NCBI GenBank assembly: GCA_048498715.1
Contig: JBEHXL010000009.1
Coordinates: 68,017 to 132,016 of the forward strand
From: Actinomycetota bacterium
GTDB lineage: Bacteria > Actinomycetota > Acidimicrobiia > Acidimicrobiales > JACCXE01
Direction of reading: 5' to 3'
Length of the DNA stretch: 64,000 nucleotides
The position numbers and the translations under genes were made by a program. Under the pieces are notes generated by a model. The model worked only from the letters and a program-made list of their open reading frames with translations. It did no database searches and was not told where the DNA came from. Shown here one piece after another: positions 1 to 64,000 of this stretch (positions are counted from its first letter, which is position 1; each line of letters starts with the position of its first letter).

Positions 1-777
1 CTACTCGCCCAACTCGACGGCCTGATCGGCCTCAAGGACGTGAAGGACCAAGTCCACCGTCAGACCGCGCTGTTACACATGAACAAGCTGCGCAACGAGA
101 AGGGCCTCAAAACCGCAACGGTCAGCCGCCATCTGGTGTTCGTCGGTAACCCCGGCACCGGTAAGACCACCGTTGCCCGGCTCGTCGCCGGCATCTACAG
201 GGCGCTTGGCCTTCTCGCCAACGACAAGATCGTGGAGACCGATCGCGCCGGGCTCGTCGCCGGCTATGTCGGCCAGACCGCGACCAAGACTGCTGCGGTC
301 GTTCAGTCGGCCCTCGGCGGACTGCTGTTCATCGACGAGGCGTACTCACTCGCCACCGACGACTTCGGCGAAGAGTGCATTTCCACGCTCGTGAAGGCGA
401 TGGAGGACCATCGCGACGAACTCGTCGTGATCGTCGCCGGCTACCCCGACGAGATGGGCGAGTTCATTGCGACGAACCCCGGATTGAAGAGCCGCTTCGG
501 CACGACGATCACGTTCCCCGACTACACCGACGACGAACTCGTCGCGATCTTCAAACAGGCCGCAACGTCATCGGACTTCAAGCCGACCGACGGCTGCATC
601 GAACGCCTGCGCGCAATCCTCGTTGCCACGCCCCGCGACAAGGGCTTCGGCAACGGTCGCATGGTCCGCAACCTCTTCGAGCAGGCCGTGAGTCACCAAG
701 CCTGGCGGCTCCGCGACGAGACCGACATCACCGAAGCCGACATGCGCCAACTCCGCGCGTCTGACCTCCCGGACTAA
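1..777 (+). CDS. AAA+ ATPase of the CbxX/SpoVK/EccA-like type, 5' end cut by the window edge
   Basis: Frame 1 is open from base 1 (LLAQLDGLIGLKDV...). Walker A GNPGTGKT and Walker B LLFIDEAY are present. Stop TAA at 775-777. Confidence 0.85.
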   Translation, partial: LLAQLDGLIGLKDVKDQVHRQTALLHMNKLRNEKGLKTATVSRHLVFVGNPGTGKTTVARLVAGIYRALGLLANDKIVETDRAGLVAGYVGQTATKTAAVVQSALGGLLFIDEAYSLATDDFGEECISTLVKAMEDHRDELVVIVAGYPDEMGEFIATNPGLKSRFGTTITFPDYTDDELVAIFKQAATSSDFKPTDGCIERLRAILVATPRDKGFGNGRMVRNLFEQAVSHQAWRLRDETDITEADMRQLRASDLPD

Positions 778-1031
778 CGCAGCGACAGGTAGGTCCGGCG
801 GGCCAGCCAGAGCCAGCACAGGATCGCGAAGCCGGAGAACAGCGCCGGGATGACGTGATGCAGCAGCGTTGACGCCGCGGTCGCGCAGGCAAAGGCGAGC
901 AGGTTCGCGACGACGTCGTAGACGGGTGCGACGAACTTCCGGTTCAGGACATGTGCGACGGCGATGACGACGCCGCACGCGAACGTGACGGAAAGAAGGA
1001 AGCTGACCACGATGCGATTCTGGTGACGCAT
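774..1031 (-). CDS. small hydrophobic membrane protein (85 aa), unknown function
   Basis: ORF with about 3 hydrophobic helices. It converges on the AAA gene with a 4-nt stop overlap. No recognisable family. Confidence 0.45.
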   Translation of the reverse strand: MRHQNRIVVSFLLSVTFACGVVIAVAHVLNRKFVAPVYDVVANLLAFACATAASTLLHHVIPALFSGFAILCWLWLARRTYLSLR

Positions 1032-1069
1032 TTCCGGTCGCCAGCGCGACCAGACATCACCAAAACTTG

Positions 1070-2245
1070 TTAGGAGGCCGGCGGCTGCTTGGGGTGCGGC
1101 ATGCAGAGCTCGTCGTACTCGGCGATGACGATCTCGCCGGCGTTCTCACCACAGGCCGGGCACTCGGGATCGCGGCGCAGCTTGAAGTTCCGGAACGACT
1201 CCTCGAGCGCGTCGTAGGCCATGAGTCGGCCGACGAGCGGGTCACCCAAGTCGAGGATCAGCTTGATGGCCTCCATCGCCTGCAGCGAGCCGATGATGCC
1301 CGGCAGCACGCCGAGCACGCCGGCTTCGGCGCACGACGGCGCCTGATCGGCGGGCGGTGGCTCGGGCAGCATGCACCGGTAGCAAGGGCCCTCGTACGGC
1401 TTGAAGACCGAGACCTGACCTTCGAAGCGGAAGATGGCGCCGTAGACGACGGGGATCTTCTTCAGCAGCGAAGCGTCGTTGACGAGATAGCGCGTCGGGA
1501 AGTTGTCGGTGCCGTCGACGATGACGTCGTAGCCGTCGATGATGTCGAGCACGTTGTCCGCGCCGAGACGGGTGTCGTAGGTGACGACGTTCACGTCGGG
1601 GTTGAGTAGCGACAGCGTCTTCTTCGCCGAGTCGACCTTGCGATCACCGATCCGATCCATGTTGTGCAGGATCTGGCGCTGCAGGTTCGAGGTGTCGACC
1701 ACGTCCATGTCGATGATGCCGAGCGTGCCCACGCCGGCCGCGCCCAGGTAGAGCGCGGCAGGCGAGCCGAGGCCGCCCGCGCCGAGCAGGAGCACCTTGG
1801 AGTCGAGCAGTTTCTGCTGTCCCTTTTCGGAGACCTCAGGCAGCAACAGGTGACGCTGATAGCGGTTGCGCTGTTCGGGCGTGAGGGACTGCGGAACCTT
1901 CCACTCGCGGCCCTCGTCCTTCCACTTGTTGAACCCACCCGCGAGCGAAACGACGTTTGTGTAGCCGAGTTCGCCGAGGGTCTTGGCTGCGTAGGCCGAG
2001 CGCACACCCGAGGCGCAGCCGACCACGATTTCCTGGTCACGGTTGGGCACCTGGCCCTCGATGTTGGTTTCGAGGCGACCACGCGGGATGTGCAGCGACC
2101 CGACGATCGCGCCCTGCTCGTACTCGTCGGGCTCGCGCACGTCGAGGTACAGCGCACCCTGCGCCAGACGCTCTTCGGCGGCGTTGCCGTCGATCTCGGT
2201 GATGACCGCTTTGGTGGCGGCTAGAAGCTCACGTGCCGATGCCAT
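1070..2245 (-). CDS. rhodanese + ThiF/MoeB-fold adenylyltransferase/sulfurtransferase (MoeZ-like, rhodanese N-terminal)
   Basis: Start taken at ATG 2245 (MASARELL); the upstream part of the 452-aa ORF is Arg-rich and non-coding-like. Rhodanese active-site loop CASGVRS. ThiF Gly-rich loop LLLGAGGLGSP. Zn motifs CYRC and CPAC. Confidence 0.85.
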   Translation of the reverse strand: MASARELLAATKAVITEIDGNAAEERLAQGALYLDVREPDEYEQGAIVGSLHIPRGRLETNIEGQVPNRDQEIVVGCASGVRSAYAAKTLGELGYTNVVSLAGGFNKWKDEGREWKVPQSLTPEQRNRYQRHLLLPEVSEKGQQKLLDSKVLLLGAGGLGSPAALYLGAAGVGTLGIIDMDVVDTSNLQRQILHNMDRIGDRKVDSAKKTLSLLNPDVNVVTYDTRLGADNVLDIIDGYDVIVDGTDNFPTRYLVNDASLLKKIPVVYGAIFRFEGQVSVFKPYEGPCYRCMLPEPPPADQAPSCAEAGVLGVLPGIIGSLQAMEAIKLILDLGDPLVGRLMAYDALEESFRNFKLRRDPECPACGENAGEIVIAEYDELCMPHPKQPPAS

Positions 2246-2283
2246 AGGGCTGTAAACCCTACTAGATCGGTCAACATTCCCCG

Positions 2284-2721
2284 CTAGTCCGTATTGACGA
2301 TGAGCACCGAGCAATTCGCGTTGTGGGCGACGGAGTTCGGCACCGAACCGAGTATGCGACGGGCACCGCTCATGCCCTTCGAGCCCACCACGATCAGGTC
2401 GGCATCGATGTTCGACGCGACGTCGCACAGCGCGTCAGCGGCGGGCGACCCGATCTGGTGCTGCCTCACCTCGAGACCGGCGCTCACTGCCTCGGCCGTG
2501 CGGTTGGTCACCTCGCGCGCCCCCTCGGCGGGGTCGACGTTGTCAAGCGCACTCGCCGACAGCATGGCGAACTCGGGATGCGTCATCAGCGACGACATCG
2601 GCCGATACGCCGTGACGATGTGGAGTTCCGCCTGGTTCTGACGGGCCAGTTCGGCGGCGGCCCGCACTGCGGTCAAAGCGGACGGGGATCCATCGGTTCC
2701 AACGACGATGCGCTTGTACAT
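2284..2721 (-). CDS. universal stress protein (UspA family)
   Basis: MYKRIVVGTDGS...LIVVGSKGMSGARRILGSVPNSVAHNANCSVLIV is a typical USP. ATG at 2721 (alternative ATG at 2733). The rest of the 338-aa ORF is a shadow frame. Confidence 0.8.
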   Translation of the reverse strand: MYKRIVVGTDGSPSALTAVRAAAELARQNQAELHIVTAYRPMSSLMTHPEFAMLSASALDNVDPAEGAREVTNRTAEAVSAGLEVRQHQIGSPAADALCDVASNIDADLIVVGSKGMSGARRILGSVPNSVAHNANCSVLIVNTD

Positions 2722-2757
2722 GCGACGCACCATATGCCCGGTGTGCCGTGTTCGTCT

Positions 2758-3381
2758 GTGGCACCCGTCACGCGTACGTTGAGCGACGTGGAGTTCGACG
2801 ACGTCATCCGGAAGCGCCGCATGCAGCGCGACTTCACGACCGAACCCGTCGCCGATGACGCCCTGCAACGGATCCTGCACGCGGCCACGCGGGCGCCGTC
2901 CGCGGGGTTCACACAGGGCTGGGGCTTCCTCACCTTGGTGGGCCCCGAGGACACCACAAAGTTTTGGGACGCGACCTTCCCGGATGGGCACGACGAGTTC
3001 CAATGGCCGGGGCTGTTCAACGCGCCGGTGATCGTCGTGCCCTGCTCGAACGAGTCCGCCTACATCGACCGGTACGCCGAGCCGGACAAGGGCTGGACCG
3101 ACCGCGACCCAAACCGCTGGCCAGTCCCCTTCTGGCACATCGACACCGGCTTCGCCGCAATGCAGCTGCAGCTCGCGGCAATCAACGAAGGCCTCGGTTG
3201 CCTGTTCTTCGGCATCTTCACGAACCGCGTGCGGCGAGTGCGCGAGGCGTTCGGCATCCCGGAAGAGTTCATGCCGATCGGCGCGATCGCCATCGGCCAC
3301 CCGACGGGCAACGACGAACGGTCCGGTTCGTTAGCGCGCGGCTGGAAGTCCGACGTCGTGCACTTCAGTCGTTGGAGCTGA
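2758..3381 (+). CDS. nitroreductase family protein
   Basis: The C-terminal 207 aa of the 352-aa ORF looks nitroreductase-like (IRKRRMQRDF, TRAPSAGFTQGW). The start is ambiguous: GTG 2758, ATG 2734, TTG 2779 or GTG 2788. Confidence 0.7.
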   Translation: MAPVTRTLSDVEFDDVIRKRRMQRDFTTEPVADDALQRILHAATRAPSAGFTQGWGFLTLVGPEDTTKFWDATFPDGHDEFQWPGLFNAPVIVVPCSNESAYIDRYAEPDKGWTDRDPNRWPVPFWHIDTGFAAMQLQLAAINEGLGCLFFGIFTNRVRRVREAFGIPEEFMPIGAIAIGHPTGNDERSGSLARGWKSDVVHFSRWS

Positions 3382-4120
3382 CGAAGGCCGGCACCACGTC
3401 GCCGATCGGTTCACGCAAGACGACCTGCGCGATTTCGTCGTAGTCCGTCGGCTGGTTGTTCACGATGACGAGCGTGGCACCGTTGCGGACCGCGAGCGGC
3501 ACGAGGCCGGCCGCCGGATAGACGCCGAGGGTCGAGCCTATGACGATCAGCAGTGGCGTCGACGCGCACACCATCGCGGCCTTGTCGATCACGTCGCCGT
3601 CGAGTTGCTGACCGAAGCTGATGGTCGCCGACTTCAGGATGCCGCCGCACACAAGGCACGGGGGTTCTTCCTCGCCGGCTCGCACGCGATCGAGCGTCTC
3701 CTCCATCGGGCGACGGTCACCGCAGTTCATGCACCGCGTCTCGTGCACCGTTCCGTGCAACTCCAGCACGAGATCGGGCGGCGAACCGGCCTTCTGATGT
3801 AGTCCGTCGATGTTCTGCGTGACGACCCAGGACACCGAACCGATCCGTTGCAGGTCGGCGACGGCCCGGTGGGCGTCGTTCGGCTCCTTCGTGAAGAAAT
3901 CCGAGCTGAGCCGGTTCTGCCACGAGGCGCGCCGCACCTCGGGGTCGGACATGAAGTAGTCGATGTGCGACGCCTTCTCGGCGGCAGGGTTCTTCGTCCA
4001 CACGCCGTTGGGACCGCGGAAGTCAGGGATGCCCGAATCCGTCGAGATGCCGGCACCCGTGAGTACGACCGCGTTGTCGGTCATCCGCAACCAGTCACGG
4101 ATCTGTTCGACGCCAGCCAT
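3365..4120 (-). CDS. cobB: NAD-dependent protein deacylase, sirtuin (Sir2/CobB family)
   Basis: GAGISTDSGIPDFRG, QNIDGLH, Zn ribbon CMNCG...CLVCGG. ATG at 4118-4120. 251 aa. Confidence 0.85.
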   Translation of the reverse strand: MAGVEQIRDWLRMTDNAVVLTGAGISTDSGIPDFRGPNGVWTKNPAAEKASHIDYFMSDPEVRRASWQNRLSSDFFTKEPNDAHRAVADLQRIGSVSWVVTQNIDGLHQKAGSPPDLVLELHGTVHETRCMNCGDRRPMEETLDRVRAGEEEPPCLVCGGILKSATISFGQQLDGDVIDKAAMVCASTPLLIVIGSTLGVYPAAGLVPLAVRNGATLVIVNNQPTDYDEIAQVVLREPIGDVVPAFVSSND

Positions 4121-4130
4121 GACGACGAGC

Positions 4131-6017
4131 CTAGGGAACGGTGATGACCGCCGAAGTCGTGTCGCTGTTGTCGCCGTAGTCGTAGACGGTGAGGTCGAGG
4201 TGCAGCTTCGTGCCCGACGCAACCGGCTCGAGTTCGTAGTCGAGCGAATCGAGATCGGCCCAGAGGCCGACGTCGGTCGTCGGCTGCCACACCTCGTCGC
4301 CGTTGGCATCGATCTCGAGCACCTCGGGGACGATGATCCCGTCGTCGGCGGGCTCGAGTTCGCCGTACCCGCCGGTTCGTTCGTCGTACAGGTAGTACGT
4401 CGCGTCGATGACGTCGCCGCTTTCGGCGTCGAGGGTGAGCGACAACAACACGTCGTCAGCCTCCTCGTCGTCGCTGTTCTCGTAGTACGCCATCGGTACG
4501 TCGGCGCTGTAGACGGAGTCGTCCTCACCCCGGTTGAGCGTGAGGTAGGCGTACGCGCTGTCCTCGCCATCGGTGAGCTTCAGCGAGGTGAGGTCGTAGA
4601 AGCCCGACGCCTCCGGCTTGCCGTCCTCGTCGAGGTCGGCGAACTCCTCGCCGAAGTAGGTGAGGCTGCCGTCGTCGTTGATGAGCGCGTAGCTGATCGT
4701 CGCATCGGTGAGGTTGTCGGTTGCGGCCTCGTCGAAGGTGCCACTGAGGAAGACGCCGTCCTCGTCGAACTCGACGGTGGCGTTCGGATCGGCGAAGTCG
4801 GGGTGTTCCTCCTCGGGGATCGCGTCACCGGCGTTGTAGTACTTCACGAGGAAGTCGCGCCACGACGTCGCCGAGTCGACGTCGCCGTACTCGTCCGCGC
4901 CGAGCTCACGCGTCGGCGGGAAGTAGACGGACAGGCCGGTCGCGCCCTTGGTCGACGACCCGGCGACCTGCTTCACGACGAGGTTGCCGATCGCAGCGCG
5001 CAGCGCGGTGGCTTCCTTCGACACGCCCTTCGCCTCGGCACCGATCGCTTTCGCCAACTGGCCGAGGTCGCGCAGGTGGCCGTCCTCGGTTTCGTCAGGG
5101 CTGCGGGCAAAGCCGAGCGTTGTCGCCTCGGCGCGGCCGACGGCGGGCGCAACGTTCGACGGGCTTTTCGACAACGCGGCCGAGAAGTCGTCCATGGCGT
5201 CGTCGACCTTGCCCATCTTCGTGAGATCAAGCAGGGCCAGGGTGATGTCGGAGGAAGTTTCCTCCTCCTTGGCCTGGCGCATGAAGCCGTTGACGATCGC
5301 GGTACCGAACTCGTCGACGGTCGCGTCGCCGTCGTCTTTCAACCTCTGCAGAGCGCTGTAGTCCCAGCCGTGGCCCGGTTCGAGCTCCTGCGAGGCGACC
5401 ATGCGATCCGCCAAGGGAGCCACCTCCGATGCGACCTCGTAGTTGGCCATGAGGCACGCGTCGAAGCCGAGTAGATCAAACTTGTCGACGTCGGCCGCCT
5501 CGAGGCCGTCGCCGATGCCCTTGGTGAGCTCCTTGAGGTCGAGGACGTCGTAATCCGAGGTCTCGTCAGGACCGATGCCGGGCCAAGACGCGCCGTGATC
5601 GCTGATGATCAAGGCGTAATGCGCGGCCGGATGAGCCTCGATTCCCTCGGAGATGAACTTCGCCAGTGTCGAGGACTGAGCCATGTCCACATCGCCCGGG
5701 GTCGATACGACCTTGCCGGTGTTCTCGCCGACGTCGATGATCTTGGCTCCCACCCAGTCGCCGAGGCCGAGCGCGTTGGCCTTCGAATATTCGGGCGACC
5801 GGTCGAACATCGCCCGCAACTGCAGGCCGCCTCCGGAGCCGACCGACCCCATCTCGTTCAGGTCAGCGACCATGAAGCTCTCGAGGTCGGTGTCGGCCAT
5901 CGAATAGTGCAGGACGGTCCAGCCGTCGCCGTCGCCTCCTGCCTCATCACCGCCCGAGTCCGAACAACCGGCAAGGACCGCCGTAAGGGCAAGTGCCAGA
6001 GCTACTCGTCGCTTCAT
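4131..6017 (-). CDS. clostripain-like (peptidase C11) lipoprotein with an acidic C-terminal region
   Basis: Lipobox LAGC after MKRRVALALALTAV. His/Cys dyad context ISDHGASW and GFDACLMA. ATG at 6015-6017. Confidence 0.7.
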   Translation of the reverse strand: MKRRVALALALTAVLAGCSDSGGDEAGGDGDGWTVLHYSMADTDLESFMVADLNEMGSVGSGGGLQLRAMFDRSPEYSKANALGLGDWVGAKIIDVGENTGKVVSTPGDVDMAQSSTLAKFISEGIEAHPAAHYALIISDHGASWPGIGPDETSDYDVLDLKELTKGIGDGLEAADVDKFDLLGFDACLMANYEVASEVAPLADRMVASQELEPGHGWDYSALQRLKDDGDATVDEFGTAIVNGFMRQAKEEETSSDITLALLDLTKMGKVDDAMDDFSAALSKSPSNVAPAVGRAEATTLGFARSPDETEDGHLRDLGQLAKAIGAEAKGVSKEATALRAAIGNLVVKQVAGSSTKGATGLSVYFPPTRELGADEYGDVDSATSWRDFLVKYYNAGDAIPEEEHPDFADPNATVEFDEDGVFLSGTFDEAATDNLTDATISYALINDDGSLTYFGEEFADLDEDGKPEASGFYDLTSLKLTDGEDSAYAYLTLNRGEDDSVYSADVPMAYYENSDDEEADDVLLSLTLDAESGDVIDATYYLYDERTGGYGELEPADDGIIVPEVLEIDANGDEVWQPTTDVGLWADLDSLDYELEPVASGTKLHLDLTVYDYGDNSDTTSAVITVP

Positions 6018-6051
6018 GCCAGCGGAACGTACTCGCCTACCCTTCGCGGCC

Positions 6052-6642
6052 ATGTCACTCCTGGATCAACAAGTTCTTCTCGTCAATCAGAAGGCCAAGC
6101 TCATCGAGCTGACCAACGAGTACAAGGTTTCGGACGGCGACGGAAACGCGATTGGTTCCGTCATCGAAGTCGGCCAGAGCAAGGCCAAGAAGCTGCTCCG
6201 CTTCGTTTCGAACGTCGATCAGTTCCTGACCCACAAGCTCGAAGTGCGCAATGCCGACGAGTCGGTGGTGCTTCGCCTCACTCGCCCGGCCAAGCTCCTC
6301 AAGAGCACGGTCGTCGTCGAAGACGCCGCGGGCAAGGAGATCGGCAAGATCCGTCAGGAGAACGTGATCGGCAAGATCAACTTCTCCTTCGAAATCGGCG
6401 AGCGCAAAGTGGGTGCGATCCAGGCCGAGAACTGGCGGGCCTGGAACTTCGCCATCGTCGACGACAAGGGCACCGAGATCGCGCGCGTCACGAAGAAGTG
6501 GGAAGGCATCGTGAAGGCGGCCTTCACCACGGCCGACAACTACCTGGTGCAGATCCACAAGCCGCTCGAAGATCCGCTTCGCTCGCTGGTCGTCGCCGCA
6601 GCCCTCTGCATCGACACCGCCCTCAAGCAGGACGACAAGTAA
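6052..6642 (+). CDS. phospholipid scramblase family protein
   Basis: The C-terminal KKWEGIVKAAFTTADNYLVQI...AAALCIDTALKQ closely resembles the PLSCR signature (KHWTGILREAFTDADNFGIQF...GACFLIDFMF). Start at MSLLDQQ. Confidence 0.8.
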   Translation: MSLLDQQVLLVNQKAKLIELTNEYKVSDGDGNAIGSVIEVGQSKAKKLLRFVSNVDQFLTHKLEVRNADESVVLRLTRPAKLLKSTVVVEDAAGKEIGKIRQENVIGKINFSFEIGERKVGAIQAENWRAWNFAIVDDKGTEIARVTKKWEGIVKAAFTTADNYLVQIHKPLEDPLRSLVVAAALCIDTALKQDDK

Positions 6643-6647
6643 ACACC

Positions 6648-6684
6648 CTGGCACCCCGGCCACCCTCGGTGTCCGGGGTGCCAG
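6648..6684 (+). terminator. GC-rich hairpin after the scramblase gene
   Basis: ctggcaccccgg (6648-6659) pairs perfectly with ccggggtgccag (6673-6684). The loop has an inner cacc/ggtg pairing. No U-tract follows. Confidence 0.4.
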
Positions 6685-6748
6685 CCACACCTCGTAAACG
6701 CCTGCCAGCGTCCTAGGAACCACGCCTCCGTCGTCCTACGTTGCAGGC

Positions 6749-8143
6749 ATGCGGGTGGGAAAGCTGTCGCGAGCGTTCGTATTGGCCAATCTCGTCGTCG
6801 CGGGGCTGACCGCGTGCGGCGGCAGTTCCGGTGGCACCCGGCAGGTGCTGGTCGACTACAGCCCGGACGAGGTCGCCACGTTCGTCCCGGCCGATTTCCC
6901 CGAAAAGGTCGTCGTGCGCCCCGGACAGACGATTCTGTTCAAGCAGACCTGGACCGGCGAACCGCACACCGTCACAGGCGGAACGTCGATTTCTGCGTCG
7001 TTGCGCGCCACGACCGACTGGCTTGCCTTCTTCAACGGTTACGACGAGCTGCACAGCTCGAATCCCACGATGATCGATCCGGACGACGCCGGTGACGCGA
7101 CCTGGCCGCAGCTCGTCGACGAACTGCGCCGCGCCCGGCCCGCAGCTGACGCGAACGCGACGCTGGCGGCGTACGCGCGTCTCGTCGTCGAGCACCCCAC
7201 CCTCCCGCCGATGACGAGCCCGCCCGATGTCCTGGTACGCGACGTCGTCCAGACGATCGAAAACACGTCGAATGAAGCCTTCGAAGGCGTGCCGTTCGCG
7301 TCGACGGACTTCAACGGCTTCAAGGAGAGCGTCGCTCGGCCGTGCTTCCTGAACAAGGGCGGACCGCCGGCCGACGACAACACGGCGTGCACGAAAGAGC
7401 AGCAGCGCCAACCCGCGTTCAACGGACGCCAGAGCTTCTACAACAGCGGCGTCCTCAAGTTCGAGGGTGCGCGCGGCAACGACTTCCCGGTCCGGATCGC
7501 GAAGGACGCGACACCGGGTACCTACTTCTTCTATTGCGCCATCCACGGCGCGGGCCAGTCGATGCGGGTGCAGATCGCCAAGCCGAACGCCAGCGTTCCG
7601 TCCGCGAGCGATGTGCGTCACGCCGCGCGCCGCGAGGCCGAGGCTTCCGTGAAGCCGTTGGTGCGGTTGTGGGAGCAGGCGCGTAAGACGAACCACATCC
7701 GATTCCAGGGCCAGACCCTCGACGGCCCCTTCGCCGGCATCGAGAACAACGCACGCGTGTCCGTCCTCGAGTTCGTCCCCCGTCGGTTGGAGACGAAGGT
7801 GAACGAACCGATCACCTGGACGGTCATGGGCCGTCACACAATCTCGTTCGACGTGCCGCCATACGCCCCGATCATCCAGTTCCGAACGAAGGACATCCGC
7901 TACAACCCGGTCGTGATGGATCGCGCCGGAGGGGCGCCCGCGCCGCCCGCAGAGAACGAAGAAGGCGACGTGCCCGATTACGACGCAGGCACGTACGACG
8001 GCACGGGCTTCTGGTCGACCGGCCTGGTCGGATCCAGCTCGTCCATGAAGCTGACGCTGCGCATCAGCAAGCCCGGCACCTACCCCTACGCCTGCCTGGT
8101 GCACCCGAAGATGATCGGTCAGATCGTGGTGTCGCCCTCCTAG
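6749..8143 (+). CDS. lipoprotein with two cupredoxin-like (type-1 copper) modules
   Basis: Lipobox LTAC. Ligand sets EPHTVT...YCAIHGAGQSM and GRHTISF...YACLVHPKMIG (His...Cys-x2-His-xn-Met). Confidence 0.7.
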   Translation: MRVGKLSRAFVLANLVVAGLTACGGSSGGTRQVLVDYSPDEVATFVPADFPEKVVVRPGQTILFKQTWTGEPHTVTGGTSISASLRATTDWLAFFNGYDELHSSNPTMIDPDDAGDATWPQLVDELRRARPAADANATLAAYARLVVEHPTLPPMTSPPDVLVRDVVQTIENTSNEAFEGVPFASTDFNGFKESVARPCFLNKGGPPADDNTACTKEQQRQPAFNGRQSFYNSGVLKFEGARGNDFPVRIAKDATPGTYFFYCAIHGAGQSMRVQIAKPNASVPSASDVRHAARREAEASVKPLVRLWEQARKTNHIRFQGQTLDGPFAGIENNARVSVLEFVPRRLETKVNEPITWTVMGRHTISFDVPPYAPIIQFRTKDIRYNPVVMDRAGGAPAPPAENEEGDVPDYDAGTYDGTGFWSTGLVGSSSSMKLTLRISKPGTYPYACLVHPKMIGQIVVSPS

Positions 8144-8197
8144 CTCGGCGCGAACGCGCCATGGAACCGCGCCGGAAACACAACGAGAGTCGAAGGC

Positions 8198-8803
8198 ATG
8201 ACCCTCGCACCTGCACCTTCCATTCCCGCGACCGGAACCATGCGCGTCACGCCGTGGCCCGATCCGATCATCGACTCACTCGGCCTCGACCCACGATCGC
8301 ACTACGTCGAGCGGTACTGGCTCGGCACGCTGGGGCCCTCGACGACGTGGCTGCTCCGTCGACTGGCCGCCGGTCTCGAACACGAACCGCAAGGGTTCGA
8401 CCTCGACCTGGCCGCGTGTGCTCGCGAACTCGGCCTGGGCGACAAGGGCGGACGGCACTCACCCTTCGCCCGGTCGTTGGCGCGCCTCGCGCAGTTCGAG
8501 ATTGCGCGGTGGCAGCCGTCGATCACCACACTCGAGGTTCGTCGGCGAGTGCCGCCGCTGAACCGGCGCCAGGTCATGTACCTGCCGGACGTGTTGCGAG
8601 CCCAGCATGACGACTGGCAGCGCGCCCAACTCGGTGGGGCAACCGCGGAAGTCGTGCGGCGACGATGCCACCAGCTGGCGTCGGTGCTGTTGCAGACCGG
8701 CGAGGAACGCGAAAGCGCCGAGCGGTTACTCCATCAATGGGGTTACCACCCGGCGCTTGCGTACGAGTCGGTGACCGCGGCCGCCGACGAGCTGGTCGGT
8801 TAG
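8198..8803 (+). CDS. hypothetical protein
   Basis: A 201-aa ORF with coding-like composition. No family recognised. Alternative start at ATG 8240. Confidence 0.5.
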   Translation: MTLAPAPSIPATGTMRVTPWPDPIIDSLGLDPRSHYVERYWLGTLGPSTTWLLRRLAAGLEHEPQGFDLDLAACARELGLGDKGGRHSPFARSLARLAQFEIARWQPSITTLEVRRRVPPLNRRQVMYLPDVLRAQHDDWQRAQLGGATAEVVRRRCHQLASVLLQTGEERESAERLLHQWGYHPALAYESVTAAADELVG

Positions 8804-10155
8804 CCGGCCGTCGTCGAAGTCACGGCCGGTGTCGTGGTCGACGTCACGGCCGGCGTCGTCGTCGACGTCACACCCGGTGTTGTCGTGGTCGTCGCCGGCT
8901 TGGCCGTCGTGGTCGTCGGCTTCACCGTGGTGGTCGTCTCACCCGAGCCCCCCGTGGGGTCGGGCAGGCAGCCGAGGCCGGGCAGTTCGACCGTGCCGCA
9001 CGCGGCGGCCGTCGTCGTCGTCTGCCCACGCGCCGTCGTCGTGGTCGGCTTCACCGTGGTCGTGGGCTTGATCGTGGTCGTTGCATTCGAACCGTCGATG
9101 CAGCCCGGCAGCGGCGTGGCGCAGGGAAGCTCGGAGGGCTCGAGACCGGCGACGCGGACGCCGCCGGTGAACTTGGCGTCGTAGGCGAAGAAGCTGGCGA
9201 CGTCGTCGTACTTGAACTTCTCGGCGTCGTACTGGACCACGCGCACGTGCGGGCCACCGCCCGGACCGGCGCCGATGACCATGCGGGCCTCGCCCGCGAT
9301 GCCGACGAACACGCCGCCGGTGAAGCTCGTCGAGTACGCGTAGAACTGGTAGAGCGCGTTGCCGTCGAGGTTGAACAGACGGACGTGGGGGCCACCGCCG
9401 GGGCCCGCTCCGGTGAGGACGTCGAGCTCGCCGGGAACCTGCGCGCTGCCGATGGCGACGCGAACGCCACCCGGGAACGAGCCGTAGGCCATCCACTCGG
9501 AGTACAGCTGCGGCACACCGCCGACGATCTTGAACACCTTGACGTGGGGGCCGCCGCCGGCGCCGGCGCCGGTCACGATGTAGCCGTTGGCGGCGCCGAC
9601 GAAGACGCCGCCCTTGAAGTCGCCGTAGGGCGAGAACGAGAAAACCTCTTCGAGTTGGTCGTTCACGAGGCGGTACGCCTTCACCGTCGAAGCCATGCCG
9701 GGGCCGGACCCCACAATGACTTCCTGACGGTCAGACGCGTCGACATTGCCAGCCGCCACCGTTGCGCCACCATTCGAGCCCGGGAACGGGACCGTCTCGG
9801 CGAGCACCGTGGCGTCCTTGCGCTGCACGGCAACCGTGGCGACCGATCCCGGCCCCGACGCCGTGATCAGTTCCTGCGGGCCGTCGCCGTCGATGTCGCC
9901 CGCCGCCACGTAGGCGCCGGAGCCGGCCGCGCCACGAGCGAAGAACTGCACGTCGCTCTGTGTGCCGTCCGGATTGAAGGTCTTGATGTGCGGACCGCCG
10001 CCGTCACCGGCACCGGTGAGGAACGCATCCGTGGGCGCAGCTTTCGCGCTCTGCTGGCTGATGACGCCAGACAACACCAGTGCAACTGCAGCAACCACGC
10101 CAGCCCCAGCCAGTGCGGTTCGCGACAAATTCGGTAAAACCCGTCGTAAACGCAT
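8800..10155 (-). CDS. secreted FG-GAP/VCBS-type beta-propeller repeat protein with a Thr/Pro-rich tail
   Basis: N-terminal signal sequence. Repeated blades carry G(A/S)GPGGGPH(V/I)(K/R) and DIDGDG motifs. The C-terminus has TTTVKPTTTT and TPAVTSTT repeats. Confidence 0.75.
   Translation of the reverse strand: MRLRRVLPNLSRTALAGAGVVAAVALVLSGVISQQSAKAAPTDAFLTGAGDGGGPHIKTFNPDGTQSDVQFFARGAAGSGAYVAAGDIDGDGPQELITASGPGSVATVAVQRKDATVLAETVPFPGSNGGATVAAGNVDASDRQEVIVGSGPGMASTVKAYRLVNDQLEEVFSFSPYGDFKGGVFVGAANGYIVTGAGAGGGPHVKVFKIVGGVPQLYSEWMAYGSFPGGVRVAIGSAQVPGELDVLTGAGPGGGPHVRLFNLDGNALYQFYAYSTSFTGGVFVGIAGEARMVIGAGPGGGPHVRVVQYDAEKFKYDDVASFFAYDAKFTGGVRVAGLEPSELPCATPLPGCIDGSNATTTIKPTTTVKPTTTTARGQTTTTAAACGTVELPGLGCLPDPTGGSGETTTTVKPTTTTAKPATTTTTPGVTSTTTPAVTSTTTPAVTSTTAG
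8813..8884. repeat. 3 x 24-nt imperfect tandem repeat inside the coding sequence
   Basis: The units are gtcgaagtcacggccggtgtcgtg, gtcgacgtcacggccggcgtcgtc and gtcgacgtcacacccggtgttgtc. On the minus strand they encode the T(P/G)(A/G)VTSTT repeats. Confidence 0.8.
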
Positions 10156-10181
10156 CGGCGCAGACTAGTTCGGAAGGCTAA

Positions 10182-10622
10182 TTAATTCGGGTTCGGCGCC
10201 AAGGCGAAGAACAGCCGCGCCTTGCAGGTGGCGGCACCGTCGACCGTCGATTGGGCGACGCCCCAGCCGCCTTTGGAGCTCAGCCGCTCCATGGTGACGT
10301 CGAGAACGAGCTCGTCGCCGGGCACGACCATCCGCCGGAACCGCACCTCTTCGACACCGCCGAACAACGGCAGCCGGCCGGCGAAGCGCTCGTCGGAAAG
10401 CACGGCGATCGCGCCGGTCTGGGCGAGCGCCTCGAGCTGGATAACGCCAGGAAACACGGGATTGCCGGGGAAATGTCCCGAGAGAAAGTCCTCGTCACCG
10501 GTGACCTTGTAACGGCCCACGCAGCGCTCCCCCACGACCAACTCGTCGACTGAATCGACGAAACGGAACGGTGGACGGTGCGGCAGCAGGCCGACGAGGT
10601 CAGCCGAGTTCGGAAGGGTCAC
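10182..10622 (-). CDS. fabZ: 3-hydroxyacyl-ACP dehydratase
   Basis: LLPHRPPFRFVD, HFPGNPVFPGVIQLEALAQ. The GTG start overlaps the merR stop (GTGA). Confidence 0.85.
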   Translation of the reverse strand: MTLPNSADLVGLLPHRPPFRFVDSVDELVVGERCVGRYKVTGDEDFLSGHFPGNPVFPGVIQLEALAQTGAIAVLSDERFAGRLPLFGGVEEVRFRRMVVPGDELVLDVTMERLSSKGGWGVAQSTVDGAATCKARLFFALAPNPN

Positions 10623-11374
10623 GCGGGGAAGCTTGCATCAATTGCCGCGAGGGCCTTGTGCAATGCCGCGCGTTCCTCGTCGGTGCCGACATTGACGAGT
10701 TCCTTCGCCATGGCCGCAACCAGCGTCCGTTCGACGTGGTAGCCCACCAGCCACGAGGCGGCCTGCACCATCATGGAAAACGCCTCGGAGAACTCTTCGG
10801 CCGCCTCGGGATGCGGTTCGCCGTTGAGCATCGGCTCCCGCACGTATTGCAGGAACAGCTTCGATGCACCGGCGGCGAGCAGCTCGGAGGTCTCGATCTG
10901 GAGCTTGGCGACGGCCATGAACTCCTCCATCGGCACTCCGGCGCTCACGAGGGCGAGCAGCATGCGCACGGCGCGAACGTCGGCCCGGCTGTACGGACGC
11001 TCCGGATCGTCGGCGGGCAGGGGCCGCAGAATCCCCGACCCCTCGAGTGAACGCAGCATCGACGGTGGCACGCGAGCGCGCTCGGCCAGTTCCGCCCGGG
11101 TGAGGCGCTCCTCGACCGCTTCGTCGTCGGATGGGTCAGCCCACGGCGAGTCCTGTCCCGCGGCCAGCACGTCGGCGACGGCTCGGAGGGAAAGACCCTT
11201 GGCTTTGAGGGCCTTGATCTTCAGCAATCTGTCGAGGTGTCCGGAGTCGTAGACAGCAGTGCGGCCCTCGTGGCGAGGCGCCGGCAGGAGACCCTTTGAC
11301 TGATACGAGCGCACCACTTCGACGGACAGGCCGGCGGCCTCCGCGAGGGTTCGAACATCGTAGGTCATCGCCAT
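10619..11374 (-). CDS. MerR-family regulator with two tandem MerR-type HTH modules
   Basis: Module 1 is YDVRTLAEAAGLSVEVVRSYQSKGLL...YDSGHLDRLLKIKALK. Module 2 is LTRAELAERARVPPSMLRSLEGSGIL...YSRADVRAVRML. Candidate starts are ATG 11374 or 11368, or GTG 11398. Confidence 0.75.
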   Translation of the reverse strand: MAMTYDVRTLAEAAGLSVEVVRSYQSKGLLPAPRHEGRTAVYDSGHLDRLLKIKALKAKGLSLRAVADVLAAGQDSPWADPSDDEAVEERLTRAELAERARVPPSMLRSLEGSGILRPLPADDPERPYSRADVRAVRMLLALVSAGVPMEEFMAVAKLQIETSELLAAGASKLFLQYVREPMLNGEPHPEAAEEFSEAFSMMVQAASWLVGYHVERTLVAAMAKELVNVGTDEERAALHKALAAIDASFPA

Positions 11375-11481
11375 CCAATCGTAATACGGCTGAATCACAA
11401 TGTTGAACCAAAGTGTGTAACCATTACGTCAGCAACGAAGTCAGAAGGCTTCGTACGGCGAGTTGAGAGGAGGTGACGCGC

Positions 11482-12348
11482 GTGGGCGTTGCAGTTGTTT
11501 TCCCAGGTCAGGGCAGTCAAGCGACAGGAATGGGCCTTGACTTGGTCGATCTCCCGGCGTGGCACCTCGTCACCGACGCCGAAGAAATTCTTGCGACCTC
11601 ACTCGCCCCGTTGCTCCTCGGCGACGAGCTGAAGACCACGCAGGCCGCCCAAACCGCCGTGCTGCTCCACTCCCTCGTCATGTGGGAAACGCTGCGGGAC
11701 GAGATCGGCGACGTCGCCTCGTTCGCCGGGCACTCACTCGGTCAGATGACCGCTTTGATCGCCTCCGGGTCGTTGAGCTTCGAGCAGGGCGTGCAGGTCG
11801 CCGCCAAGCGGGCCGCCGTCACCCAAGCTGCGGCCGACGACAAGCCCGGCGTCATGGCCGCGCTCATGGGCGCCACCGACGAGCAGGCAGCGGCCGCCGT
11901 CGAGGGCACGCCCGACACCTGCTGGGTTGCGAACATCAACGCTCCTGGCCAAATCGTCATTGCCGGGACACCCGAAGGACTCGCGCTCGCAACAGAAGCG
12001 GCGAAAGATGCGGGCATCCGCAAAGTCATCCCGCTCGACGTCGCCGCCGCGTTCCACACGCCGCTGATGGACGACGCTGCCATCGCCTTCGCCGAGTACC
12101 TCCAGTCGATCGAGTTCGCCGCTCCGTCGGCCCCGATCGTCTCGAACGAAGACGCAATCGCCTACACCGATGGCGACGGCTGGAAGACCCGCCTCGTCTC
12201 GCACCTCGTGCAGCCCGTCCGCTGGGCCGACTGCATGGTCACGATCGATTCCCTGTGCCCCTCGTCACTGCGCGAGGTGGGCCCGGGGTCCACGCTTACC
12301 GGACTTGCCAAACGATGCCTCCCGAACTCCGAATGGGTGACTGCCTAA
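11482..12348 (+). CDS. fabD: malonyl-CoA:ACP transacylase
   Basis: VFPGQGSQ and GHSLGQ motifs. GTG 11482 lies 8 nt after a GGAGG. An alternative GTG at 11473 abuts the SD. Confidence 0.9.
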   Translation: MGVAVVFPGQGSQATGMGLDLVDLPAWHLVTDAEEILATSLAPLLLGDELKTTQAAQTAVLLHSLVMWETLRDEIGDVASFAGHSLGQMTALIASGSLSFEQGVQVAAKRAAVTQAAADDKPGVMAALMGATDEQAAAAVEGTPDTCWVANINAPGQIVIAGTPEGLALATEAAKDAGIRKVIPLDVAAAFHTPLMDDAAIAFAEYLQSIEFAAPSAPIVSNEDAIAYTDGDGWKTRLVSHLVQPVRWADCMVTIDSLCPSSLREVGPGSTLTGLAKRCLPNSEWVTA

Positions 12349-12624
12349 ATGTCTCTTGCTGTTGAACTCGCCGAATACACCGAAGTTGCGGAGAAGCTGA
12401 TCCTGGCTCCCGCCCGGGGCGTCGTTCGTGTCCTCGATCCCAAGGTCGTCACCGACCAGGGTGAGATCGTCGAGGTCGGTCAGCCCATCGCCGTCATCGT
12501 GAATTCGGGTGACGAGATCGAGGCGTGCAGCCGCTTCAACGGCTTCCTCATGGAGATGCTGGTCACGACGGGCGAGCGGGTGCGCCCGGGTCAGCCCATC
12601 GCCTGGCTCCGTACCTTCAACTAG
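12349..12624 (+). CDS. biotinyl/lipoyl-domain-like small protein lacking the acceptor lysine
   Basis: The ATG immediately follows the fabD TAA. By eye it aligns to BCCP/1.3S domains (APARGVV, GQPIAVI, GERVRPGQPIAWL). Where E-A-M-K-M is expected it reads V-N-S-G-D. Confidence 0.6.
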   Translation: MSLAVELAEYTEVAEKLILAPARGVVRVLDPKVVTDQGEIVEVGQPIAVIVNSGDEIEACSRFNGFLMEMLVTTGERVRPGQPIAWLRTFN

Positions 12625-12634
12625 GCCTCAGCAC

Positions 12635-13564
12635 ATGAGTGCGATTGTTGGCATGGGGACGGGCCTGCCTGAAGGCCGTCTCACGAACGCGGATCTCGAG
12701 CGGACGCTCGACACGACCGACGAGTGGATCGTCGAGCGCACCGGGATCAAGGAGCGCCGCCTTGCCGCCGAAGGCGAAGACGCTGTCACGCTCGCGACCG
12801 AGGCCTGCCAGGGCGCTCTGAAGAGCGCCGGTGTCTCCACCGACGAGATCGACCTCCTGATCATCGCCACGATCACTCCCCCGCGCCGCCTGCCCGCTGC
12901 GTCGGCGTACGTGCAGGACAACCTGGGTCTGCAGTGCGGCGCTTTCGACCTCGTCGCCGCGTGTTCGGGCTTCGTCTACAGCTACGTGATGGCCGACGCC
13001 TACATCAAGGCGGGTCACGCCCGTTCCGTCCTGGTCTGCGGTGCCGAGACGATCAGCTCGATCGTCGACCCGACCGACCGCGGCACGAAGATCCTCTTCG
13101 GTGACGGCGCCGCGGCCGCGGTCGTCGTTCCGTCGGCCCCCGGCTACGGCATCCTCGGCTCCGACCTCGGTTGTGATGGCTCGGCCGCCGGCATTCTCGC
13201 CATCGAGCCCGGTGAGCAGTACGCCCACATGGACGGCAAAGAAGTGTTCCGTCGAGCCGTTCGCGCCTGCATCGCTTCGGCGGAGAACGCGCTGAAGCGC
13301 GCCGGGATCCACGCCAGCGAGATCGACTACTTCGTTCCGCACCAGGCCAACACCCGCATCATCGATGCGATCATCGAGCGCATCGGTTTGGACAACGCTC
13401 AGACGGTGCGAAACCTCGATGTGTACGGCAACACGTCGGCGGCCTCGATCCCGTTGGCGCTGACCGAAGTCGAACCGAAGGACGGCGACCTCGTACTGCT
13501 GTGCGGTTTCGGCGCTGGCATGACGTGGGCCAGCGCCGTTGTGCGCTGGGGCACCGGGCTCTGA
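12635..13564 (+). CDS. fabH: beta-ketoacyl-ACP synthase III
   Basis: Active-site contexts AACSGF, HQAN, GNTSAAS. ATG at 12635. Confidence 0.9.
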   Translation: MSAIVGMGTGLPEGRLTNADLERTLDTTDEWIVERTGIKERRLAAEGEDAVTLATEACQGALKSAGVSTDEIDLLIIATITPPRRLPAASAYVQDNLGLQCGAFDLVAACSGFVYSYVMADAYIKAGHARSVLVCGAETISSIVDPTDRGTKILFGDGAAAAVVVPSAPGYGILGSDLGCDGSAAGILAIEPGEQYAHMDGKEVFRRAVRACIASAENALKRAGIHASEIDYFVPHQANTRIIDAIIERIGLDNAQTVRNLDVYGNTSAASIPLALTEVEPKDGDLVLLCGFGAGMTWASAVVRWGTGL

Positions 13565-14286
13565 TGGCAGTTGCGTTTGTGACCGGTGCCGGCGGCGGCA
13601 TCGGTCGGGCGTGTGCTGTTGCGTTGGCCAACGCGGGCCATCAGGTCGCGGTCGGCTTCGGCGGCAACAAAGACGGCGCCGCGGAAACCGCGTCGCTGTG
13701 CGGCGGCGTCGCCATCGAAGTCGACGTCGCTGATTCGGCCTCCGTGGATTCTGCGTTCAAGCAGATCGAAGAGCAGCTCGGCGCGGTCACCATCCTCGTG
13801 AACAACGCAGGTGTCACCGGAGACGGCCTTCTGCTTCGTATGAAAGACGATGACTGGAACAAGGTGCTGCGAGTGAACCTCGACGGCGCGTTCCACACGA
13901 TCAAGCGCGCCACGCCGGGGATGATGAAGGCCCGCTTCGGTCGCATCGTCAACATGGGCTCGGTCGTCGGCCTCACCGGCAGCGCGGGCCAGGTCAACTA
14001 CGCGGCGGCCAAGGCCGGCCTCGTCGGCCTCAGCCGATCCGTTGCCCGTGAGCTCGCCTCGCGCAACGTCACCTGCAACGTCGTGGCCCCCGGCCCGATC
14101 GTCACTGCCATGACCGACGTGCTCAGCGAGGATCGTCTCGCCGCTATCACCGACGCCGTGCCGCTCGGTCGCATGGGCACCGTCGACGAAGTCGCCTCCA
14201 CCGTCGCCTTCCTGTGCAGCGATGGTGCGGCCTACATCACCGGCGCGGTCATCCCCGTCGATGGCGGCCTCGGGCTGGGCCACTAG
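13564..14286 (+). CDS. fabG: 3-oxoacyl-ACP reductase (SDR)
   Basis: TGAGGGIG, NNAG, YAAAK. The ATG overlaps the fabH TGA (TGATG). Confidence 0.9.
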   Translation: MAVAFVTGAGGGIGRACAVALANAGHQVAVGFGGNKDGAAETASLCGGVAIEVDVADSASVDSAFKQIEEQLGAVTILVNNAGVTGDGLLLRMKDDDWNKVLRVNLDGAFHTIKRATPGMMKARFGRIVNMGSVVGLTGSAGQVNYAAAKAGLVGLSRSVARELASRNVTCNVVAPGPIVTAMTDVLSEDRLAAITDAVPLGRMGTVDEVASTVAFLCSDGAAYITGAVIPVDGGLGLGH

Positions 14287-14325
14287 CGTTCTTGCTCTTA
14301 ACCAACTCCAAGGAGAACCACCGAA

Positions 14326-14568
14326 ATGTCCCGTGACGAAGTCCTCGCCGTGATGCGTGATGCCGCCGTCGAACTGCTCAAGATCGACCCGGCCAAGGTC
14401 ACCGAAGAGGCCACCTTCGCCGAAGACCTCGAGGCCGACAGCCTCGACGTCGTTGAGCTCGTGATGGCGCTCGAAGAGAAGCTCGACGTCTCGATCCCGG
14501 AGGAAGAGCTCGAAGGCATCAAGACCGTGGGCGAGGCGCTCGACGTCATCGCCGCCAAGGTCGCGTAG
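14326..14568 (+). CDS. acpP: acyl carrier protein
   Basis: An 80-aa acidic protein with [12 protein letters not shown] (DSL phosphopantetheine site). SD aaggaga upstream. Confidence 0.95.
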
Positions 14569-14583
14569 GACCCCGGAGTAGCT

Positions 14584-15819
14584 ATGGCCGACCGTCGACG
14601 CGTTGTCGTGACCGGCATGGGCGTGAAGACGCCCGCCGGCAACACCATCGAATCGTTTTGGGAAACGCTGCTGGCCGCGGCTGGAACGGCCGCGGGCCCG
14701 ATCGAGCGCGTCGACGTGTCGGACTGGCCCGTCGGCTTCGCCTGCGAAGTCAAGGGCTTCAACCCTGAGGACTACATCGAGGCCAAGGAGGTGCGCCGCG
14801 CCGACCGCGTCGCGCAGCTCGGCTACGCCGCCGCCGTCGACGCCTTAAAGCAGGCCGGCGATCTCGGACTCGATCCCGCTCGGATCGGCGTCGTCGCCGG
14901 TACGGGTGTCGGTGGTCTCGAGACGCAGGAGCGTGAGGAGATCGTCGTCTACCAGAAGGGCAAGACCCGCGTGTCGCCCTTCCTCGTGCCGATGATGATG
15001 ACCAACGCGACCGCCGCGATGATCTCGATGGGCCACGGCCTGCGAGGTCCGAATCTCTGCATCGCAACCGCCTGCGCGGCGGGCACGCACGCGATCGGTG
15101 AGGCGGCACACATGATCCGCTACGGCGCGGCCGACGCGATCGTCGCGGGTGGATCCGAAGCGGCGATCACGCCGGTCGGCATGGCTGCGTTTGCTCGCAT
15201 GGGTGCGCTGTCGACGCGCCGCGACGATCCAGCGGGAGCGTCGCGGCCGTTCGACGCCAGCCGCGACGGGTTCGTCATGGGTGAGGCGGGTGCCTTCGTC
15301 GTGCTCGAGGAGTACGAGCACGCCGTTGCCCGCGGGGCGACGATTCTCGGCGAGATCCTCGGCTACGGCCGCAACGCCGACGCCCATCACATCACGGCGC
15401 CCCGGCCTGACGGCGGCGGCATGATCGGCGGGATGGAAGCCGCGATCGCCGACGCCGGCCTCACGCCCGCCGACATCGGCAGCATCAACGCGCACGGCAC
15501 GTCGACGCCGCTCAACGACTCGGCGGAGTCGCAGGCGATCTACAAGGTGTTCAACGGCGAGGCGCCTCCCGTCGTGTCGACCAAGGGTGTCACCGGCCAC
15601 TGCATCGGCGCCGCCGGCGCGGTCGAGTGCATCGCCGGTCTATTGACCGCGAACACCGGATTGGTGCCGCCGACCGCGAACCACACCGAAAAAGGTGAGG
15701 GCATCGAAGTCGACGTCGTGTCGGGTTCGCCGCGTGAGGTTGGCCAGAAGCCGGTGTTGTCGAACTCGTTCGGCTTCGGCGGTCACAACGGCACGCTTGT
15801 CGTCGGCCCCACCCGCTAA
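14584..15819 (+). CDS. fabF: beta-ketoacyl-ACP synthase I/II (KasA/FabF type)
   Basis: VVVTGMG, IATACAAG (Cys), HGTSTP, GHCIGAAG, FGFGGHN. Confidence 0.92.
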   Translation: MADRRRVVVTGMGVKTPAGNTIESFWETLLAAAGTAAGPIERVDVSDWPVGFACEVKGFNPEDYIEAKEVRRADRVAQLGYAAAVDALKQAGDLGLDPARIGVVAGTGVGGLETQEREEIVVYQKGKTRVSPFLVPMMMTNATAAMISMGHGLRGPNLCIATACAAGTHAIGEAAHMIRYGAADAIVAGGSEAAITPVGMAAFARMGALSTRRDDPAGASRPFDASRDGFVMGEAGAFVVLEEYEHAVARGATILGEILGYGRNADAHHITAPRPDGGGMIGGMEAAIADAGLTPADIGSINAHGTSTPLNDSAESQAIYKVFNGEAPPVVSTKGVTGHCIGAAGAVECIAGLLTANTGLVPPTANHTEKGEGIEVDVVSGSPREVGQKPVLSNSFGFGGHNGTLVVGPTR

Positions 15820-15825
15820 ATCGCT

Positions 15826-17190
15826 TTGACCAACCTGCTCGCGCTCGGCACGGCGCGCCTCGGCGGCGCCCAGGCGGAGATTCGCGAGTTGGGCGGCCAG
15901 AAGGTCGGCTACTTCCGTCTCGCGGACGAGCCTGACGACGGCGACGACGCCGTCGGTCGTGGATCAATCGGACCCGACGAAGCGGAGTCCGTCGCACGAC
16001 TGATCCGCCTCGCGACCGATACCGGCATGCCGATCGTGGGCGTGCTCGCGGTCTCGGGCACCGACGTACGCCACGGCGTTGCGTCACTGGTCGCGTGGGG
16101 GCGTATCGCGTCGGCGCTGGTCGACGCATCGGGCATCGTGCCGATCACCATGGCCGTCATCGGTCCGTGCGCGGCTGGTCCCTCGCTGCTCGTCGGCATT
16201 GCCGACGCCGTGGTCTTCACGTCGGACTCGACGGCGTTCGTGTCGGGCCCCGCGGCGGTGAGCGGCATGACGGGCGAGACGATCTCGCCTCTGGATCTGG
16301 GCGGCCCGAACGTGCATGCCGTCGAGAGCGGCATCGCGGCGATGGTGGCCGACGACGAAGACAGCGCCATCGACGCGATCTCGCTGATCCTCGCTCACCT
16401 GCCCGCGAACAATCACGAGCTCGCACCGTGGGCTCTCCATCACGACGAACTCGATCGTGACTGCGAAGCGAAGGTCCCCGATTCGCCGAACGCGGGCTAC
16501 GACGTTCGCAAGGTCATCGACGAAGTGTGCGACCGCGGCTCGTGGTTCGAGCTGTGGGCGCGTCATGCGGCCAACTCCGTCGTCGGCTTCGCGCGCGTGG
16601 ACGGCTATCCGGTTGGCGTCATCGCGAACCAGCCCGGTTGGCTGGCGGGCACGCTCGACATCGAGGCGTCGACCAAGGCGGCACGCTTCGTACAGCTGTG
16701 CGACGCGTTCAACGTGCCGCTGCTCACCTTCGTCGACACGCCCGGTTTCCAGCCGGGGAAAGACCTCGAATGGCGCGGCATGATCCGCCACGGAGCCAAG
16801 CTCGTGTTCGCCTACGCGCAGGCCACCGTGCCGCGCGTGTGCGTCATCCTCCGCAAGGCCTACGGCGGCGCCTACATCGTCATGGACTCGCGGGGCATGG
16901 GCAGCGACTTCGTCGTGTCGTGGCCGCAAGCCGAGATCGCGGTGATGGGAGCCGGCGGCGCCATCGGTCTTTTGTACGGACGACGCGATCTACCTGCGGA
17001 AGAGATGCAGCGCCTCACCGAGGAATACCAGGCCGACTACTGCACGCCGCGCGTCGCATCGGAGCGCGGGTACGTCGACATGGTGATCGAGCCGAAACAG
17101 ACGCGACGCGTCGTGGTCGGCGCGTTCGAAGCACTGCGTTCAAAGCGTGAGCACCTGCCCAAGCGTCGCCACGCCAACCCGCCCCAGTAG
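15826..17190 (+). CDS. accD6: acyl-CoA carboxylase carboxyltransferase (beta) subunit, AccD6-like
   Basis: Two-lobed carboxyltransferase similarity (GPCAAGPS..., FVDTPGFQPG, RKAYGGAY). TTG start. It occupies the same operon position as mycobacterial accD6. Confidence 0.8.
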   Translation: MTNLLALGTARLGGAQAEIRELGGQKVGYFRLADEPDDGDDAVGRGSIGPDEAESVARLIRLATDTGMPIVGVLAVSGTDVRHGVASLVAWGRIASALVDASGIVPITMAVIGPCAAGPSLLVGIADAVVFTSDSTAFVSGPAAVSGMTGETISPLDLGGPNVHAVESGIAAMVADDEDSAIDAISLILAHLPANNHELAPWALHHDELDRDCEAKVPDSPNAGYDVRKVIDEVCDRGSWFELWARHAANSVVGFARVDGYPVGVIANQPGWLAGTLDIEASTKAARFVQLCDAFNVPLLTFVDTPGFQPGKDLEWRGMIRHGAKLVFAYAQATVPRVCVILRKAYGGAYIVMDSRGMGSDFVVSWPQAEIAVMGAGGAIGLLYGRRDLPAEEMQRLTEEYQADYCTPRVASERGYVDMVIEPKQTRRVVVGAFEALRSKREHLPKRRHANPPQ

Positions 17191-17201
17191 AAAGTCTCTC
17201 C

Positions 17202-17975
17202 ATGCTCCTCGAAGGCAAGAAGATCGTCGTCACTGGTGTCGCGGCGGAAAGCTCGATCGCGTTCACCGTCGCCCGCCTCGCTCAGGAACAAGGCGCCGAG
17301 ATCGTGCTCACGTCGTTCGGCCGCATCATGTCGCTCACCCAGCGCGTCGCGAAGCGTCTCCCGTCGACGCCCGACGTGCTCGAGCTTGACGTGACCGATC
17401 CGTCGCACGCTCCTGCGCTCGCGGCCGAGCTCGACAAACGGTGGGGTCGTGTCGACGGCGTCGTGCATTCGCTCGCCAATGCGAACCCCGAGACTTGCCT
17501 TGGCGGCGACGTGTTCCGTGCGCCGTTCGAGGACGTTGCGATGGCCGTGCACGTCTCCGCGTTCTCGCTCAAGGAACTCGCCTCTGCGTTCCTGCCGCTC
17601 ATGCAGAAGGCGGGCGGCGGTTCCGTCGTCGGCCTCGACTTCGACGCCACCAAGGCGTTCCCCATGTACAACTGGATGGGCGTCACCAAGGCCGCGCTGG
17701 AGTCCCTCAATCGCTACCTCGCGCGTGACCTCGGCCCGTCGAAGGTGCGTTGCAACCTCGTCGCCGCTGGCCCGCTGCGTACACTGTCAGCCAAGTCGAT
17801 CCCCGGCTTCGATCAGTTCGAAGACATCTGGTCCGAGCGCGCGCCGCTGGGTTGGGATCTCAAGGACCCCGAGCCCGCAGCCCGCGCCGTCATCGCCCTG
17901 TTGAGCGACTGGTTCCCCGCCACGACAGGCGAAATCGTCCACGTCGACGGCGGCTTCCACGCCGTAGGCGCCTAA
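17202..17975 (+). CDS. fabI: NADH-dependent enoyl-ACP reductase (InhA/FabI)
   Basis: GKKIVVTGV...SIAF, YNWMGVTKAALES (Tyr/Lys), VHVDGGFH. Confidence 0.9.
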   Translation: MLLEGKKIVVTGVAAESSIAFTVARLAQEQGAEIVLTSFGRIMSLTQRVAKRLPSTPDVLELDVTDPSHAPALAAELDKRWGRVDGVVHSLANANPETCLGGDVFRAPFEDVAMAVHVSAFSLKELASAFLPLMQKAGGGSVVGLDFDATKAFPMYNWMGVTKAALESLNRYLARDLGPSKVRCNLVAAGPLRTLSAKSIPGFDQFEDIWSERAPLGWDLKDPEPAARAVIALLSDWFPATTGEIVHVDGGFHAVGA

Positions 17976-17981
17976 CTCAAC

Positions 17982-18028
17982 TTTTGGTCGTGATTAGGTA
18001 CGGATTCCGTACCTAATCACGACCAAAA
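17982..18028. terminator. perfect 22-bp inverted repeat between the convergent fabI and SRPBCC genes
   Basis: ttttggtcgtgattaggtacgg (17982-18003) / att / ccgtacctaatcacgaccaaaa (18007-18028). It is locally AT-rich in a GC-rich genome. Confidence 0.5.
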
Positions 18029-18031
18029 CTC

Positions 18032-18493
18032 TCACGACTCGGCGATTGCTTTGAGGCGGTTGAGGGTTTGGGTCATGCCTTCGCGGTTGGTTTTGCCGCG
18101 GAGGCGGCCAAGCAGGGCCCAGTAGATGCGGGTGCCAATGTTGTCGGCGAGTTGGAAGTACTCGGTGACGTCGGTGCCGCCGACCTTGCTCGTCTCGAAC
18201 CGGTAACCCCAGTTGTTGACGGTCATGCGGTCGGTGCCGACGGCAAACGCGAAAACCTTGCCGGGCTCACACTCTGTGACCTTGCACTCGGTCCAGTAGA
18301 CGGGGCCGACGCCGTTGCGCTTGACGTGGCCGCGGAACTTGGCGCCGACGGCGGGACCGGTCGCTCCCTCGAGCCACTCGGCTTCGAAGGTCTCGGGCGA
18401 GAGCTCGCCGATGCGGGTGACGTCCGACGCAATGTTCCAGCACGTCATCGCATCGGCGTCGACGTGGACGGTGACGGAATCGCCGAGGTTCAT
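18032..18493 (-). CDS. SRPBCC (START / polyketide cyclase-dehydrase-like) family protein
   Basis: A 153-aa protein starting at MNLGDSVTVH. Its ATG overlaps the pepA stop (ATGA). The pattern is typical of SRPBCC. Confidence 0.65.
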   Translation of the reverse strand: MNLGDSVTVHVDADAMTCWNIASDVTRIGELSPETFEAEWLEGATGPAVGAKFRGHVKRNGVGPVYWTECKVTECEPGKVFAFAVGTDRMTVNNWGYRFETSKVGGTDVTEYFQLADNIGTRIYWALLGRLRGKTNREGMTQTLNRLKAIAES

Positions 18494-19956
18494 CGGAACG
18501 TGCTCGCCAGCTCGATGAGGGTGCGGACGCCGAAGCCGGTGCCGCCCTTGACGATCTCGCCGTCGTTCTCCGGAGCTCGACTCGGGCCGGCGATGTCGAG
18601 GTGCGCCCAGGGCAAGCCGTCGACGAACTCCTGGAGGAACATGGCGCCGGCGATGGTGCCCGCCTGGCCGGGCGCCCCGATGTTCTTGATGTCGGCGATG
18701 TCGGAGTCGATGTGCTTGCGGTAGATCGCAGGGAGCGGCAGTTCCCACACCAATTCACCGGCGCCGGCCGCCGCGTCCTTGACCTTCTGGATTATGCCGT
18801 CGTTGTTGCCGAGCACCGCCGCGATGCGGTTACCGAGGGCGACGACCTGCGCGCCCGTCAACGTGGCGACGTCGATGATCGCGTTGGGTTTCTCTTCTGC
18901 CGCGAGCGACAGACCGTCGGACAACACGAGACGTCCTTCGGCGTCGGTGTTGAGGACCTCCATCGTCACGCCGTTGCGGGCGCGCAACACGTCGCCCGGC
19001 TTGACTGCCTTCGGGCCCGGCATGTTCTCGGTGCAGGTTGCGATCGCAACGACACGCGTCTTCACGCCGAGCGCCGCGCATGCCGCCGCCGCATTGAGGA
19101 CGGCCGCCGCGCCACCCATGTCGGTCTTCATGGTCTCCATGCCCTGCGCGGTCTTGAGCGACAGACCGCCCGAGTCGAACGTGATGCCCTTGCCGACGAA
19201 GAACAGCGTCTTCTTCGCCCCGGGCGGCGCGTACTCGAAGCGGATCAGGCGGGGTGGCTGGTCAGAGCCAAGCGACACGCCCCGCAGCGCGCCGAGTCGT
19301 TCCTTCTCGATCTTCTTCTCGTCCCAGACGGTCACCGTGACGTTGGGAAGATCCTTGCCCAGCGCCTTGGCGGCTTCGGCCAGATCGGTCGGGTTGAGCT
19401 CACCCGCCGGCTCGTTGATCCAGTCGCGTGCGTTGCACTGGTACTGCGCAACGAGCGCGCCCCGGTCGAGGCCCTTTTGCACCGCGGCCTTCGAACTCGT
19501 GAGGACGTAGAACTCGCTCAGGGCATCGGGCTCGCCCGCCTTCTTGAGCCGGGTGAACTTGTAGGTACCGAGCACGACGCCTTCGGCGATCGCCTGGCCC
19601 ACCGCACGCGGATCGAGCCCGGGCGCCGCGCTGGCACCGATGAAGGCGGCGACCTTCGCGAAGCGACGTGCCGCACGGGCACCGACGGCGAACGCGGCAC
19701 GCACACCGTCGACTGTTGCCTCGGCCTGCGAGCCGACGCCGACGCCAATGATCGTGGTGCCGTTGGCGCCCGGCACCGAGTGCGTCATGCCGGCCTTACC
19801 GGTGACGCCGCTCGCTTTGAGGTGCGCGGCGTCGAGATATTCGGCACCGGGCGCCTCTGGCGACACGAGCGGGCCGTCGGGCGACTGGAAGATGCCGACG
19901 ATGAACGCGTCGACGTCCTCCGGCGCGGCCTTCGTCGCGGTGAACGTGATCGGCAT
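18490..19956 (-). CDS. pepA: leucyl aminopeptidase (M17)
   Basis: VGKGITFDSGG, NTDAEGRLVL, and the conserved C-terminal catalytic domain. Confidence 0.9.
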   Translation of the reverse strand: MPITFTATKAAPEDVDAFIVGIFQSPDGPLVSPEAPGAEYLDAAHLKASGVTGKAGMTHSVPGANGTTIIGVGVGSQAEATVDGVRAAFAVGARAARRFAKVAAFIGASAAPGLDPRAVGQAIAEGVVLGTYKFTRLKKAGEPDALSEFYVLTSSKAAVQKGLDRGALVAQYQCNARDWINEPAGELNPTDLAEAAKALGKDLPNVTVTVWDEKKIEKERLGALRGVSLGSDQPPRLIRFEYAPPGAKKTLFFVGKGITFDSGGLSLKTAQGMETMKTDMGGAAAVLNAAAACAALGVKTRVVAIATCTENMPGPKAVKPGDVLRARNGVTMEVLNTDAEGRLVLSDGLSLAAEEKPNAIIDVATLTGAQVVALGNRIAAVLGNNDGIIQKVKDAAAGAGELVWELPLPAIYRKHIDSDIADIKNIGAPGQAGTIAGAMFLQEFVDGLPWAHLDIAGPSRAPENDGEIVKGGTGFGVRTLIELASTFR

Positions 19957-20501
19957 TAACGGACTTCCTTCACTCGGAGGGTGGCGTCACCCTCGACCCA
20001 GCGGGCCATGGCCCACAACAAACTCGACAAACGGTTGAGATACGGCAGCGCCAGCGTCTCGTTACCGGCGACGGCCGTGACCGCCCGGCGTTCGCAGCGA
20101 CGCACGATGGTGCGAGCGACGTCGAGCGCCGCCGCACCGGCGTCCTGGCCCGGCACGACGAACTCCTTCGGCACTTCGAACTTCGACTCGACCTCGTCGA
20201 CGTGACGCTCGAGCGCGTCGAGCATCGCCTGGTCGACGCAACTCGCGCCCGGTGTGAGCTTGTGCCAGTTCTCGGGCAGCGTGGCGAGTTCGGCCATCAG
20301 CACCCACAGGTCGCGGGCGACGTGCACGAGGATGTCGTCGACCTCGCCGCCCTGCGGGAAATGTGTGCGCGCCTGGCCGATGAAGGCCTGCGCCTCGTCG
20401 ACGTCGCCGTAGGCCATCGGCAGCGCCGAATCCTTCGGGACGCGTCCTCCATAGAGCAGACCCGTCGTGCCGTCATCGCCTTTGCCGGTGTAATGCGCCA
20501 T
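19956..20501 (-). CDS. pduO: ATP:cob(I)alamin adenosyltransferase, PduO type
   Basis: The N-terminus MAHYTGKGDDGTTGL matches the PduO/MMAB signature. Its stop overlaps the pepA ATG by 1 nt. Confidence 0.85.
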   Translation of the reverse strand: MAHYTGKGDDGTTGLLYGGRVPKDSALPMAYGDVDEAQAFIGQARTHFPQGGEVDDILVHVARDLWVLMAELATLPENWHKLTPGASCVDQAMLDALERHVDEVESKFEVPKEFVVPGQDAGAAALDVARTIVRRCERRAVTAVAGNETLALPYLNRLSSLLWAMARWVEGDATLRVKEVR

Positions 20502-20532
20502 TGCGAGCCCAGACGCTACCTTCGCCGTCGTC

Positions 20533-21696
20533 ATGTACCCCTGCCACGGCCTCCGCGTGCTCGACCTGTCCCGTGTGGTGGCGGGACCGATCTCGGGACG
20601 CATTCTTTCCGATCTCGGGGCCGACGTCGTCAAACTCGAGCCACCCGAGGGCGACGTGACCCGCGTGTGGGGCCAGATGCGCCACGGCCTCTCGGGCTTC
20701 TACACACAGCAGAACGCCGGCAAGCGGAACGTATGTGTCGACCTGCGCGCCGAGGGTGGAGTGGCGCTGGTGAAGCAGTTGGCGGCCCAGGCCGACATCG
20801 TCATCGAGAACTTCCGCGCCGGTGTCCTGGAACGCCTCGGTCTCGGCTACGACGATCTCGCCGCCGAGAACCCGAAGCTGATCATGTTGTCGGTGTCCGG
20901 CTTCGGCCGCGGCGGCCCCGAATCCCACCGGCCGGCGTACGCCCCGATGATGCAAGCCGAGACGGGCCTCGTGCACCGCCAGGCCGAGTTCGACGACGCA
21001 TGGCCGACCGATCCCATGTTGTCGATAGCGGACACGTTCTCCGGCCTGCACGGCACGATCGCCGTGTTCGCCGCCTTGCGGGTGCGCGACGAGACCGGGC
21101 GCGGCCAGCACATCGACATGGCGATGTTCGACGCGATGGTCTTCACCGACGACTACGCCCATCACGCCATCGACAACGAGCCGGTGCAGCGCCTGGGCGG
21201 CGACGTGTACGAAACGGTGATCGGTCCCGTGTTGTTCGCCGGTCAACTCCGCACGATCTGGGCCGGCGTGAAGCACCTCATCGAGGACCCCGCGGCCGGT
21301 GACGTGCCGATCGCTGACAAGGCCCGTCTGCGGAAGCAGGCGATTCAGGACTGGGCGCTGACGTTCGACAACTTCGACAATCTTGCCGACGCGCTCGACA
21401 AGTCCGGCCTTGCCTACGGGGTGGTGAAGGACCAATTCGAGGTGGTGCGCTCCCCCACGGCCGAGCATCGCGGCACAGTCGCGTCGATCGATGACAACAG
21501 CGGTACGGGCGCCACGCGCGGCGTCGTACAGACCCCGTACCGCTTCTCGGAGTCGGAGTCCGGTGTGCGCGGTCCGGCGCCGCACCGCGGTCAACACAAT
21601 CGTTCGGTGCTGACCGAGTGGCTCAGCCTCGACGACGCCACCGTCGACCTCCTCGTTCGCAAGGGCGTCCTGCAGGACGACGGTCTCGCGCCCTAG
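20533..21696 (+). CDS. family III CoA-transferase (CaiB/BaiF)
   Basis: GLRVLDLSRVVAGP...LGADVVKLEPP is the typical N-terminus of the family. Confidence 0.85.
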   Translation: MYPCHGLRVLDLSRVVAGPISGRILSDLGADVVKLEPPEGDVTRVWGQMRHGLSGFYTQQNAGKRNVCVDLRAEGGVALVKQLAAQADIVIENFRAGVLERLGLGYDDLAAENPKLIMLSVSGFGRGGPESHRPAYAPMMQAETGLVHRQAEFDDAWPTDPMLSIADTFSGLHGTIAVFAALRVRDETGRGQHIDMAMFDAMVFTDDYAHHAIDNEPVQRLGGDVYETVIGPVLFAGQLRTIWAGVKHLIEDPAAGDVPIADKARLRKQAIQDWALTFDNFDNLADALDKSGLAYGVVKDQFEVVRSPTAEHRGTVASIDDNSGTGATRGVVQTPYRFSESESGVRGPAPHRGQHNRSVLTEWLSLDDATVDLLVRKGVLQDDGLAP

Positions 21697-21707
21697 CTTT
21701 TGTCGTC

Positions 21708-22403
21708 ATGGCGACGAACCGATACGAACGCATCGCAACTGACGGCGGCGAGTTCGAGGCGTATTGCGCCCTCCCTGACGGTGATCAGGGACCGGGCGTG
21801 TTGGTCTTCCAGGAGATCTTCGGGATCAACGACAACATCCGCGAATTGTGCGATCGGCTTGCAGGTGCCGGATACGTCGCCATGGCACCCGACATGTTCT
21901 GGCGCATCGAGCCGCGCTTCGAACGCAAAGACGAATCCGGGATGGCGGACGCATTCGCGATCGTCCAAAAGTTCGACGCGGAAAAGGGCGTCACCGACAT
22001 TCAGGCCGCGAGCGCGCACTTGCGCGGCTTGAGTGAGTGCACCGGCAAGGTCGGCGCTGTCGGGTTCTGCCTCGGTGGCGGTCTCGCCTACGCCGCAGCC
22101 GCGTTCGCGGGTGTCGACGCTGCGGTCTCGTATTACGGCTCAGCGGTGAACAGCATGCTCGGCGACGCCGACAAGATCACCGTGCCGATCATGTTCCACT
22201 ACGGCGACAACGATCCGTTCATCCCCGGCGAGAACATCGACGAGGTCGAGAAGGTGTTCGCCGGCCGTTCCAACGTCGAGTTCTTTCGGTACGACGCGGG
22301 CCACGCGTTCAGCAACGCCGACGCCCCTTCGATGTACAACGCCGACGCCGCGTCGCTGGCGTGGCAGCGCACGCTGGACTTCTTCGCCGCGAACCTGGCT
22401 TAA
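21708..22403 (+). CDS. dienelactone hydrolase family protein
   Basis: VLVFQEIFG, GFCLGG nucleophile elbow, terminal GHAF. ATG at 21708. Confidence 0.85.
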   Translation: MATNRYERIATDGGEFEAYCALPDGDQGPGVLVFQEIFGINDNIRELCDRLAGAGYVAMAPDMFWRIEPRFERKDESGMADAFAIVQKFDAEKGVTDIQAASAHLRGLSECTGKVGAVGFCLGGGLAYAAAAFAGVDAAVSYYGSAVNSMLGDADKITVPIMFHYGDNDPFIPGENIDEVEKVFAGRSNVEFFRYDAGHAFSNADAPSMYNADAASLAWQRTLDFFAANLA

Positions 22404-22651
22404 GTCGCCTCTTCGATCAGGCCGCGCTCGTCGAGCAGAGCCAAGCCCTTCTCGACGTGGGGCAGCGGCATCTCGAGTGAGCTTGCGAGCCCCTCTGCGT
22501 TGAGGATCCCGTCGAGCGTCGCCAGCAACGGAACCAACACTTCGCCGGCCGCCCGCCCCTGAAACAACACGGGCGCGCCGCCGTTGACCACTGCGATCCC
22601 GTCCGGCAAGGGCACGACCTCAAGGCCTTCCTTGAGGCGAGGAACGTTCAT
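22400..22651 (-). CDS. stand-alone RRE/PqqD-like winged-helix peptide-binding protein (83 aa)
   Basis: The pattern P.L..G......DG......G.....L.G.A...L..LL..LDG......L...L.......V...L..L...GLI matches the N-terminal leader-binding domain of TOMM cyclodehydratase C proteins. Its ATG overlaps the upstream stop (ATGA). Confidence 0.6.
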   Translation of the reverse strand: MNVPRLKEGLEVVPLPDGIAVVNGGAPVLFQGRAAGEVLVPLLATLDGILNAEGLASSLEMPLPHVEKGLALLDERGLIEEAT

Positions 22652-23196
22652 TCGCCGACTTCCTTGCCGCAGGAGCAGCCGTGCATCCGAACGACGCGTC
22701 CCTCGATGACGGTTTCGTCAGCCGAGTGGCGACGGACGGTTCCGAGCAGGCGGCGCGGCACAGCCTCGACACCGGGCACGGTGACGGCGGTGCGGAGCGC
22801 GCCGATTTCATTCGCTGCGATCTTCACCAATTCGCGCAGTTGCGCGGTGGGTGGGGGCACGACGGCACGGAGCCAGTGGTTGTGGATCGCGTCGTGCACG
22901 GCAAGATCGGTCGCGTGCTGGCGCTCGCGTGCCTCGAAGCACTCGAAGCACGGACCACCGGGCGCGACCACCGGGCCAACCTGGAGACGGCCGTGATACC
23001 CCCACACCGGCACGAAGGGCTGCCGGGTGTTGTTGAGATCACGGGCGACCGTCAGCGCAGGCCGGGAAGCGACCACCACGACAAGCGCGTCGGCACCCAT
23101 TGGGTCCGATGGCCCCTCGTGTTGCACCCCGCGATCACGCAACACGTTGCGCACATCGCGGCCGTACATGCCGACGCCGACGACGAGCAGTCTCAC
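22648..23196 (-). CDS. E1/ThiF-like cyclodehydratase partner domain protein (182 aa)
   Basis: Rossmann-like MRLLVVGVGMYG. VGPVVAPGGPCFECFEAR resembles the GP..pG..gC..C..R motif of the SagC/ocin-ThiF type. C-terminal CSCG. The GTG start overlaps the YcaO stop (GTGA). Confidence 0.65.
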   Translation of the reverse strand: MRLLVVGVGMYGRDVRNVLRDRGVQHEGPSDPMGADALVVVVASRPALTVARDLNNTRQPFVPVWGYHGRLQVGPVVAPGGPCFECFEARERQHATDLAVHDAIHNHWLRAVVPPPTAQLRELVKIAANEIGALRTAVTVPGVEAVPRRLLGTVRRHSADETVIEGRVVRMHGCSCGKEVGE

Positions 23197-24161
23197 GGAG
23201 CGACCCTTTCGAGACGGGCATGCTCCGTCCAGCCGGGGGTCGGCGGTATCGGGCTGAGGCCGGGGACCACGACGCGCACCGCCGCCATGCCGATCGCGCG
23301 CAACTCGTCGCAGGTGAGGTCGACGGCGTACCCCGCGAGACCCAGCGTTCGCAGCCGGGCGACCAACGCCGGCTTGGAAACGTCGATCGCCGGTGTGGTG
23401 CTCGGCGACAGCGGCTCTCCTTCGGCGATCAGGTCGAAGGCCGGGTCGGCTGCGGGCTCTTCCGGGTACGCGTCGAAGGCGCGGCGGGTGCGGCGGCGAG
23501 CCAGTTCGAAGACCGCGGCGTCCTGCGCGTCGGACATTGCGGTCCCGGCCGCGACACCCACCTCAAACGAGGCCGCCCCCTGCGCGATCGCCACAGGCAC
23601 GCCGAGGTCGGATGTCGCGTCGAAGACCGCGACCTCTCCTTCAGCGGTCGCGATGTAGGGCAGCGGCGTGTTGCGTGTGCGGGCGACGGCGAGGGAATCA
23701 CGCGCGGCGCAGTCGAGAAACCCGCCGACGACGGCCGACCCCAGATCATCGGCCACGCAGATTCCGGCGAGCGACGCAGGCCAGAACGACTCAGCCTCGA
23801 CCGCGACCGGCAGTCCGACGTAGACCAGCATCGCTGGGATCCACACCGGCCGTCCATCGTCGAGGGCAAACCCTTCGACCCACCGGATGCGGTCGCGTGT
23901 CTCGAGGGAGGCCACGCGCGCGAGCTCTTCGACGGGGATCGCGTCGTCACCGAGTTCGTCGGCGCTCGCCCATCGCATCATCGGCGCATCCCAGCCGGCG
24001 GCGGCATACAGACCGACCGCGTTGCGCAATGCGTCGTTCGACGCGTCAGCTTCCGTTGGTCCAGCACCGATGCCGACAAGGGGCGGACAATGCTCCGGAT
24101 GTCGACCGTGACCCGCGGACGCGACACACACGAACGGACCCGCGTCGTCCTGCACGCGCAC
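23193..24161 (-). CDS. YcaO-domain protein, short, with a divergent ATP/Mg-binding motif
   Basis: GAGPTEADA..DALRNAVGLY aligns with GKGLTxxxAxxSAxxEAxERY. Other matches: VWIPAMLVY, DATSDLGVPVAIA, and the C-terminal AVRVVVPGLSPI. The first canonical start is GTG 24161, and similarity continues upstream (see findings). Confidence 0.8.
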   Translation of the reverse strand: MRVQDDAGPFVCVASAGHGRHPEHCPPLVGIGAGPTEADASNDALRNAVGLYAAAGWDAPMMRWASADELGDDAIPVEELARVASLETRDRIRWVEGFALDDGRPVWIPAMLVYVGLPVAVEAESFWPASLAGICVADDLGSAVVGGFLDCAARDSLAVARTRNTPLPYIATAEGEVAVFDATSDLGVPVAIAQGAASFEVGVAAGTAMSDAQDAAVFELARRRTRRAFDAYPEEPAADPAFDLIAEGEPLSPSTTPAIDVSKPALVARLRTLGLAGYAVDLTCDELRAIGMAAVRVVVPGLSPIPPTPGWTEHARLERVAP

Positions 24162-24254
24162 GTGCGAGACGAGGCCGCCGATCGGACTGACAAGGGACGT
24201 GAGACCAGATGCGATGCGCGGAACCTAGCCCGCATTGTGGGTAGAACGGCCTCC

Positions 24255-25229
24255 ATGAGTCGGGGCGCCCAGGTGTGGTTGGCTGTGGGCCTCGCGCTGT
24301 GCGCGCTCACTGCATGCGCTCCACGCGATCTCCGAGCTGTCGCCAACCCCGTCGCGCTGCGGATCAACGCCGCGGACGTACGCGGAATCCTGACGCTGCC
24401 GGTGACACCCGAGCCCGTGCCCGCCGTCGTGTTGTTGGCGGGCTACAGCTCCAGTGACATGGACGAGACCGTCGGCAAGACGAAGCCTTTTCGCGACATT
24501 GCGGAAGGGCTCGCGACGCGCGGCATTGCGACGCTTCGATTCGACAAGCCGATCCTGCATCGTGTGCCACCGCCGAACTTCACGCCGACGGAGGAGTACG
24601 TCGACTCCACTCGAGCGGCCGTGGCCTATCTACGCACGCGGTCCGAGGTCGACCAGACCCGCGTCTTCGTCCTCGGGCACAGCTTCGGGGGCACGATGGC
24701 ACCCAAAGCAGTCGTCGGACTGAACGTCGCCGGGCTGATTCTGTTGGCGCCGCCGGTGCGGCCGATCGCCGAGGTCCTTGCGTCGCAGTTCACGTACTTG
24801 CGCAGCCTCGGCGGCACGATCGGTTACGACGCCTCCCTCGCGACGCAGGACGCGCAGCAGTTCCTCGCCGCCGCCAGCAGTTCATCGCTGCGGCCCGATA
24901 CCGCCCTCAAGTCCGAACTCGCCTACGGCTACCACGGCGCGTACTTCCTCGATCTGCGCTCGTACGATCCGGTGCGGACCGCGGCGAACCTGCACGTCCG
25001 GATCCTCCTCTTGCAAGGCCGCCGTGACTACATGGTCACGATGAAGCAGGACCTCGATGTCTGGGTGGCCGGTCTGCGCGACACCGACCTCGAGGTGCGC
25101 ACCTACCCCGACGCAAACCACGCGCTGATCAACGGGACGGGCCGCCCGTCACCCGAGGACTTCGACCATCCGGGCCACGTGGCGGACCGCGCCATCGCGG
25201 ACATGGCCGACTGGGTCGAGCGCCGCTAA
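24255..25229 (+). CDS. alpha/beta-hydrolase lipoprotein
   Basis: Lipobox LTAC. Nucleophile elbow GHSFGG. ATG at 24255; the upstream part of the 709-aa ORF is antisense shadow. Confidence 0.8.
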   Translation: MSRGAQVWLAVGLALCALTACAPRDLRAVANPVALRINAADVRGILTLPVTPEPVPAVVLLAGYSSSDMDETVGKTKPFRDIAEGLATRGIATLRFDKPILHRVPPPNFTPTEEYVDSTRAAVAYLRTRSEVDQTRVFVLGHSFGGTMAPKAVVGLNVAGLILLAPPVRPIAEVLASQFTYLRSLGGTIGYDASLATQDAQQFLAAASSSSLRPDTALKSELAYGYHGAYFLDLRSYDPVRTAANLHVRILLLQGRRDYMVTMKQDLDVWVAGLRDTDLEVRTYPDANHALINGTGRPSPEDFDHPGHVADRAIADMADWVERR

Positions 25230-25274
25230 AGGGTTTAAGGAACACGGCCAGAACCTCGTAGCCTTGGAGCCACG

Positions 25275-28200
25275 ATGCGCGACTACCTCAAGGCCGTTAA
25301 CGAGCGCGTGGTCGTGTTCGACGGGGCCACTGGCACCAATCTGCACGCCCGCGACCTCACGATCGACGACTACGGCGGTCCGCAGTTCGAGGGATGCCCT
25401 GAGATCCTCAACGTCACCCGGCCTGACGTCATCCGCGATCTGCACGCGTCGTTCTTCGATGTTGGCGTCGACGTCGTCGAGACGAACAGCTTCGGGTCGT
25501 TCTCGACCGTCCTCACCGAATACGGCATTCCCGAGCGCGCCTACGAACTGTCGCACCTTGCGGCGTCGCTTGCGCGTGAAGTCGCAGACTCCTACGACGG
25601 CGAGCGTTTCGTCGCCGGCTCGCTCGGGCCGGGCACGAAGATGGCCACTCTCGGTTGGATCTCCTTCGCCGAGCTGCGCGATTCCTACGAGGTTGCCGCT
25701 CGCGGTCTGATCGAAGGCGGCGCCGACCTGATCATCATCGAGACGTGCCAGGACCTTCTCCAGGTCAAGGCGGCGATGATCGCAGCGCGCCGCGCGATGA
25801 AGGCTGCTGGTCGCGTCGTGCCGATCCAGACCCAGGTCACGATCGAGACAACCGGACGCATGCTCCTCGGCACCGAGATCGGCGCGGCGCTCGCCGCGCT
25901 CTCGCCGATGCGACCCGACGTGTTCGGCCTCAACTGCGCCACCGGACCGAAAGAGATGCACGAGCATCTGCGTCACCTATCGCGGTACTCGCCGTTCCCG
26001 ATCAGCTGCGTACCGAACGCGGGCCTGCCTTCGATCGTCGACGGGCACACGCACTACGACCTCACGCCGGAGCAGCTGGCCGACGCACACGCGCACAACG
26101 TCACCGAGCTCGGGATCACCGTGGTCGGTGGGTGCTGCGGTACCACTCCTGGTCACCTGAAGGCGGTTGTCGATCGCGTGCGTGACCTCACTCCGCTCAA
26201 GCGTGAGCCGATCGTCGAACCGAGCGTGTCATCGCTGTTCAGCGCGGTCCCGCTGCGCCAAGAGACGAGCTACCTCGTCATCGGTGAGCGCACCAACGCG
26301 AATGGCTCCAAGGCGTTCCGCGAAGCGATGCTGGCCGACGACTGGGACACGTGCGAGGCCATGGCGCGCGAGCAGGTGAAAGAGGGCAGCCACGCCGTCG
26401 ACGTCTGCGTGGACTACGTCGGCCGAGATGGCGTGCCGGACATGAGCGAACTCGCCCGCCGCTTCGCCGAGCGCGTCGACGCGGTGATGATGATCGATTC
26501 GACCGAGCCCGAGGTCATCCGCGCCGCGCTCGAACGGCTCGGCCCGCGCGCCATCATCAACTCGGTCAACCTCGAGGACGGCGACGGCGAGGAGACGCGT
26601 TTTCACAAGGTGCTGACGATGGCCGCCGAGTTCGGTGCCGCCGTCGTGTGCACGTGCATCGACGAAGAAGGCCAAGCCCGCACCCCGGAGTGGAAGCTGC
26701 GCGCCGCGCAAAAGATTCGCGACCTGGCCGTCAACCGGTACGGCCTACGCGACGAAGACCTTCTCTTCGACGCTCTCGCGCTCACGATCGGCGCCGGTCT
26801 CGAAGAGTCCCGAGGCGACGGCGCGTCCACCATCGAGGGCATCCGCCTCATCTCGCAGGAGATTCCGAACGCGTTCACGACGCTCGGCCTGTCGAACATC
26901 TCCTTCGGCCTGAATCCGGCCCTTCGCCACGTCATCAACTCGGTGTTCCTGCACGAATGTGTCGAGGCCGGCATGACCTCTGCCATCGCGCACGCCGGTC
27001 GCCTTATGCCGCTAAGTCGGATCGACGACGAGGACAAACAACTCGCGCTCGACCTCATCTACGACCGTCGCCGCTTCAACGAGGACGGCGACTGCGAGTA
27101 CGACCCGCTCACCATCCTTCTGAACAAGTTCGAGGGCGTGAAGGCCGGGGCCATCGAGAAGGAAGACCGCAGCGGATGGCCGGTCGAGGAGCGCCTCAAG
27201 GCGCGCATCGTCGAAGGCGACCGCGCCGGTATGGAAGCCGATCTCGACGAGGCGCTCGCCACCACGGAGGCGCTCGCGATCCTCAACGACACGCTGCTCG
27301 AAGGCATGAAGACCGTCGGCGACCTCTTCGGTCGCGGCGAGATGCAGTTGCCATTCGTATTGCAGTCGGCCGAGGCGATGAAGGCCGCGGTCGCTCATCT
27401 CGAACCGCACATGCCCAAGACCGAGGAGTCGACCAAGGGTCGCATCGTGCTCGCCACCGTCAAGGGTGACGTGCACGACATCGGCAAGAACCTCGTCGAC
27501 ATCATCCTCACCAACAACGGCTATGAGGTGTTCAACCTCGGCATCAAGGTGCCGCTCAACGACATGGTCCAGAAGGCACGCGAGGTCGGCGCCGACGCCA
27601 TCGGCATGAGCGGCCTTCTCGTGAAGTCGACGCTGATCATGCGCGAGAACCTCGAGGAGCTGAACGCGGCGGGTCTGGCGACGGACACGCCGATCATCCT
27701 CGGCGGCGCCGCGCTTACCCGCTCGTACGTCGAGCGCGATCTGCGTGACGTCTACGAGGGCCGTGTCTTCTACGGCAAGGACGCGTTCGAAGGTCTCCAC
27801 ACCCTCGACGAACTCATGACGAAGAAGCGCAGCGGCGAACTTGCGTCGGACACCACTTTCGGCATCGAGGCCGGGGGCCGGGTGCTGCCCAAGCGGGAGC
27901 CGAAGCCCACCGTCGATCCGTCGACGCTGCCTTCGCACGCACCGTCAGTCGTCACTGACAACGAGGTGTTCACTCCCCCGTTCCTCGGCACCCGAGTGAT
28001 CAAAGGCATCGCGCTCGACGACATTGCCGAATACATCAACGAGACGGCGCTGTTCCGCAACCAATGGCAATACCGCCCGGAGAGCGGGGAGAACGACGAC
28101 GAGTTCAAGACTCGAATCCGTCCGGTCCTGCGCGAACGGATGGCCGAAGCGAAGTCGCTCGGCCTGCTCGTGCCCCAGGTCGCGTACGGCTACTTCCCGG

Positions 28201-28748
28201 CGAACAAAGACGGCAACGACATCGTCATCTGGAAAGACGACGACCGGACCGCCGAATGGACCCGCTTTTCGCTGCCCCGTCAGCAGCAGGACCCCTACTT
28301 GTGCATCGCCGACTTCGTGAAGGCCGACGTTCCCGACTACGTCGCCTTCCACGTCGTCACCATGGGCAACGTGGTGTCCGAGCACGCAGCCAAGTTGTTC
28401 GCCGACAACAAGTACACGGACTACCTCCACGTGCACGGCTTGGGCGTCGAGATGGCCGAGGCGCTCGCCGAGCTGTGGCATCGCCGCATCCGTGAGGAGT
28501 GGGGCTTCGCGGACCAGGACGGCCCGACGCTGACCGGCCTGTTCCGCCAGCAGTACCGCGGCGGCCGCTACTCGTTCGGATACCCCGCGTGCCCCGACCT
28601 CGAAGACAACGTCAAGATCAACGAACTCCTCGAGGGTGAACGCATCGGCGTCGAATGCACCGAGGAAACCTCGTTCCAATATCAACCGGAACAGACCACC
28701 TCCGCCCTGATTCTCCACCACCCCCAGGCCAAGTACTTCGTCGCCTGA
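25275..28748 (+). CDS. metH: cobalamin-dependent methionine synthase
   Basis: An 1157-aa protein with all modules: Hcy-binding (GGCCGTTP), pterin-binding, B12-binding (GDVHDIGKN) and the AdoMet activation domain. Confidence 0.97.
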   Translation: MRDYLKAVNERVVVFDGATGTNLHARDLTIDDYGGPQFEGCPEILNVTRPDVIRDLHASFFDVGVDVVETNSFGSFSTVLTEYGIPERAYELSHLAASLAREVADSYDGERFVAGSLGPGTKMATLGWISFAELRDSYEVAARGLIEGGADLIIIETCQDLLQVKAAMIAARRAMKAAGRVVPIQTQVTIETTGRMLLGTEIGAALAALSPMRPDVFGLNCATGPKEMHEHLRHLSRYSPFPISCVPNAGLPSIVDGHTHYDLTPEQLADAHAHNVTELGITVVGGCCGTTPGHLKAVVDRVRDLTPLKREPIVEPSVSSLFSAVPLRQETSYLVIGERTNANGSKAFREAMLADDWDTCEAMAREQVKEGSHAVDVCVDYVGRDGVPDMSELARRFAERVDAVMMIDSTEPEVIRAALERLGPRAIINSVNLEDGDGEETRFHKVLTMAAEFGAAVVCTCIDEEGQARTPEWKLRAAQKIRDLAVNRYGLRDEDLLFDALALTIGAGLEESRGDGASTIEGIRLISQEIPNAFTTLGLSNISFGLNPALRHVINSVFLHECVEAGMTSAIAHAGRLMPLSRIDDEDKQLALDLIYDRRRFNEDGDCEYDPLTILLNKFEGVKAGAIEKEDRSGWPVEERLKARIVEGDRAGMEADLDEALATTEALAILNDTLLEGMKTVGDLFGRGEMQLPFVLQSAEAMKAAVAHLEPHMPKTEESTKGRIVLATVKGDVHDIGKNLVDIILTNNGYEVFNLGIKVPLNDMVQKAREVGADAIGMSGLLVKSTLIMRENLEELNAAGLATDTPIILGGAALTRSYVERDLRDVYEGRVFYGKDAFEGLHTLDELMTKKRSGELASDTTFGIEAGGRVLPKREPKPTVDPSTLPSHAPSVVTDNEVFTPPFLGTRVIKGIALDDIAEYINETALFRNQWQYRPESGENDDEFKTRIRPVLRERMAEAKSLGLLVPQVAYGYFPANKDGNDIVIWKDDDRTAEWTRFSLPRQQQDPYLCIADFVKADVPDYVAFHVVTMGNVVSEHAAKLFADNKYTDYLHVHGLGVEMAEALAELWHRRIREEWGFADQDGPTLTGLFRQQYRGGRYSFGYPACPDLEDNVKINELLEGERIGVECTEETSFQYQPEQTTSALILHHPQAKYFVA

Positions 28749-29209
28749 TGAGCATCTCACTGAATCCGATCGGGTACGTGCGCGGCGGTCGCGCCGAGGC
28801 GATCGACGACAACTGGGGCGACGTCGAAGCAGAGATCGAGCTCGACGCGCTGCAGTTCGACGCCGACGTGACCGCCGGGCTGGGCGACTTCAGTCATCTC
28901 GAGGTCGTGTACGTCTTCCACCAGGTCGACGAGGCGAAGATCGAAACGAAGGCTCGTCACCCTCGCAACAACCCGGACTGGCCGCTCGTCGGGATATTCG
29001 CGCAGAGAGCGAAGGGCCGGCCGAACCGCATCGGCGTCACGACGTGCGAGATCGTGGCCGTCGACGGCCTCCGTGTGACGGTCCGCGGGCTCGACGCCAT
29101 CGACGGCACACCGGTCGTCGACCTCAAGCCGTACATGACCGAGTTCGGCCCCCGGTCGGAGATCCGTCAGCCGGCCTGGTCGCACGAGCTCATGGCCAGT
29201 TATTGGTAG
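28748..29209 (+). CDS. TsaA/TrmO-like SAM-dependent methyltransferase
   Basis: PIGYVR, FSHLEVVYVFH, RPNRIGV, DAIDGTPVVDLKPY. The ATG overlaps the metH TGA (TGATG). Confidence 0.8.
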   Translation: MSISLNPIGYVRGGRAEAIDDNWGDVEAEIELDALQFDADVTAGLGDFSHLEVVYVFHQVDEAKIETKARHPRNNPDWPLVGIFAQRAKGRPNRIGVTTCEIVAVDGLRVTVRGLDAIDGTPVVDLKPYMTEFGPRSEIRQPAWSHELMASYW

Positions 29210-29242
29210 GGCCACGATCGACCAACCAAGCCGGGCACCTCG

Positions 29243-29290
29243 CTTGTTGGTCAGTGGTGGCCCCCTGTGGGGCCACGATCGACCAACAAG
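29243..29290. terminator. two-step hairpin between the convergent tsaA-like and egtB genes
   Basis: Outer 10-bp stem 29243-29252 / 29281-29290 and inner 8-bp stem 29257-29264 / 29269-29276. They are separated by a 4x4 internal loop, with apical loop ctgt. Confidence 0.45.
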
Positions 29291-29299
29291 CGTGACCGG

Positions 29300-30502
29300 T
29301 TACAGGTCGCGGGCCAGGCGCACGCCGCTGAAGGCCCACCGGCAGTGCGGGCCGAAGAAGTTGCGGTACGTCGGGCGGGCGTGGCCTTTCGGCGTGGCGC
29401 AGCACGAGCCCTTCAGGACCTGCTGGTTGATCATGAACTTGCCGTTGTATTCACCGACGGCGCCCGCCGCTGGCGCGAAGCCCGGATACGGCGAATACGC
29501 CGATGCCGTCCACTGCCACACCGAGCCGTACCACTCGTCGTCGACGGGATGCAGCCGCTTGAGGTCCAGACCCGAGCGGGCGGGCACCTTCTTCGGTGCG
29601 GCGATCTCCCACTCCGACTCGGTAGGTAGGCGCGCGCCGGACCAGCGAGCGAACGCATCGGCCTCGTACCAACTCACGTGGACGACTGGCTCATCGTCAC
29701 GTACGGCGAGGGGGCCTCCCATCGTGAAGGTCATCCATTCGTCGCCCTCGCGCCACCAGTACAGCGGCGAATCCCATCCGTCGGCCTTGACCCGCGCCCA
29801 TCCGTCGCTCATCCAGAACTCGGGCCGCTCATAGCCGCCGTCGTCCATGAAGGCGAGCCACTCGCCGCACGAGACCAGCGACTCCGAAATCTCGAACGGC
29901 TGCAGGAACGTCTCGTGGCGCGGTGATTCGTTGTCGAAGAAGAACTCGTCGCCGGCGTAACCCACCTCGGCGACGCCGCCGTCGTGCTGGGTCCAGATGC
30001 CGACCTTCGGCCGGTCGATCGGCTGGTCCCACCAGCGAGCCTTGCCGTAATGCGGCTGAGTCGGGTTCATCGCGAGGACGTGCTTGATGTCCATCACGAT
30101 GAGTTCTTGGTGCTGTTGCTCGTGGTGGAGGCCGAGGGTGACGAGCTCGGGTGCGAGCCCGCGCTCGAGCAAGACGTGCATGTTCTCGTCGACGTAGTGG
30201 CGGTAGTCCCCGATTTCCTTCGCTCCCGGGCGGGTAAGCAGACCGCGCTCGTTGCGCGCGTGGCGCGGCCCGATGCCCTCGTAGTACGAGTTGAAGAGGA
30301 ATCGGTAGTTCGGGTCCCACGAGCGGTAACCCTTCAAGGAAGGCTCGAGGAGGAACGTCTCGAAGAACCAGGTGGTGTGCGCCCGGTGCCACTTGGTGGG
30401 TGACACATCCGCCATCGACTGGACGGTCTGGTCTTCGGCCGACAACGGCTCAGCCAACGCCTCTGTCAGCCTGCGCACTGCGTCGTAGTCGAGTGGTTTC
30501 AC
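29300..30502 (-). CDS. egtB: hercynine oxygenase / sulfoxide synthase
   Basis: DinB-like N-terminus (SPTKWHRAHTTWFFE, LFNSYY) plus an FGE-sulfatase-like C-terminus. The GTG start overlaps the egtD stop (GTGA). Confidence 0.88.
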   Translation of the reverse strand: MKPLDYDAVRRLTEALAEPLSAEDQTVQSMADVSPTKWHRAHTTWFFETFLLEPSLKGYRSWDPNYRFLFNSYYEGIGPRHARNERGLLTRPGAKEIGDYRHYVDENMHVLLERGLAPELVTLGLHHEQQHQELIVMDIKHVLAMNPTQPHYGKARWWDQPIDRPKVGIWTQHDGGVAEVGYAGDEFFFDNESPRHETFLQPFEISESLVSCGEWLAFMDDGGYERPEFWMSDGWARVKADGWDSPLYWWREGDEWMTFTMGGPLAVRDDEPVVHVSWYEADAFARWSGARLPTESEWEIAAPKKVPARSGLDLKRLHPVDDEWYGSVWQWTASAYSPYPGFAPAAGAVGEYNGKFMINQQVLKGSCCATPKGHARPTYRNFFGPHCRWAFSGVRLARDL

Positions 30503-31458
30503 AAATGCACCCCGGCGAGAGTCAACAGGAAGTCTCCTGCCTCGTCCGTCCACTGATCCAGCACCTTCAGTCCGGCCGCGGCGAGTTCACGATTGACGCC
30601 CGCCGGAGTGAATTTGGCGCTGATCTCGGTGCGGATCGATTCGCCCTCCGCGAATTCGATGTCGATGCCGAGCGCCTCGAGGTGGACGTGCTGCGCAGTC
30701 AGCGACACCAAGCGCATCTCGATCCAGTTCTCGTCTTCGTTGTACAGCGCAACGTGACGGAACATCTCGACGTCGAAGTCGGCACCGAACTCCCGGTTCA
30801 GCCGCGTCAACACGTTCAGGTCGAACGCCGCGGTGACGCCCTGGGCATCGTCGTAGGCGGCGACCAGACGGTGACGGTCCTTCTGCAGGTCGGTGCCGAG
30901 CAGGAAGGTGTCGCCGTCCTTCATGCCGGATCGGATCGTGTTGATCATCTCCGCCCGTGCCATCGGCGCGAAGTTGCCGATCGTGGAGCCGAGCAGGGCG
31001 ATCATCTGCTTGCCCGTCTTGGGGAGATGGACGAGGTCGGAGTTGAAGTCGCCGACGATGCCGTGCACGTCGAGCCCGGGGTACTCGGCCACGAGTGCCT
31101 CGCCGGCCTCGCGCAGGGTCGATTCGGCCACGTCGAAGGGCACGTACGTCGCGGGCATCGACATCACGTCCAACAGGAAGCGCGTCTTCTCCGAGTTACC
31201 CGATCCGAGCTCGACGAGGGTGTCGGGTTCGGCCATGGCCACGATTTCCTTGCCCCGCTCCCGCAGGATCGAGCGCTCTGCCTTGAAGGGGTAGTACTCG
31301 TCGAGTTTGGTGATCTCGTCGTAGATCTCACAGCCGCGCTCGTCGTAGAACCACACGGGCGACAGCACCTTGTGCGTCGCCGTGAGGCCTTCGATGAGTT
31401 CTTCTCTGAGCGCGACAGAAGCCGCGTCTTCGTCGAGGAATACCTCAACCCGCATCAT
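30499..31458 (-). CDS. egtD: L-histidine N-alpha-methyltransferase
   Basis: WFYDERGCEIYDEITKLDEYYPFKAE, LVELGSGNSEKTRFLLD. Start at ATG 31458 or 31455. Confidence 0.9.
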   Translation of the reverse strand: MMRVEVFLDEDAASVALREELIEGLTATHKVLSPVWFYDERGCEIYDEITKLDEYYPFKAERSILRERGKEIVAMAEPDTLVELGSGNSEKTRFLLDVMSMPATYVPFDVAESTLREAGEALVAEYPGLDVHGIVGDFNSDLVHLPKTGKQMIALLGSTIGNFAPMARAEMINTIRSGMKDGDTFLLGTDLQKDRHRLVAAYDDAQGVTAAFDLNVLTRLNREFGADFDVEMFRHVALYNEDENWIEMRLVSLTAQHVHLEALGIDIEFAEGESIRTEISAKFTPAGVNRELAAAGLKVLDQWTDEAGDFLLTLAGVHL

Positions 31459-31528
31459 GAGCAGCGTAGGCAAGGGGTGTGACATCGGGAAGCAGTACCC
31501 CCGAAATCACGCCGCGTTACAGAAAAGG

Positions 31529-32404
31529 TCACCCACCTAGTACGGCGCGGGCGACCAGATCGGTTCCAAATCCCGTCAAAATCGCGAGGTACAGCAGGCC
31601 CGTAGCGGCCATGACCGCGCTGTACGACCGCTCTTTGAGCGCCGCGTTGGTGACCGCGCAGAGCGCGATTGTCGTGATCGCGCACGCGATCCAGAACCAG
31701 CCGAGCATCCCGCCGTAGCCGTCGTCGATGCGACCACTGAAAACCGAGAACATGCCCGTCGGAAGCAGCAAGAACACCACCTCGACGGGCCATATGCGTG
31801 CGATCCAGTTGTTCAGTTCGAACAGCGGCGTTCGAGGCAGGCCGGGCTGCACGAGGTACCAGTGCCCAAGCAGCATCGCGTTCGTGACCGCGCCCAGGAA
31901 CGCCGCGCCGGTCACTGTGCGCGCGACGGAGAGCAACGTCGTACCCGTCCCGCCGTGCGCGTCAGCGACGCCAGCGGCGATCAGACCCACGAGCCCGACA
32001 ACGGGCGCCACGAGATCGAGAACGGGCGGAAATTCATCGCCCGTCGGCACGGTGTCCACGAACGTCTCGTTGCTGACCGGGTGGTCCAGCATCGCCTGGA
32101 CCCGCGCCTGACGCGCCGCAGCGACGTCTTTTGCACCCGACACGCCTGCCTTGCGCCGGACGATCGACACGATCAACGCGAGCCCGGCCGCGAGGATCAC
32201 CCCGGCGCTTGCAAGCTCACGGACCGCGACGGTATCGACAGCCATACCCGCGGCGATCGAGCCACCGGCCAACGTCATGAAGACCGAGCGGTTCAGCCAG
32301 CCGTAACCGATGCCGAGCAGCCGGCCGCGGGTGGTGACCCACGTGAAGAACAGTCCGCCGACGGCCCACTGGAGAAGGACAGTTGCGGCGTCGAGCTTGA
32401 TCAA
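31529..32404 (-). CDS. polytopic integral membrane protein, unknown function
   Basis: About 7-8 hydrophobic segments. The TTG start at 32404 overlaps the upstream stop (TTGA). The N-terminal part of the 384-aa ORF is Arg-rich shadow. Confidence 0.55.
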   Translation of the reverse strand: MIKLDAATVLLQWAVGGLFFTWVTTRGRLLGIGYGWLNRSVFMTLAGGSIAAGMAVDTVAVRELASAGVILAAGLALIVSIVRRKAGVSGAKDVAAARQARVQAMLDHPVSNETFVDTVPTGDEFPPVLDLVAPVVGLVGLIAAGVADAHGGTGTTLLSVARTVTGAAFLGAVTNAMLLGHWYLVQPGLPRTPLFELNNWIARIWPVEVVFLLLPTGMFSVFSGRIDDGYGGMLGWFWIACAITTIALCAVTNAALKERSYSAVMAATGLLYLAILTGFGTDLVARAVLGG

Positions 32405-33498
32405 ACGATCACGAGGTCGTGGTTCGACCCGTTGAGCGCGATCGGTCCGTCCTCGCTGGCGATGACGATGTCTTCCAGACGCGCCCCGAACCGGCCGGGC
32501 AGGTAGATACCCGGCTCGACCGAGAATGCGTTGCCCGCCTCGAGCGGTGTCTTGTTGCCCTCGACCAGGTACGGATCTTCGTGCACGTCGCGACCGATGC
32601 CATGACCCGTTCGGTTCGTGAAGAACTCGCCGTAGCCGGCGTCGGCAATGACGTCGCGTGCCGCCGCGTCGACCTCCGCGCACGGTGTCCCGATGGTCGC
32701 CGCCGCCACTCCGGCGGCGTGGGCCTCGGCGATCACCGCGTACATCTCTTGCATCTCGGGCGACGGCTCGCCGGTGACGACAGTCCGCGTGGTGTCGGAG
32801 CAGTAGCCGTCGAGGATGCCGCCGAAGTCACACACAACCATTTCGTCGCGACCGATGATCCGATCGCCGGGTTCGTGGTGCGGTGAGGCCGAGTTCGGGC
32901 CCGACGCAACGATCACGAACGCAACCTTGTCGTGGCCTTCGGCCACAAGGCGGCGACCGATGTCGCCCGCGACTTCCGCCTCGGAGCGACCGACGAGTTT
33001 GATCTCGCCGCTGTGAATCGCATTGGCCACGCGGTCAGCCGCCGCGCCGGCGCGCGTGAGCGCGTCGATTTCTGCTGCGTCCTTGGCGGCGCGCAGCGGG
33101 CCGGTGATCATCGACGCCGGTAGCCAGCGACGCGCGGGCAGTTCGTCCTGCAGCGCAAGGAGGAACTGTGACCAGGTGTGGTTCCCGATGGCCATGGTGA
33201 TGCGGGGACCGATGAGGCCGGCGACGATCTCGATCGGGTTGTCCGTCTCGTTCCACGGCAGCAGCTTGAACAGTTCGGGCCGCTCCTCTACGCGCGGCGC
33301 TTCGAGACGCGGCACGACGAGGGTCGGCTCCTCCTTGGCCGGCACGACCAGCATGGTGAGCCGCTCGAGTGGCATAGCCTCGTAGCCACACAGCCACGGC
33401 AGATCCGCCCCCACTGACAGGAGAAGCGCGTCGATTGCCATGTCGGTCATCCGGTGGCGCACCCGCGCCAAACGATCCTGGAAGGCAGCTGCGCTCAC
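32401..33498 (-). CDS. Xaa-Pro aminopeptidase/dipeptidase (M24B)
   Basis: Creatinase-like N-domain plus a pita-bread domain (HGIGRDVHEDP, FSVEPGIY). Confidence 0.88.
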   Translation of the reverse strand: MSAAAFQDRLARVRHRMTDMAIDALLLSVGADLPWLCGYEAMPLERLTMLVVPAKEEPTLVVPRLEAPRVEERPELFKLLPWNETDNPIEIVAGLIGPRITMAIGNHTWSQFLLALQDELPARRWLPASMITGPLRAAKDAAEIDALTRAGAAADRVANAIHSGEIKLVGRSEAEVAGDIGRRLVAEGHDKVAFVIVASGPNSASPHHEPGDRIIGRDEMVVCDFGGILDGYCSDTTRTVVTGEPSPEMQEMYAVIAEAHAAGVAAATIGTPCAEVDAAARDVIADAGYGEFFTNRTGHGIGRDVHEDPYLVEGNKTPLEAGNAFSVEPGIYLPGRFGARLEDIVIASEDGPIALNGSNHDLVIV

Positions 33499-33509
33499 GG
33501 CGTCAGACG

Positions 33510-35120
33510 CTAGTGACTCGGTGCCAGAGAAGCATCAGCGGCCGACCGGGCGTGATAGCTCGAACGGGTCAGCGGTGAGCACTCGACGTGCGCGAAGCCG
33601 AGCGCTTCGGCATCCGCCTTCAACGACGCGAACTCCTCGGGCGTCCACCACCGGGCGACGGGCAGATGGTGACCGGTGGGCCGCAGGTACTGACCGATCG
33701 TCGCGATGTCGACGCCGACCGACCGCAGATCCGTCAACGCACCCACCACCTCATCGTGCGTTTCGCCGAGCCCGACCATGAGACCGGACTTGGTGACGAG
33801 ACCGGCGTCTTTGGCCCGCGCCAGCACCGCCAGGCTGCGGGCGTATCCGGCGGACGGGCGCACAGCGCGTTGCAGCCGGGCAACGGTCTCGAGGTTGTGG
33901 TTCAACACGTCGGGACGAGCGTCGAAGATCGTCGCGAGCGACAGGACGTCACCCTTGCAGTCGGAGATGAGCAGCTCGATGTTGGTTTCGGGTGCACGCT
34001 CACGAATTGCGGCAACGGTCTGCGCAAACGCGCCGGCTCCCCCATCGGCCAGGTCGTCACGAGCGACACACGTGATGACCACGTGCTTGAGGCCGAGCTC
34101 GAGCGTGGCCTCGGCCACGCGGCGCGGCTCATCAGGATCGAGCGCCTCCGGCTTGCGGGTATCAACGAGGCAGAATCCGCACGCACGCGTGCACCGCTCG
34201 CCGTTGATCATGAACGTGGCCGTGCCGTCGTTCCAGCAGTCGTAGATGTTCGGGCAGCCCGCCTCTTCACACACCGTCACGAGGCCGTTGCTGCGCATCG
34301 TCTTCTTCAGCGCCTGGTACTCGGGGCTGAAATCGGCCTTGACCCGCAGCCACTCCGGCTTGCGCTGCTCGATGGGCAGCGACGTCGAGATGTCGACACC
34401 GGCTGCGTTGAGCCGGCCCAGCAATCGCACCGGCGCTGAGCTTCCCTCCGAGTGCGCCCGACTGAACGCGCTCAGATCGTCGGGACGGTGCACCCATGCG
34501 ACGTCGGCGCGATCGGTCGTGCCGAACAGCCGCGCCACGACATCGGAAACCTGCTGCAGCGACGCATCCACGCCTTCGTTCGCCAGCGATGTGACCGGGT
34601 AGTCCGGAATGCCGCAGGGCACGATGTGGTCGAACCACGACAGGTCGGTCGACACGTTCAGGGCGAAGCCGTGCATGCTGCGCCCCCGACTGACTCGCAC
34701 GCCGATCGCGGCGATCTTGCGGGGCGCGCTGTTCACGTCGAGCCAAACGCCCGGGAACCCGTCGAATCGCGATGCGTTCGGCAGTCCTAGTTCTGCGAGC
34801 GCGTCGATCAGTACCTGCTCGATGCGGTGCACATGGTTCGGGATCGCATCCGTGCCCATCTGGACGTTCATGACCGGATAGCCGACGAGCTGGCCCGGGC
34901 CGTGGAAGGTCACGTCGCCGCCACGGTCCGTCCGCACGAACGCGGCGTCGACGGTCTCGGGCGACACGAGGATGTTCGCCGGATCGGTGCGGACACCGAG
35001 CGTGTAGGTAGGTGGGTGCTCGACCAGCAGTAGCGCGTCGTCGTCGGCCCTCTCCCACATGGCGCGCATGAGCGCGTGCGCCTCGCTGTACGCGACGCGT
35101 CCGAGCCAGCGCGTTCTCAC
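33510..35120 (-). CDS. lipB-lipA: single-polypeptide fusion of octanoyltransferase (LipB) and lipoyl synthase (LipA)
   Basis: A continuous 536-aa ORF. The N-terminal half is LipB-like (VEHPPTYTLG, RGGDVTFHGPGQLVGYP, PCGI). The C-terminal half is LipA-like (KPEWLRVK, CEEAGCPN, CTRACGFC radical-SAM motif). Confidence 0.9.
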   Translation of the reverse strand: MRTRWLGRVAYSEAHALMRAMWERADDDALLLVEHPPTYTLGVRTDPANILVSPETVDAAFVRTDRGGDVTFHGPGQLVGYPVMNVQMGTDAIPNHVHRIEQVLIDALAELGLPNASRFDGFPGVWLDVNSAPRKIAAIGVRVSRGRSMHGFALNVSTDLSWFDHIVPCGIPDYPVTSLANEGVDASLQQVSDVVARLFGTTDRADVAWVHRPDDLSAFSRAHSEGSSAPVRLLGRLNAAGVDISTSLPIEQRKPEWLRVKADFSPEYQALKKTMRSNGLVTVCEEAGCPNIYDCWNDGTATFMINGERCTRACGFCLVDTRKPEALDPDEPRRVAEATLELGLKHVVITCVARDDLADGGAGAFAQTVAAIRERAPETNIELLISDCKGDVLSLATIFDARPDVLNHNLETVARLQRAVRPSAGYARSLAVLARAKDAGLVTKSGLMVGLGETHDEVVGALTDLRSVGVDIATIGQYLRPTGHHLPVARWWTPEEFASLKADAEALGFAHVECSPLTRSSYHARSAADASLAPSH

Positions 35121-36505
35121 TAGGTGAGCTCAGCCTCCCAGTCGCGAGTCTCCAAGATGTCCCGAATCTTCGCGAGGAAAGCCGCTGCGTAAGCGCCGTC
35201 GAAGGCGCGGTGATCCCACGAGAGGCACAGATTGCCGACGTGATGGACCGCGATGGCGTAACCACCGTCCGGCAGCGGCACGGCCACGGGTTGCGGCTTG
35301 ACGCCGTCGGTCGACAGGATCGCCACTTGCGGTTGGTTGATGACCGGACCGGTGATCAGGGTGCCATAACCACCGGCGTTGGTGATGGTGAAGGTGCCGT
35401 CGCTGATGTCGTCGGCGGAAAGCTTCTTGGCCTTCGCGCGTGAACCCAGGTCGCCGATCTCACGAGCGAGTGCTCGCAGTCGCTTGGTGTCAGCGTCATG
35501 CACGACCGGCACGATCAAACCCTCGAAGTTGAGGTCGACAGCAACGCCGATGTTGACGTAGTTGTGCACGATCAGTTCGTCGTTGCCGACCGACGAGTTC
35601 ACGTTGGGGAACTCGCGCAACGCGTCGACAACCGCACGCGCGATGAAGGGCAGGTACGTGAGACTCGCGCCTTCCTGCGCCTTGAACGCGTCCTTGCGCG
35701 CCGCGCGCACGACCTCGACGTTCTCGTAATCGACTTCGGTCGCAACGAGCGTGTGGGCTGAAGTCGCCAACGAGCGCACCATGTGCTCGGCGGTCCGACG
35801 GCGGATGTTCGAGAACGGAATCGTCGTGTCGCGCTCGCCGGCGCGCGGTGCCGGTGCGCTCGGCGCCGCCGGCGCAGCGGGAGCTGGCGCCACGCCAGCC
35901 GCAGGGGCCGCCGGAGTTGCCGGGGCTGCCGGCGCCGCGGTTGCACCACCTGCGGCGCGCTGGTCGAGCGCAGCGAGTACGTCGTTGCGCGTGATGCGAC
36001 CGCCGGCGCCAGTGCCGCTGATCGTCGACGGGTCCAGATTGTTCTCCGAGAGGAGCTTGCGCACGACCGGCGACAGCACGTTGCTCGGGCCACCACCGTT
36101 CTGTGACGGGGCCGCAGCGGCCGGAGCCGGTGCGGGCGCGGGCGCAGGTGCGGGCGGCGGGGTCTCGGCGACCGGTGTCGGCACGACGGCTGGCGCCTCG
36201 GGAGGGGCGGGCGTGGGCTCGGGCTGTGCTTCAGCGACCGGCGCGGCGGGCGCCGGCGCGCCCGCCTCGGACGCATCGCCGACGGTCGCGAGCACGGCAC
36301 CGACCGGCACGGTGTCGCCTTCAGGCACGACGATCGACGTGATCACGCCGCTCACCGGCGAGGGCACCTCGGAGTCGACCTTGTCGGTCGAGACCTCGAA
36401 GAGAATCTCGTCTTCCTTGACGGTGTCGCCGACCTGCTTGGCCCAGCGGGTGATGGTGCCCTCGGTGACGGTTTCACCGAGCTGCGGCATCGTGATGTCA
36501 GCCAT
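35120..36505 (-). CDS. sucB: dihydrolipoamide acyltransferase (E2) of a 2-oxoacid dehydrogenase complex
   Basis: Lipoyl domain (EVSTDKVDSEVPSP), Ala/Pro linkers, an E3-binding domain and a catalytic domain (DHRAFDG). Confidence 0.92.
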   Translation of the reverse strand: MADITMPQLGETVTEGTITRWAKQVGDTVKEDEILFEVSTDKVDSEVPSPVSGVITSIVVPEGDTVPVGAVLATVGDASEAGAPAPAAPVAEAQPEPTPAPPEAPAVVPTPVAETPPPAPAPAPAPAPAAAAPSQNGGGPSNVLSPVVRKLLSENNLDPSTISGTGAGGRITRNDVLAALDQRAAGGATAAPAAPATPAAPAAGVAPAPAAPAAPSAPAPRAGERDTTIPFSNIRRRTAEHMVRSLATSAHTLVATEVDYENVEVVRAARKDAFKAQEGASLTYLPFIARAVVDALREFPNVNSSVGNDELIVHNYVNIGVAVDLNFEGLIVPVVHDADTKRLRALAREIGDLGSRAKAKKLSADDISDGTFTITNAGGYGTLITGPVINQPQVAILSTDGVKPQPVAVPLPDGGYAIAVHHVGNLCLSWDHRAFDGAYAAAFLAKIRDILETRDWEAELT

Positions 36506-37922
36506 GGAGGCCCCTTCCGGTGAGTGCGATCACCGTCTCGCCGAACAGTTCCGAGAGGCTCGGGTGCGGCTGAATGAATGCGGACACTTCTTCGACCGTC
36601 GCTTCCCAGTTCACGGACAGATAGCCCTGACCCAGTTGCTCCGTTACCCACGGACCAGCCATGTGCACACCGATGATCGTGCCGGCCTTGCCGTTGGCGT
36701 CCTTCTCGGCGATGACCTTCACGAGTCCGTCGGAGTCGCCGATGATCAGCGCACGGCCGTTGCCGGTGAAGCGATGCTTCGATACGACCACGTCGATGCC
36801 CGCGTCTTTGGCCGCCTGCTCGGTGTAACCGACGAATGCGACCTCGGGGTAGGTGTAGATGCACCACGGGACCTTGGCGTAGTCGATCGGCACGGCGGGC
36901 TCGCCGAGGATCGTCTTGATGACGAGCATGCCCTCGGCGAAGCCGACGTGGGCGAGTTGTGGGTGCACGCGCAGCCCGTCGACAGAAATCAGGTCGCCCA
37001 GCGCGTAGACGTTGGGCACGTTCGTGCGCATCCACGGGTCGACCTTGACGAAGCCGCGCTCGTCGACGGCCACCGGGCTGCCTTCGCCGAGCAGGCCGTC
37101 AGTCAACGGGCGACGGCCGACCGACATCACGATCACGTCGGCGGTGACGGACTCGCCATCGCCGAAGCTGACCACAGTCTGCTTGCCGTCGGCCGTCGGC
37201 GTGTGCCCCTTGACCTCGACGCCCGTGCGCACGTCGATGCCGCGCTTCTTGAACGACCGCGCGACCACATCGGCGGCATCCTTGTCGCAACCGGCGAGGA
37301 TCTGCGGCAGAAACTCCAGCACGGTGACTTGGCAGCCGAGATCACTCAGCGAACTGGCGAACTCACAGCCGATCGCACCTCCGCCGACCACCACGGCCGA
37401 CGACGGCAGCGCGTCGAGCATGAGCACCTCGTCCGAGGTGAGCACGTACTTGCCATCAATGTCGAAGCCCGGAAGGGTGCGAGGCACCGAGCCGGCGGCG
37501 AGCAGCACGCTGGTGCCCTGGAGTTCGACGCCGTCGGCCTCACCGCCGCTGACGCGCACGATGCCGTCGGCATCGAGTCGACCCGTACCGATGTAGGTCG
37601 TGATCTTGCGCTGCTTCATCAGGCCGGCGAGGCCCTTCCACAGCCCGTCGACGACCTTTTGCTTGCGGGCCTGGCTCGTCGCGAACTCGATCGTCGGCTG
37701 ATCGCTGTTGATGCCGAAGTCCTTGGCGTGACTCACCGTCCGGTAGACAGTCGCCGTCTCCAGGTACTCCTTGGCAGGGATGCAGCCGCGGTGGAGGCAC
37801 GTGCCGCCCACCTTGTCCTTCTCGACGACTGCGATGTTCAGGCCTGCGGATGCGCCGTACAACGCGGCGGCATAACCCGCTGGACCTCCGCCGATGACGA
37901 CTACGTCGAAACTCTCTGGCAC
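36498..37922 (-). CDS. lpd: dihydrolipoyl dehydrogenase (E3)
   Basis: VVIGGGPAGY and the redox disulfide GGTCLHRGCIPAK. GTG start. Its 3' end overlaps the E2 start by 8 nt. Confidence 0.92.
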   Translation of the reverse strand: MPESFDVVVIGGGPAGYAAALYGASAGLNIAVVEKDKVGGTCLHRGCIPAKEYLETATVYRTVSHAKDFGINSDQPTIEFATSQARKQKVVDGLWKGLAGLMKQRKITTYIGTGRLDADGIVRVSGGEADGVELQGTSVLLAAGSVPRTLPGFDIDGKYVLTSDEVLMLDALPSSAVVVGGGAIGCEFASSLSDLGCQVTVLEFLPQILAGCDKDAADVVARSFKKRGIDVRTGVEVKGHTPTADGKQTVVSFGDGESVTADVIVMSVGRRPLTDGLLGEGSPVAVDERGFVKVDPWMRTNVPNVYALGDLISVDGLRVHPQLAHVGFAEGMLVIKTILGEPAVPIDYAKVPWCIYTYPEVAFVGYTEQAAKDAGIDVVVSKHRFTGNGRALIIGDSDGLVKVIAEKDANGKAGTIIGVHMAGPWVTEQLGQGYLSVNWEATVEEVSAFIQPHPSLSELFGETVIALTGRGLHG

Positions 37923-38066
37923 GGGGGTGAGCCTACCTAGCTGGTGGAAGCCGGCTTACCGGCTGGCGGTGAGCACTTGGATGGTGAAGGCCAACACGAT
38001 GATCACGCCGCAGAGCAGCGCTAAAGCAATGAGGACCCGTGTAGGCACGCCAGTAAGTTACGACCT

Positions 38067-38840
38067 GTGACGTCATCGGACCCACTTGAGATCGCGGGCC
38101 GCACGTTCTCCTCGCGGCTGTTTCTCGGAACGGGCAAGTTCCCGTCCAACCAGTCACTGCACGACGCGATCGTGGCGTCGGATTCCGAGATGGTGACCGT
38201 TGCGATGCGACGGGCGGATCCGACGGCGGAGGACGACATCGTCGACGCGCTCCCGTCCAATGTGTTGCTGCTCACCAACACCTCAGGCGCGATGAACGCC
38301 GACGAAGCGGTACGCATCGCCAAGCTCGCTCGGGCGGCCGGCTTCCCCGACTGGATCAAGCTCGAACTCACTCCCGAGCCGCGCTACCTGTTGCCCGACG
38401 GGGTCGAGACGTTGGCCGCCGCGGAGAAGCTCGTCGCTGACGGATTCACCGTGCTCCCCTACGTCAACGCCGATCCCGTGTTGTGCAAGCGCCTCGAGGA
38501 GGTCGGCTGCGCCACGGTCATGCCGCTCGGTTCGTGGATCGGTTCCAACCAGGGGCTGCGGACCCGCGGCGCCCTCGAGATCATCATCGAGCAGGCGCGC
38601 GTTCCCGTCGTCGTCGACGCCGGACTGGGCGCGCCGTCGCATGCCGCCGAGGCGATGGAGATCGGCGCGGATGCCGTGCTTGTGAACACTGCCATCGGCA
38701 CGGCTGCGAATCCGGCGCTCATGGCTCGCGCGTTCCGGGACGCGACGATCGCCGGGCGCACCGGCTACCTCGCCGGTCTCGCTTCGGTCCGCACCGTCGC
38801 CGAGGCGTCGTCGCCGCTCACGGGGTTCCTCGACTCGTGA
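38067..38840 (+). CDS. thiG: thiazole synthase
   Basis: [32 protein letters not shown] start. Confidence 0.92.
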
Positions 38841-39997
38841 GCACCGCGCCGGTCGAAATCCTCTCACGACCGCGCGAAGTTCCGGCCGACTCGGCCGCCG
38901 CCCAATTACTCGCGTTAACCGAGACACTCCGCGCCGTCCGCGCCGCCGTGGATGCGTCGACTGACGCCGACGTGAGCCGCGCCCTTGCACGTAGCCGCAA
39001 GCGCGATCTGTTCGACTTCGCCGCGCTGTTGTCGCCGGCAGCAGGCGCTCGGCTCGAGGAGCTCGCGGTAGCGGCGCGCGACGCGACGCTCCAGCGCTTT
39101 GGTCGCGCTCGCACATTGTTCGCGCCGCTGTACGTGTCGAACGAATGCGTGTCGGTCTGCACGTACTGCGGCTTCTCCGCGGGCAACGAGGTCGCACGCC
39201 GGACGCTGTCGGTCGACGAGGTCGTGCTCGAGGCGCAGGAACTCGCGTCGCGCGGTTTCCGTCACGTGCTGCTCGTCGCCGGCGAGCACGCGCGGATCGT
39301 GAGCAAGGACTACCTGGTCGAGTGCGTCGAGGCGGTCAGTGCGTTCATGGCGAGCGTGTCGGTCGAGGTGCAGGTGTGGGACGAACCGACCTACGTGCGC
39401 CTTGTCAACGCGGGCGCCGACGGCGTCGTCGTCTACCAGGAGACCTACGACCGCGACACGTACGCAGACGTGCACCTGAAGGGCAAGAAGCGGAACTACG
39501 AGTGGCGGCTCGCCGCTCCCGATCGGGCCGCGGCCGCCGGCGCACGGAAGCTCGGCGTTGCCGCCCTCCTCGGCCTGCACGGCGACTGGCGCTCCGAAGC
39601 GATAGCCGTGGCCGCGCATGCACGGGCCTTGGAGCACCGCTGGTGGCGCGCCGAGGTCTCGGTGTCAGTGCCGCGTATGCGGCCGGCCGCGGGTGACTTC
39701 GAAGTCGCGGATCCCGTCGACGACCGCGCGTTCACACAGCTCATCTGTGCGCTGCGCCTCGCGCTGCCCGATACCGGCATCACGCTGTCGACCCGCGAGC
39801 CCGCATTCATTCGCGACGCACTCGTGCCCCTGGGCGTGACCACGTTGTCAGCGGGCTCGCACACCGAGCCTGGCGGTTACGCGTCGGAGTCCGACGCCGA
39901 ACCACAGTTCGAAATCAGCGACACCCGCTCCCCCGCCGTTGTCGCGGACGCGCTCCGGTCGATGGGTTACGACCCGGTCTGGAAAGACTGGACCTAG
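38837..39997 (+). CDS. thiH: 2-iminoacetate synthase (tyrosine lyase), radical SAM
   Basis: [10 protein letters not shown] (Cx3Cx2C), [21 protein letters not shown]-terminal DPVWKDW. Close by eye to E. coli ThiH. The GTG start overlaps the thiG stop (GTGA). Confidence 0.9.
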
Positions 39998-39999
39998 CG

Positions 40000-40281
40000 T
40001 TATTGGCGGCAGCGTGGGTCGTTGGGGGCGACGGCCACGGCGCCGTACGCGCTGTTGGACTTGAACACCACGTAGACACGGTTGGGTCCGTCGCACTTCG
40101 ATGACACGTTCGAAAACCCGTCGGGCATGGTGATGATGTCCGCGGGACCGTTGTTGGTCTCGCCCCGCGGGGCGTCCTTGAACTTCTCGGTGATCTTCTG
40201 GAACCCGCTCTGACACGCCCCGCCGAACAACGCGGCAGCGACAACGAGAACAGCGACCCTGGCTCTTGCATTTTTGAACAT
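40000..40281 (-). CDS. small secreted protein or lipoprotein candidate (93 aa)
   Basis: A signal-like N-terminus ending in FGGAC (weak lipobox), plus two further Cys. No family recognised. Confidence 0.5.
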   Translation of the reverse strand: MFKNARARVAVLVVAAALFGGACQSGFQKITEKFKDAPRGETNNGPADIITMPDGFSNVSSKCDGPNRVYVVFKSNSAYGAVAVAPNDPRCRQ

Positions 40282-40304
40282 GCGCGATGCCTACACCGCC
40301 GCCC

Positions 40305-40355
40305 GGTTCTTGTGCTGTTTTGAGCGCTATAGCGCCGCAAAACAGCACAAGAACC
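40305..40355. terminator. 17-bp perfect inverted repeat with a palindromic loop
   Basis: ggttcttgtgctgtttt (40305-40321) / aaaacagcacaagaacc (40339-40355). The loop contains gcgctatagcgc. It lies between the SDR stop and the next gene's start. Confidence 0.5.
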
Positions 40356-40366
40356 TGTCGTGGCAA

Positions 40367-41134
40367 CTATTTCGGCTGCATGCGGATGCCGCCGTCGAGG
40401 CGGACCACTTCTCCGTTGAGGTAGTCGTTGTCGATCATCTGCATGACGAGCTTGGCGAACTCGTCGGGGATGCCGAGTCGCTTCGGGTACAGCACGCTGT
40501 CACCGAGCGCCTTGATCGCCGCTTCGGGAAGCGTCGCGAGAAGCGGCGTGTCCATGAGGCCCGGGGCGATCGTATTCACACGGATGTTGACCGAAGCGAG
40601 GTCACGGGCTGCCGGCAGGGTCATGCCGACGACCGCGCCCTTGGTAGCCGAGTACGCGAGCTGACCGATCTGGCCGTCGAAGGCAGCAACCGAGGCCGTA
40701 TTCACGATGACGCCCCGGTCGCCCGACGGAGTCGGTTCGGTCTTCGCAATCGCCGCGGCGCCGAGCGTCATCACGTGGAAGGTGCCGATGAGGTTGATGC
40801 CGACCACGAAGTTGAACGTCTTCGGATCGTGCGGCGTGCCGTCACGGCCGATGGTGCGCGTGGCGATGCCGAGACCGGCGCAGTTCACGACGACGCGCAG
40901 GTCGCCAGCCGCGGCGGCTTGGTCGACGGCGCCGGAGCACTCCTCGTAGTTCGTCACGTCAGCCTGGGCGAAGTTGGCGCCCCCGCCGAGTTCCTTGGCC
41001 AGCGCGTTGCCGGCGTCCGCGTTGCGGTCGAGGATGGTGACGGCGACGCCCGCGGCGGCGAGACGACGGGTGGTCGCTTCACCGAGGCCCGACGCGCCGC
41101 CGGTGACGATTGCTGATGCTCCCTGTAATTCCAT
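40367..41134 (-). CDS. short-chain dehydrogenase, 3-hydroxyacyl-CoA dehydrogenase type-2-like
   Basis: AIVTGGASGLG, NCAG, YSATKGAV. ATG at 41134 (MELQG); an upstream GTG at 41143 is possible. Confidence 0.85.
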   Translation of the reverse strand: MELQGASAIVTGGASGLGEATTRRLAAAGVAVTILDRNADAGNALAKELGGGANFAQADVTNYEECSGAVDQAAAAGDLRVVVNCAGLGIATRTIGRDGTPHDPKTFNFVVGINLIGTFHVMTLGAAAIAKTEPTPSGDRGVIVNTASVAAFDGQIGQLAYSATKGAVVGMTLPAARDLASVNIRVNTIAPGLMDTPLLATLPEAAIKALGDSVLYPKRLGIPDEFAKLVMQMIDNDYLNGEVVRLDGGIRMQPK

Positions 41135-41170
41135 GGGGCGCACGATAAACGCCGCGTAGGTTGCCGATCC

Positions 41171-41965
41171 TTGTCAGACCCCGAACTCCTTTCCGGCGGC
41201 GGACGCACCCGAGTGACTCGCATTGGCGCAGTCATTCATCGCGTGGGCGGCGAATGGTCGACGTCAGTCCACGCCCTCCTGCGCCACTACGAAACGGTCG
41301 GTTTTGACGGGGCGCCGCGGGTCGTCGGCACCGGTTTCGACAGCGACGGCCACGAGACGCTCGAGTTCATTGCCGGTGAGTTCGTCCACCCAGCGTCGTG
41401 GACGGACGAAGGCATCGCCGCGCTCGGCGCGCTTCTCCGCGCCCTCCATGATGCCGGTCAAAATTTCGATCCGCCCGCGAACGCTGTGTGGCAGGACTGG
41501 TTCACACGCGACACCGGACCGGGCGCCGTCTACGGGCACGGAGACGTCGGCCCGTGGAACATCGTCGCTCGCGACGGATTGCCGGTCGCCTTTATCGACT
41601 GGGAGTTCGGCGGTCCCGTCGACCGCCTCGACGAGGTCGCCCACGCGGCGTGGCTCAACGCGCAGCTGCACGACGATCTCGTCGCGGAACTGAACCAGCT
41701 GCCGCCCGCGGCCGACCGCGCCCGTCAACTTCGCTTGTTCGTCGACAGCTACGGGCTCACCGACGGCGAACGGTCGGGGCTCGTGACGCGCATGGTCGAC
41801 TTCGCGATCCGCGATGCCGCGAACGAACTCGACGAGCCTGGTGCGCTCAAGATGGCGAAACGCCCTACCGGACCCGACGAACCCGGGTGGGGCATCGCCT
41901 GGCGGTTGCGCAGCGCGCTCTGGCTCGTGCAGAACCGGGCGTTACTCGAGGCCTCGCTGCGGTAG
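41171..41965 (+). CDS. aminoglycoside/choline-kinase-fold phosphotransferase family protein
   Basis: HGDVGPWNIV (HxDxxxxN catalytic loop) and FIDWEF (DxD-like). TTG start. Confidence 0.7.
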   Translation: MSDPELLSGGGRTRVTRIGAVIHRVGGEWSTSVHALLRHYETVGFDGAPRVVGTGFDSDGHETLEFIAGEFVHPASWTDEGIAALGALLRALHDAGQNFDPPANAVWQDWFTRDTGPGAVYGHGDVGPWNIVARDGLPVAFIDWEFGGPVDRLDEVAHAAWLNAQLHDDLVAELNQLPPAADRARQLRLFVDSYGLTDGERSGLVTRMVDFAIRDAANELDEPGALKMAKRPTGPDEPGWGIAWRLRSALWLVQNRALLEASLR

Positions 41966-41968
41966 CGG

Positions 41969-43792
41969 CTACTGACCCGCGTAGTAGTGCTTGTGCTCGT
42001 AGTTGGGCACCGGCTTGTCGGGGCTCTTGTCGTAGATCGTCACGGTGCCGTCGTTGGCGAACACTTTCGGATCCGACGTCGGATGCTGCCCCGGCAGGTA
42101 GCGCTTGCCACCCGCGACGTAGCGGTACATGCCGGCGCCCTGGTTGTTCAGTTCGTCGGGACCGACGACAGCTGGATCCCAGAAGATCTCGGTCACGTCG
42201 TCGAAGGACGTGAAGTCGGTGAAGGGCCACACGCCGTGGTTGCCGAACGAGATCTGCGGCGACGCGATGGCGCCCTTGTTCGTGACGGGATAGCTGAACA
42301 ACCCCTTCTGCCATGACGCGGCGCTCAGGTTCGGCCCGGCCATCGTGACGCCCAGCGCGAACGTCAGCGGCGTCGGGTAGATCGTGCCGAACTGATTGTT
42401 CGCAGTCGGTGTGCGACCGAAGTGCCACACGTGCACCTTGTACGCGTCGGTCTGCTCCTCCGGCACGCGCGCCGTCAGGAAGCTCACACCGAACGCGTGG
42501 CGCCACTGCGCGGTGTCGTAGGTGCGAGCGAACAACGACGTGTCCGTGAGCGCGGAGCCCGTCAGGATCCACTCGGGGAAGTAGTTCTGCCGCGTCGCTT
42601 CCTTGGTCAGCAGGGCCGGGCTGATCGGGTCCTCCGACATGACGACCGAAGTGACTTTGGCGTCCTTGAGCTTGCCGATGACGGATCGCGCCTGTTCCTG
42701 CACCGCCGCGTAGTCGCTCGGCGTCGATTGCACGACCGCCAAGGGCACGCCGTACTTCTGCTGCAGTTCCTTCTTGAAGAACTCGGCCCCCGACCGGTAG
42801 GCGTTGTCGGGGGTTTCGTAATAGAGAAGTCCGAACACACGTTTCTGCTGTTGCATCAGCGGGTCGCCCGAGTGCACCGCCTTACGGCCGGCGAGGCGCT
42901 TACCGACGTATTCGGCGCGATGGATGTAGCCCTGCGTCGACGCCATCAGCGGGGTGTAGCCCACGTACGGCGCGTACTTCTCGTAGAGCTCCTGGGGCTG
43001 CGACGTCGTGCAGACGCACAGGATCTTGCGGGCCGCGAGCTCAGCCGGGAACGCGTTGGTCGTGCCGCTGCCGAACACGGCGAAGGGCTTGAGACGCGTC
43101 GCGATGTCGACCGCATCGGCGCGCCCGGCCGCATCGTCGTCCGTCTTGCCGCTGCCGTGCTTGACCGTGATCGTGACGTGACGGCCGTACATCTGGAAGT
43201 GCTTGTTGAACAGGTCGACGTAGTCGCGCACGGTCGCTTCTTGGTCGGGCTCAGAATTGTTCGCGCCCGCTGCAGTGAGCGCGGCGGTCACGGCCGGATC
43301 AGCCTGGGGCTGGTAGTAGACGACCTTGATCTCCTTGGCCGAGACGCCCGGGGCAGTGGCCCCACCGTTGTTCGTCCCGGAGAACCACGCCATGCACGGC
43401 GGTGCCGTCGAGATCGGCACGCGCACGCGACCGGTACCGGGATCGCAATCGGGACCGAACGCGCCGGGATCGACCTCGCCCGTGCCTGTATCGCCGGCGT
43501 CGTCGACGCTGCCGAACTCACTCGACCCGTCGCCCGAACCGTCGAGCGGAACGATGTTGCCGAACTCATCGATGCTCGTCGGCGTCGTCGAGCCGGTGTT
43601 GTTCTGGCGACGACCTCCGACGCTCAACGAATTGTCGCCGCTGGCGAAGTTGCCGGATGTGTCGACGGGCTTCTTGCCGTCCGGCAGAGCGAGGGTCACC
43701 AGCAAGACGGCGACCACCGCGAGGATGAACGGGCGGTAGCGCACGAACCCACGGGCGATGTCGCCCAGCGTCAGCTCTTTCCAGTTGTCCAT
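41969..43792 (-). CDS. ABC transporter substrate-binding protein (type-1 PBP, Liv-like), membrane-anchored, 607 aa
   Basis: N-terminal TM helix (ILAVVAVLLVTLAL), a Gly/Ser/Asp-rich linker, then a periplasmic-binding-protein-like body. It sits 8 nt downstream of the ABC fusion gene. Confidence 0.75.
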   Translation of the reverse strand: MDNWKELTLGDIARGFVRYRPFILAVVAVLLVTLALPDGKKPVDTSGNFASGDNSLSVGGRRQNNTGSTTPTSIDEFGNIVPLDGSGDGSSEFGSVDDAGDTGTGEVDPGAFGPDCDPGTGRVRVPISTAPPCMAWFSGTNNGGATAPGVSAKEIKVVYYQPQADPAVTAALTAAGANNSEPDQEATVRDYVDLFNKHFQMYGRHVTITVKHGSGKTDDDAAGRADAVDIATRLKPFAVFGSGTTNAFPAELAARKILCVCTTSQPQELYEKYAPYVGYTPLMASTQGYIHRAEYVGKRLAGRKAVHSGDPLMQQQKRVFGLLYYETPDNAYRSGAEFFKKELQQKYGVPLAVVQSTPSDYAAVQEQARSVIGKLKDAKVTSVVMSEDPISPALLTKEATRQNYFPEWILTGSALTDTSLFARTYDTAQWRHAFGVSFLTARVPEEQTDAYKVHVWHFGRTPTANNQFGTIYPTPLTFALGVTMAGPNLSAASWQKGLFSYPVTNKGAIASPQISFGNHGVWPFTDFTSFDDVTEIFWDPAVVGPDELNNQGAGMYRYVAGGKRYLPGQHPTSDPKVFANDGTVTIYDKSPDKPVPNYEHKHYYAGQ

Positions 43793-43800
43793 GACGACTC

Positions 43801-46800
43801 CTACTTCGTGCCCGAGCGGGCGATGACGGCTTCGGTGTTGCCGAGGTACGAGGCAACGACGGCGGGGTGCTTCGTGACCGCCGACGGCTTGCCGTCGACC
43901 ACCACCGCACCGAGATCGAGAGCGAGCAGGCGGTCGCTGATCGAGGTGATCAGCGGCATGTCGTGCTCGATGACGAGCAGGCTCGCGCCGGTGTTCTCAC
44001 GGATGCGCAACAGCAGCGGACCGAGCGCTTCGGTCTCGCGTTGCGCGATGCCCGACGAGGGCTCGTCGAACAAGATGACAGACGGCTCGTGGGCGACGAT
44101 GCACGCGAGGTCGACGATGCGCCGGCTGCCGGTCGACAGCTCCGACACGAACTTGTCGGCGAACGCTTCGAGGCCCATCAACTCGATGAGCGCGTCGACG
44201 CGCTCATCGATCTCGGCCTCGGAGTCGAGCGCAACCGGCAGGTGCAGCACCGAAGCGAGCGGATCCCGCACGGCGACGTGACGCTCGAGCGACAACGCGA
44301 TCGTTTCGCGCGCGGTCAAGGCCGGGAACAGGCGGGCGTCTTGGAACGAACGGCCGAGGCCACGCCGAGCCCGGGCGTCGGGTGACAGATCGGTGACGTC
44401 CTCCCCGTTGAGCAGCACCGCACCCGAGTTCACATCGACGAACCCGGAAATGAGATCGAACAGCGTCGTCTTACCCGCGCCGTTCGGTCCGATGATGCCG
44501 AGGATCTCGCCTTCGTGCAGCTGGAGCGACACGTCGTCGACGGCGGTCAGTGCGCCGTACGCGCGGTGCACGTCCTGGGTTTCGAGCACCACTCCACCGA
44601 GTTCGCGTTTGGTCGCGGCGCGTCGCTTGGGGCGCGCGCCGGTGCCGTTCATCGATGCGGCGCCTTCCAAGAAGACCGAGCGCAGGATGTCGGGGCGGTG
44701 CAACAACTCGCTCGTTGCGCCGCTGAAGCGGACCTCGCCCTTTTCCATGAAGTACGCGGTCTCGGCGACGGTCAGCGCGACATTGACGGACTGCTCGACG
44801 AGCACGATCGTCGTGCCGCGATCACGAATCGCGCGCACGATGTCGAGGAGTTGTTCGACCACGACGGGCGCCAGGCCAAGCGACAACTCGTCGATCATGA
44901 GCAGGCGCGGCTTGGCGATGAACGCCTGACTGAGCGTGAGCATCTGCTGCTCACCACCCGACAGATCGCCCGCGGGCTGGTCCCACCGCTCGCGCAGCAC
45001 CGGGAAGAACGACAGCACCTGTTCGGTCGCCTCGCGGATGTAGGCCTGGTCCTTCGCGTACAGCCAGCCCGCGATGGTGAGGTTCTCCTCGACGCTCAAC
45101 GCGGTGAACACACCCTTGCCGCCCGGCACCTGCACGATGCCGTGCCGTGCAATGACGTGCGGCGCCGCTCCCGCGATGTCCTCGCCGTCGAAGAGCACGA
45201 CGCCCGCGCTCGGCGACAACAAGCCGGAGATCGCCTTGAGCAACGTCGACTTTCCGGCACCGTTGGTGCCGAGCAACGCGACGATCTCGCCCTGGCCAAT
45301 GGTCAGGTCGACGTCGAACAGGACCTGCACGCCGTCGTAACCGGCGTCGAGACCGCGCACCGACAACAGCTGGTTCTCGATGGGCGTGGCTTCGCGTAGG
45401 TCGAGCACCGGCGCCGGCCGCGATTCGCTGTCCGCGTCCGCTTCACGAACATCCGCGATCAGGCTGGGCACCGTGATGTCTCGCCTTGCTGCCACCCGTC
45501 GCAGGAACGCGTCGCGGACGGAATAGAACAGCTGGCTGAAGCCGCCCGGCAACGCGAGCAGGACGAAGATCAGCCCGATACCGCTCGTCAGGAATGACAG
45601 ATACGGCTGGATTGCCATGGGGAATGACGATCGGAAGTAGTCGACGCCCTGGATGAAGACGGCGCCGAGGATCGCACCGGGGATCGACCCGAGCCCGCCG
45701 ATCACCACCATGATGAAGACGCGGCGGCTCTGGTCGACCGTATACGCGGAATTGCCGAGCGACGTCTGGTGGTGGACGAAGACCGCGCCCGCAACGGCCG
45801 CGATGAAGCCGGCGTACGCGAACGCCATGAGCTTGGCCCCCGTCGCGTTGACGCCGTAGGACTGCGCGGCGCGGGGGTTCTCGCGCACGCCGATGAGCAC
45901 GCGGCCGGCCCGGCTGTTGCGAAGACCGTTCGTGAGCCAGATCGTCAACAAGAAGGTGACGACGACGAAGACGTACATACGGGTCTCGCTGGCGAGGCTG
46001 ATGTCACCGAACAGGTCCGCGCGATCGATGCGGTCCGACGTTGTCGGGATCCAGTGGATGAAGTCCGGGTCGAGGAAGTACGACGACGTTGCCAGCGCGA
46101 ACGCCAGCGTCACCACGGCGAGATACAGACCGCGGACGCGCAACGCGGGCAGACCGATCACCATCGCGGCCGCCGCACCCGCGAGACCCGCCGCCGGCAA
46201 CGCCCACGCGATGTCCCAGCCACGCGTGGCCGTCAGGTAGCCGCCGACCGCCGCGCCCACCCCCACGAACGCAACCTGGCCGAGGCTGACCTGGCCGGCC
46301 CAACCCGTCAGCACGACGAGCGATATGCCGACCATCGCGAAGATCAACACGACCGCGGCCAGATTGATCTGGCCCTCGTTGAGGATCAGCGGGAGTGCGA
46401 ACATCGCCGCGACGCCGATCGCCTTCGCTACGCGACGACCCCAGATGATCTCGGGCAGCGACGCGAGTTCCTTGGGGATCGGGCGGACCTGACGCGAGGC
46501 CTGCCACGTCGACTGTTCGTCCTCCGACACGCGGCCGGTGGCGCCGCGCCGCTGCAACAACAGCGCAACGAGCACGACGACGAACAGCACCGGATCGACG
46601 AGCACCGACTTCGTGGAGAACACGATGCACGCCTCGACGACACCGAGCGCGAGCGACGCCACGAAGATCGTCGGCAGCTTCTCCATGCGGCCGATGACGG
46701 CGGCCGCGAGCGCACGAATGAGAATCGTCGGGCCCAAGACGCTGCCCAGCGGGAGGCCGACGATCCCGGCCCGCAGGAAGATGGCGATTGTCGCGAGAAC

Positions 46801-47520
46801 CGTCGCGATCATCCACACCACCGTCTGGATGCGCTTGACGGGCACGCCGAGAAGGGCGGCGCGGTCCGCATTCTCGGCGCTCGCCCGTACCGCGATCCCG
46901 ATGCGGGTGTAGCGGAAGAACGCGCCGAGCAAGACGATGACGACCGGCACCACGAGCATCGCCACGACCTCGTTGGCGTGAAACACGGTCTGGCCGATCG
47001 AGAACTCGAACGTGAACGGCGACGGGAAGTCCTGGGGCGGGGTAGTGAGACCGAAGGCACGGGGCAACGCGAACGCCACGCCCGCCAGGATCTGCGACAC
47101 GCCGATCGTGACGACCGTGAGGATCAGGCGCGGCGCCCTGCGGAACCGTCGAATGAAGAGGAACTCGACCAGCGCCCCCAACGCGAGGCCCGTCACGATC
47201 GCAATCGGGAACGCGACGAAGTACGACACTCCCGTGTCGAGAATCAGAAGCACGGCGAGCGACGCCGGGACGCCGCCCAGGTCTCCCTGGGCGAAGTTGA
47301 TGATGCGATTCGACCGGTACGTCAGCGCGAGACCGAACGCGATCAGCGACGTGAGCCCGCCGATCACCAGGCCCTGGATCATCACGCCGAACGGCGCGGG
47401 CCAGAAATAGCGAACAACGAATACGAACGCGCACAAAGCCGCCAGCGCGTTCGCCGCCCTGCGCGCCGCCGGTGCGTCGAGTACCGACGCGCGGGCGGAG
47501 TTCTCCTCCAGCGTTTTCAC
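43801..47520 (-). CDS. four-domain HAAT-family ABC importer fusion (LivH-LivM-LivF-LivG in one chain)
   Basis: A 1239-aa ORF. It has a LivH-like TMD (INFAQGD) and a LivM-like TMD (GWAGQVSLGQVAF, GVRENPRAAQSYGV). NBD1 is LivF-like (GTNGAGKST, LSGGEQQML). NBD2 is LivG-like (GPNGAGKTT, LSTGSRR, ASYLG). Confidence 0.9.
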   Translation of the reverse strand: MKTLEENSARASVLDAPAARRAANALAALCAFVFVVRYFWPAPFGVMIQGLVIGGLTSLIAFGLALTYRSNRIINFAQGDLGGVPASLAVLLILDTGVSYFVAFPIAIVTGLALGALVEFLFIRRFRRAPRLILTVVTIGVSQILAGVAFALPRAFGLTTPPQDFPSPFTFEFSIGQTVFHANEVVAMLVVPVVIVLLGAFFRYTRIGIAVRASAENADRAALLGVPVKRIQTVVWMIATVLATIAIFLRAGIVGLPLGSVLGPTILIRALAAAVIGRMEKLPTIFVASLALGVVEACIVFSTKSVLVDPVLFVVVLVALLLQRRGATGRVSEDEQSTWQASRQVRPIPKELASLPEIIWGRRVAKAIGVAAMFALPLILNEGQINLAAVVLIFAMVGISLVVLTGWAGQVSLGQVAFVGVGAAVGGYLTATRGWDIAWALPAAGLAGAAAAMVIGLPALRVRGLYLAVVTLAFALATSSYFLDPDFIHWIPTTSDRIDRADLFGDISLASETRMYVFVVVTFLLTIWLTNGLRNSRAGRVLIGVRENPRAAQSYGVNATGAKLMAFAYAGFIAAVAGAVFVHHQTSLGNSAYTVDQSRRVFIMVVIGGLGSIPGAILGAVFIQGVDYFRSSFPMAIQPYLSFLTSGIGLIFVLLALPGGFSQLFYSVRDAFLRRVAARRDITVPSLIADVREADADSESRPAPVLDLREATPIENQLLSVRGLDAGYDGVQVLFDVDLTIGQGEIVALLGTNGAGKSTLLKAISGLLSPSAGVVLFDGEDIAGAAPHVIARHGIVQVPGGKGVFTALSVEENLTIAGWLYAKDQAYIREATEQVLSFFPVLRERWDQPAGDLSGGEQQMLTLSQAFIAKPRLLMIDELSLGLAPVVVEQLLDIVRAIRDRGTTIVLVEQSVNVALTVAETAYFMEKGEVRFSGATSELLHRPDILRSVFLEGAASMNGTGARPKRRAATKRELGGVVLETQDVHRAYGALTAVDDVSLQLHEGEILGIIGPNGAGKTTLFDLISGFVDVNSGAVLLNGEDVTDLSPDARARRGLGRSFQDARLFPALTARETIALSLERHVAVRDPLASVLHLPVALDSEAEIDERVDALIELMGLEAFADKFVSELSTGSRRIVDLACIVAHEPSVILFDEPSSGIAQRETEALGPLLLRIRENTGASLLVIEHDMPLITSISDRLLALDLGAVVVDGKPSAVTKHPAVVASYLGNTEAVIARSGTK

Positions 47521-47575
47521 CCGGACAACCCCCCAGTCGTTACCGGATCTTTCGGGGCACCCTACCCCTGCGACG

Positions 47576-48076
47576 TCAGTCGAACATCGAACCTTGTTCG
47601 TAGCTGTCGTTTTGTCTGGTCGGCGGCGGCGCCGTGGCGCCCTGCTGCGACAGTGCAGCCGCGACGGCTAACTGGTCGACCTTGTCGTTCATGCGATCAC
47701 CCGAGTGCCCTTTCACCCACTTGAAGGTGATCTCGTCCCGACGCTGCAGGTACAGCTTGATCAGCGGCTCCCACAGATCGCGGTTGGCGACGGGCTTCTT
47801 CGCCGAATTGAGCCAACCCCGCTTGATCCAGCCGTCCCACCACTTGTCGCGGAAGCAGTTCACTACGTAGGTCGAGTCACTCACGATCGTGATCGGCCCG
47901 TCGAAGGCTTCGAGGGCGCGCAGCACGGCCATCACTTCCATGCGCTGATTGGTGGACGGATTCTCGGCCCCCGAAGCCCATTCGTCATCCAGAGAGGCCC
48001 ACGCCCAGCCCCCGGGACCAGGGTTTCCACTACACGCGCCGTCGGTATACACAGTCTTCACAGAGCCACTGATCAT
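47576..48076 (-). CDS. rnhA: ribonuclease HI
   Basis: [35 protein letters not shown]...ND..D. ATG at 48076. The rest of the 633-aa ORF is antisense to aceE. Confidence 0.88.
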
Positions 48077-48103
48077 TACCCGTCGGTAACGCTCGTAGCA
48101 TTG

Positions 48104-50800
48104 ATGCCCGTGATCTTCGACGGCTTCAGTCATCAACTGCCCGACACCGATCCTTCGGAAACCCGGGAGTGGATCGACAGCTTCGACGCCATCGTCGACA
48201 CGCATGGGAAGACCCGCGCCCGCTTCCTGTTGATGAAACTGCTCGAGCGGGCCCGCGAGACGGCCGTTGGTTTCCCGGCCACCGTTTCGACGCCGTACAT
48301 CAACACGATTCCTCGAGACCTCGAACCGTGGTTCCCCGGCGACGAGTACACCGAGCGCCGCATTCGTGCGTTCATCCGCTGGAACGCCGCGGTGATGGTG
48401 ACCCGCGCGAACTCGCGCAGCGAAGGCATCGGCGGGCACCTTTCGACCTTCGCCTCGAGCGCTTCTCTCTATGAGGTCGGGTTCAACCACTTCTTCAAGG
48501 GCAAGGACGACGGCCAGTTCGGCGACCAGGTGTACTTCCAGGGTCACGCCGCTCCGGGCGTGTACGCCCGCGCCTATCTCGAGGGCCGCCTCACCGAAGC
48601 GCAACTCGACGGGTTCCGCACCGAACTCGGTGGCATCGGCCTGTCCAGTTACCCACACCCGCGTCTCATGCCTGACTTCTGGGAGTTCCCGACGGTCTCG
48701 ATGGGCCTCGGTCCGCTCCAGGCGATCTACCAAGCGCGTTTCAACCGGTACCTGCTCAACCGCCAACTCGCCGACACGAGCCGCGCCAAGGTGTGGGCGT
48801 TTCTCGGCGACGGCGAGTGCGACGAACCCGAGTCGCTCGGCGCGCTCTCGCTCGCCGCACGCGAAGGCCTCGACAATCTGATCTTCGTCGTGAACTGCAA
48901 CCTGCAGCGGCTCGACGGACCGGTGCGCGGCAACGGCAAGGTCATCCAGGAACTCGAGGCCGTCTTCCGCGGCGCGGGCTGGAACGTGATCAAGGTCATC
49001 TGGGGCTCCAAGTGGGACGACCTGTTGGCCAAGGACGACCAGGGCGTGCTGCTCAACCAGATGAACACCACCGTCGACGGGCAGTTCCAGAAATACGCCA
49101 CCTCCGACGGCGGCTACATCCGCGACCACTTCTTCGGACCCGACCCGCGCTTGCGCAAGATCGTCGAAAACCTGACCGACGAGGAGATTCACGCGCTGCC
49201 CCGTGGCGGCCACGACTACAAAAAGCTCTACGCCGCATACAAGGCTGCGGTCGAGCACGAGGGCGCACCCACCGTCATCCTGGCGAAGACCATCAAGGGC
49301 TGGACCCTCGGCCCTGAGATCGAGTCGCGCAACGCGACGCATCAGATCAAGAAGATGAACAAGGCGCAGCTGAAACTGATGCGCGACACGCTCTACATGC
49401 AGGACGAGATTCCGGACGAAGCGCTCGAGGCCGACGTCCCGCCGTTCTACAAGCCGGCCGAGGGCTCGGAGATCCACGAGTACCTGATGGGGCAGCGCCG
49501 CAAACTCAACGGCGCACTCCCCCGTCGCCTGCCGCGCGTTGCCCTGCGCGAGCTCCCCTCACCTGACTCGTTCAAGGAGTTCTTCGACGGTTCGAAGAAC
49601 CAGGCCGTGTCCACGACGATGGCCTTCGCCCGGCTGATCCGGAACCTGCTACGCGACAAAGCCATCGGCGAACGCGTCGTTCCGATCGTGCCCGACGAAG
49701 CGCGCACGTTCGGCATGGACGCACTATTCAAGGAGTTCGAGATCTACGCGCCGCACGGGCAGCTTTACGAGCCCGTCGACAAAGAACTGCTGCTCTCCTA
49801 CACCGAGGCGAAGGACGGCCAGGTCCTCGAAGAGGGCATCACCGAGGCGGGCTCGATGTGCTCGTTCACCGCGGCCGGTACGGCGGCGACGACGTGGGGT
49901 CAGCCGATGATCCCGTTCTTCATCTTCTATTCGATGTTCGGCTTCCAGCGCATCGGCGACCTGGCCTGGGCCGCGGGTGACAGCGGCGCGCGCGGCTTCC
50001 TGCTTGGCGCGACCGCAGGACGGACAACCCTGAACGGGGAAGGCCTGCAGCATCAGGACGGGCACTCACTCGTGCTCGCGTCGACGGTGCCGAACGTCGC
50101 TGCGTATGACCCGGCGTTCGCGTACGAAGTCGCGACGATTGTCGAGGACGGCATCAAGCGGATGTTCGGGCCCGAAAACCGCGACGAGTTCTTCTACATC
50201 ACGCTCTACAACGAGAACTACGTGATGCCGAGCAAGCCGGACGGTGTCGACGACGGCATTCGTCGCGGGCTCTACAAATTCGCCGATGCGCCCGACGGGC
50301 CGACACGCGCCGCCACCTTGCTGTTCTCGGGATCGGCGTCGCAGGCCGCGTTCCAAGCACGGGACATCCTCGCCACGGACTTCGACGTTGCCGTCGAACT
50401 CTGGAGCGCGACCTCCTACAAGACGCTGCGGGAAGACGCACTGGCGGTCGAACGCGCCAATCGTCTGCATCCGTCGCGAGAAGCCGAGGTGCCGTACGTC
50501 ACCTCGGCGCTGATGGACGCAGCCGGGCCCGTCGTCGCCGTCACCGACTTCATGAAGGCAGTACCCGACCAGATCTCGCGCTGGGTGCCGGGCCGCTACC
50601 TCACGCTCGGCACGGACGGCTTCGGTCGGTCCGACACGCGCGAGGCGCTGCGTCGCCACTTCGAGGTCGACGCCGGGAACATCGTGGTCGCGGTGCTCAG
50701 CTCGTTGGCCGCCGAGGGCAGTGCCGGAGCGGAAGAGGTCGAAAAGGCCATCGACGCGTTCGGCATCAACGCCGACGCGCCGGATCCCCGTATCGCGTAA
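48104..50800 (+). CDS. aceE: pyruvate dehydrogenase E1 component (homodimeric type)
   Basis: Strong by-eye similarity to E. coli AceE ([55 protein letters not shown]). Confidence 0.95.
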
Positions 50801-50901
50801 ACCCGCCGGTAGACTGCCCGACGCTGGGAGCTGGGGCGTTCCCGTTCGGACTCTTGTAGTCACGCGCGGGTGCACCTCGGCCGTCGTCCGGGGAGAAACC
50901 G

Positions 50902-51756
50902 TTGCGCATCAACAAGAACATTCGAATCGCGTGCACCGTCGCCGGTGCGGCCGCCATTGCCTGGGGCGCCGTGCTGGCGCCGGCGTCGGCCGACGACGCT
51001 CCGGTGCAGACGGCGGAGACGGCTTCGACCTCGTCTTCGAGCACGTCGACGACTACGTCGACATCGACCACGTCGACCTCGACGACCATCGCGCCGACTA
51101 CGTCGACCACCGCCGTGACGACGCCCGGTGACCCCGACGGCGACGGTGTGAGCAACGAGCCCGCCGTCGACTTCTTCGACACCGGCGTCACCGCTGATCA
51201 GGACCCGACCACGGCCATCATCGGTCAGGGCAACGACGCGGTGATCATTGGTCTCGACGTCGAGGGCAACGAGGAACTGCGCAGCGTGCAGCTGAACACC
51301 GCCAAGCAGGCCGGCAACGTCACACTGCCCAACGGTTTCGTCTCGTTCCGGGTGGTCAACGCCACGACTCCGGTCGACGTCATCACGCTGTGGGCCGACA
51401 AGGACGTCAAGGCGCATCAGCTGTTCAAGGGCACCGCGTCGGCGATGACCCCCTTCCCGATGAAGGACAAGGACTTCGACAACGGCGTCGCGGCCTTCGT
51501 GCACACCATCACCGATGGTGGTGCGGGTGACTCCGACGGAGCCAAGAACGGCACGATCGTCGACCCTGTCGGGCCGGGCTACGTGAACGCAGCGGCCGTG
51601 ACGACGACCACGGCCAAGCGAAACGGAGCGCTGCCCCGTACCGGTGGCGACATGACGCTGCCGGCGGCGAGCGGCTTCGTCGCGATCATCGTCGGCGTTC
51701 TGCTCCTCGGCCTCGCGTGGAAGCCGAACGGTGCGCACTACACCTTCAACAAGTAG
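50902..51756 (+). CDS. LPXTG-anchored surface protein with a Ser/Thr-rich stalk
   Basis: Signal peptide (AVLAPASA), an S/T tract, DGGAGDSDGAKNGTIVDPVGPG, and LPRTGG followed by a TM helix and a basic tail. TTG start with a ggaga SD. Confidence 0.8.
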   Translation: MRINKNIRIACTVAGAAAIAWGAVLAPASADDAPVQTAETASTSSSSTSTTTSTSTTSTSTTIAPTTSTTAVTTPGDPDGDGVSNEPAVDFFDTGVTADQDPTTAIIGQGNDAVIIGLDVEGNEELRSVQLNTAKQAGNVTLPNGFVSFRVVNATTPVDVITLWADKDVKAHQLFKGTASAMTPFPMKDKDFDNGVAAFVHTITDGGAGDSDGAKNGTIVDPVGPGYVNAAAVTTTTAKRNGALPRTGGDMTLPAASGFVAIIVGVLLLGLAWKPNGAHYTFNK

Positions 51757-51762
51757 CGCTCG

Positions 51763-53034
51763 CTAGAGGTATTCGACGTTCGCGGCCGCCGGAATGATCC
51801 GGCGGCAGTCGAACACATATTTCGAGTGCTCGACGACGAGGTTCACGTCGAACGCGTCGTGATTCGTGAGCACGACGACGGCGTCGGCCGCCGCGAGCTC
51901 TTCCGCACTGAACTCGACGCGCTGCACGTTGCCACCGGGCACGGACGGATCGACAAACGGATCTGCGGCGCGAACGTCACCGCCGAGCCCGGCAAGGTGC
52001 AGCGTCACGTTGACAGCCGGCGACTCGCGCGCGTCGCTGGTGTTCTTCTTGTAGCCCAGGCCGAGCACGAGAATGCGGCTGCCCTTCACCGGCAGACTGC
52101 GATCGTTCAGGGCGCGAGTGAGCCGCCGCACGACGTAGGACGGCATGTGCTCGTTCACGTCGTTGGCGAGTTCGACGAAGCGGAACTGCTCGCCGAGCGA
52201 GCGCTTGACCTGCCACGACAGATAGCTCGGGTCAACGGGCAGGCAATGGCCGCCAACGCCCGGGCCGGGTCGGAACGGCATGAACCCGAACGGCTTGGTC
52301 GAGGCCGCGTCGATGGCTTCCCACACGTCGATGCCAAGCTCGCCGGCGAACATTGCGAGCTCGTTGACCAGCGCGATGTTCACGTGGCGGAACGTGTTCT
52401 CGAGCAGCTTGGTCAGCTCCGCCTCCTTCGGTGTCGACACCGGCACCGTGCGATCGACGAGGGCGCTGTAGAACGCGTCAACCGCGGCGAGGGACTCGGG
52501 GTTCACGCCGGACACCACCTTCGGGGTGGTCACGAACGTCCACTCCTGGTTACCCGGGTCGATGCGCTCCGGGCTGTAGCCGACCAGCACGTCGGTCCCG
52601 ATAGCCAGATTGCTCCCGGCCTCGAGCAGCGGAACCAACAGCTCCTCGGTCGTGCCCGGGTAGGTAGTCGACTCGAGGATGACGACAGAGCCCTTCTTCA
52701 GCGCCGGCGCGAGCATGCGCGCCGCGCCTTCGATGTAGGTCATGTCGGGCAACGTCTCCCGCAGGGGCGTCGGCACCGTGATGACGGCGATGTCGAATCC
52801 GTTCAGGTCCTCGGCGTCCGCGCTGGCGCGATACCGGCCGCTGTCGAGCGCCGCACGCAGCTCGGTGGACGAAATATCTTCGACGTAGGAGTCGCCCGCC
52901 GTCAGGCGTTCGACGCGACGTTTGTCGATTTCGAAACCGATGACGTCGAAGCCGACTTCGACCGCGCGCATGGCGAGCGGCAGACCGACATAACCCTGGC
53001 CGACAACAACGAGGCGAGAAGAACCCGGTGGCAC
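51763..53034 (-). CDS. nucleotide-sugar dehydrogenase (UDP-glucose/GDP-mannose dehydrogenase family)
   Basis: VVVGQGYVGLPLA and the catalytic Cys context GVGGHCLPVDP. GTG start at 53034. Confidence 0.85.
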   Translation of the reverse strand: MPPGSSRLVVVGQGYVGLPLAMRAVEVGFDVIGFEIDKRRVERLTAGDSYVEDISSTELRAALDSGRYRASADAEDLNGFDIAVITVPTPLRETLPDMTYIEGAARMLAPALKKGSVVILESTTYPGTTEELLVPLLEAGSNLAIGTDVLVGYSPERIDPGNQEWTFVTTPKVVSGVNPESLAAVDAFYSALVDRTVPVSTPKEAELTKLLENTFRHVNIALVNELAMFAGELGIDVWEAIDAASTKPFGFMPFRPGPGVGGHCLPVDPSYLSWQVKRSLGEQFRFVELANDVNEHMPSYVVRRLTRALNDRSLPVKGSRILVLGLGYKKNTSDARESPAVNVTLHLAGLGGDVRAADPFVDPSVPGGNVQRVEFSAEELAAADAVVVLTNHDAFDVNLVVEHSKYVFDCRRIIPAAANVEYL

Positions 53035-53052
53035 CGTCGTATTCTCGCATGC

Positions 53053-53517
53053 GTGGGTGTGGGGTTTGTTCTCGGCTTGGTGGTAGGCCTCGGTGTGGCT
53101 GCACTTCTTCGTCGGCGCCCGCACCGCGACGCGCTCACCGGCATGCTCACGCGACACGAAGCAAACGCCGCGCTGGCTTCACTGAAGTCCGGCGATGCCG
53201 TGGTCATCGTCGACCTCGACTCGCTCAAGGCGATCAACGACGAACACGGGCACGCAGCCGGGGATGCCACCCTGCGCGACTTTGCCGCGCACCTCGCCGC
53301 GCAGGTTCGCGCCGGCGACACCGTCGCTCGCTGGGGCGGGGACGAGTTCGTCATCGTGCTTCGCGGCGGACTCGCCAACGCCGCCGCCGTCGTCGAGCGC
53401 ATTCGCCAGTCGTCGCCAAGCCCCTTCAGTGCCGGCATCGCCAACTCGTTGCCGGAGGCCGACGCCGCGTTGCTCGAAGCGAAGCGCGCCGGGGGCGGCC
53501 GGGTGATCGCGCGATGA
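53053..53517 (+). CDS. minimal membrane-anchored GGDEF diguanylate cyclase (about 154 aa)
   Basis: One N-terminal TM helix, then DALTGML...VDLDSLKAINDEHGHAAGD...RAGDTVARWGGDEFVIVL. An RxxD I-site lies 5 residues before GGDEF. GTG 53053 is the first plausible start. Confidence 0.7.
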   Translation: MGVGFVLGLVVGLGVAALLRRRPHRDALTGMLTRHEANAALASLKSGDAVVIVDLDSLKAINDEHGHAAGDATLRDFAAHLAAQVRAGDTVARWGGDEFVIVLRGGLANAAAVVERIRQSSPSPFSAGIANSLPEADAALLEAKRAGGGRVIAR

Positions 53518-54344
53518 AGGCCCTCGCGTGCGGCGCCATCGCGATCCTCATGCTCAGTTCCTGCGGGTCCCGGGTGCGGAACTGGGACGAACAACTTGCC
53601 GTGCAACAGCAGGGAACATCGGTGACGCAGTCCTCGACGACAATTGCGCGAACGACCGAAACAACGGAGCGCCACGCGACGGGCCGGACCACGACGACCA
53701 CTCGCGCGGTGGGGCCGACGACGACAGTGCGCAGCTCGCTACCCCACCCGGCACCGGGTCGATACACCTACGACATCGTGTCGCACTACCCCGCGCTCGA
53801 GGACGAGCCCGCGTCGGACGACAGCGACACCTACGAGGTGACGTGGACGGTCGAAGGCTCTGCTGATGCGCTCTCCCTCGTCGAATCCGACGACGGCAGC
53901 ACCACGAAGTACCGCGTGACGCCCGGAGCGATGGAGCTGCAATCGATCCGCTACGAGGACGACGAAGACGTCTACAACTGCACTTACAAGCCCGCACAGA
54001 CGCTGTTCAAGCTGCCGCTGACCAACGGAGCCAAGTGGTCTTCGGACAGCTCGTGCACCTATGAGGACGGTGAGCTCGACCGCGTGCTGCTGCAGTCGGA
54101 GGTGACCGGCACCGCGACCGACACCATCGGGGGCGTGACTGTCTCCACTTTCGTCATTCGGTGGACGGACACCACGACCGAGAAATATCCGGACGACGAC
54201 GAGCCCGACGTCTACAAAGCGGTCCACACCGCACATGTCGACCCGAAGACGCTGCTCATCGTGAGCGAAGAGGTTCGGGACGACAGCGAACCCGGCTACG
54301 AGATCGTGTCGACGCGGAAGCTGAAGTCGCTGACGCCGAAGTAG
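53514..54344 (+). CDS. lipoprotein, unknown function
   Basis: Lipobox LSSC, a Thr-rich linker, then an acidic globular part. The ATG overlaps the GGDEF stop (ATGA). Confidence 0.7.
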   Translation: MKALACGAIAILMLSSCGSRVRNWDEQLAVQQQGTSVTQSSTTIARTTETTERHATGRTTTTTRAVGPTTTVRSSLPHPAPGRYTYDIVSHYPALEDEPASDDSDTYEVTWTVEGSADALSLVESDDGSTTKYRVTPGAMELQSIRYEDDEDVYNCTYKPAQTLFKLPLTNGAKWSSDSSCTYEDGELDRVLLQSEVTGTATDTIGGVTVSTFVIRWTDTTTEKYPDDDEPDVYKAVHTAHVDPKTLLIVSEEVRDDSEPGYEIVSTRKLKSLTPK

Positions 54345-56132
54345 TCAGTCGTCGAGCTTGAGGGCGGAGACGAAGGCCTCCTGAGGGACTTCGACACGGC
54401 CGATGTTCTTCATCCGCTTCTTGCCCTCCTTCTGCTTCTCGAGCAGCTTGCGCTTACGGGTGATGTCGCCGCCGTAGCACTTGGCCAGAACGTCCTTGCG
54501 CTTTGCCTTGACGGTTTCCCGGGCGACGATGCGGCCGCCGATCGCGGCCTGGATCGGCACGTCGAACATCTGCCGTGGGATCAGCTCACGCAGCTTCTCG
54601 GTCATCTTGCGGCCGTAGTCGTAGGCCTTCTGCTTGTGAATGATCGTGGAGAACGCGTCGACGGGCGTGCCGTTGAGCATGACGTCGAGCTTCACGAGGT
54701 CACTGCGTTCGTAACCGGCGGGCTCGTAGTCGAGCGACGCGTAGCCCTTCGTGCGGCTCTTCAACGCGTCGAAGAAATCCATGACCACTTCGGCGAGCGG
54801 GATGCGGTACTGCAACTCCACCCGCTCGGGCGACAGGTACTCCATACGCGTCATCTCGCCACGGCGCTGCTGGCACAGTTCCATCAGCGTGCCCGTGTAG
54901 GTCGACGGCGTGAGGATCGTGATCGTGAACATTGGTTCTTCGATGAACTCGACTTCGCCCGCGGGCGGCATCTGCGCCGGGCTCGACACCTCGACCACGC
55001 GGTTGCCGTGGATGTGCGCCTTGTACGCGACCGAGGGTGCCGTCGCGATGAGCGACAGGTTGAACTCGCGCTCGAGACGCTCGCGCACGATCTCCATGTG
55101 CAAGAGCCCTAGGAAGCCGCAGCGAAAGCCGAAGCCGAGTGCGCCTGACGTTTCGGGCTCGTACGTGAACGATGCGTCGTTGAGCTGCAGCTTTTCGAGC
55201 GACTCACGCAGGCTTTCGAACTCGTCGCCGTCGATCGGAAACAACCCACAGAAGACCATGGGCTTGGGCTCTTCGTAGCCAGCAAGCGGTTCGTCCGCGG
55301 GACGGGCCGCTTCGGTGACCGTCTCACCCGAGCGCGCTTCGGCAAGGTTCTTGATGCCCGCAATGAGGTATCCGACCTCGCCAGTGCCGATCGACGCGAC
55401 AGGCGTCATGTTCGGCGTCTTCAGACCGATCTCTTCGACTTCGTGCAGTCCGTTCGTCTGCATGAAGCGCAAGCGGGAGCGGTTGTCCATCTGACCGTTC
55501 AGGACGCGTACGGCCGACACGACGCCGCGGTACTGGTCGTAGTAACTGTCGAACACGAGCGCCTGCAGCGGCGCGTCGGGATCACCGGTGGGCGCGGGCA
55601 CGCGCTCGATGACGGCGTCGAGGAGTTCCGCGACCCCCTCGCCCGTCTTGGCGGAGATCGGCAGGATCTCGTCGGCCGGAATGCCGAGCACCGTCTCGAT
55701 CTCGGCCGCGTAGCGCTCTGGATCCGCGGCGGGCAGGTCGATCTTGTTGAGCGCGGCGACGATCGTGAGGTCGTGCTCCAGCGCGAGGAAGCAGTTGGCC
55801 AGCGTCTGGGCTTCGATGCCCTGACTCGCGTCGACGAGCAGGATCACGCCGTCACACGCCGCAAGCGACCGCGACACCTCGTAACCGAAGTCGACGTGGC
55901 CGGGGGTGTCGATCAGGAAGATGTCGGTGCCCTTGTACTGCAGGCGAACGTTCTGCGCCTTGATGGTGATGCCGCGCTCGCGCTCGATGTCCATCGAGTC
56001 GAGATACTGCGCCTTCATGTGGCGAGGGTCGACCGCCCCACAGATCTCGAGCAGGCGGTCGGCGAGCGTCGACTTGCCATGGTCGACGTGGGCGACGATG
56101 GCTACAGCACGGATGCGATCAAGTGAAGACAA
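54345..56132 (-). CDS. lepA: elongation factor 4
   Basis: [25 protein letters not shown], and the LepA-specific C-terminus. TTG start. Confidence 0.97.
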
Positions 56133-56137
56133 GGCAG

Positions 56138-57058
56138 TTAATAGCCCGCGTCGAGATCGACCAATCCGATCAACGGGAGTCCGTCAGAGTACCGGCGAAG
56201 GTTCTCCGTCACGCGTTTGGAAAGCAACGGCAGACCCATCTCGAGTGAGTTCGCGGTGTGTGGGGTGATGATGCAGTTGTCGAGGTCCCACAGCGGGTGC
56301 CCGTCGGGCAGCGGTTCGGGGTCGGTGACGTCGAGCGCCGCGCCGCCGATCCAGTGCTCCTGCAGCGCGACCACCAGGTCTCCGGTGACGACGTGCTGGC
56401 CCCGCCCGACGTTCACCAGCCACGCGTGGGGTGCCATCGACCGCAGGAAGGTCTCGTCGACGATGCCGGTCGTGTCAGGCGTGAGCGCGAGGGCGACGAA
56501 CACCGCGTCGACCCCGCCAACCGCGTCCAGCACCGCGTCGGGCCCGACCACTCGGGTGGCGCCGGGCACCGGGATGGATGAATCGCGCCGAACCACCGTG
56601 ATGTCGGTACGCATCGGCGTCAACAAGTCGATCAGGCACTCGGTGATGCCGCCGCCACCCAAAATCGTGACCTTGCCGTCGTAGAGCGACACACCGCCCT
56701 GCTTCTCCCAGGTTGTCGCTCGGATCCGCTGGGGCAGATCGCGCAGCCCGGCCAGCGCAAGGGCCAGGGCGTGTTCGGCGACAGGTTCGGCGTAGACGCC
56801 CTTTCCGCAGGTCCAGGTACGTGACGGGTCCAGGACGCCAGCGGCCACGAACTTCTCGATTCCGGCCCAGGGCAGCTGCACCCAGCTCGCCTGGGGCGAC
56901 GCTTCGAGCGCCCTCGTGAGGCCTGCCGTGTCGTCCGGGGCCAGGAAAATCAGCACATCGGCGTCGGCCGGGTCCTCTACGAGTTCGGCGCCGGCGGCGG
57001 CGACGGCTTCGGGCGCCCACGGGCGCGCGGGCAGCGGGGCAAGAGCGACTCGGACCAC
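56138..57058 (-). CDS. D-isomer-specific 2-hydroxyacid dehydrogenase family protein
   Basis: NAD loop [11 protein letters not shown]...L and ITPHTA motifs. GTG at 57058 is chosen because 57059-57136 is AT-rich rpsT leader DNA. Confidence 0.78.
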
Positions 57059-57129
57059 AGGTGGATAGTAAAGGCCCAGGCCTGCTAACTTTTTATGTCC
57101 TGCTTTTCGCAACCTAAGGATTTCCTCAG
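57059..57129 (+). promoter_or_regulatory. rpsT promoter/leader region
   Basis: This is the only clearly AT-enriched intergenic stretch here (ctaactttttatgtcctgcttttcgcaacctaaggatttcc). It has a TANNNT-like taactt and an aagga SD 9 nt before the TTG start. No experimental support. Confidence 0.3.
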
Positions 57130-57384
57130 TTGGCAAACATCAAGAGCCAGAAGAAGCGCAACATCACCAATGAGAAGGCACGTCTTGCCAACAAGGCTGT
57201 CCGCTCAGAGTTGAAGACGCGCACCAAGGCTGCGGTTGCCGCTGCCGGTACCGACGAGGCCACCGACGCCTTCAAGGTTGCTCAGAAGAAGCTCGACAAG
57301 GCCGCGACGAAGGGCGTCATCCACAAGAACGCCGCCGCCCGTCGCAAGTCGCGCCTCGCCAAGCGCGTCAACGCCGCTTCCTAA
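57130..57384 (+). CDS. rpsT: 30S ribosomal protein S20
   Basis: [10 protein letters not shown]...AARRKSRL. A basic 84-aa protein with a TTG start. Confidence 0.95.
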
Positions 57385-58373
57385 GCCGTCATCGCCCGGT
57401 ACAGCCGGGCGTACGCCTCGGCCACCGCGCTCGGCCGAAACCGTTCCCGGTTGACGTAACCGGCTCGCACCAGTTCTGCCCGATAGTCCGCGTCCGCGAG
57501 GACGCGTTCGAGTCCTTCCCGGATCGAGCGCACGCTCTCCGGATCCACGAGGCACGCCGCTCCACCGGCTACCTCGTTCATCGGCGCCCGGTCGCTCGTG
57601 ATCACCGGTCGACCCGTCGCCTGGGCCTCGACGATCGGCATCCCGAATCCCTCGTAGGTCGACGGAAACAGCACGACATCGGCCTCCGCGTACATGTCGC
57701 GCAGCCGACCGGCCGGAACCTCGACGTCGTTCGAGAAGTCGATGCCGTTCGCGCGCAGCATCTCGGCTTGGCGGGAGGAGAGCGGCCCGATCACACACAG
57801 CTGCGCGTCGAGCCCCCGCATTGCCTCGGCGATGCGCGCCAAGTTTTTGTTCGCGGTGGTGCCGACGCACAGAACAACCGGCTTGTCGTTCGCGGCCTCA
57901 CGCGGACACGGCACGAAGGCGTCGTCGATACAGACCGGTATGACCTCGATCCGGTCGCGGGCAATGCCCGCGTATTCGGCGACCTGTGACGCAGTGAAAT
58001 CGGAGATCGCCACGACCTGCGCCACCCGTCGAGTCGGCAAGCGCAGCCAAAGCGCTCGGTAGAGGTGGCGAAGGACCGGATTCTGCGACGTAGCCAATCC
58101 ACAGTCGAGGATCGTCAGAACCGCGTGTTTACGGCGAAGCCCGAGCGTCACGAAATGGATGTCGCCGGTGATGTGCAAGATGTCGCTGCGTTGGCGCGCT
58201 GCGTCGAGGATGTCGGCGACGCGGCGAACGACGCCCGACGAGACAAAGGGCATGACGCGCACCCGCACGCTGATGTCGTCAGGCATCGCGGCCCTGACCG
58301 AGGCGAAGTAGCCCTCGAGACTGAAGTTCAGCCCCCGGATGGGCCGACGATGTACGTGGACAACTTTGATCAG
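57381..58373 (-). CDS. glycosyltransferase (GT-B, family 4/1 type)
   Basis: The C-terminal [18 protein letters not shown] is typical. The N-terminal family motifs IKVVHV..., NFSLE, HITGDIH and TILD include residues encoded upstream of the first ATG (58286). The start is therefore placed at CTG 58373 (see finding). Confidence 0.7.
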
Positions 58374-59695
58374 CCGATGACCTCAACCGGAAGAAGCCGA
58401 TTGACCGCGGTCTCGATCAGTTCTGCGTCGCCCACGAGGACCGGGGCGAGCAACGTTGGCGCGAGATACGTCGCCGCCACCCGAGCGATGTCGTCCGGGG
58501 TCTGCTTGTCGGCGGCCAGCGGCAGCTCGCGCAGATAGGACACGTCAAGCCCGGCAATCGCGAGCGACATCAGATACGACGCCAGCCCGGCCTGCGTCTC
58601 CGCCGACAGCGCCATGTTGCCGGCGAGGAATCGCTTGGCGTCGGCGAGTTCGGCGTCGCCGACCGGCGTGGTGACCAGACGTCCGATTTCGTAGAGCGTC
58701 TCGACGAGCGCCGGAGCAGTCACTGCCGTCTGTACGTCGGCGCCGATCGTGAGCGACGACGCCGCGAGATTGTGCGAGACCCCCGCCGACGCACCGTACG
58801 TGAAGCCCTTGTCCTCGCGGAGATTGTGATTCAACCGCGACGTGAAGCCGCCGCCCAGGATTGTCAAGGCCAGGGTGAGCGCTGGAAAGTCCGGGTGGGC
58901 GCGGCCTATCCCAAGGCCGCCGAGTCGCATGTTGGTCTGCACGGCGCCCGGCTGGTGCACGATCCGCAGCGGACCGACGGTGACGGGCGCAGGCGTGGGC
59001 GTCTTGAACGGCTTGCGAGAGCCGGTCCATCCCCCAAGCGCCTTGTCCACGGCGTCGACCATCTTCTTCGGCGGTAGGTCACCGACAACCACCATCAGCG
59101 CGCCACCCGGCTTGATCACCGAGCTGTGGAACTTGCGTACGCCGGCCCGCGTGACGGGGCTGACGATGTCGGGCGTCGGCATTGGTCGCCCGTACGGGTG
59201 ATCGGGGAAGATGCGCTCCCCCAGCGCGTACTGCGCCTTCGCCGCAGGCTGGCTGCGCATGATCGTGATGCCCTGCTCGGCCTGAGCCTTCGCAAGGTCG
59301 ACTTCGTCGCTGGGGTGCGTCGCGTTCTGGAGGACGTCGTTGAGCAGGGCGAGATACGCCGGGAGGTCGCGGGCGAGCGAGATCGCCGAGACGAAGAGGC
59401 TCTCGGTGTCGGCGCTGGCCCAGACCTCGCCGCCGAGACGCTTCATCTCCTCGGCGATCTGGAGCTGGCTGCGCGTCGGCGTTCCGGCGAGCATCGTCGA
59501 ACTGAGGATGTCGTCGAGCACTGTCGACTCGAGATCCTTGCGCGCGATGTCGAAGCGAATGCGGGCCTGGACCATCGGCACGCCGGGCTTGCGCGCCGCG
59601 AGCACGCGAAGGCCGTTCGCAAGGGTGGTGTCGAGGACGGCCGGGAGCTTGCCCGGCTTGGTCGGATTGACGGATGGTTGCGTGCGAGCGCTCAC
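58370..59695 (-). CDS. M16-family peptidase-like protein lacking HxxEH (non-catalytic partner)
   Basis: M16 fold similarity (LANGLRVLA...) with no zinc motif. The GTG start overlaps the upstream stop (GTGA). Confidence 0.8.
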   Translation of the reverse strand: MSARTQPSVNPTKPGKLPAVLDTTLANGLRVLAARKPGVPMVQARIRFDIARKDLESTVLDDILSSTMLAGTPTRSQLQIAEEMKRLGGEVWASADTESLFVSAISLARDLPAYLALLNDVLQNATHPSDEVDLAKAQAEQGITIMRSQPAAKAQYALGERIFPDHPYGRPMPTPDIVSPVTRAGVRKFHSSVIKPGGALMVVVGDLPPKKMVDAVDKALGGWTGSRKPFKTPTPAPVTVGPLRIVHQPGAVQTNMRLGGLGIGRAHPDFPALTLALTILGGGFTSRLNHNLREDKGFTYGASAGVSHNLAASSLTIGADVQTAVTAPALVETLYEIGRLVTTPVGDAELADAKRFLAGNMALSAETQAGLASYLMSLAIAGLDVSYLRELPLAADKQTPDDIARVAATYLAPTLLAPVLVGDAELIETAVNRLLPVEVIG

Positions 59696-60987
59696 TTGCC
59701 CTCCCCCGGCTGCCAGTCGAGAACGGATCGTTGGTTGGGCGTGAACCACTTGGCGGCCTGCGCCTTCACGTCGGCGAGCGAGACGTGCTCGAGCGCGACG
59801 GGCAGTTCGTTGATGAGCTCGGCCTGGCCGCGCTGCTGTTCGAGCGGAGCAATCGTGAGCGCACGATTCATGACGCTGTCGGTGCCGCGAAGGAACGCAG
59901 CCGTCGCACCAATGCGCGTGCGATCCAATTCCTCTTGGGTGAGCTCGTCGGGCACGCGCTCGATGGTCTCCGTGATCGCATCGAGGATCGTGTCCGCATC
60001 ACCCCCCGGCGGGTAGATCGCGAGCACGTTCGTGAGGATGGGGTCGCGCATGTCGAGCCAGTTGTCGAATGGTCCGACGAAGCCGGCAGTCGCAGTCACC
60101 AGACCCGTCTTCACCAGCCGCTGGTACAGGCGGGACGACTCACCTTCGGCCAGCACCTGCACGAGGAGGTAGTAGGCCGCGTACGCCTCGAGGTCCTTCG
60201 GATTCGGAGCGCGGTAGCCGACCACGAGTGCGGGTGTCGGCGACATCGGATCGTGGTGCACGCCGCGGCGTTCCTTGGTCGGCACCGGTTCACCGAAGTC
60301 AGGACGCTTCGGTACGGCGCGCTTGGGCACGTCGCCGAAATGCTTTTCGACCAACGCGATCGCGTCGTCGACGTCGATGTCGCCGGCGATGGTGAGCAGG
60401 GCGTTGCCCGGCGCGTAGTACCGCTTCCAGAAATCAGTGGCGTCGTCGACGGTCGCCGCTTCGAGATCGACGAAGGAGCCGTAGCCGTTGTGCGCGTTGT
60501 TAAACGTCTCGTACGCGATCGGCGGTAGGAAGATCATCTGCATACCGCCGTAGGGACGGTTCATGATGTTGAGCCGGATCTCTTCCTTCACCACGTCGAT
60601 CTGATTCGCAACCGTGTGCTCCGTTATGACGGGACTGCGCATCCGATCGGCCTCGAGGAACAGCATCAGTTCGAACGCGCCCGACGGAACGACCTGGAAA
60701 TAGTTCGTGTAGTCCGGCGTCGTGGAGCCGTTGAACGAGCCGCCGTTGCCCTGGATCAGCTTGGCGTGCTCGAGCTTGGGCAGGTTCTCGCTGCCTTCGA
60801 ACATGAGGTGCTCGAACAGATGGGCGAACCCGGTGCGCCCTTCCGGCTCGGACCGAAAGCCGACGTCGTAGTGCACGGCGACGGCGACGACGGGCGAGCT
60901 CCGGTCGGGAGCGAGCACCACGCGCAACCCGTTCTTCAGGGTGTGACGCGCGATGGGAAAGGACGGGGCCAGAACATTGCTAGGCAC
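59692..60987 (-). CDS. M16-family zinc peptidase (pitrilysin-like)
   Basis: LKNGLRVVL and the zinc motif GFAHLFEHLMFEG (HxxEH). GTG start. Confidence 0.88.
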   Translation of the reverse strand: MPSNVLAPSFPIARHTLKNGLRVVLAPDRSSPVVAVAVHYDVGFRSEPEGRTGFAHLFEHLMFEGSENLPKLEHAKLIQGNGGSFNGSTTPDYTNYFQVVPSGAFELMLFLEADRMRSPVITEHTVANQIDVVKEEIRLNIMNRPYGGMQMIFLPPIAYETFNNAHNGYGSFVDLEAATVDDATDFWKRYYAPGNALLTIAGDIDVDDAIALVEKHFGDVPKRAVPKRPDFGEPVPTKERRGVHHDPMSPTPALVVGYRAPNPKDLEAYAAYYLLVQVLAEGESSRLYQRLVKTGLVTATAGFVGPFDNWLDMRDPILTNVLAIYPPGGDADTILDAITETIERVPDELTQEELDRTRIGATAAFLRGTDSVMNRALTIAPLEQQRGQAELINELPVALEHVSLADVKAQAAKWFTPNQRSVLDWQPGEGK

Positions 60988-61008
60988 CCGGCGAACCTTA
61001 GGCGGACC

Positions 61009-62001
61009 TCACGAAGCGCGTGACGCAGGGCGGCGGGTGGGGCGACCGACCCGGGCGAGACGGGCGACGAGCACCTCGAGGACGAGCTCCTCGGGCCATG
61101 ACGAGCGACCCTTGAGGTCGACTTCGGCATCAGCGACGAGGCCGAGCATCCGGAGCAATGCGTCAGTGCCGAGACGGCGCGACTGGCTCAAGGCTTTACG
61201 GGCGGGATATGCGGCGATACCGAGCAGGGCGGCAGCTTCGGCTTCGCCCGCAACGTTGGCTCCGTCGAGGCGGGCCATGCGACTGACGTGGCTGTGCAAC
61301 GACGAGATCACGCCGAGGGGATGCCGACCCGCACCGGCGAGCAGGCGGTGCAGTTGCTTGATCGCTTCGTTGGCGTCCCCGCTGTCGATCGCGTCGGTGA
61401 GATCCCAGGGGGCCGAGCTCCCGGCGTCGCCGAGGTAGGGCTCTACCTGTGCGGGGCTGATCTTGGTGCCGGGGCCGTACGCCGCGGTAAGCACGTTGAG
61501 CAGCGGCTCGAGACGGGCGATGTCTTCGCCGAGGTGTTGCTCGATCAGCTTGGCGGCCGCGGTATCGACCTTGATCGGCGCCGCCTTGAGTTTGTCGAGC
61601 ACCCAGGAGGTGCGGGCCTTTCCGCGCGGCGTGCCGGCGTCGACGACCCGGCCGGCCTTCTTCACGGCGTCGGCGAGTGGCTTCGGGATCGTGCCGCCGC
61701 CGCCCCCGAGGATGATCGTCGAGGTGTCGACGGGCGACGCGAGGTACTCGATCAGTGGCGCGACCTGCGCAGCGTTGAAGCGGCCGACCTCTCGCACGAC
61801 GATCACGCGCCGGGGAGCCAGGAAGGAGGGCGTCGCCGCGGATTCGGCCGCCGCTGCGGGCGCCTCCTCGTGGGTCGTGAGGTCTTCGAGGATGAGCGAC
61901 GGATCGTCGGGACCCACGACCTCGTCGATCGTGAGATTGAGCTCCTGAGCCAGCAGGATCGGGTCGTCGCCCTTGATGAGGTAGATGACCTCTCTGCTCA
62001 C
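61009..62001 (-). CDS. holA: DNA polymerase III delta subunit
   Basis: VIYLIKGDDPILL... with a delta-like clamp-loader pattern. It sits in the conserved comEC-holA / rpsT neighbourhood. GTG at 62001 overlaps the folP-like stop (GTGA). Confidence 0.82.
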   Translation of the reverse strand: MSREVIYLIKGDDPILLAQELNLTIDEVVGPDDPSLILEDLTTHEEAPAAAAESAATPSFLAPRRVIVVREVGRFNAAQVAPLIEYLASPVDTSTIILGGGGGTIPKPLADAVKKAGRVVDAGTPRGKARTSWVLDKLKAAPIKVDTAAAKLIEQHLGEDIARLEPLLNVLTAAYGPGTKISPAQVEPYLGDAGSSAPWDLTDAIDSGDANEAIKQLHRLLAGAGRHPLGVISSLHSHVSRMARLDGANVAGEAEAAALLGIAAYPARKALSQSRRLGTDALLRMLGLVADAEVDLKGRSSWPEELVLEVLVARLARVGRPTRRPASRAS

Positions 62002-62831
62002 GCGGCACCTCGATGCAGCGCAGCGAGAAAATCGCACAGGCAGCGTGATCCGGCGACATCGTGCACGCGCACGATGCGACACCCGAGCATCACGCCGAGC
62101 GAGGTGGCGGCGTGCGATGCCTCGCGCCGTTCGTGCACTTCGAGATCGAGGAGTTTGCCGAGGAACGTCTTGTTCGAGGACGACAACAAGAGCGGGAAGC
62201 CGAAGGAGGCCAACTCGTCGGAGTGGCGCAACAACTCGAGTGACTGCTGCCAGGTCTTGCCGAGATCGAGTCCGGCGTCGAGCACGATGCGATCGGCCGC
62301 TACTCCGGCGTCGAGCGCCCACTGCGCCCGTTCCTTGAGAAAGTTGCCGACATCCTTGACGACGTCGTCGTATTCTGGCTCCGGATCGGCGACGCGGGGC
62401 TTGAGCCGGATGTGGGTCGCGATGACGGTGGCGCCCGCCGCCGCGGCAGCGGGCAGGTATTGCGGATCGCCAAAACCGCTGATGTCGTTGCCGATGACGG
62501 CGCCCAACTCGTAGGCGCCTTTCGCGACCGCGGCTCGCCACGTGTCGACCGAGATGGGTGTGTCGAACCTCGACACGAGCGCCTCGATGGCCGGAAGGAC
62601 GCGTTCGAGTTCTTCCTGTTCGTCGACCTCGGGGCCAGGGCCGGCCTTCACGCCACCCACGTCGAGAATGTCGGCGCCGTCGTTCACGTGTTGTTCGGCC
62701 AAGCGCAGGAACGAGTCGAAATTCCAGAACTCACCCTTGTCGTAGAACGAGTCGGGCGTGCGATTGAGAATGCCCATCACGAGGCAGCGGTCGGTGATGT
62801 CGACGGGCTTGTCACCGAGGCGCAGGATCAC
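61998..62831 (-). CDS. folP: dihydropteroate synthase family protein
   Basis: MGILNRTPDSFYDKG, DILDVGG, ISVDT, NDISG, GLDLGKT, SNKTFLG, VRVHDV. GTG at 62831 overlaps the comEC stop (GTGA). Confidence 0.8.
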   Translation of the reverse strand: MILRLGDKPVDITDRCLVMGILNRTPDSFYDKGEFWNFDSFLRLAEQHVNDGADILDVGGVKAGPGPEVDEQEELERVLPAIEALVSRFDTPISVDTWRAAVAKGAYELGAVIGNDISGFGDPQYLPAAAAAGATVIATHIRLKPRVADPEPEYDDVVKDVGNFLKERAQWALDAGVAADRIVLDAGLDLGKTWQQSLELLRHSDELASFGFPLLLSSSNKTFLGKLLDLEVHERREASHAATSLGVMLGCRIVRVHDVAGSRCLCDFLAALHRGAA

Positions 62832-64000
62832 GTTTGCGAAGTTACTTCGACCTCGAGCGGTGGTCCGGCGTCGGTGATTCGAACCTGGAGCGGGCCGGCT
62901 CGAGCGACGGCACCGAGTCGGGCCGTCTTCGCTCCGGCGATTTGATGATGTTCCGGGGCCAGCACCGCCCGAGGGCGAAACGCCTGCACAATCGGCCACG
63001 CCGCATCGGCGGCGGACGACCCGGGCCGGGTCACCACGAACACGTCGAGACGCTGCACCCGTCGTCGTCGAAGTTCCTGGGTAACCGCCGAACTCACACG
63101 ACCGCCCACGACAAGCACGGACCGGCCCTCGACGACCCACAACGACACGCCCGGGCCGAGCGGCGCGGCGGCGGTGGCGCCGGGCGCCATCACGGCGGCG
63201 AACGCCACGAAGACGGCGACCGCACCCGCCACCGCGCCCCCGACAACGCGTGTCCGCTCGCTGTGCCACAGCCAGGACGCGATCACGCAACCGGTCACAA
63301 GAATGACGGCCGCAGTCGGGCCGAGGGGCGCCAGCGGCAAACCTGCGGCCCACCGGGCGACTCCTGCCACCCACCACAGCATCGCCCGATCCGGCAGATG
63401 CAGCAGCCATGCCAAGGGCGGCAGCAGCCCGGCGACGGGACCCATCACGAGGCCCCACATCATCACCGGCCCGGCGATGGGCACCGCGAGAACGTTCGCG
63501 GGCAACGACGCGAGCGGCATCGATCCGAACGTCGGCAACAGCACGACGGCTGCGCCCACTTGCGCGGCAATCGACGCCGCGAGCAGCAACGGCACGCCCC
63601 GATCCTGGAGTCGCTTGGTCAACACCACGAGTCCGCTGCACGCCGCCACCGACAATCGAAACCCGACGCTGCGCACCAGCAGCGGATCGACCAATACGCA
63701 GCCGGTCACCGCGAGCGCGAGCAGCCGCGACGCGGGAACCGGTCGTCCGACAAACGAACCCGCCGCGGCGACGGCGGCCATTGCTTCCGCGCGCAATACC
63801 GACGGCTCCCATCGCGTGAGCACGCCGAAGCAGAACAACGCGGCCAGCGTGCAACCCAGCCGCCAGCGAAGGCCGCCGCGCCGAATGAGCGGTGTGGCGA
63901 GCAGCAAGCAGAACGCAACGTTCTGCCCGGAGACGACCATGAGGTGCGTCAGCCCGGCCGCCTTGAACGCATCCTGAAGTTCGGCTGACTCGCCGCGGTC
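62828..64000 (-). CDS. comEC: ComEC/Rec2-family DNA internalisation membrane protein, N-terminus beyond the window
   Basis: The frame is open to base 64000 (…AGLTHLMVVSGQNVA, the ComEC signature). Many TM segments. Confidence 0.8.
   Translation of the reverse strand, partial: DRGESAELQDAFKAAGLTHLMVVSGQNVAFCLLLATPLIRRGGLRWRLGCTLAALFCFGVLTRWEPSVLRAEAMAAVAAAGSFVGRPVPASRLLALAVTGCVLVDPLLVRSVGFRLSVAACSGLVVLTKRLQDRGVPLLLAASIAAQVGAAVVLLPTFGSMPLASLPANVLAVPIAGPVMMWGLVMGPVAGLLPPLAWLLHLPDRAMLWWVAGVARWAAGLPLAPLGPTAAVILVTGCVIASWLWHSERTRVVGGAVAGAVAVFVAFAAVMAPGATAAAPLGPGVSLWVVEGRSVLVVGGRVSSAVTQELRRRRVQRLDVFVVTRPGSSAADAAWPIVQAFRPRAVLAPEHHQIAGAKTARLGAVARAGPLQVRITDAGPPLEVEVTSQT

Follow-up and report, generated by a model that had tools for sequence, protein, structure and literature searches.

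A fatty-acid synthesis operon in the 64,000-nucleotide stretch of DNA analysed here (the window) raises the question of why a small protein that resembles a biotin carrier, without a lysine on which to carry biotin, is encoded between fabD and fabH. The protein, ORF91, has 91 aa, and the domain family to which it belongs is named after it; both are called X below. The following sections consider whether X is a genuine gene product, what fold it adopts, how it is distributed among relatives, and which roles are compatible with these data.

The gene and its operon

X is encoded at 12349..12624 on the + strand, as supported by its open reading frame and translation, Pfam, AF2, Foldseek, and dN/dS. 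An earlier note on this sequence had described a 91-aa ORF directly after the fabD stop and before fabH, and its coordinates, frame, and translation all match that description. The fabD TAA (12346-12348) is followed immediately by the ORF91 ATG, which starts on the first base after the stop and shares the fabD frame; the two codons form a translational-coupling junction (12346..12351, + strand), with a Shine-Dalgarno-like GGGTGA 8 nt upstream. The fabH ATG lies at 12635, 10 nt past the ORF91 stop. The GC content of ORF91 at codon positions 1, 2, and 3 (0.69, 0.40, and 0.80) resembles that of the adjacent genes. Its dN/dS against the closest related loci is 0.14-0.19, compared with 0.15-0.18 for fabD and 0.08-0.30 for the flanking fab genes overall. 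ORF91 is a real gene under purifying selection.

The surrounding operon encodes a type II fatty-acid synthesis set. A MerR-family regulator (10619..11398, - strand; Pfam) is transcribed divergently upstream of fabD, an arrangement kept in many related loci. The remaining genes are all on the + strand. FabD, the malonyl-CoA:ACP transacylase (11473..12348, 291 aa), contains the GHSLG active-site motif and matches Acyl_transf_1 with E=4e-24. After ORF91 come fabH (KAS III, 12635..13564, 309 aa; ACP_syn_III and ACP_syn_III_C), the 3-oxoacyl-ACP reductase gene fabG (13564..14286; Pfam and sequence), whose ATG overlaps the fabH TGA, the acyl carrier protein gene acpP (14326..14568; PP-binding), and fabF (KAS II, 14584..15819; Pfam and NCBIfam). 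The next gene encodes a PccB/AccD6-like acyl-CoA carboxylase carboxyltransferase beta subunit (CT, 15826..17190, 454 aa; Pfam and NCBIfam) with an N-terminus about 65 aa shorter than that of PccB. The earlier note had the operon end with this gene; however, a fabI/InhA-like enoyl-ACP reductase gene (17202..17975; NF005908, 400 bits against a cut-off of 299) follows, and CT is second-to-last. The same note was right that CT has no biotin carboxylase (BC) or biotin carboxyl carrier protein (BCCP) beside it, as no BC/ATP-grasp protein or BCCP is found among the large ORFs of the window. The mycobacterial fabD-acpM-kasA-kasB-accD6 operon likewise contains neither, the alpha subunit being encoded elsewhere. 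Because the accD6 situation is the same, a lone CT in a fab operon is not anomalous and does not call for a decoy.

Fold and missing lysine

Domain profiles place X near their thresholds. Pfam Biotin_lipoyl (PF00364) gives a borderline, partial match (23.3 bits against a cut-off of 22.1), HlyD_3 gives a partial 38-residue match just over threshold (24.5 bits), and NCBIfam RND_mfp reaches 18 bits against a cut-off of 94.9. Among the Pfam and NCBIfam profiles, no model is specific to the X family. In a phmmer search of PDB sequences, the P. horikoshii BCCP (2d5d) matches X over its full length, with AVIVNSGDEIE of X opposite LVLEAMKMENE of BCCP. A profile built from 53 diverse family members matches the P. 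horikoshii BCCP in the PDB, again over its full length (E=4e-8), and the lipoyl domains of E. coli PDH-E2 (E=1.9e-11), in which the lysine of GDKA falls opposite the glycine of X. Three independent alignments (phmmer-BCCP, profile-BCCP, and profile-E2 lipoyl) therefore set Gly54, the residue at the beta-hairpin tip encoded by GGT at 12508..12510 on the + strand, opposite the modified lysine; X reads VNSGD where BCCP has EAMKM. When conservation was counted on the best 150 of 541 family representatives, this column was Gly in 91 of the 140 residues present and Lys in none. The assignment of Gly54 to the biotinyl-lysine position, made by eye in the earlier note, thus holds across the family.

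Structure prediction leads to the same fold. The AF2 model of X (pLDDT 84.8) is an eight-stranded, all-beta structure in which residues 1-11 are disordered. The Foldseek comparison that the earlier note had proposed returned a significant match to the biotinyl/lipoyl fold: the top matches in the PDB are BCCPs (2evb and 5gua) with E about 1e-5 (1.5e-5), and the X-BCCP alignments have TM scores normalised to the target of 0.81-0.86 at 35-37% identity. Together with the profile matches to BCCP and E2, these results bear out the view of X as a biotinyl-carrier-like mini-protein. The window also supplies an internal control, an E2 gene (35120-36505, - strand) with a true lipoyl domain (80 bits) that keeps the DK and reads VSTDKVDSEVPSP (...STDKVD...). 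Because the HMM alignments, the AF2 and Foldseek matches, and the E2 control agree, both the fold and the loss of the lysine are solid: X has a biotinyl/lipoyl barrel-sandwich fold without the attachment lysine. Lacking that residue, X would carry no cofactor.

X and BCCP (AccB; 2d5d/2evb and E. coli 1bdo) share the barrel-sandwich hybrid fold (TM 0.8-0.86 normalised to the target) and, in both halves, the fold-determining motifs (A/S)P..G and G..V..GQ. They differ in that X has Gly for the biotinyl-lysine and no (A/V)MKM, and only about 15 residues precede its domain, with neither the N-terminal BC-interaction region nor the Pro/Ala linker of BCCP. X is also not beside accC, its relatives are fused to FabD rather than BC, and its own ER...AWLR motifs lie at the opposite end of the barrel. 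HlyD/RND membrane-fusion proteins have the same fold without lysine, engage purely in protein-protein contacts, and match X weakly (HlyD_3 and RND_mfp). However, they are periplasmic, multi-domain proteins with an alpha-hairpin inserted at the tip, whereas X is a stand-alone, cytoplasmic protein from a fab operon. An HlyD-type adaptor was rejected on the partial HlyD_3 match, the RND_mfp score under the cut-off, and the length of 91 aa.

Conservation, gene order, and fusions among relatives

The X family is large and mostly unannotated by function. A word-indexed search found 17 close homologues; most are annotated "hypothetical", while automatic naming has turned some of them into "biotin carboxyl carrier protein" and even "AcrA". 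An exhaustive profile search returned 541 cluster representatives (50% identity) at E<=1e-3, of which 123 had E<=1e-10. A one-genome-per-species scan with the single pattern GERVRxGQP[VI] found X in 119 relatives. The frames are intact in these relatives, and X is conserved among them. The best 80 of the 119 genomes are Acidimicrobiia or unclassified Actinomycetota MAGs and include Iamia and the isolate Aquihabitans sp. G128. One X-bearing contig is labelled Burkholderiales and is probably mis-binned.

Conservation within X is uneven. The residues conserved specifically in this family fall in two strands, the first (ER..VAP..G.F) and the last (GERVRxGQPxAWLR), with further conservation at G8-E9, E15-R16, F26, and SPF.G.LMG.LA. 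Variation is greatest in the hairpin, which many members, including most FabD fusions, have in a shortened or partly deleted form. All 17 close homologues keep S53-G54 and GERVRxGQPIAWLR unchanged; in the family as a whole, column 53 holds L, S, P, or G, and column 54 either holds Gly or is missing. A subgroup with the sequence SGEKHP has a Lys two positions downstream of the lysine column. A biotinyl domain has its lysine hairpin at one end and its N- and C-terminal strands at the other. Since the conserved strands of X are the ones opposite the hairpin, its conserved surface is at the "wrong" end for a mimic of BCCP.

Gene order in relatives was established by tblastn of the window's proteins against the X loci. 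Among the best 80 of the 119 species-level genomes, about 75 of 80 loci have the order fabD-X-fabH-fabG-acpP-fabF-CT-fabI, often with the divergent MerR gene, and a metagenomic homologue 51% identical to X sits in the same order. The gene directly after X is fabH in 80 of the 86 loci that extend at least 600 nt downstream. At the fabD/X junction, three of 75 loci are true fusions and 72 are unfused. Of the 72, 65 have an X start that overlaps the fabD stop or lies within 3 nt of it (-4, ATGA, in 27; -1, TGATG, in 14; 0, stop-ATG, in 17; +1 to +3 in 7), and the gap between X and fabH is at most 15 nt in 66 of 80 loci, with a 4-nt overlap in 37; a nearest-start-codon rule skews both sets of distances towards small values, while the overlap motifs are explicit in the sequences. 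Judged from these junctions, X is translationally coupled to the fabD stop codon. Stop-codon read-through from fabD into X, which share a frame in the window, was considered and rejected: in-frame junctions are not enriched across loci, as is consistent with ordinary coupling. More divergent subgroups (L087 and L094/L095) keep fabD-X-fabH and have acpS instead of CT, and in L094/L095 there are 4-nt overlaps on both sides of X. Because CT-less operons retain fabD-X-fabH, the constant core is fabD-X-fabH and not X-CT.

X also occurs covalently joined to other proteins. FabD::X fusions, with X at the C-terminus of a complete FabD, form at least 12 independent 50-90% clusters (P0041, 45, 47, 80, 109, 114, 132, 161, 163, 169, 170, and 179), some metagenomic members of which could be sequencing errors. 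One genomic fusion (L084) is found at the orthologous place in an operon that is the same in all other respects, and another (L032) is not part of a fab operon. The linker between FabD and X is disordered and about 15 aa long. In addition, an Sfp-type PPTase::X fusion is encoded directly upstream of fabH, and an X::AMP-binding enzyme occurs in a type II PKS/aryl-polyene-like cluster, the latter fusion being less certain because its contig has split genes. Fusions of cNMP-binding proteins to X are found in non-FAS contexts. Stand-alone paralogues are encoded directly upstream of a CT paralogue, overlapping its start, with no fabD or fabH nearby (L036), after a sugar-modifying gene (L041), between a glycosyltransferase and an epimerase, and between a BTAD regulator and a phosphoesterase. 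As some members lie outside FAS contexts, the module is not FabH-specific across the family.

One FabD::X fusion (P0045, 397 aa) was modelled with AF2 from a 135-row mixed alignment. The model, read coarsely from pLDDT and pTM without PAE or coordinates, has pLDDT 95-98 for FabD, 91-97 for X, and below 50 for linker residues 307-315, with a pTM of 0.80 and no confident FabD-X interdomain contact. These values fit two rigid domains on a flexible tether, in which X would not be packed on FabD. The FabD part is a complete MCAT by Foldseek (TM normalised to the target about 0.9). Among the solved MCAT structures in the PDB, Foldseek found none with an additional X-like domain.

Possible roles of X

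The reading favoured here, tentatively and with somewhat less than an even chance of being correct, is that X is a degenerate, cofactor-free carrier domain that serves as a tethered FabD/FabH docking module. We infer both the role and the partner from the coupling, the fusions, and the neighbouring genes. In Acidimicrobiia and related Actinomycetota, X would be a non-catalytic accessory of FabD in a fabD-X-fabH module that initiates type II fatty-acid synthesis. X is made together with FabD through coupling at the fabD stop and, in some lineages, is covalently joined to the FabD C-terminus; in this way, it may work as a flexibly tethered protein-protein docking module. The docking face would be the N/C-terminal end of the barrel (E15-R16, R77, R79, W86, and R88) and not the hairpin. 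X would thereby hold FabD, and elsewhere other ACP-loading enzymes, near the next initiation enzyme, with FabH or its ACP substrate the likeliest target. Two observations favour FabH or ACP: the fabD-X-fabH core persists where CT has been lost, and each of three different fusion partners puts a group of some kind on ACP. In the mycobacterial FAS-II system, FabD has been described as an interaction hub for FabH and the Kas enzymes (PMC2765072). The non-FAS contexts of X and the lack of a confident interdomain contact in the AF2 fusion model count against a docking module.

Non-catalytic parts with a lysine-less biotinyl fold are already known, namely plant BADC and the lipoyl-like domains of membrane-fusion proteins. 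Literature searches on lysine-less BCCP-like proteins of bacteria, on fab operons of Acidimicrobiia, and on barrel-sandwich domains attached to FabD brought up only plant BADC, and we found no earlier description of the X family or of such a domain associated with FabD. Accounts of type II fatty-acid synthesis usually treat its enzymes as diffusing freely, with no structural subunits among them. A conserved part coupled or fused to FabD and placed before fabH, in a mostly uncultured actinobacterial class, suggests that a dedicated protein-protein module organises initiation. X thus adds to the type II FAS parts list of a major, mostly uncultured lineage, and the name "biotin carboxyl carrier protein" given by annotation pipelines can be corrected, as biotin would have no residue to which it could be attached. 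If its partner is identified, X would join plant BADC as a case, here a bacterial one, of a degenerate carrier domain that has been put to use as an adaptor. X could also offer a handle for engineering malonyl flux.

A more ambitious version of the docking proposal, which we regard as unlikely in its entirety, makes X the dedicated docking arm of an assembled initiation "metabolon" with all of the following features. X would connect FabD with FabH/ACP, and perhaps also with the operon CT, so that malonyl units pass on without diffusing; in other lineages, the connected enzyme would be the PPTase or an adenylating enzyme that activates the starter. The cNMP-binding::X fusions would be cAMP-responsive regulators aimed at the same target. 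If this were true, no accessory subunit of a dissociated type II FAS would have been described before X, which would also be a bacterial, independently evolved counterpart of plant BADC.

A carboxylase-directed adaptor or decoy is the first of the competing explanations, and we consider it improbable. X would bind the operon CT or a BC-BCCP alpha subunit encoded elsewhere, and would either tether FabD to its malonyl-CoA source, allowing channelling, or regulate the enzyme by competing with the true BCCP or "gluing" it. By sequence and structure, X is indeed closest to the BCCPs of acyl-CoA carboxylases and decarboxylases, a CT gene shares the operon with X in most Acidimicrobiia loci, and the L036 paralogue, which has neither fabD nor fabH close by, runs into the start of a CT paralogue. 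Distance matrices from 42 loci and the window also give X its highest partial correlation with CT (r = 0.52, compared with 0.42 for FabD, 0.37 for FabH, and a negative value for ACP). However, this is a weak signal: CT correlates at about 0.5 with every gene, so the X-CT value does not discriminate between partners. In known holoenzyme structures, BCCP presents its hairpin to BC and CT, whereas in the X family this hairpin varies more than any other part and has been shortened in many members, above all in the FabD fusions. X is a domain of about 75 aa with about 15 further residues, and it lacks the N-terminal region by which BCCP and BADC engage BC. Furthermore, CT-less fabD-X-fabH operons exist, a CT gene without nearby BC or BCCP is normal in actinobacteria, as accD6 illustrates, and the PPTase, AMP-binding, and cNMP fusions are left without explanation.

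The precedent for a carboxylase-directed role is plant BADC. BADCs are BCCP homologues without the biotinylation motif that act as non-catalytic subunits of the plastid heteromeric ACCase (PMC11926652). They are like X in being BCCP-like in fold and sequence, in lacking the biotinylation lysine, in being non-catalytic, and in their place at the first steps of fatty-acid synthesis (PMC11926652). However, BADC is a plant and algal protein of about 250 aa that binds BC and BCCP and is described as unique to the plant enzyme (PMC11926652), whereas X is a 91-aa bacterial single domain that is coupled or fused to FabD and adjoins fabH, not BC or BCCP. Given the bacterial distribution and the single-domain architecture, orthology with BADC is unlikely. 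The earlier note had proposed an adaptor or regulatory decoy. The adaptor half of that proposal gains support when directed towards FabD and FabH, from the coupling, the fusions, and fabH as the next gene; the decoy half, directed at the carboxylase, is weakened by the variable hairpin and the CT-less operons. A BCCP-decoy role is therefore less likely than a FabD/FabH docking module.

Epsilon subunits provide a second carboxylase-related comparison. AccE/PccE are small, non-catalytic actinobacterial proteins tied to malonyl-CoA supply and act as "glue" subunits (PMC11926652). The fold of X is different, and fabH, fabG, acpP, and fabF separate it from CT. Epsilon genes adjoin carboxyltransferase genes and do not lie between fabD and fabH. 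An AccE/PccE-type epsilon subunit was rejected, as X has no ACC_epsilon match in Pfam (at E<=1) or NCBIfam.

X might instead be a general oligomerisation or stabilising domain that self-associates or stabilises the attached or co-translated protein, its position before fabH being an inherited order. We hold this to be doubtful, although it accommodates the diversity of partners and neighbours (FabD, PPTase, AMP-binding, cNMP-binding, glycosyltransferase, and BTAD regulator), the presence of the same conserved C-terminal motif in all contexts, and the absence of specific docking on FabD in the AF2 fusion model. Against it, the coupling to fabD and fabH is kept down to about 35-40% identity, also in operons that are rearranged elsewhere, and the dN/dS of X is as low as that of FabD. 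In the fusions, FabD has the complete MCAT fold and no evident need of a stabiliser.

An unconventional carrier, with a swinging arm modified on a non-canonical residue such as Ser53 or the +2 Lys of the SGEKHP subgroup, is very improbable. The fusion linker does resemble the linkers of true carrier domains, S53-G54 is invariant in the close homologues, and one subgroup has the +2 Lys; nevertheless, no nucleophile is conserved at the hairpin tip across the family, and no modifying enzyme is conserved beside the X gene. A carrier modified on Ser53 in particular was rejected, as position 53 varies across the family. Finally, a spurious ORF, a chance open frame in the GC-rich DNA between fabD and fabH, might have been suspected from the short length of ORF91 and its marginal Pfam scores, but is already refuted by its gene-like codon-position GC, its low dN/dS, the 541 cluster representatives and 119 genomes with X, the confident AF2 fold, and the natural occurrence of FabD::X fusions.

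Regulation, junction and carboxyltransferase of the fab operon

Transcribed divergently from fabD, a minus-strand gene at 10619-11398 encodes a regulator of the MerR family that matches MerR_1 twice. The position of this gene opposite fabD is kept in many Acidimicrobiia loci, including L003 and L084, a locus with a natural fusion of FabD to the lysine-less biotinyl/lipoyl-fold protein X. Among precomputed Pfam matches, the L084 regulator has a faint match to Rv1828_C. The window MerR-family protein (10619-11398, minus strand) is probably the regulator of the fab operon, and it is unlike the regulators described for mycobacterial and Streptomyces fab operons.

Only TAA lies between fabD and ORF91, the gene of X, and both are in one frame (12346-12351). 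Judging from the sequence, a single substitution or read-through at this TAA would recreate the FabD::domain fusion that is natural in L084. A junction comparison found no enrichment of the in-frame fabD/X arrangement across loci.

The operon's carboxyltransferase (15826-17190, plus strand) has a TTG start 6 nt past the fabF stop codon. Among solved structures, PccB-like proteins (E=1e-116) are its nearest relatives, ahead of AccD6 (E=4e-77). PccB-type beta subunits have an N-terminus ~65 residues longer than that of the window protein, and the N-terminus of M. tuberculosis AccD6 is ~20 residues longer.

Pairings, fusions and a hairpin subgroup in the lysine-less family

In L036, the gene of a carboxyltransferase paralogue (8218-9612) starts inside that of an X paralogue (7968-8264), the sole direct pairing of this kind seen among the loci. 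The pair comes after genes for two SDR proteins and a luciferase-like monooxygenase, and neither fabD nor fabH is found near it. In two further loci, a cyclic-nucleotide-binding domain is followed by a fused lysine-less family member (L088, 906-1634; L089, 866-1612). These architectures hint that a cAMP/cGMP sensor can use the lysine-less module for its output. Both fusions have a second cNMP-binding protein encoded 3' of them and lie in contexts unrelated to fatty-acid synthesis.

One family subgroup, comprising representatives P0056, P0062, P0063, P0069, P0079, P0091, P0102, P0136, P0137 and P0141 as well as L091 915-1268, conserves an 'SGEKHP' hairpin whose lysine lies two positions after the canonical biotinyl/lipoyl site. 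One member is flanked by a glycosyltransferase and an NAD-epimerase and is not in a fab operon.

Lipoylation genes and other unusual proteins of the window

LipB-type octanoyl/lipoyl transferase and radical-SAM (LipA-like) domains are combined in one 535-aa protein (33510-35120, minus strand). Directly upstream of its gene are those for a 2-oxoacid dehydrogenase E2 with a genuine, DK-containing lipoyl domain (35120-36505, minus strand) and for E3 (36498-37922, minus strand). The machinery for lipoylation seems to be a fusion that is encoded alongside its substrate.

A pyruvate dehydrogenase E1 homologue of 1,031 aa is encoded at 47705-50800 (plus strand). No Pfam family matches its first ~270 residues at E<=1e-5, and they may form an unusual N-terminal extension. 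A 1,238-aa polypeptide (43801-47520, minus strand) carries two permease domains of the branched-chain-amino-acid type together with two ABC ATPase domains; as predicted from this domain content, it is an entire Liv-type transporter in one chain. A periplasmic binding protein gene (41969-43792) adjoins the transporter fusion gene.

Follow-up and report, generated by a model that had tools for sequence, protein, structure and literature searches.

An orphan YcaO gene is usually taken to encode an enzyme that awaits its substrate. The window studied here, a 64-kb stretch of an Acidimicrobiales genome (Actinomycetota bacterium, GCA_048498715.1, contig JBEHXL010000009.1, positions 68,017-132,016), carries such a gene together with two small partner genes, which raises the question of what this trio does. 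According to the original prediction, it is either a working amide-activating enzyme with a substrate encoded in trans, or it has a new non-RiPP role.

Gene layout and genomic context

Three minus-strand genes are chained by 4-nt overlaps and encode, in this order, a YcaO domain, a predicted minimal E1-like zinc protein and a predicted RRE. The features are:

23193 to 24161, minus strand: degenerate YcaO-domain protein, 322 aa from the GTG at 24161 (Pfam PF02624)
22648 to 23196, minus strand: predicted minimal E1-like (ThiF-fold) partner, 182 aa (AF2, Foldseek, profile match)
22400 to 22651, minus strand: predicted stand-alone RRE, a PqqD-like winged helix, 83 aa (AF2, Foldseek)
23193 to 23196, minus strand: GTGA stop/start overlap of the YcaO and E1-like genes (window sequence; also in comparison loci L001 and L002)
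22648 to 22651, minus strand: ATGA stop/start overlap of the E1-like and RRE genes (window sequence; also in L002 and L014)
24162 to 24224, minus strand: in-frame stretch 5' of the first canonical YcaO start (sequence and alignment with P0001/P0005)

The predicted gene order and both overlaps can be read directly in the sequence, and the GTGA overlap indicates translational coupling of the YcaO and E1-like genes. At the 3' end, the TAA stop of the RRE gene overlaps the stop of the convergent DLH gene (CTTAAG, 22400-22403), also as predicted. At the 5' end, the gap between the YcaO start (GTG 24161) and the divergent alpha/beta-hydrolase lipoprotein gene (ATG 24255) is 93 nt, the upper end of the predicted 30-93 nt, but position 24227, proposed as the end of the gene, belongs to an in-frame stop (TAG 24227-24225) and not to a start codon. 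No ATG, GTG or TTG occurs from this stop to GTG 24161. The stretch in between encodes ...SPIGGLVSH, which is identical to the orthologous N-termini, and the codon used as start by the orthologues (GTG/ATG) is GTC in the window. The public record annotates a 262-aa version of the YcaO protein, and an exact-sequence lookup of the 322-aa protein returned no match.

The trio is surrounded by genes for DLH, a family III CoA-transferase, a PduO-type cobalamin adenosyltransferase, PepA, MetH and TrmO, and by EgtB/EgtD-like and FAS II genes. Pfam annotation covered the genes up to about 10 kb from the trio plus a few more distant ones, and a GC3-based ORF scan was performed over the whole 64 kb. No precursor-like ORF, SagB/nitroreductase, HExxH protease or exporter was seen near the trio or in the scanned window, no precursor with a Cys/Ser/Thr-rich core was found in the 64 kb, and no gene within 10 kb encodes TfuA. 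These searches bear out the predicted core-metabolism setting and the absence of precursor and tailoring genes around the trio.

The DLH gene was considered as a functional partner and rejected because its place varies: some orthologous loci have it downstream in convergent orientation, others upstream in divergent orientation, and others lack it. None of the trio proteins matched a defence system in PADLOC, and the Rfam and tRNA scans of the window gave nothing. The promoter and terminator scan around the trio returned four terminator-like matches and no promoter site.

Identity of the two small proteins

The AF2 model of the 182-aa protein has a pLDDT of 92. Its best Foldseek matches are LynD, TruD, McbB and MusD (E 6e-10 to 1e-7), followed by MccB, MoeB and ThiF, and it superimposes on the McbB fold with a TM-score of 0.71. 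A profile match to residues 131-220 of LynD was found with an E-value of 1.4e-4. For TIGR03882, the protein scores below the cut-off (29.6 vs 36.9 bits), which its relatives in loci L012 (51.5) and L016 (45.3) pass. The protein contains an invariant CxxC...CxC arrangement (C83, C86, C174, C176) that corresponds to the structural zinc site described for McbB (PMC6395948), i.e. a putative zinc site. Based on the structural model, we assign the protein to the E1-like fold.

For the 83-aa protein (AF2 pLDDT 87) the model has four short beta-strands followed by three helices and one last strand, and it contains the RRE fold, a three-stranded beta-sheet followed by a three-helix winged helix. The best Foldseek match is the RRE of PbtF (8t19, TM-score 0.77), followed by the LynD RRE, TbiB1, the MccB N-terminus, ThcOx and PqqD, and the top matches are leader-bound RREs (8t19, 4v1v, 5v1v). 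By tblastn the protein matches the N-terminus of an RRE-SagB fusion from Luedemannella flava, and in one homologue (P0103) the E1-like and RRE parts are naturally fused. Against the Pfam PqqD and NCBIfam RRE models there is no PqqD match at E <= 1, and the winged-helix matches to Rrf2 and ArsR are weak. When the RRE alignment was used for a profile search of the PDB, MusD (residues 36-81) was reached only at E 1.2. The designer PPR proteins at the top of that search are an artefact, in which ten sub-threshold repeat matches are summed. The predicted fold identifies the protein as an RRE.

The three originally predicted assignments are thus supported, that of the YcaO by Pfam and those of the two small proteins by AF2 and Foldseek. 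Among the profiles proposed for this purpose, PF02624 confirms the YcaO domain, while the E1-like protein stays below the cut-off of TIGR03882 and the PqqD/RRE models do not recognise the RRE.

Canonical active-site residues of the YcaO protein are lost

The window YcaO matches the full profile of PF02624 over residues 32-303 with 91.7 bits (cut-off 25.7), compared with 257.7 bits for a canonical relative in L012. It remains below TIGR03604 (SagD) with 86.3 bits vs a cut-off of 219.25, where a sister-lineage protein (P0043) scores 208.8 and the L012 relative 319.7. It is far below both TIGR00702 (24 vs 75.65 bits) and the TfuA-dependent thioamide-forming model TIGR03266 (30.9 vs 365 bits). In a PDB sequence search with the window YcaO alone, the sole match is MusD (E 0.048).

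Mapped on EcYcaO, the window protein carries the replacements E75 to N, E78 to G, R79 to L, S184 to C, E199 to D, E202 to A and R286 to A, and it has an Asp at positions 71 (S71) and 187 (N187). Among the mapped ATP/Mg2+-site residues only R203 and E290 are kept. The loss is not specific to this genome. The window clade contains 44 YcaO sequences, 40 of which cover positions 75 and 78, and none of the 40-44 scorable members has a Glu at position 75, 78 or 202. In 42 members an Ala occupies position 202, and 42 of the 44 have Asp at position 199. The active-site Thr before the conserved Gly (equivalent to McbD T148) is mostly Ala in the clade. The C-terminal PxPxP, the canonical motif of azoline-forming YcaOs (PMC12338566), is absent from the window protein, which ends in ...HARLERVAP and in which several loops are shortened.

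An hhalign comparison with canonical YcaOs confirms the register of the lost residues. It pairs ...DAlr~Al~lY of the clade with the canonical ...Av~EAlErY, and LD~vARD with lE~IERD, and the last position of the clade profile lies about 22 residues ahead of the NPWPQPFA tail. Among the nearest full-length YcaO representatives at 50% identity, 135 of 136 keep all four Glu.

In McbD, the E167A replacement leaves almost no processing, and the Pro residues at the C-terminus are important (PMC6395948). EcYcaO variants in ATP-binding residues, E202A among them, show incomplete thioamidation, and overexpressed single ATP-site mutants keep partial activity (PMC13063428). Judged from its residues, the window YcaO is probably catalytically inactive, without ATP-dependent backbone activation. 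The acidic residues left near the site, i.e. the clade-invariant D43 (EcYcaO position 71), the Asp at 199 and an Asp/Glu at 290, may form a non-canonical nucleotide or metal site.

A complete five-gene cluster at the orthologous position

Two sister-lineage loci (L015 and L017) contain, next to metH, genes for a precursor, a HExxH protease, a YcaO, an E1-like protein and an RRE. The three latter genes have the same order as in the window, with identities of 42-45% (YcaO), 43-48% (E1-like) and 50% (RRE). In L015 the CoA-transferase, PduO and PepA genes follow downstream as in the window; L017 stops after the RRE gene. The precursors are 56-57 aa long, with the leader EPLELDD.FELYAE.LPEEADL and a core of 3-5 Cys in PQCVI-type contexts. 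The protease is an RRE-fused HExxH membrane protein that matches the daptide_HExxH (90 bits) and YydH/LiaK models. The YcaO retains the four Glu as well as the active-site Thr, and its tail is NP[FL]PVPFA. The sister lineage thus has a precursor, an RRE-HExxH protease and an intact YcaO, which the window lacks, whereas the trio and its chromosomal slot are the same.

The cluster is apparently an undescribed small RiPP system, and it is open to direct testing. The full set of five genes is known only from one ENA and one Logan contig, and scans of JGI metagenomes with the precursor and protease returned no relatives. Neither of the two was matched in the window or in the loci of the window clade (tblastn for the precursors). 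Four of the comparison loci (L002, L010, L015, L020) are nanopore MAG contigs with frameshifts, which has to be kept in mind when they are compared. In L020, a 56-aa ORF that follows the RRE gene was examined as a precursor and rejected, as it is the frameshifted C-terminus of the CoA-transferase.

The original prediction argued against a conventional RiPP cluster and named an adjacent precursor and tailoring genes at orthologous loci as the sign of a decayed remnant. The Cys-rich precursor and the HExxH protease in L015 and L017 overturn the first argument. With an intact cluster in this slot of the sister lineage, the window copy is what remains of a conventional small RiPP cluster.

In a neighbour-joining tree the syntenic group is monophyletic. 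Within it, the full-cluster lineage branches among three orphan lineages that each show their own erosion pattern. Erosion of the YcaO is confined to lineages without an adjacent precursor. The single chromosomal slot thereby offers a natural series, from the complete five-gene cluster over partly eroded orphan trios to a large clade without the four key Glu.

The tree could also be read in the opposite direction, with the trio without precursor as an ancestral housekeeping protein-modifying system, to which the L015/L017 lineage added the precursor and protease later. One gain is more parsimonious than three losses, and the more distant relatives in L012 and L016 have canonical YcaOs and no obvious adjacent precursor. 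We consider this history very unlikely: it demands that a matching precursor and an RRE-bearing protease landed exactly beside the old trio, it leaves the independent and differing catalytic erosion in precursor-less lineages alone unexplained, and the outgroups are canonical TOMM systems with SagB dehydrogenases, i.e. RiPP machinery.

Selection on the three genes

By the NG86 method, dN/dS ranges over 0.21-0.25 (YcaO gene), 0.13-0.20 (E1-like gene) and 0.15-0.38 (RRE gene), compared with 0.18-0.29 for neighbouring housekeeping genes; these values are rough as the synonymous sites are near saturation (pS 0.43-0.71). For the adenosyltransferase, the comparisons with L001 and L005 gave values above 1, which are an artefact of coordinate trimming and were disregarded. 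The frames are open in all clade homologues retrieved, a few of them partial (42 YcaO, 53 E1-like and 45 RRE sequences from many samples). These substitution rates and open frames indicate that the trio is not decaying and that all three genes are under purifying selection.

That the trio is a functionless relic, not yet deleted and seemingly conserved through slow decay or hitch-hiking in a stable core region, is quite unlikely. Such a fate would suit the missing substrate and protease genes, the trimmed loops and tail of the YcaO, and its dN of 0.25-0.32, higher than in the partners and most neighbours (0.14-0.25). However, dN/dS is well below 1 in all three genes, the frames are intact throughout the clade, in dozens of independent samples and down to 58-60% identity, and the 4-nt overlaps are preserved. 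The E1-like protein is as strongly conserved as PepA or the CoA-transferase, and the trio is under purifying selection in the two other orphan lineages as well. Given purifying selection and conserved translational coupling, the complex is therefore likely kept for a role. The predicted new non-RiPP role thus survives in a changed form, with retention supported by selection and a role that is most likely non-catalytic.

What the trio may do

By a modest balance of probability, we favour the trio as the retained core of a RiPP cluster that lost its precursor and protease, in which the YcaO eroded and the complex was kept for non-catalytic ligand binding. The ancestor would have been a thiazoline-type (TOMM/LAP-like) RiPP cluster of five genes in this slot of an uncultured Acidimicrobiales lineage, with a Cys-rich precursor with an acidic leader, an RRE-fused HExxH intramembrane protease, a PxPxP-tailed YcaO cyclodehydratase, an E1-like protein and an RRE. 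In the window lineage the precursor and protease genes would have been lost first, and the YcaO would then have shed its C-terminal tail together with the active-site Thr and the ATP/Mg-binding glutamates. Most probably the three proteins still form a complex like that of McbBCD or LynD, in which the RRE and the E1-like protein would clamp the peptide and the YcaO would dock on the latter. ATP-dependent backbone activation was probably abandoned, and the complex would be kept to bind some peptide or protein ligand.

A possible trace of this change is seen in the RRE. Where the full-cluster and intermediate lineages have PVRFRGRAA in strand beta-3, the window clade has PV/ALFQGRAA, so that two basic residues are gone from the peptide-binding strand. 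The leader of the sister-lineage precursor, which the window lineage lost, is strongly acidic.

The originally proposed active enzyme, acting through a non-canonical site on a substrate encoded elsewhere in the genome, is an unlikely but serious competitor. Purifying selection and translational coupling of all three genes fit it, and the substrate-recruiting RRE and E1-like proteins are the best conserved parts. R203/D204, Asp 199, Asp/Glu 290 and the clade-invariant Asp 71 remain in the YcaO, and YcaOs with a trans substrate exist, such as EcYcaO acting on uL16 (PMC13063428). However, Glu 75, 78 and 202, the active-site Thr and PxPxP are lost jointly in every scorable clade member while nearly all neighbouring representatives keep all four Glu, and McbD is crippled by single Glu replacements. 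The restriction of erosion to loci without an adjacent precursor and the two lost basic residues of the RRE also speak against an active enzyme.

More tentatively, and with somewhat less than an even chance, the retained core may be the first described "pseudo-YcaO", a maturase complex without substrate or chemistry that has taken on a new non-enzymatic role throughout this clade of soil Acidimicrobiales, e.g. binding or sensing a peptide. Literature searches returned no paper on a catalytically dead YcaO, which does not establish that none has been described. The ligand is perhaps the thiazoline peptide made by sister lineages in the same habitats, and the changed RRE strand would then reflect a new ligand. 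If the trio is a working non-catalytic complex, YcaO/E1-like/RRE joins the enzymes that have turned into pseudoenzymes, and genome mining that counts YcaO matches as biosynthetic clusters calls for caution.

Comparison with known systems

Like the window trio, McbBCD of E. coli combines a separate YcaO (McbD) with an RRE and an E1-like scaffold, whose structural zinc site is of the CxxC...CxC type. McbB unites the RRE and the E1-like part in one chain with the RRE first, whereas the window has two proteins and the RRE gene is last. McbD keeps the Mg-binding Glu and the C-terminal Pro residues, which the window YcaO does not, and the McbBCD locus has the McbC dehydrogenase, precursor, export and immunity genes, none of which is found in the window.

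LynD, TruD and MusD are the best structural and profile matches of both small proteins, with the RRE as domain 1 and the E1-like part as domain 2. Like the sister-lineage cluster, they form azolines and do not include a dehydrogenase domain. However, they are single fusions of 750-780 aa with an intact YcaO, while the window YcaO is eroded and matches MusD weakly. In the thiopeptide systems PbtF/PbtG and TbtF/TbtG, the YcaO and the leader-binding Ocin-ThiF-like partner are split as in the window, whose best NCBIfam matches, both below the cut-off, are TIGR03882 and TIGR03604; the window has no thiopeptide genes, and the active site of its YcaO is eroded.

E. coli YcaO and the TfuA-associated YcaOs, which thioamidate uL16 and McrA, respectively, modify full-length proteins encoded elsewhere, the analogy made in the original prediction. 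They differ from the window system in that they keep all ATP-binding residues and need no E1-like or RRE partner, and EcYcaO has a C-terminal dimerisation domain. The SagD-family TOMM systems resemble the window in that the E1-like and RRE partner is encoded alongside the YcaO.

The YcaO, E1-like and RRE genes

The three genes were read directly off the window sequence, and the proteins they encode are a YcaO (protein 1), an E1-like protein (protein 2) and an RRE, the leader-binding RiPP recognition element (protein 3).

23193-24161, minus strand, YcaO gene, 322 aa
22648-23196, minus strand, E1-like gene, 182 aa
22400-22651, minus strand, RRE gene, 83 aa

As in the original prediction, the three ORFs are chained by the stop/start overlaps GTGA and ATGA, and the TAA stop of the trio shares bases with that of the convergent dienelactone hydrolase (DLH) gene. 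The outer end of the cassette had been placed at 24227; the ORFs are as claimed, but this position is an in-frame stop upstream of the YcaO ORF, not a start. The first canonical start is the GTG at 24161, and a divergent alpha/beta-hydrolase lipoprotein gene starts with the ATG at 24255. Upstream of this GTG, at 24162-24227, the same frame encodes the conserved N-terminus of the YcaO (...SPIGGLVSH). There is no ATG, GTG or TTG between the upstream stop and GTG 24161, and the codon serving as the start in orthologues is GTC in the window. The annotation of an identical public contig (L014) has instead a 262-aa YcaO from ATG 23981 and a 379-aa hydrolase overrunning the YcaO N-terminus. Positions 18003-32651 are 100% identical to a MAG contig (GCA_048498435.1, JBEHXZ010000041.1), and all close relatives come from uncultured Acidimicrobiales/Actinomycetota MAGs or metagenomes.

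Protein 1 matches the Pfam YcaO domain with 91.7 bits. It scores far under the curated cut-off in each of the specific NCBIfam YcaO models and, by these models, is unlike the TfuA-type and E. coli-type YcaOs. The family search gave no significant match for protein 2. The best matches of its AF2 model (28 homologues, pLDDT 92) are the E1-like domains of LynD, TruD, McbB and MusD, followed by MccB, MoeB and ThiF, and its profile aligns with LynD residues 131-220 (E 1.4e-4). The four invariant cysteines, CxxC...CxC, have the arrangement of the McbB structural zinc site (PMC6395948). Protein 3 has no match in Pfam/NCBIfam-type family searches; its AF2 model (pLDDT 87) shows a beta-sheet at the N-terminus and then three helices, and is structurally closest to RREs that were solved with a leader bound, i.e. 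PbtF (TM 0.77), LynD, TbiB1, MccB and ThcOx. The family, fold and profile matches thus bear out the three predicted assignments. A natural E1-like and RRE fusion (P0103, 243 aa; comparison locus L021, 3-1321) is encoded immediately downstream of a YcaO whose tail is canonical (...DAWPQPFA), which is Rosetta-stone support for a joint function of the two small proteins.

Catalytic residues of the YcaO protein

The window YcaO was aligned to the E. coli YcaO sequence from NC_000913 (EcYcaO). At E75, E78, E199 and E202 it has Asn, Gly, Asp and Ala; R79 is replaced by Leu, S184 by Cys, N187 by Asp and R286 by Ala. Among the active-site positions compared only R203, D204 and E290 are retained. In the window clade (n=44) no scorable member has Glu at position 75 or at position 78, where four N-terminal fragments are not scorable. 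Position 202 is Ala in 42 members, Gly in one and Cys in one, and position 199 is Asp in 42/44. The Thr/Ser projecting into the active site (equivalent to McbD T148) is Ala in most members, and the proteins end ...HARLARVAP without a PxPxP tail. Profile-profile alignment against canonical relatives confirms the residue register, and the clade profile ends ~22 residues early. When this profile was searched against 1.84 billion 50%-identity representatives, 135 out of 136 full-length neighbouring YcaO representatives had all four Glu.

The ATP/Mg-site residues are conserved superfamily-wide (PMC4979651), and PxPxP is a mark of azoline-forming YcaOs (PMC12338566). In McbD a single Glu-to-Ala change almost abolishes activity, and the C-terminal prolines matter (PMC6395948). 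Replacements of ATP-binding residues in EcYcaO, E202A among the variants, lead to incomplete modification (PMC13063428). Judged from the alignments, the catalytic residues are gone from the window-clade YcaO. Continued activity through a non-canonical site, on a substrate in trans, could draw on the acidic residues kept at positions 199 and 290 and on a clade-invariant Asp at position 71; however, we consider it unlikely, given the missing Glu at 75, 78 and 202 and the missing tail.

An intact cluster at the orthologous position

In every related locus recovered the trio has the same order and the same chromosomal position, with metH on one side and CoA-transferase, PduO-type adenosyltransferase and PepA genes on the other. 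The same slot is used in a sister group with ~42% YcaO identity (L011, L015, L017, L018, L019, L020). In L015 and L017, which are from independent samples, two extra genes lie directly upstream of the YcaO gene.

L015 7462-10752, five-gene cluster, sister Acidimicrobiales MAG
L017 943-4203, five-gene cluster, sister Acidimicrobiales MAG

The first extra gene is a putative precursor ORF of 56-57 aa (GC3 0.93), with leader and core MREPLELDDDFELYAEALPEEADLK-CLIPQCIIAPPQCVIFCYPPETPPLPQCVIA in L015 and ...EPLELDDTFELYAEVLPEEADLRS-LCDLIAPPQCVIACYPPDPGGGLPPMQCVIG in L017. The leader is conserved and acidic (EPLELDD.FELYAE.LPEEADL); the core varies and is rich in Cys, with 3-5 of them in PQCVI-type contexts. 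The second codes for a membrane protein of 345 aa that carries HExxH and has an RRE-like N-terminus; it matches RiPP protease models (daptide intramembrane metalloprotease, YydH/LiaK). The YcaOs of both loci have all four Glu, the active-site Thr and an NP(F/L)PVPFA tail. By gene content this is a complete small thiazoline-type RiPP cluster, apparently undescribed; it is predicted to make a thiazoline peptide, as it has no dehydrogenase.

With tblastn, no match to the precursor or the protease turned up in the window or the window-clade loci. Scanning the 64 kb for genes by GC3 gave no Cys-rich small ORF, in line with the predicted lack of precursor and tailoring genes nearby. The original prediction had read this as an orphan system, with a substrate in trans or a new non-RiPP role. 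The intact cluster at the orthologous position instead makes the window copy a remnant, which largely explains the puzzle of an orphan enzyme in core metabolism; a non-RiPP role lives on in altered form, probably as a non-catalytic one.

The distant relatives L012 and L016 are canonical TOMM systems, with a SagD-family YcaO, a TIGR03882 protein and an RRE-SagB dehydrogenase fusion. No obvious precursor gene was seen adjoining the set in L012.

L012 9887-14178, TOMM-type set of the cultured actinomycete Luedemannella flava JCM 13250: YcaO, TIGR03882 E1-like protein, 543-aa RRE/E1-like/SagB fusion, second nitroreductase

A neighbour-joining tree (100 bootstraps) recovers the syntenic group as monophyletic with 70% support, the window clade with 72% and the sister group with 98%. 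Within the sister group, orphan lineages surround the full-cluster lineage (100%).

Gene content and YcaO residues of the syntenic lineages (locus or protein; genes; YcaO)
L015, L017; full five-gene cluster; all four Glu, Thr, tail
L011, L018, P0151; orphan trio; K75, tail lost
L020 (P0150), 8001-10186; orphan trio with an intermediate YcaO; N75, R78, Thr to Asp; E199, E202 and PVQTPFA tail kept
Window clade; orphan trio; four Glu, Thr and tail all lost

Across these lineages, erosion of the YcaO goes along with loss of the precursor. Several losses of precursor and protease, with the catalytic residues relaxing independently afterwards, make the simplest coherent account. Fewer steps are needed if the system was precursor-less from the start and L015/L017 gained both genes once, late, but this leaves the pattern of erosion in the orphan lineages unexplained and is very improbable.

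The called N-terminus of P0150 (474 aa) is probably too long. The loci L002, L010, L015 and L020 come from long-read soil metagenome assemblies and contain many frameshifted housekeeping genes (metH, pepA, CoA-transferase). Apparent gene fragments in them, among these the split C-terminus of the YcaO in L015, probably reflect assembly errors rather than biology.

Selection on the trio

Comparing the window pairwise with five clade orthologues (NG86) gave a dN/dS of 0.21-0.25 for YcaO; the E1-like gene has 0.13-0.20 and the RRE gene 0.15-0.38, against 0.18-0.29 for PepA, CoA-transferase and DLH. Synonymous sites are near saturation, so the values are rough, but all lie well away from 1. Values for the other orphan lineage are similar (0.12-0.28). 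Clade homologues down to 58-60% identity (JGI, ENA, NCBI and Logan samples) have open frames, a few of them partial, and the 4-nt overlaps persist in the orthologous loci checked. The trio is not a dying pseudogene; these ratios, open frames and overlaps make a neutral relic quite improbable.

Between the window clade and the sister group, dN is 0.40-0.58 for all three trio genes, about twice that of their neighbours (0.18-0.35), which points to a shift in constraint. In the RRE, the peptide-binding strand is PVRFRGRAA where the acidic-leader precursor exists, also in partly eroded lineages, and PV/ALFQGRAA throughout the window clade; this change would fit a loss or change of ligand.

Proposed role

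Among known systems, McbBCD, LynD/TruD and the split Ocin-ThiF-like and YcaO pairs of thiopeptides come closest, and the trio has both parts and folds in common with them. It lacks the defining marks of an azoline-forming cyclodehydratase, namely the ATP/Mg residues, a PxPxP tail, an adjacent precursor and scores above the curated HMM cut-offs. The proteins probably still assemble as in McbBCD or LynD, where the RRE and the E1-like protein would form a clamp with YcaO docked on the latter. Such an assembly would lack ATP-dependent backbone activation and would be kept as a non-catalytic peptide- or protein-binding module. The searchable literature yielded no account of a YcaO that is catalytically dead and yet kept by selection; an eroded three-protein maturase retained under selection is unexpected and testable.

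Other genes in the window

Three further loci were noted.

58370-60987, M16 (insulinase-like) peptidase gene pair, ~35 kb from the trio and without a link to it
43801-47520, single 1239-aa ORF fusing two branched-chain-amino-acid-type ABC permease and two ABC ATPase domains
29300-31485, adjacent genes for an FGE-sulfatase-like protein (417 aa) and a histidine-specific methyltransferase (Methyltransf_33, 328 aa)

The ABC fusion is an unusual all-in-one importer architecture. The last pair looks like the EgtB/EgtD ergothioneine pair and is also conserved in comparison locus L001.

Follow-up and report, generated by a model that had tools for sequence, protein, structure and literature searches.

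RiPP enzymes recognise their substrates through the RiPP recognition element (RRE). PQQ and lasso-peptide pathways have RREs encoded as discrete proteins, but azole/azoline (YcaO) systems usually carry theirs as part of a larger protein with an E1-like or Ocin-ThiF-like body; to our knowledge, a discrete RRE has not been reported together with a YcaO/E1-like pair, and the literature searched contained no example. In systems of the McbBCD/BalhCD type, the C protein combines an RRE with an E1-like domain, D is the YcaO protein and B the dehydrogenase. In the CzlD/CzlBC type (curacozole, YM-216391), CzlBC is an RRE/E1-like–FMN-dehydrogenase fusion whose N-terminal region was proposed to recruit the precursor to the discrete YcaO (PMC11575548). 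The F-protein-dependent cyclodehydratases (HcaF/HcaD; the Ocin-ThiF-like thiopeptide scaffolds TbtF/TclI, TIGR03693) employ a separate RRE-bearing protein that recognises the leader in trans (PMC7470986). PqqD and the lasso B1 proteins (e.g., TbiB1) are beta3-alpha3 proteins of <100 residues, encoded beside their enzyme partners.

The window analysed here (the whole stretch of DNA, 64 kb in length) contains a locus that can be compared with each of these. As in the McbBCD/BalhCD type, a YcaO gene stands beside that of its E1-like partner, and the folds correspond: the E1-like protein matches domain 2 of McbB (TMq 0.70), with which it shares CxxC and CxC motifs, and the RRE matches domain 1. 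However, the RRE forms a polypeptide of its own (83 aa), whose gene follows that of the E1-like protein, and the locus is devoid of a dehydrogenase, of a linked precursor and of the Mg/ATP glutamates, Thr and proline tail of the YcaO. The nearest homologues of the 83-aa RRE form the N-terminal part of RRE–E1-like–SagB fusions whose genes lie downstream of one for a discrete YcaO, as in the CzlD/CzlBC type; compared with CzlBC, to which we liken it by the description of that protein, the fusion in the window is reduced to its RRE, and the relatives of the window bear an extra RRE-less E1-like gene between YcaO and fusion. The F-protein systems follow the same principle, with E1-like and YcaO parts that lack a working RRE, and the best structural match of the 83-aa protein is the RRE of PbtF, but here the auxiliary protein consists of nothing but the RRE and has no ThiF-like body. 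The idea that it might be what is left of an Ocin-ThiF-like F protein was considered and ruled out, because TIGR03693 (NCBIfam) matched neither the 83-aa nor the 182-aa protein nor the related fusion proteins, and the relatives are fusions of TIGR03882 and SagB domains. Finally, PqqD and lasso B1 proteins are likewise small and structurally similar, but the partner enzymes of the RRE in the window belong to another class. With moderate confidence, we regard the locus as a reduced descendant of an actinobacterial azole-synthetase, which probably forms a non-canonical complex with a selected function, likely the binding of a peptide or protein.

The operon lies on the minus strand, as do all features given below, and runs from a YcaO-domain protein (23193..24161; 322 aa from the first canonical start, a GTG; degenerate at its catalytic positions) through a 182-aa RRE-less E1-like protein, C′ (22648..23196; GTG start, N-terminus MRLLVVGVG), to an 83-aa stand-alone RRE with a PqqD-like beta3-alpha3 winged helix (22400..22651; ATG start). 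Both junctions are 4-bp overlaps: GTGA between the YcaO stop and the E1-like start (23193..23196), with the SD-like purine run GAAAGGG upstream, and ATGA between the E1-like stop and the RRE start (22648..22651), with AAGGAAG 10 nt upstream. These overlaps and purine runs indicate that the three genes are translationally coupled. The order and the coordinates are exactly those proposed in a first-pass annotation of this DNA, and the order is kept in all related Acidimicrobiales loci, i.e., in 8 of the 8 loci from related GTDB species and in L002-L004. The operon neighbours are a CoA-transferase, DLH hydrolases, an adenosyltransferase, an M17 peptidase and MetH; a scan of positions 22200-24500 for promoters and terminators gave no signal above shuffles.

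The 83-aa ORF is of coding type (GC1/2/3 = 0.76/0.40/0.83), and its AF2 model (pLDDT 86.4) has the topology beta1-beta2-beta3-alpha1-alpha2-alpha3, with strands at residues 11-15, 18-22 and 28-31 and helices at 33-45, 52-59 and 63-75. The top PDB matches of this model in Foldseek are all RREs: PbtF (TM 0.77), LynD, TbiB1, MccB, ThcOx, McbB and lasso B1. Sequence searches were less telling, as Pfam PqqD (PF05402) did not match the 83-aa protein at E<=1, and the PDB matches of the family profile were limited to wHTH regulators with weak scores and an artefact from a designer-PPR repeat. The weak sequence matches (E 0.05-0.5), to models and PDB chains of Rrf2 and ArsR-type wHTH proteins, might be taken to indicate that the 83-aa protein regulates the operon as a small transcription factor with a winged helix. 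We find this reading barely credible, because beta3 followed by alpha3 is the order of an RRE, not the alpha-beta-alpha-alpha-beta-beta order, because the structural matches are to RREs throughout, because the protein is strongly acidic (pI 4.4, net charge -7; family median pI 4.7), and because it is homologous to the N-terminal domains of E1-like/dehydrogenase enzymes. The most conserved segment, PVLFQGRAA (22547..22573), covers strand beta3 and the start of alpha1 and has invariant or near-invariant columns in alignment A2. RREs bind their peptide between alpha3 and beta3 (PMC7470986), and by analogy the beta3/alpha3 edge of the 83-aa protein is expected to be its peptide-binding edge.

The AF2 model of the 182-aa protein (pLDDT 92.4) is most similar to the E1-like domains of LynD and TruD (Foldseek, E 3e-9) and to McbB, followed by MccB, MoeB and ThiF, and the protein is thus the counterpart of domain 2 in both McbB and LynD. 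As for the RRE, fold comparison was needed for this assignment, since a PDB sequence search with the family profile gave no match. The protein stays below the cutoffs of TIGR03882 (E 7e-7, 29.6 vs 36.9 bits) and SagC TIGR03603 (E 1e-4, 21.7 vs 187.65 bits), whereas orthologues pass the former (C′ of L013 with 52.1 bits, P0102 with 39.0 bits). The model contains no beta3-alpha3 module; a Rossmann-type strand (residues 2-7) comes first. Four cysteines, in a CxxC (Cys83 and Cys86; 22939..22950) and a CxC (Cys174 and Cys176; 22669..22677), are invariant in the 39 sequences of alignment A3; a search seeded with the A3 profile brought in just two further proteins, P0102 and P0103. In McbB, Zn is bound by Cys192/195/290/292, arranged in the same CxxC and CxC pattern (PMC6395948), and from the sequence we predict that the two motifs form the halves of a structural Zn(Cys)4 site as in McbB. 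Two proposals of the first-pass annotation are thereby borne out: the 182-aa protein does open with its Rossmann-like strand and carries no RRE of its own, as seen in the AF2 model and in the matches to LynD/TruD and McbB, and the 83-aa ORF is both conserved and folded as a winged helix. About 45-55 homologues were found for each of the two proteins, nearly all of them 80-90 aa or 172-192 aa long.

Searching 1.84 billion proteins with the profile of the 83-aa family yielded 110 relatives, among which the stand-alone form constitutes one 50% cluster. Nearly all other relatives are proteins of 480-600 aa with the RRE at the N-terminus; a domain scan of 60 of them detected a SagB dehydrogenase in 42 and a TIGR03882 E1-like domain in 40. 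The nearest relatives are the N-terminal RREs of ~550-aa RRE–E1-like–SagB-dehydrogenase proteins, e.g., that of L018, with 41% identity over 78 aa. In L013, L014, L017 and L018 the gene order is YcaO, then an orthologue of the RRE-less E1-like protein, then the RRE–E1–SagB fusion, and clusters of this kind occur in Streptomyces, Nocardioides and metagenomes. The 182-aa protein shows 39-41% identity to the C′ proteins (~39% to P0056, the C′ protein of L018) vs 29% to the E1 domain of the L018 fusion, where it aligns to residues 143-302, downstream of the RRE of the fusion. Because the fusion is the third gene after YcaO and C′ in these relatives, the gene order in the window appears to be inherited, with the RRE stemming from the downstream C-type gene. 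Most simply, the stand-alone RRE is a truncated second, downstream C-type gene that has shed its E1-like and dehydrogenase parts. Parsimony points to truncation and not to later fusion as the direction of change, since the stand-alone form is confined to a single narrow clade and the fused form fills about 100 diverse clusters.

The locus had previously been described as a split and permuted C-protein, i.e., one canonical C protein (RRE + E1-like) that was cut and its pieces reordered to give an active three-subunit cyclodehydratase (D + E1-like + RRE). The domain content of the triad, which equals that of one C and one D protein, and the conserved order of the three genes are compatible with such an event. 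So is P0055 from L016, a single-chain E1-like–RRE protein with the domain order of the operon, which shows that both pieces are able to act as one chain; its ORF is complete, with the next gene in convergent orientation, and it is the sole example of this fusion, from one metagenomic contig. However, the relatives hold both an RRE-less C′ gene and a full RRE–E1–SagB gene at the same positions, and the RRE is nearest to the N-termini of these third-position fusions. This synteny series, together with a YcaO without catalytic residues and the lack of a linked precursor (see below), makes a split C protein improbable. P0055 nevertheless suggests that the 83-aa and 182-aa proteins are functionally linked, since they are fused there as one chain, and the earlier view that the recognition element is encoded on its own is reasonable.

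The YcaO protein is an unambiguous family member by its profile match (Pfam PF02624, E 7e-26, 91.7 bits vs a cutoff of 25.7, profile positions 2-325 of 325), and the profile of its own family matches MusD, LynD and TruD at E ~1e-28. Its catalytic positions were located by a HMMER alignment to MusD and a MAFFT alignment with canonical YcaOs. Motif 1 (24006..24026) reads RNAVGLY instead of the canonical ExxE(R)Y, both Mg/ATP glutamates being replaced in the alignment with L003, L013, L014 and L017. The active-site turn (23751..23774) reads SLAGICVA instead of S-T-G-x-A-x-H, with Thr changed to Ala, and motif 2 (23697..23720) reads FLDCAARD instead of (F/L)ExxERD. The C-terminus, HARLERVAP (23196..23222), stops ~25 residues short of the canonical …NPxPxPFA tail, the proline-rich end that in azoline-forming YcaOs reaches into the active site. 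A candidate for a PxPxP motif, PIPPTPGW near the C-terminus, was ruled out, as the alignment places it in an internal segment. The eight YcaO sequences of the window clade share the pattern (N/R/D)xx(G/A/L)LY, L-A-G, (D/E)xxARD and a C-terminal …HARLxRVA. The second glutamate of motif 2 is thus Ala in 8 of 8, the first position remains Asp or Glu and the R-D is retained; all eight lack three of the four conserved glutamates as well as the active-site Thr, and none ends in a PxPxP tail. In contrast, the relatives L003, L013, L014, L016 and L017 possess the canonical catalytic residues, and canonical tails are found in L003 (NPLPVPFA), L016 (AWPQPFA) and L017 (NPWPQPFA). In McbD, mutation of the equivalent Glu, Thr or C-terminal Pro cripples catalysis, and the role of Thr148, which corresponds to the Thr of the turn, has been described (PMC6395948). 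Judged by these residues, canonical ATP-dependent cyclodehydration has probably been lost in the window clade, although a clade-specific EAE motif could stand in for the lost glutamates.

Neither a precursor nor a dehydrogenase was found with the triad. The 64-kb window contains no Cys/Ser/Thr-rich small ORF with a coding signature, the eight loci share no conserved small ORF near the triad besides the RRE itself, and tblastn of the precursor-like peptides of L003 and L013 against the window and the loci gave no match. A SagB-type FMN dehydrogenase is absent among the operon neighbours; a dehydrogenase is not obligatory for azoline products. With catalytic residues and PxPxP tail lost and neither precursor nor dehydrogenase linked, canonical activity in the window lineage is doubtful, and the three-subunit cyclodehydratase envisaged by the first-pass annotation is not supported by these findings. 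A precursor of the window clade might lie elsewhere in the genome, beyond the 64-kb window.

In this context, we considered that the triad could still be an active amide-activating enzyme with a substrate encoded elsewhere in the genome and a remodelled nucleotide/metal site. YcaOs with unlinked protein substrates do exist, e.g., the YcaO of E. coli, which acts on uL16 (PMC13063428), and both the housekeeping-level constraint on the three genes (see below) and the high conservation of the beta3/alpha3 edge of the RRE are in line with activity. The syntenic relative L003 also speaks for it, as it combines a canonical YcaO with the same kind of stand-alone RRE, and its triad is adjoined by a Cys-rich, precursor-like 56-aa ORF and an RRE-bearing M50 protease. 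However, L019, the closest relative of L003, has neither precursor nor protease beside the triad and encodes a YcaO that has already degenerated in part, the L003 peptide had no homologue in scans of metagenomes, and the residues lost throughout the window clade are those of which a single substitution suffices to cripple McbD. We therefore think it rather unlikely that the triad remains such an enzyme, and treat the link between precursor and triad in L003 as a lead, not a result.

At least 8 species and about 50 metagenomic variants carry all three ORFs intact, and dN/dS of the operon genes is 0.1-0.3 at dS around 1, on par with flanking housekeeping genes: omega is 0.10-0.28 for the E1-like and YcaO genes (YcaO 0.22-0.28) vs 0.16-0.29 for the CoA-transferase, M17 peptidase and adenosyltransferase. 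Since the three genes are constrained like housekeeping genes, a selected function appears to be retained, most likely peptide or protein binding. The loss of catalytic residues, dehydrogenase and precursor could also be expected if the triad were the functionless leftover of a RiPP gene cluster in decay, and the N-terminus of the YcaO in the window genome might be cited in favour of this. An in-frame, conserved N-terminal extension (…SLVSPIGGLVSHV) is found in translation at 24162..24224, 3' of a stop at 24225-24227; it contains no ATG, GTG or TTG, the sole candidate start being an ATC at 24213-24215, and its motif is also present in the homologues L002, L004, L007 and L008. Intact ORFs across species and omega values equal to those of the flanking genes nevertheless render decay very unlikely.

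Selection of this strength might also be met by a domesticated RiPP-maturase complex, in which a YcaO pseudoenzyme, an E1-like scaffold and a free RRE would have given up ATP-dependent cyclodehydration for a new, non-biosynthetic role; such a triad could bind, sense or sequester a peptide or protein without a linked precursor. The strong purifying selection on the YcaO fold counts against the pseudoenzyme, and equally against the loss of catalysis in the reading that we favour, an enzyme being the easier fit than a scaffold, and we put domestication forward as a tentative possibility. If it were confirmed, a conserved, catalytically stripped YcaO would be one of the rare RiPP maturases to have become a pseudoenzyme, and would caution against counting each YcaO/E1-like pair as a biosynthetic cluster.

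Returning to the reduced azole-synthetase that we favour, the ancestral arrangement would have been a discrete YcaO followed by C′ (the RRE-less E1-like protein) and then by a fusion of a canonical C protein (RRE + E1-like) with a SagB dehydrogenase. Of this third gene, only the RRE would have survived in the Acidimicrobiales lineage, so the downstream position of the RRE would be ancestral, without any cutting or permuting of a C protein. At its conserved beta3/alpha3 edge, the acidic RRE may hold a bound peptide as an additional strand. It may dock in trans on the E1-like protein, presumably stabilised by Zn, and the E1-like protein would pair with the YcaO as in McbB2–McbD or LynD. Both the formation of a complex by YcaO, E1-like protein and RRE and the binding of a peptide by the latter are what we infer from the features described above.

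The locus indicates that an RRE of 83 residues can be maintained as a free protein in company with a YcaO and an E1-like protein that lacks an RRE. Together, the related loci constitute a natural reduction series, from the RRE–E1–dehydrogenase fusion and the E1–RRE fusion to the free RRE, that could be useful for engineering minimal leader-recognition modules. It could likewise help to tune the rules of genome mining, since both the 83-aa and the 182-aa protein at present carry the annotation 'hypothetical'.

Three minus-strand genes lie head to tail in the window: a YcaO-domain ORF (23193..24161, 322 aa counted from the first canonical start), an E1-like ORF (22648..23196, 182 aa, GTG start, N-terminus MRLLVVGVG) and an 83-aa ORF for a stand-alone RiPP recognition element (RRE; 22400..22651). 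Both junctions are 4-bp overlaps (GTGA and ATGA) with a purine-rich, SD-like run 5' of each, an arrangement which, as read from the DNA, is typical of translational coupling. The triad is flanked by unrelated genes: a convergent dienelactone hydrolase and a family III CoA-transferase on its 3' side, and a divergent secreted alpha/beta hydrolase and metH on its 5' side. When the ORFs were re-read in the window, the coordinates and descriptions of the first-pass annotation proved exact. A conserved YcaO N-terminus (…SLVSPIGGLVSHV; 24162-24227, minus strand) lies in frame 5' of the first canonical start, the GTG at 24161; it follows a TAG stop (24225-24227), with no ATG, GTG or TTG in between and only an ATC at 24213-24215. 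In the publicly annotated version of this sequence, YcaO has 262 aa and the region is overlapped by a 379-aa hydrolase. A hydrolase start at ATG 24255 (MSRGAQVWLAVGLALCALTAC, lipoprotein-like) is more plausible than the annotated 379-aa form, and leaves a divergent gap to YcaO of merely ~30-40 bp.

The first protein matches the Pfam YcaO model across its entire length (E 7e-26). The 182-aa protein gave sub-threshold matches to TIGR03882 and SagC and nothing in a PDB sequence search; AF2 gave a confident model (pLDDT 92.4), whose structural matches are the E1-like domains in LynD/TruD (E 3e-9) and in McbB (TMq 0.70), followed by MccB, MoeB and ThiF. This model opens directly with a Rossmann-type strand and the beta3-alpha3 module is absent, in agreement with the earlier proposal that the protein has no N-terminal RRE of its own. 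Its four cysteines, CxxC at 83/86 and CxC at 174/176, are invariant among 39 homologues and reproduce, as a predicted site, the pattern of the structural Zn site of McbB (Cys192/195/290/292; PMC6395948). By sequence, the 83-aa protein showed only marginal wHTH matches, and its AF2 model (pLDDT 86.4) has the RRE order beta1-beta2-beta3-alpha1-alpha2-alpha3, with best PDB matches that are all RREs (PbtF, TM 0.77; LynD, TbiB1, MccB, ThcOx, McbB and lasso B1). For each small protein there are ~45-55 homologues, 60-90% identical and nearly all 80-90 aa (RRE) or 172-192 aa (E1-like) long; those with taxon labels come from Acidimicrobiales or Actinomycetota MAGs, and where members of the exact clusters are named, the name is 'hypothetical protein'. 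The 83-aa ORF is thus conserved and has a winged-helix RRE fold, as had been claimed. That it could be a transcription factor is unlikely, because the protein is strongly acidic (pI 4.4, net charge -7), which argues against DNA binding.

The first-pass annotation had interpreted an E1-like gene followed by a separate RRE gene as a split and permuted C protein (RRE plus E1-like), and this interpretation is disfavoured. The 83-aa family profile, scored against 1.84 billion representative proteins, found 110 relatives, among which the stand-alone form falls into a single cluster; almost all others are 480-600 aa long and match at the N-terminus. A SagB dehydrogenase domain occurred in 42 of 60 scanned relatives and a TIGR03882 E1-like domain in 40. 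Streptomyces (L013), Nocardioides (L014) and two metagenomic contigs (L017, L018) have the order YcaO, RRE-less E1-like protein (C′), RRE–E1-like–SagB fusion (CB), and the N-terminus of the fusion in L018 shares 41% identity with the window RRE (78 residues, E 3e-13). Since the 182-aa protein shares ~39-41% identity with the middle-gene proteins but only 29% with the E1-like domain within the L018 fusion, and the gene order is the same, it is probably orthologous to an RRE-less C′ that already existed; gene order and N-terminal RRE homology suggest that the 83-aa protein is the remainder of a second, downstream C-type gene. An RRE-less C′ plus a putatively truncated CB protein thus replaces the split and permuted C protein. 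In another metagenomic locus (L016), C′ and RRE are joined in the same order on one complete 243-aa chain with nothing further 3', a Rosetta-stone fusion that ties the two small proteins together.

This L016 protein (P0055, 590-1321), with its RRE C-terminal, reverses the canonical C-protein domain order; its gene stands between a YcaO with the canonical C-terminal tail (…AWPQPFA) and a convergent PMSR gene, and the fusion type was seen in one metagenomic contig only. The L013 locus (Streptomyces sp. NPDC003036, 6246-12925) looks like a complete RiPP cluster, comprising a SARP regulator, two YcaO genes (6995-8305, minus strand; ~8680-9965, plus strand), the RRE-less E1-like gene, the fusion, a 46-aa precursor-like ORF (8461-8601, MDATGTNPELDLDLDDYEDVGTEGLDPMCGVSNSSYNGCSSGESCR), a nitroreductase-family protein and an ABC transporter.

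The annotated order YcaO, E1-like, RRE recurs in every related locus recovered (L001-L004, L005-L012), all with a syntenic housekeeping neighbourhood. Pairwise dN/dS was 0.10-0.22 for E1-like, 0.22-0.28 for YcaO and 0.08-0.41 for RRE, in the range of the flanking CoA-transferase, M17 peptidase and adenosyltransferase (0.16-0.29); together with conserved order and length, this indicates that the triad genes are real and under selection, and a decaying relic is unlikely.

HMMER alignment to MusD, MAFFT with canonical relatives and profile alignment to LynD, TruD and MusD agreed on the YcaO motifs. In all eight YcaOs of the window clade, the ExxE(R)Y helix is replaced by (N/R/D)xx(G/A/L)LY, the S-T-G turn by L-A-G and ExxERD by (D/E)xxARD, and the proteins end ~25 residues short of the canonical NPxPxPFA tail, which is kept in L003, L016 and L017. 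Heterocyclisation by McbD is severely impaired when one Mg-coordinating Glu, the Thr at the equivalent position or the C-terminal Pro is replaced (PMC6395948). The catalytic apparatus of the window clade thus appears dismantled while selection persists. The YcaO of L003, a syntenic but more distant triad (C′ 42% identical), has all canonical residues. L019, the relative closest to L003, has a YcaO in an intermediate state (KAIERY, EVVEHD, PxPxP absent), which suggests stepwise loss of catalytic motifs inside the stand-alone-RRE clade.

In L003, the conserved C-terminus of YcaO is reached only with a frame change near 7790 (~7786-7800), and metH lies in fragments (1913-5248); both are probably long-read assembly indel errors, not real pseudogenes. 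The L019 triad (1519-3412) is directly divergent from metH, ~90 bp apart, with neither precursor nor protease adjoining.

No precursor or dehydrogenase gene linked to the triad was found, nor a Cys-rich small ORF with a coding signature in the 64-kb window, nor, besides the RRE itself, small ORFs conserved across loci in the 3 kb upstream or the 1.5 kb downstream of the triad. In L003 alone, a 56-aa ORF (MREPLELDDDFELYAEALPEEADLKCLIPQCIIAPPQCVIFCYPPETPPLPQCVIA; 5462-5632), whose N-terminus is acidic and leader-like and whose core contains five Cys within repeated PQC(I/V)I motifs, and an M50-type metalloprotease precede the canonical triad, immediately 5' of YcaO. The protease (M50/HExxH, intramembrane, 5661-6698) resembles the daptide HExxH protease (daptide_HExxH, E 1e-24) and has a PqqD-like N-terminal domain (PqqD, E 1e-3). 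Peptide, protease and triad may form an uncharacterised thiazoline RiPP cluster, and the peptide could be the ancestral substrate of the triad; this link is unproven because a hairpin lies between the ORF and YcaO, L019 lacks the peptide, and metagenome scans returned no homologue.

In the proposed mechanism, the RRE would bind a peptide along its beta3/alpha3 edge, where PVLFQGRAA is invariant in the family alignment, and, acting in trans, would dock on the E1-like protein, which Zn would stabilise and which would partner YcaO in the manner of McbBCD or LynD; the complex of L003-like ancestors would yield thiazolines. For the window clade, we favour a retained yet non-canonical function, which might be binding-based or involve remodelled catalysis. 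The main rival, an active enzyme acting on an unlinked substrate, we regard as rather improbable. Discrete RREs and trans-acting RRE scaffolds are already known: RRE proteins act in trans in Ocin-ThiF-like scaffolds (PMC7470986). CzlBC/CzlD provides an experimental precedent for an E1-like/RRE–dehydrogenase fusion, with the N-terminal region of CzlBC proposed to bring the substrate to a discrete YcaO (PMC11575548). New is a free 83-aa RRE that would serve a YcaO/E1-like pair and apparently arose by truncation of a CB fusion; more surprising, as inferred from sequence, is that a YcaO stripped of its catalytic residues and lacking a precursor is conserved.

At 14326-17975 (plus strand), genes for an 80-aa ACP, a ketosynthase, a carboxyltransferase-like protein and a short-chain dehydrogenase stand in a row; their counterparts flank the triad in L002-L004, so they belong to the conserved neighbourhood, and a functional link to the triad is not evident. 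A few kb from the triad, past metH and a TrmO-like gene, adjoining genes with FGE-sulfatase (EgtB-like) and Methyltransf_33 (EgtD-like) domains form an ergothioneine-type pair (29300-31485, minus strand).

Follow-up and report, generated by a model that had tools for sequence, protein, structure and literature searches.

Can a YcaO protein that has exchanged the residues by which its family binds ATP and magnesium still be an enzyme, and if it cannot, what is it kept for? The question is raised by a locus from the uncultured Acidimicrobiales, analyzed here in a window of 64,000 nucleotides, that is, the whole stretch of DNA under study, to which all coordinates refer. To our knowledge, every YcaO activity, whether azoline, thioamide or amidine formation or that of an ATP-dependent peptidase, begins with ATP-dependent amide activation. 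Surveys describe the ATP-binding motifs E-x-x-E-R, E-x-x-E-R-D, and K/R-x-x-x-E in all YcaOs (PMC8120280, PMC4603692). The gene at issue is laid out as follows.

23193..24161, minus strand: gene for a YcaO-domain protein (322 aa, counted from the first canonical start) from a clade of Acidimicrobiales whose ATP/Mg site is degenerate
24162..24224, minus strand: probable 5' continuation of the YcaO coding sequence, VPRIASGLTSLVSPIGGLVSH, in frame after a TAG at 24225..24227 and encoding the first strand of the YcaO domain

The product of 23193..24161 is, judged by its sequence and structural model, a genuine, full-length YcaO-fold protein. The family profile PF02624 matches it at 91.7 bits (cut-off 25.7) over profile positions 2-325 of 325. 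A search of the PDB with the AF2 model (pLDDT 88.7, pTM 0.90) returned 41 significant matches, all 41 of them YcaO structures (TM 0.60-0.73, query-normalised), headed by LynD 4v1v (E 1.8e-17, TM 0.73). The protein is acidic, with a pI of 4.45. The GTG at 24161, on which the residue numbering used here is based, is probably not the true start: its counterpart is GTT in L009 and GTC in L007 and L008. The extension differs from that of L009 by nine synonymous and no non-synonymous substitutions and aligns with 'QHLISPVTGVV' of LynD. It contains no ATG, GTG, or TTG but has a conserved ATC at 24213..24215, and only 93 bp lie between the canonical YcaO start and a divergent hydrolase gene.

The positions that would form the nucleotide site fall into five elements.

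24006..24068, minus strand: ATP-binding motif 1, G32..Y52 on helix 1, with D43/N47/G50/L51 as the equivalents of S71/E75/E78/R79
23763..23771, minus strand: loop L131-A132-G133, which is S-T-G in canonical relatives
23697..23714, minus strand: ATP-binding motif 2, D150-C-A-A153-R154-D155 on helix 2, consensus E-x-x-E-R-D
23505..23519, minus strand: helix-3 motif A215..E219, canonically K/R-x-x-x-E (E. coli R286..E290)
23193..23216, minus strand: early C-terminus, ..HARLERVAP followed by the stop, where a tail of about 25 residues ending in PxPxP (NPWPQPFA type) is missing

The reference for these assignments is the set S71, E75, E78, R79, S184, N187, E199, E202, R203, R286, and E290, which we take to be the ATP-site residues of E. 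coli YcaO; they are present in its sequence, were mapped by hmmalign and direct motif matching, and were compared with a conservation table of 141 relatives. The segment G32..Y52, GAGPTEADASNDALRNAVGLY (the translation of 24068..24006), aligns without gaps with G60-KGATKKAALASALGEYFER-L80 of E. coli YcaO, which places D43 at S71, N47 at E75, G50 at E78, and L51 at R79. An earlier note on this DNA had proposed that the segment follows the YcaO consensus position for position and that the Ser, Glu, Glu, and Arg positions had become these four residues; sequence, profile, and profile-profile alignments bear out the first point, and the codons gac, aac, ggt, and ctg confirm the second. Its reading of the second acidic motif as D150-C-A-A-R-D is likewise correct (gac..gcg cgt gat), with E199, E202, and R203 replaced or retained as D150, A153, and R154. 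In helix 3, R286 corresponds to A215 and E290 to E219. By the same alignments, the protein has lost more than both Glu residues and the Arg of motif 1 and the second Glu of motif 2. Gone as well are the S/T-T-G loop, the Lys/Arg of helix 3, and the catalytic PxPxP tail, the chain ending at a stop codon that overlaps the start of the next gene. The tail closes the active site in canonical YcaOs. The acidic survivors in the pocket are D150 and E219, the latter being Asp in most of the clade.

All of this depends on the alignment register, and an ordinary ATP-dependent YcaO whose substitutions are artefacts of alignment would account for the pattern if the register were wrong. Pairwise identity to the solved YcaOs is indeed low (12-22%), and simply adding E. 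coli YcaO with MAFFT --add shifted helix 1 by one residue and introduced further errors outside it. However, phmmer pairs GGFLDCAARDSLAV with QGFFEIVERDSVAI of MusD, the family profile pairs the D43..Y52 region with SGLCEAVERYSG of LynD, a MAFFT alignment of 185 sequences gives the same motif register, and HHalign of the clade profile against the profile of canonical relatives (probability 100%, E 4.8e-57, 337 columns) confirms it. The register is accepted because these four independent alignments agree. Both motifs are also anchored by flanking invariant residues (Y52, R154, D155, A143, and G133), and there is no Glu or Asp within one residue of 47, 50, or 153. The artefact is already contradicted and is, in our judgment, barely credible. 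A profile alignment placing conserved Glu residues at the nucleotide site, which the earlier note had named as grounds for giving up its claim, was sought, and both the profile and the profile-profile alignments keep the substitutions. The three long helices of the predicted YcaO structure (37-54, 140-163, and 209-228) carry the ATP-motif positions, and the conditional claim that this YcaO may not hydrolyze ATP as known ones do is thereby supported.

Comparison of 39 aligned clade sequences, all from uncultured Acidimicrobiales, with the 141 nearest non-clade YcaOs in the 185-sequence alignment extends the pattern from one protein to a lineage. The altered ATP site is common to 39/39 clade sequences, and it is therefore neither chance nor sequencing error. 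The three ATP/Mg2+-binding motifs of YcaOs are absent clade-wide, at N47/G50/L51, D150/A153, and A215/E219, where the canonical residues are kept in 79-99% of the 141 relatives. In those relatives, motif 1 has Glu, Glu, and Arg at 96%, 96%, and 91% and motif 2 has Glu, Glu, and Arg at 99% each; the S-T-G loop has Ser and Thr at 81% each, as against a variable residue followed by Ala (85%) in the clade. In helix 3, Lys at 79% in the relatives is set against Ala at 79% in the clade, and Glu at 85% against Asp at 95%. An unbiased search for positions with 70% or more conservation in the 141 relatives and a change in the 39 clade sequences gave 47 (Glu to variable), 50 (Glu to Gly, Ala, or Leu), 51 (Arg to Leu), 131/132 (Ser-Thr to any residue-Ala), 150 (Glu to Asp), 153 (Glu to Ala), 161 (Trp to variable), 215 (Lys to Ala), 219 (Glu to Asp), and the loss of the PxPxP tail. 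The last 14 residues of the 185 sequences divide in the same way: every clade member ends in a ..HARLARVA-type sequence and most canonical relatives in ..NP[WF]PQPF[AGP]. A separate scan of contigs with back-translated patterns, which were too specific, recovered one partial locus.

Within the clade, the old site is held unevenly. Positions 47 and 50 have an entropy of 0 (Glu) among canonical relatives with a residue there and of 2.1 and 1.7 bits in the clade, and positions 47, 50, 131, 138, and 161 rank between the 76th and 95th percentile of within-clade variability. Read from the alignment, such variability indicates that constraint on the old site has been relaxed, with no new residue fixed there. 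Motif 2, by comparison, has A153, R154, and D155 at 100% and D150 at 95%. D43, one helical turn before position 47, is found throughout the clade (100%), whereas none of the 141 relatives has Asp there. Other features newly conserved in the clade are an R222-R223..R227 patch and a PGWxDHARLARVA C-terminus, and 15 of the 39 members lack six residues from the loop that precedes helix 1.

Judged against this pattern, fixed D150, A153, R154, D155, and D/E219 together with the gained D43 could represent a remodelled rather than an empty site. The protein would then be a retooled enzyme whose smaller acidic/basic cluster (D43, D150, R154, D155, D/E219) catalyzes a different reaction, which could be ATP-independent, use one metal, or draw on another phosphoryl or acyl donor, with substrate delivered through the partner proteins described below. 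The invariance of D43, A153, R154, and D155, the 95% conservation of D150 and D219, the new arginine patch and C-terminus, and the constraint on the gene reported in the next paragraph all agree with such a reading. It fits poorly with the motif-1 Glu positions and the S/T loop, which are among the most variable of the clade where a precise site would be expected, and with the deletion both of the tail that closes the active site and, in 15/39 members, of six residues before helix 1; R154 and D155 are also superfamily-wide and may be structural. We regard retooling as unlikely, although it keeps appreciable weight.

The strength of selection on the gene is informative in its own right. Relative to the L007 orthologue (96% identical, dS ~0.27), dN/dS is 0.07 for the YcaO gene and 0.009 and 0.033 for its E1-like and RRE partners, in a neighborhood where housekeeping genes range from 0.007 to 0.14. 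The YcaO protein is thus under strong purifying selection and still has a function, and its gene is not a pseudogene. A functionless, decaying remnant of a dead RiPP cluster would account for the lost catalytic residues, for the absence of precursor and protease genes, and for the independent partial decay seen in sister lineages (P0045/46/51 and P0050). It is contradicted by dN/dS values as low as those of neighboring housekeeping genes, by reading frames that are intact and coupled through 4-nt overlaps at each clade locus inspected, and by the depth of conservation among the 39 clade sequences (at 58-96% identity), with 49 positions conserved specifically in the clade and, in a subset of 24, 84 columns without variation. 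Such a remnant is very improbable.

The partners just mentioned are encoded directly downstream.

22648..23196, minus strand: miniature E1-like partner of 182 aa that carries a Cys4 site (C83, C86, C174, C176), its start overlapping the YcaO stop by 4 nt
22400..22651, minus strand: 83-aa stand-alone RRE-type winged-helix protein, its start overlapping the E1-like stop by 4 nt

The 182-aa protein is matched by TIGR03882 at 7e-07, below the cut-off of that profile, and its own family profile matches LynD residues 131-215 (E 3e-4). Foldseek with its AF2 model (pLDDT 91.9) ranks the E1-like domains of LynD and TruD first, followed by McbB and MusD and then by MccB, MoeB, and ThiF. An ATP-competent E1-like partner was considered on account of a G-x-G-x-x-G-like N-terminus and rejected, as G7 and G9 are not conserved in the family and the structures most similar to that of the partner, the E1-like domains of LynD/TruD and McbB, are not known to adenylate. 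For the 83-aa protein, the family profile finds PbtF as its best PDB match (8t19, an 86-residue chain, E 0.0016, positions 15-79), the N-termini of MusD and LynD match as well, and the protein is homologous to the N-terminus of an RRE/E1-like/nitroreductase fusion in L005; on the strength of these matches and the fusion, it is assigned as an RRE. An ArsR-like regulator was rejected, since the transcription-factor matches span the helix-turn-helix only. With an E1-like protein and an RRE as partners, the trio comprises the three domains of a LynD/McbBD-type cyclodehydratase, and the gene overlaps together with this homology suggest that the three proteins form a complex.

A complex of this kind raises another alternative, in which the YcaO protein is a non-catalytic subunit that pairs with a competent YcaO or another enzyme encoded elsewhere and provides substrate recognition only. 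An adaptor role would agree with the intact fold and the conservation of the partners, and solved YcaO structures are dimeric. In micrococcin biosynthesis, a separate scaffold protein passes substrate to two enzymes (PMC10634744). Against a mixed complex, a tblastn search of the 64-kb window recovers only the YcaO gene itself, with no further YcaO and no dehydrogenase or fusion of the SagB type, and no second YcaO or SagB homologue is found in the 7-21 kb around the orthologues. We consider it improbable.

The surroundings of the cassette preserve part of its history. The nine related loci where gene order is visible (L001, L002, L004, L007, L008, L009, L010, L012, and L013) share the cassette and its synteny with metH, a CoA-transferase gene, and a cob-adenosyltransferase gene. 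The clade is monophyletic, and its sister group includes P0043 from L010, which keeps every motif (E-G-L-E-H-Y, E-C-V-E-R-D, and an NPFPVPFA tail). Before P0043, and at L010 alone, lie an ORF of 57 aa that contains Cys and a gene for a PqqD-M50 peptidase. Both are absent from the window, from the partly degenerate L004, L012, and L013, and from the clade loci compared, and tblastn of the L010 precursor and M50 peptidase against the window and L001-L010 yields, outside L010, only matches with E of at least 0.4. No Cys/Ser/Thr-rich precursor gene was found adjacent to the YcaO gene, the tblastn search covering homologues of the L010 57-aa ORF in the window; a precursor unrelated in sequence may be encoded elsewhere in the genome. 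The association of an intact site with a nearby precursor is seen at one locus, L010. Partial decay in sister lineages takes other forms, with Glu replaced by Lys and no tail in P0045/46/51 and N..R-N in P0050.

The reading we favor, and hold to be probable with some reserve, is that a RiPP cyclodehydratase has been exapted into a non-catalytic pseudo-enzyme complex that binds peptides or proteins or serves as a scaffold or regulator. A non-catalytic role is the most likely one in view of the lost ATP site, the lost precursor and protease, and the strong purifying selection on the trio. The Acidimicrobiales ancestor would have carried a RiPP gene cluster beside metH; in the lineage of the window, the precursor and protease genes would have been lost and the ATP site would have decayed, while purifying selection kept the three proteins. 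The YcaO would no longer be capable of canonical Mg-ATP-dependent backbone-amide activation, and YcaO, E1-like protein, and RRE would together be the equivalent of a three-domain azoline-type cyclodehydratase (LynD, McbB/McbD) whose present role is that of a pseudo-cyclodehydratase. The fold, the residue losses and their conservation across the clade, the selection, the identity of the partners, and the synteny are what the data show; the loss of ATP use, the association of the three proteins, and their binding role are what we infer from them. Some pseudo-enzymes recognized by missing motifs do still bind nucleotide.

If true, this would be a natural case of separation of function, revealing what an RRE/E1-like/YcaO assembly is capable of once catalysis is gone and the substrate-recognition partners are kept. 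From an intact site with a precursor gene, through partial decay, to full decay, the sister lineages can be ordered in a gradient that could reveal how a biosynthetic enzyme turns into a pseudo-enzyme. Such loci will be scored wrongly by mining pipelines in which any match to PF02624 counts as a RiPP cyclodehydratase. No report of a pseudo-YcaO, or of a YcaO without an ATP site, was found in the literature. Tentatively, the locus may be the first YcaO-derived system without Mg-ATP amide activation, either as a housekeeping or regulatory pseudo-cyclodehydratase or as a D43/D150/R154/D155/D219 pocket with a new reaction. A selected, monophyletic clade without the ATP site contrasts with the universal motifs of the surveys (PMC8120280, PMC4603692).

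Among the closest known systems are the cyanobactin heterocyclases LynD/TruD/PatD and MusD (PDB 4v1t, 4bs9, 7u58), which fuse the same RRE, E1-like, and YcaO domains. This group provides the best profile and fold matches for the window YcaO and E1-like protein, and its N-terminal RRE is matched by the 83-aa protein. In contrast, the window has three separate, co-translated genes in reverse order (YcaO, E1-like, RRE), no adjacent precursor or protease, and a YcaO that has neither the PxPxP tail nor the ligands of E-x-x-E-R and E-x-x-E. Of the features of azoline-type TOMM proteins, the E1-like and RRE partners are present as separate genes, whereas the C-terminal PxPxP is absent and TIGR03604 (TOMM SagD) reaches 86.3 bits, below its cut-off of 219.25. 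The orthologue P0043 in L010 is 45% identical to the window YcaO and belongs to the same three-gene cassette adjoining metH, and it differs in its intact motifs and tail and in the 57-aa Cys ORF and PqqD-M50 peptidase upstream.

The microcin B17 enzymes McbB/McbD (6gos/6gri) resemble the window in pairing a YcaO with a discrete E1-like partner, and McbB superposes on the 182-aa partner with a TM of 0.69. McbD has an Mg-binding Glu, Thr148, and a functional C-terminal Pro396, whereas in the window A132 replaces the Ser/Thr and there is no tail; the E167A mutation all but abolishes McbD activity, and both Thr148 and the C-terminal Pro matter as well (PMC6395948). By motif position only, L131-A132-G133 appears to correspond to the conserved 147-151 element of McbD that includes Thr148. 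The 64-kb window, unlike the microcin B17 system, has no McbC/SagB-type dehydrogenase.

E. coli YcaO (4q84-86) and the methanogen McrA-thioamidating YcaOs (6ci7, 6pe3) share the fold of the window YcaO, which is likewise acidic. E. coli YcaO thioamidates uL16 Met82, and the group sets a precedent for a vertically inherited, chromosomal YcaO whose substrate is a cellular protein and not a RiPP precursor (PMC13063428). These proteins keep every ATP-site residue, whereas the window YcaO has Ala at E202, no TfuA, and no C-terminal extra domain; no TfuA family occurs among the precomputed Pfam hits of called genes in L001, L002, L007, and L009. The window YcaO reaches 24.1 bits with the E. coli-type profile TIGR00702 (cut-off 75.65) and is 322 aa long, against 586 aa for the E. 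coli protein; with the TfuA-associated thioamide profile TIGR03266 it reaches 30.9 bits (cut-off 365). Replacing any ATP-binding residue of E. coli YcaO leads to incomplete thioamidation, with E202A among the variants co-expressed instead of the wild type (PMC13063428), and by alignment A153 is the natural equivalent of that variant. Single Mg-ligand mutants of McbD and E. coli YcaO keep slow or incomplete activity (PMC6395948, PMC13063428). The conceptual analogue lies outside the superfamily, in pseudokinases and other pseudo-enzymes: their fold is unrelated and their distribution eukaryote-centered, but their folds too are kept under selection after the loss of nucleotide or metal ligands and serve as scaffolds and regulators (PMC4718504).

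A full-length YcaO domain is encoded by the first gene of a three-gene cassette in the window, which lies as follows.

23193..24161, minus strand: YcaO open reading frame, 322 aa
24068..24006, minus strand: YcaO residues 32-52, motif 1 segment, GAGPTEADASNDALRNAVGLY
22648..23196, minus strand: E1-like partner, 182 aa
22400..22651, minus strand: RRE partner, 83 aa

The Pfam profile PF02624 is spanned entirely by the 322-aa protein at 91.7 bits (cut-off 25.7), and its AlphaFold2 model, with 23 homologues as input, is confident (pLDDT 88.7, pTM 0.90). All 41 significant PDB structure matches of the model are YcaOs (LynD, MusD, TruD, two methanogen YcaOs, E. coli YcaO, and McbD). Curated subfamily models score far under their cut-offs (TOMM SagD, 86 vs 219; McrA-type, 31 vs 365; E. 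coli-type, 24 vs 76). The window YcaO belongs to a clade of uncultured Acidimicrobiales (39 aligned sequences) whose members are named in source databases only as 'YcaO-like family protein' or 'S12 methylthiotransferase accessory factor'.

The start of the gene is apparently a non-canonical codon within 24162..24227 (minus strand). The 21 codons 5' of the GTG at 24161, from which residues are numbered, encode the YcaO domain's first strand, VPRIASGLTSLVSPIGGLVSH, and differ from the 79% identical orthologue of the related locus L009 by nine synonymous and no non-synonymous changes. This GTG is GTT in L009 and GTC in L007 and L008. An in-frame TAG lies immediately upstream of the stretch, no ATG, GTG, or TTG occurs between TAG and GTG, and the only near-cognate codon is a conserved ATC (24213..24215). 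Clade proteins are truncated by gene callers, such as P0004, called at 262 aa.

The earlier note had aligned motif 1 position for position with the YcaO consensus and read substitutions at the ATP/Mg2+-binding residues, a register that every method used upholds. On the DNA, the codons gac, aac, ggt, and ctg and the D150-C-A-A-R-D segment read as it had quoted them. In phmmer, window GGFLDCAARDSLAV pairs with MusD QGFFEIVERDSVAI, and the family profile pairs D43..Y52 with LynD SGLCEAVERYSG. E. coli YcaO (sequence from MG1655) aligns its G60-KGATKKAALASALGEYFERL with G32..Y52 gaplessly, giving S71 to D43, E75 to N47, E78 to G50, and R79 to L51; hmmalign adds E199 to D150, E202 to A153, R203 to R154, S184 to C135, N187 to D138, R286 to A215, and E290 to E219. 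A clade-only profile, aligned by HHalign with one built from 30 canonical relatives (probability 100%, E 4.8e-57, 337 columns), places 'DAlr~Al~LY' over 'AvaEAlERY' in motif 1, 'LD~vARD' over 'lEviERD' in motif 2, 'S~aG' over 'STG' in the loop, and 'A~~aA~~DL' over 'A~~K~lrE' in helix 3. The substituted positions map to the model's three long helices (37-54, 140-163, and 209-228); three long helices form the ATP co-ordination sphere of McbD (PMC6395948). The helix placement and the concordant sequence, profile, and profile-profile alignments therefore put no conserved Glu at the nucleotide site, and that the substitutions are an artefact of alignment is highly improbable.

The loss at the ATP site is wider than the earlier note stated and extends throughout the clade. 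A 185-sequence alignment was screened, with no prior assumptions, for positions at least 70% conserved in the 141 nearest non-clade YcaOs yet differing in the 39 clade sequences.

Conserved positions of relatives that differ in the clade (position: relatives, n = 141; clade, n = 39)
47: E 96%; R/D/H/N/A
50: E 96%; G/A/L
51: R 91%; L 90%
131-132: S-T 81%; variable, then A 85%
150: E 99%; D 95%
153: E 99%; A 100%
161: W 96%; variable
215: K 79%; A 79%
219: E 85%; D 95% (window, E)

All clade members end ∼25 residues early, without the NPWPQPFA-type PxPxP tail that most relatives have, and 15 of the 39 carry a six-residue deletion in the G-x-G-x-T loop ahead of helix 1. In E. coli YcaO, substitution at any ATP-binding residue leads to incomplete thioamidation, with E202A among the co-expressed variants (PMC13063428); in McbD, E167A abolishes nearly all activity, and both Thr148 and Pro396 at the C-terminus matter (PMC6395948). 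Two surveys report ATP-binding motifs or the pocket in all YcaOs examined (PMC8120280, PMC4603692), and no description of an inactive or pseudo-YcaO was found in the accessible literature. The clade is narrow, since an exhaustive HMMER scan of 1.84 billion representative proteins returned only five matches below 1e-30; the remaining 145 listed matches are YcaOs at greater distance, whose motifs are canonical in nearly every case.

A clade-specific basic patch, L-x-R-R-R-x-R-R, lies at the C-terminal end of helix 3 (residues 220-227; window 23481..23504, minus strand). R222, R223, and R227 occur in 95-97% of the clade vs at most 3% of canonical relatives, and the protein is otherwise acidic (pI 4.45). 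The patch could be a new interaction surface.

The YcaO gene is not a pseudogene, as seen in comparison with the 96% identical orthologue of L007 (dS ∼0.27).

dN/dS, window vs L007
YcaO: 0.070
E1-like partner: 0.009
RRE: 0.033
Dienelactone hydrolase, neighbour: 0.14
CoA-transferase, neighbour: 0.06
Cob(I)alamin adenosyltransferase, neighbour: 0.007

A functionless relic is accordingly very unlikely. Within the clade, positions 47 and 50, formerly Mg ligands, are together with 131, 138, and 161 among the most variable (76th-95th entropy percentile), and there is no variation at 43, 153, 154, and 155 and almost none at 150 and 219; in a protein with low dN/dS, this indicates that the old site is under relaxed constraint and the whole protein tightly maintained. 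Certain residues of the pocket have become fixed in a new state, as D43, present in 100% of the clade, is never Asp among relatives. An active site remodelled around D43/D150/R154/D155/D219 is the main rival explanation and a real if distinctly lesser possibility. The favoured reading is that the protein is probably a pseudo-enzyme, a decayed cyclodehydratase retained for an ATP-independent role, for which we infer the state of ATP binding, complex formation, and the ligand alike. A role as adaptor for an enzyme encoded elsewhere is unlikely; this, the relic, and the artefact are less likely or already contradicted.

The neighbourhood of the cassette is conserved in nine related loci in which gene order can be read, each from an uncultured member of Acidimicrobiales or Actinomycetota, with metH, a family III CoA-transferase, and a PduO-type adenosyltransferase, and in most loci also trmO, egtB, dienelactone hydrolase, and leucyl aminopeptidase. 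In the window (19956..30553), L001, and L007, the cassette is surrounded by genes for one-carbon, cobalamin, and thiol metabolism that form a conserved block (PduO-type cob(I)alamin adenosyltransferase, family III CoA-transferase, cobalamin-dependent MetH, a TrmO-like protein, and EgtB), to which L001 adds EgtD and MsrB. YcaO lies directly 3' of metH in L004, L012, and L013.

In a neighbour-joining tree the degenerate clade is monophyletic, and its sister is a small group with mixed motif states. P0043 keeps all motifs and the tail; in P0045, P0046, and P0051, E47 is replaced by K and the tail is lost; in P0050, motif 1 reads N..R-N but E-x-x-E-R-D is kept. At the P0050 locus, L012 (2780..5933), metH is called as four ORFs (S-methyl_trans/Pterin_bind, B12-binding, unassigned, and Met_synt_B12), probably through frameshift errors in this long-contig assembly, so the unusual 474-aa length and the motif state of P0050 need caution. 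Only L010, the P0043 locus, has two extra genes between metH and YcaO. The first is a 57-aa ORF with no Pfam match, an acidic N-terminal half, a C-terminal half with four Cys (..QCVIACYPPDPGGGLPPMQCVIG), and a core ..SLCDLIAPPQCVIACYPPDPGGGLPPMQCVIG in which QCVI is repeated; the second encodes a membrane peptidase of family M50 whose N-terminal domain is PqqD-like. The order 57-aa ORF, PqqD-M50 peptidase, YcaO with all canonical motifs, E1-like, and RRE looks like a candidate RiPP cluster (L010 943..2173) beside metH in the sister lineage. By tblastn, neither the ORF nor the peptidase has homologues in the window or the clade loci examined, and the 64-kb window holds no second YcaO or SagB-type dehydrogenase.

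The most economical reading is a two-step loss. An ancestral E1-like-dependent azoline-type cyclodehydratase cluster would have lost its precursor and protease, and next the YcaO would have lost what it needs for Mg-ATP-dependent amide activation. The assembly of three proteins would be kept for a function without that chemistry, most plausibly peptide or protein binding or scaffolding via the RRE and conserved surfaces. A selected YcaO clade without a predicted ATP site would surprise the specialist; its basis is purely computational, in uncultured organisms.

The partner genes lie on the YcaO strand, each overlapping the preceding gene by 4 nt, which suggests translational coupling. The RRE gene and the plus-strand dienelactone-hydrolase gene, which ends at 22403, overlap convergently at their 3' ends by 4 nt (22400..22403), as in L002, L007, L008, and L009; in L001 the hydrolase gene has moved to the opposite flank of the cassette. 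Four Cys of the 182-aa protein are invariant, its predicted fold is confident (pLDDT 91.9), and its homologues (70-90% identity, no Pfam domain recorded) are co-distributed with the YcaO clade. Its family profile matches LynD residues 131-215, and its structural matches are, best first, the E1-like domains of LynD/TruD, McbB and MusD, then MccB, MoeB, and ThiF. The top PDB match of the 83-aa protein is PbtF (8t19, 86-residue chain), the N-termini of MusD and LynD match too, and it aligns to the N-terminus of the RRE/E1-like/nitroreductase fusion in L005. With its two E1-like modules, this locus (985..5963) has an unusual architecture for a TOMM: after the more distant relative P0047, whose motifs are canonical, come a 220-aa mini E1-like protein and then a protein of at least 849 aa in which the N-terminus is RRE-like and a second E1-like region, bearing CxxC motifs, is combined with a SagB-type nitroreductase domain. 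Given the E1-like and RRE identities of the partners, the trio therefore corresponds to the three domains of a cyanobactin-type heterocyclase, here as separate genes and in reverse order.
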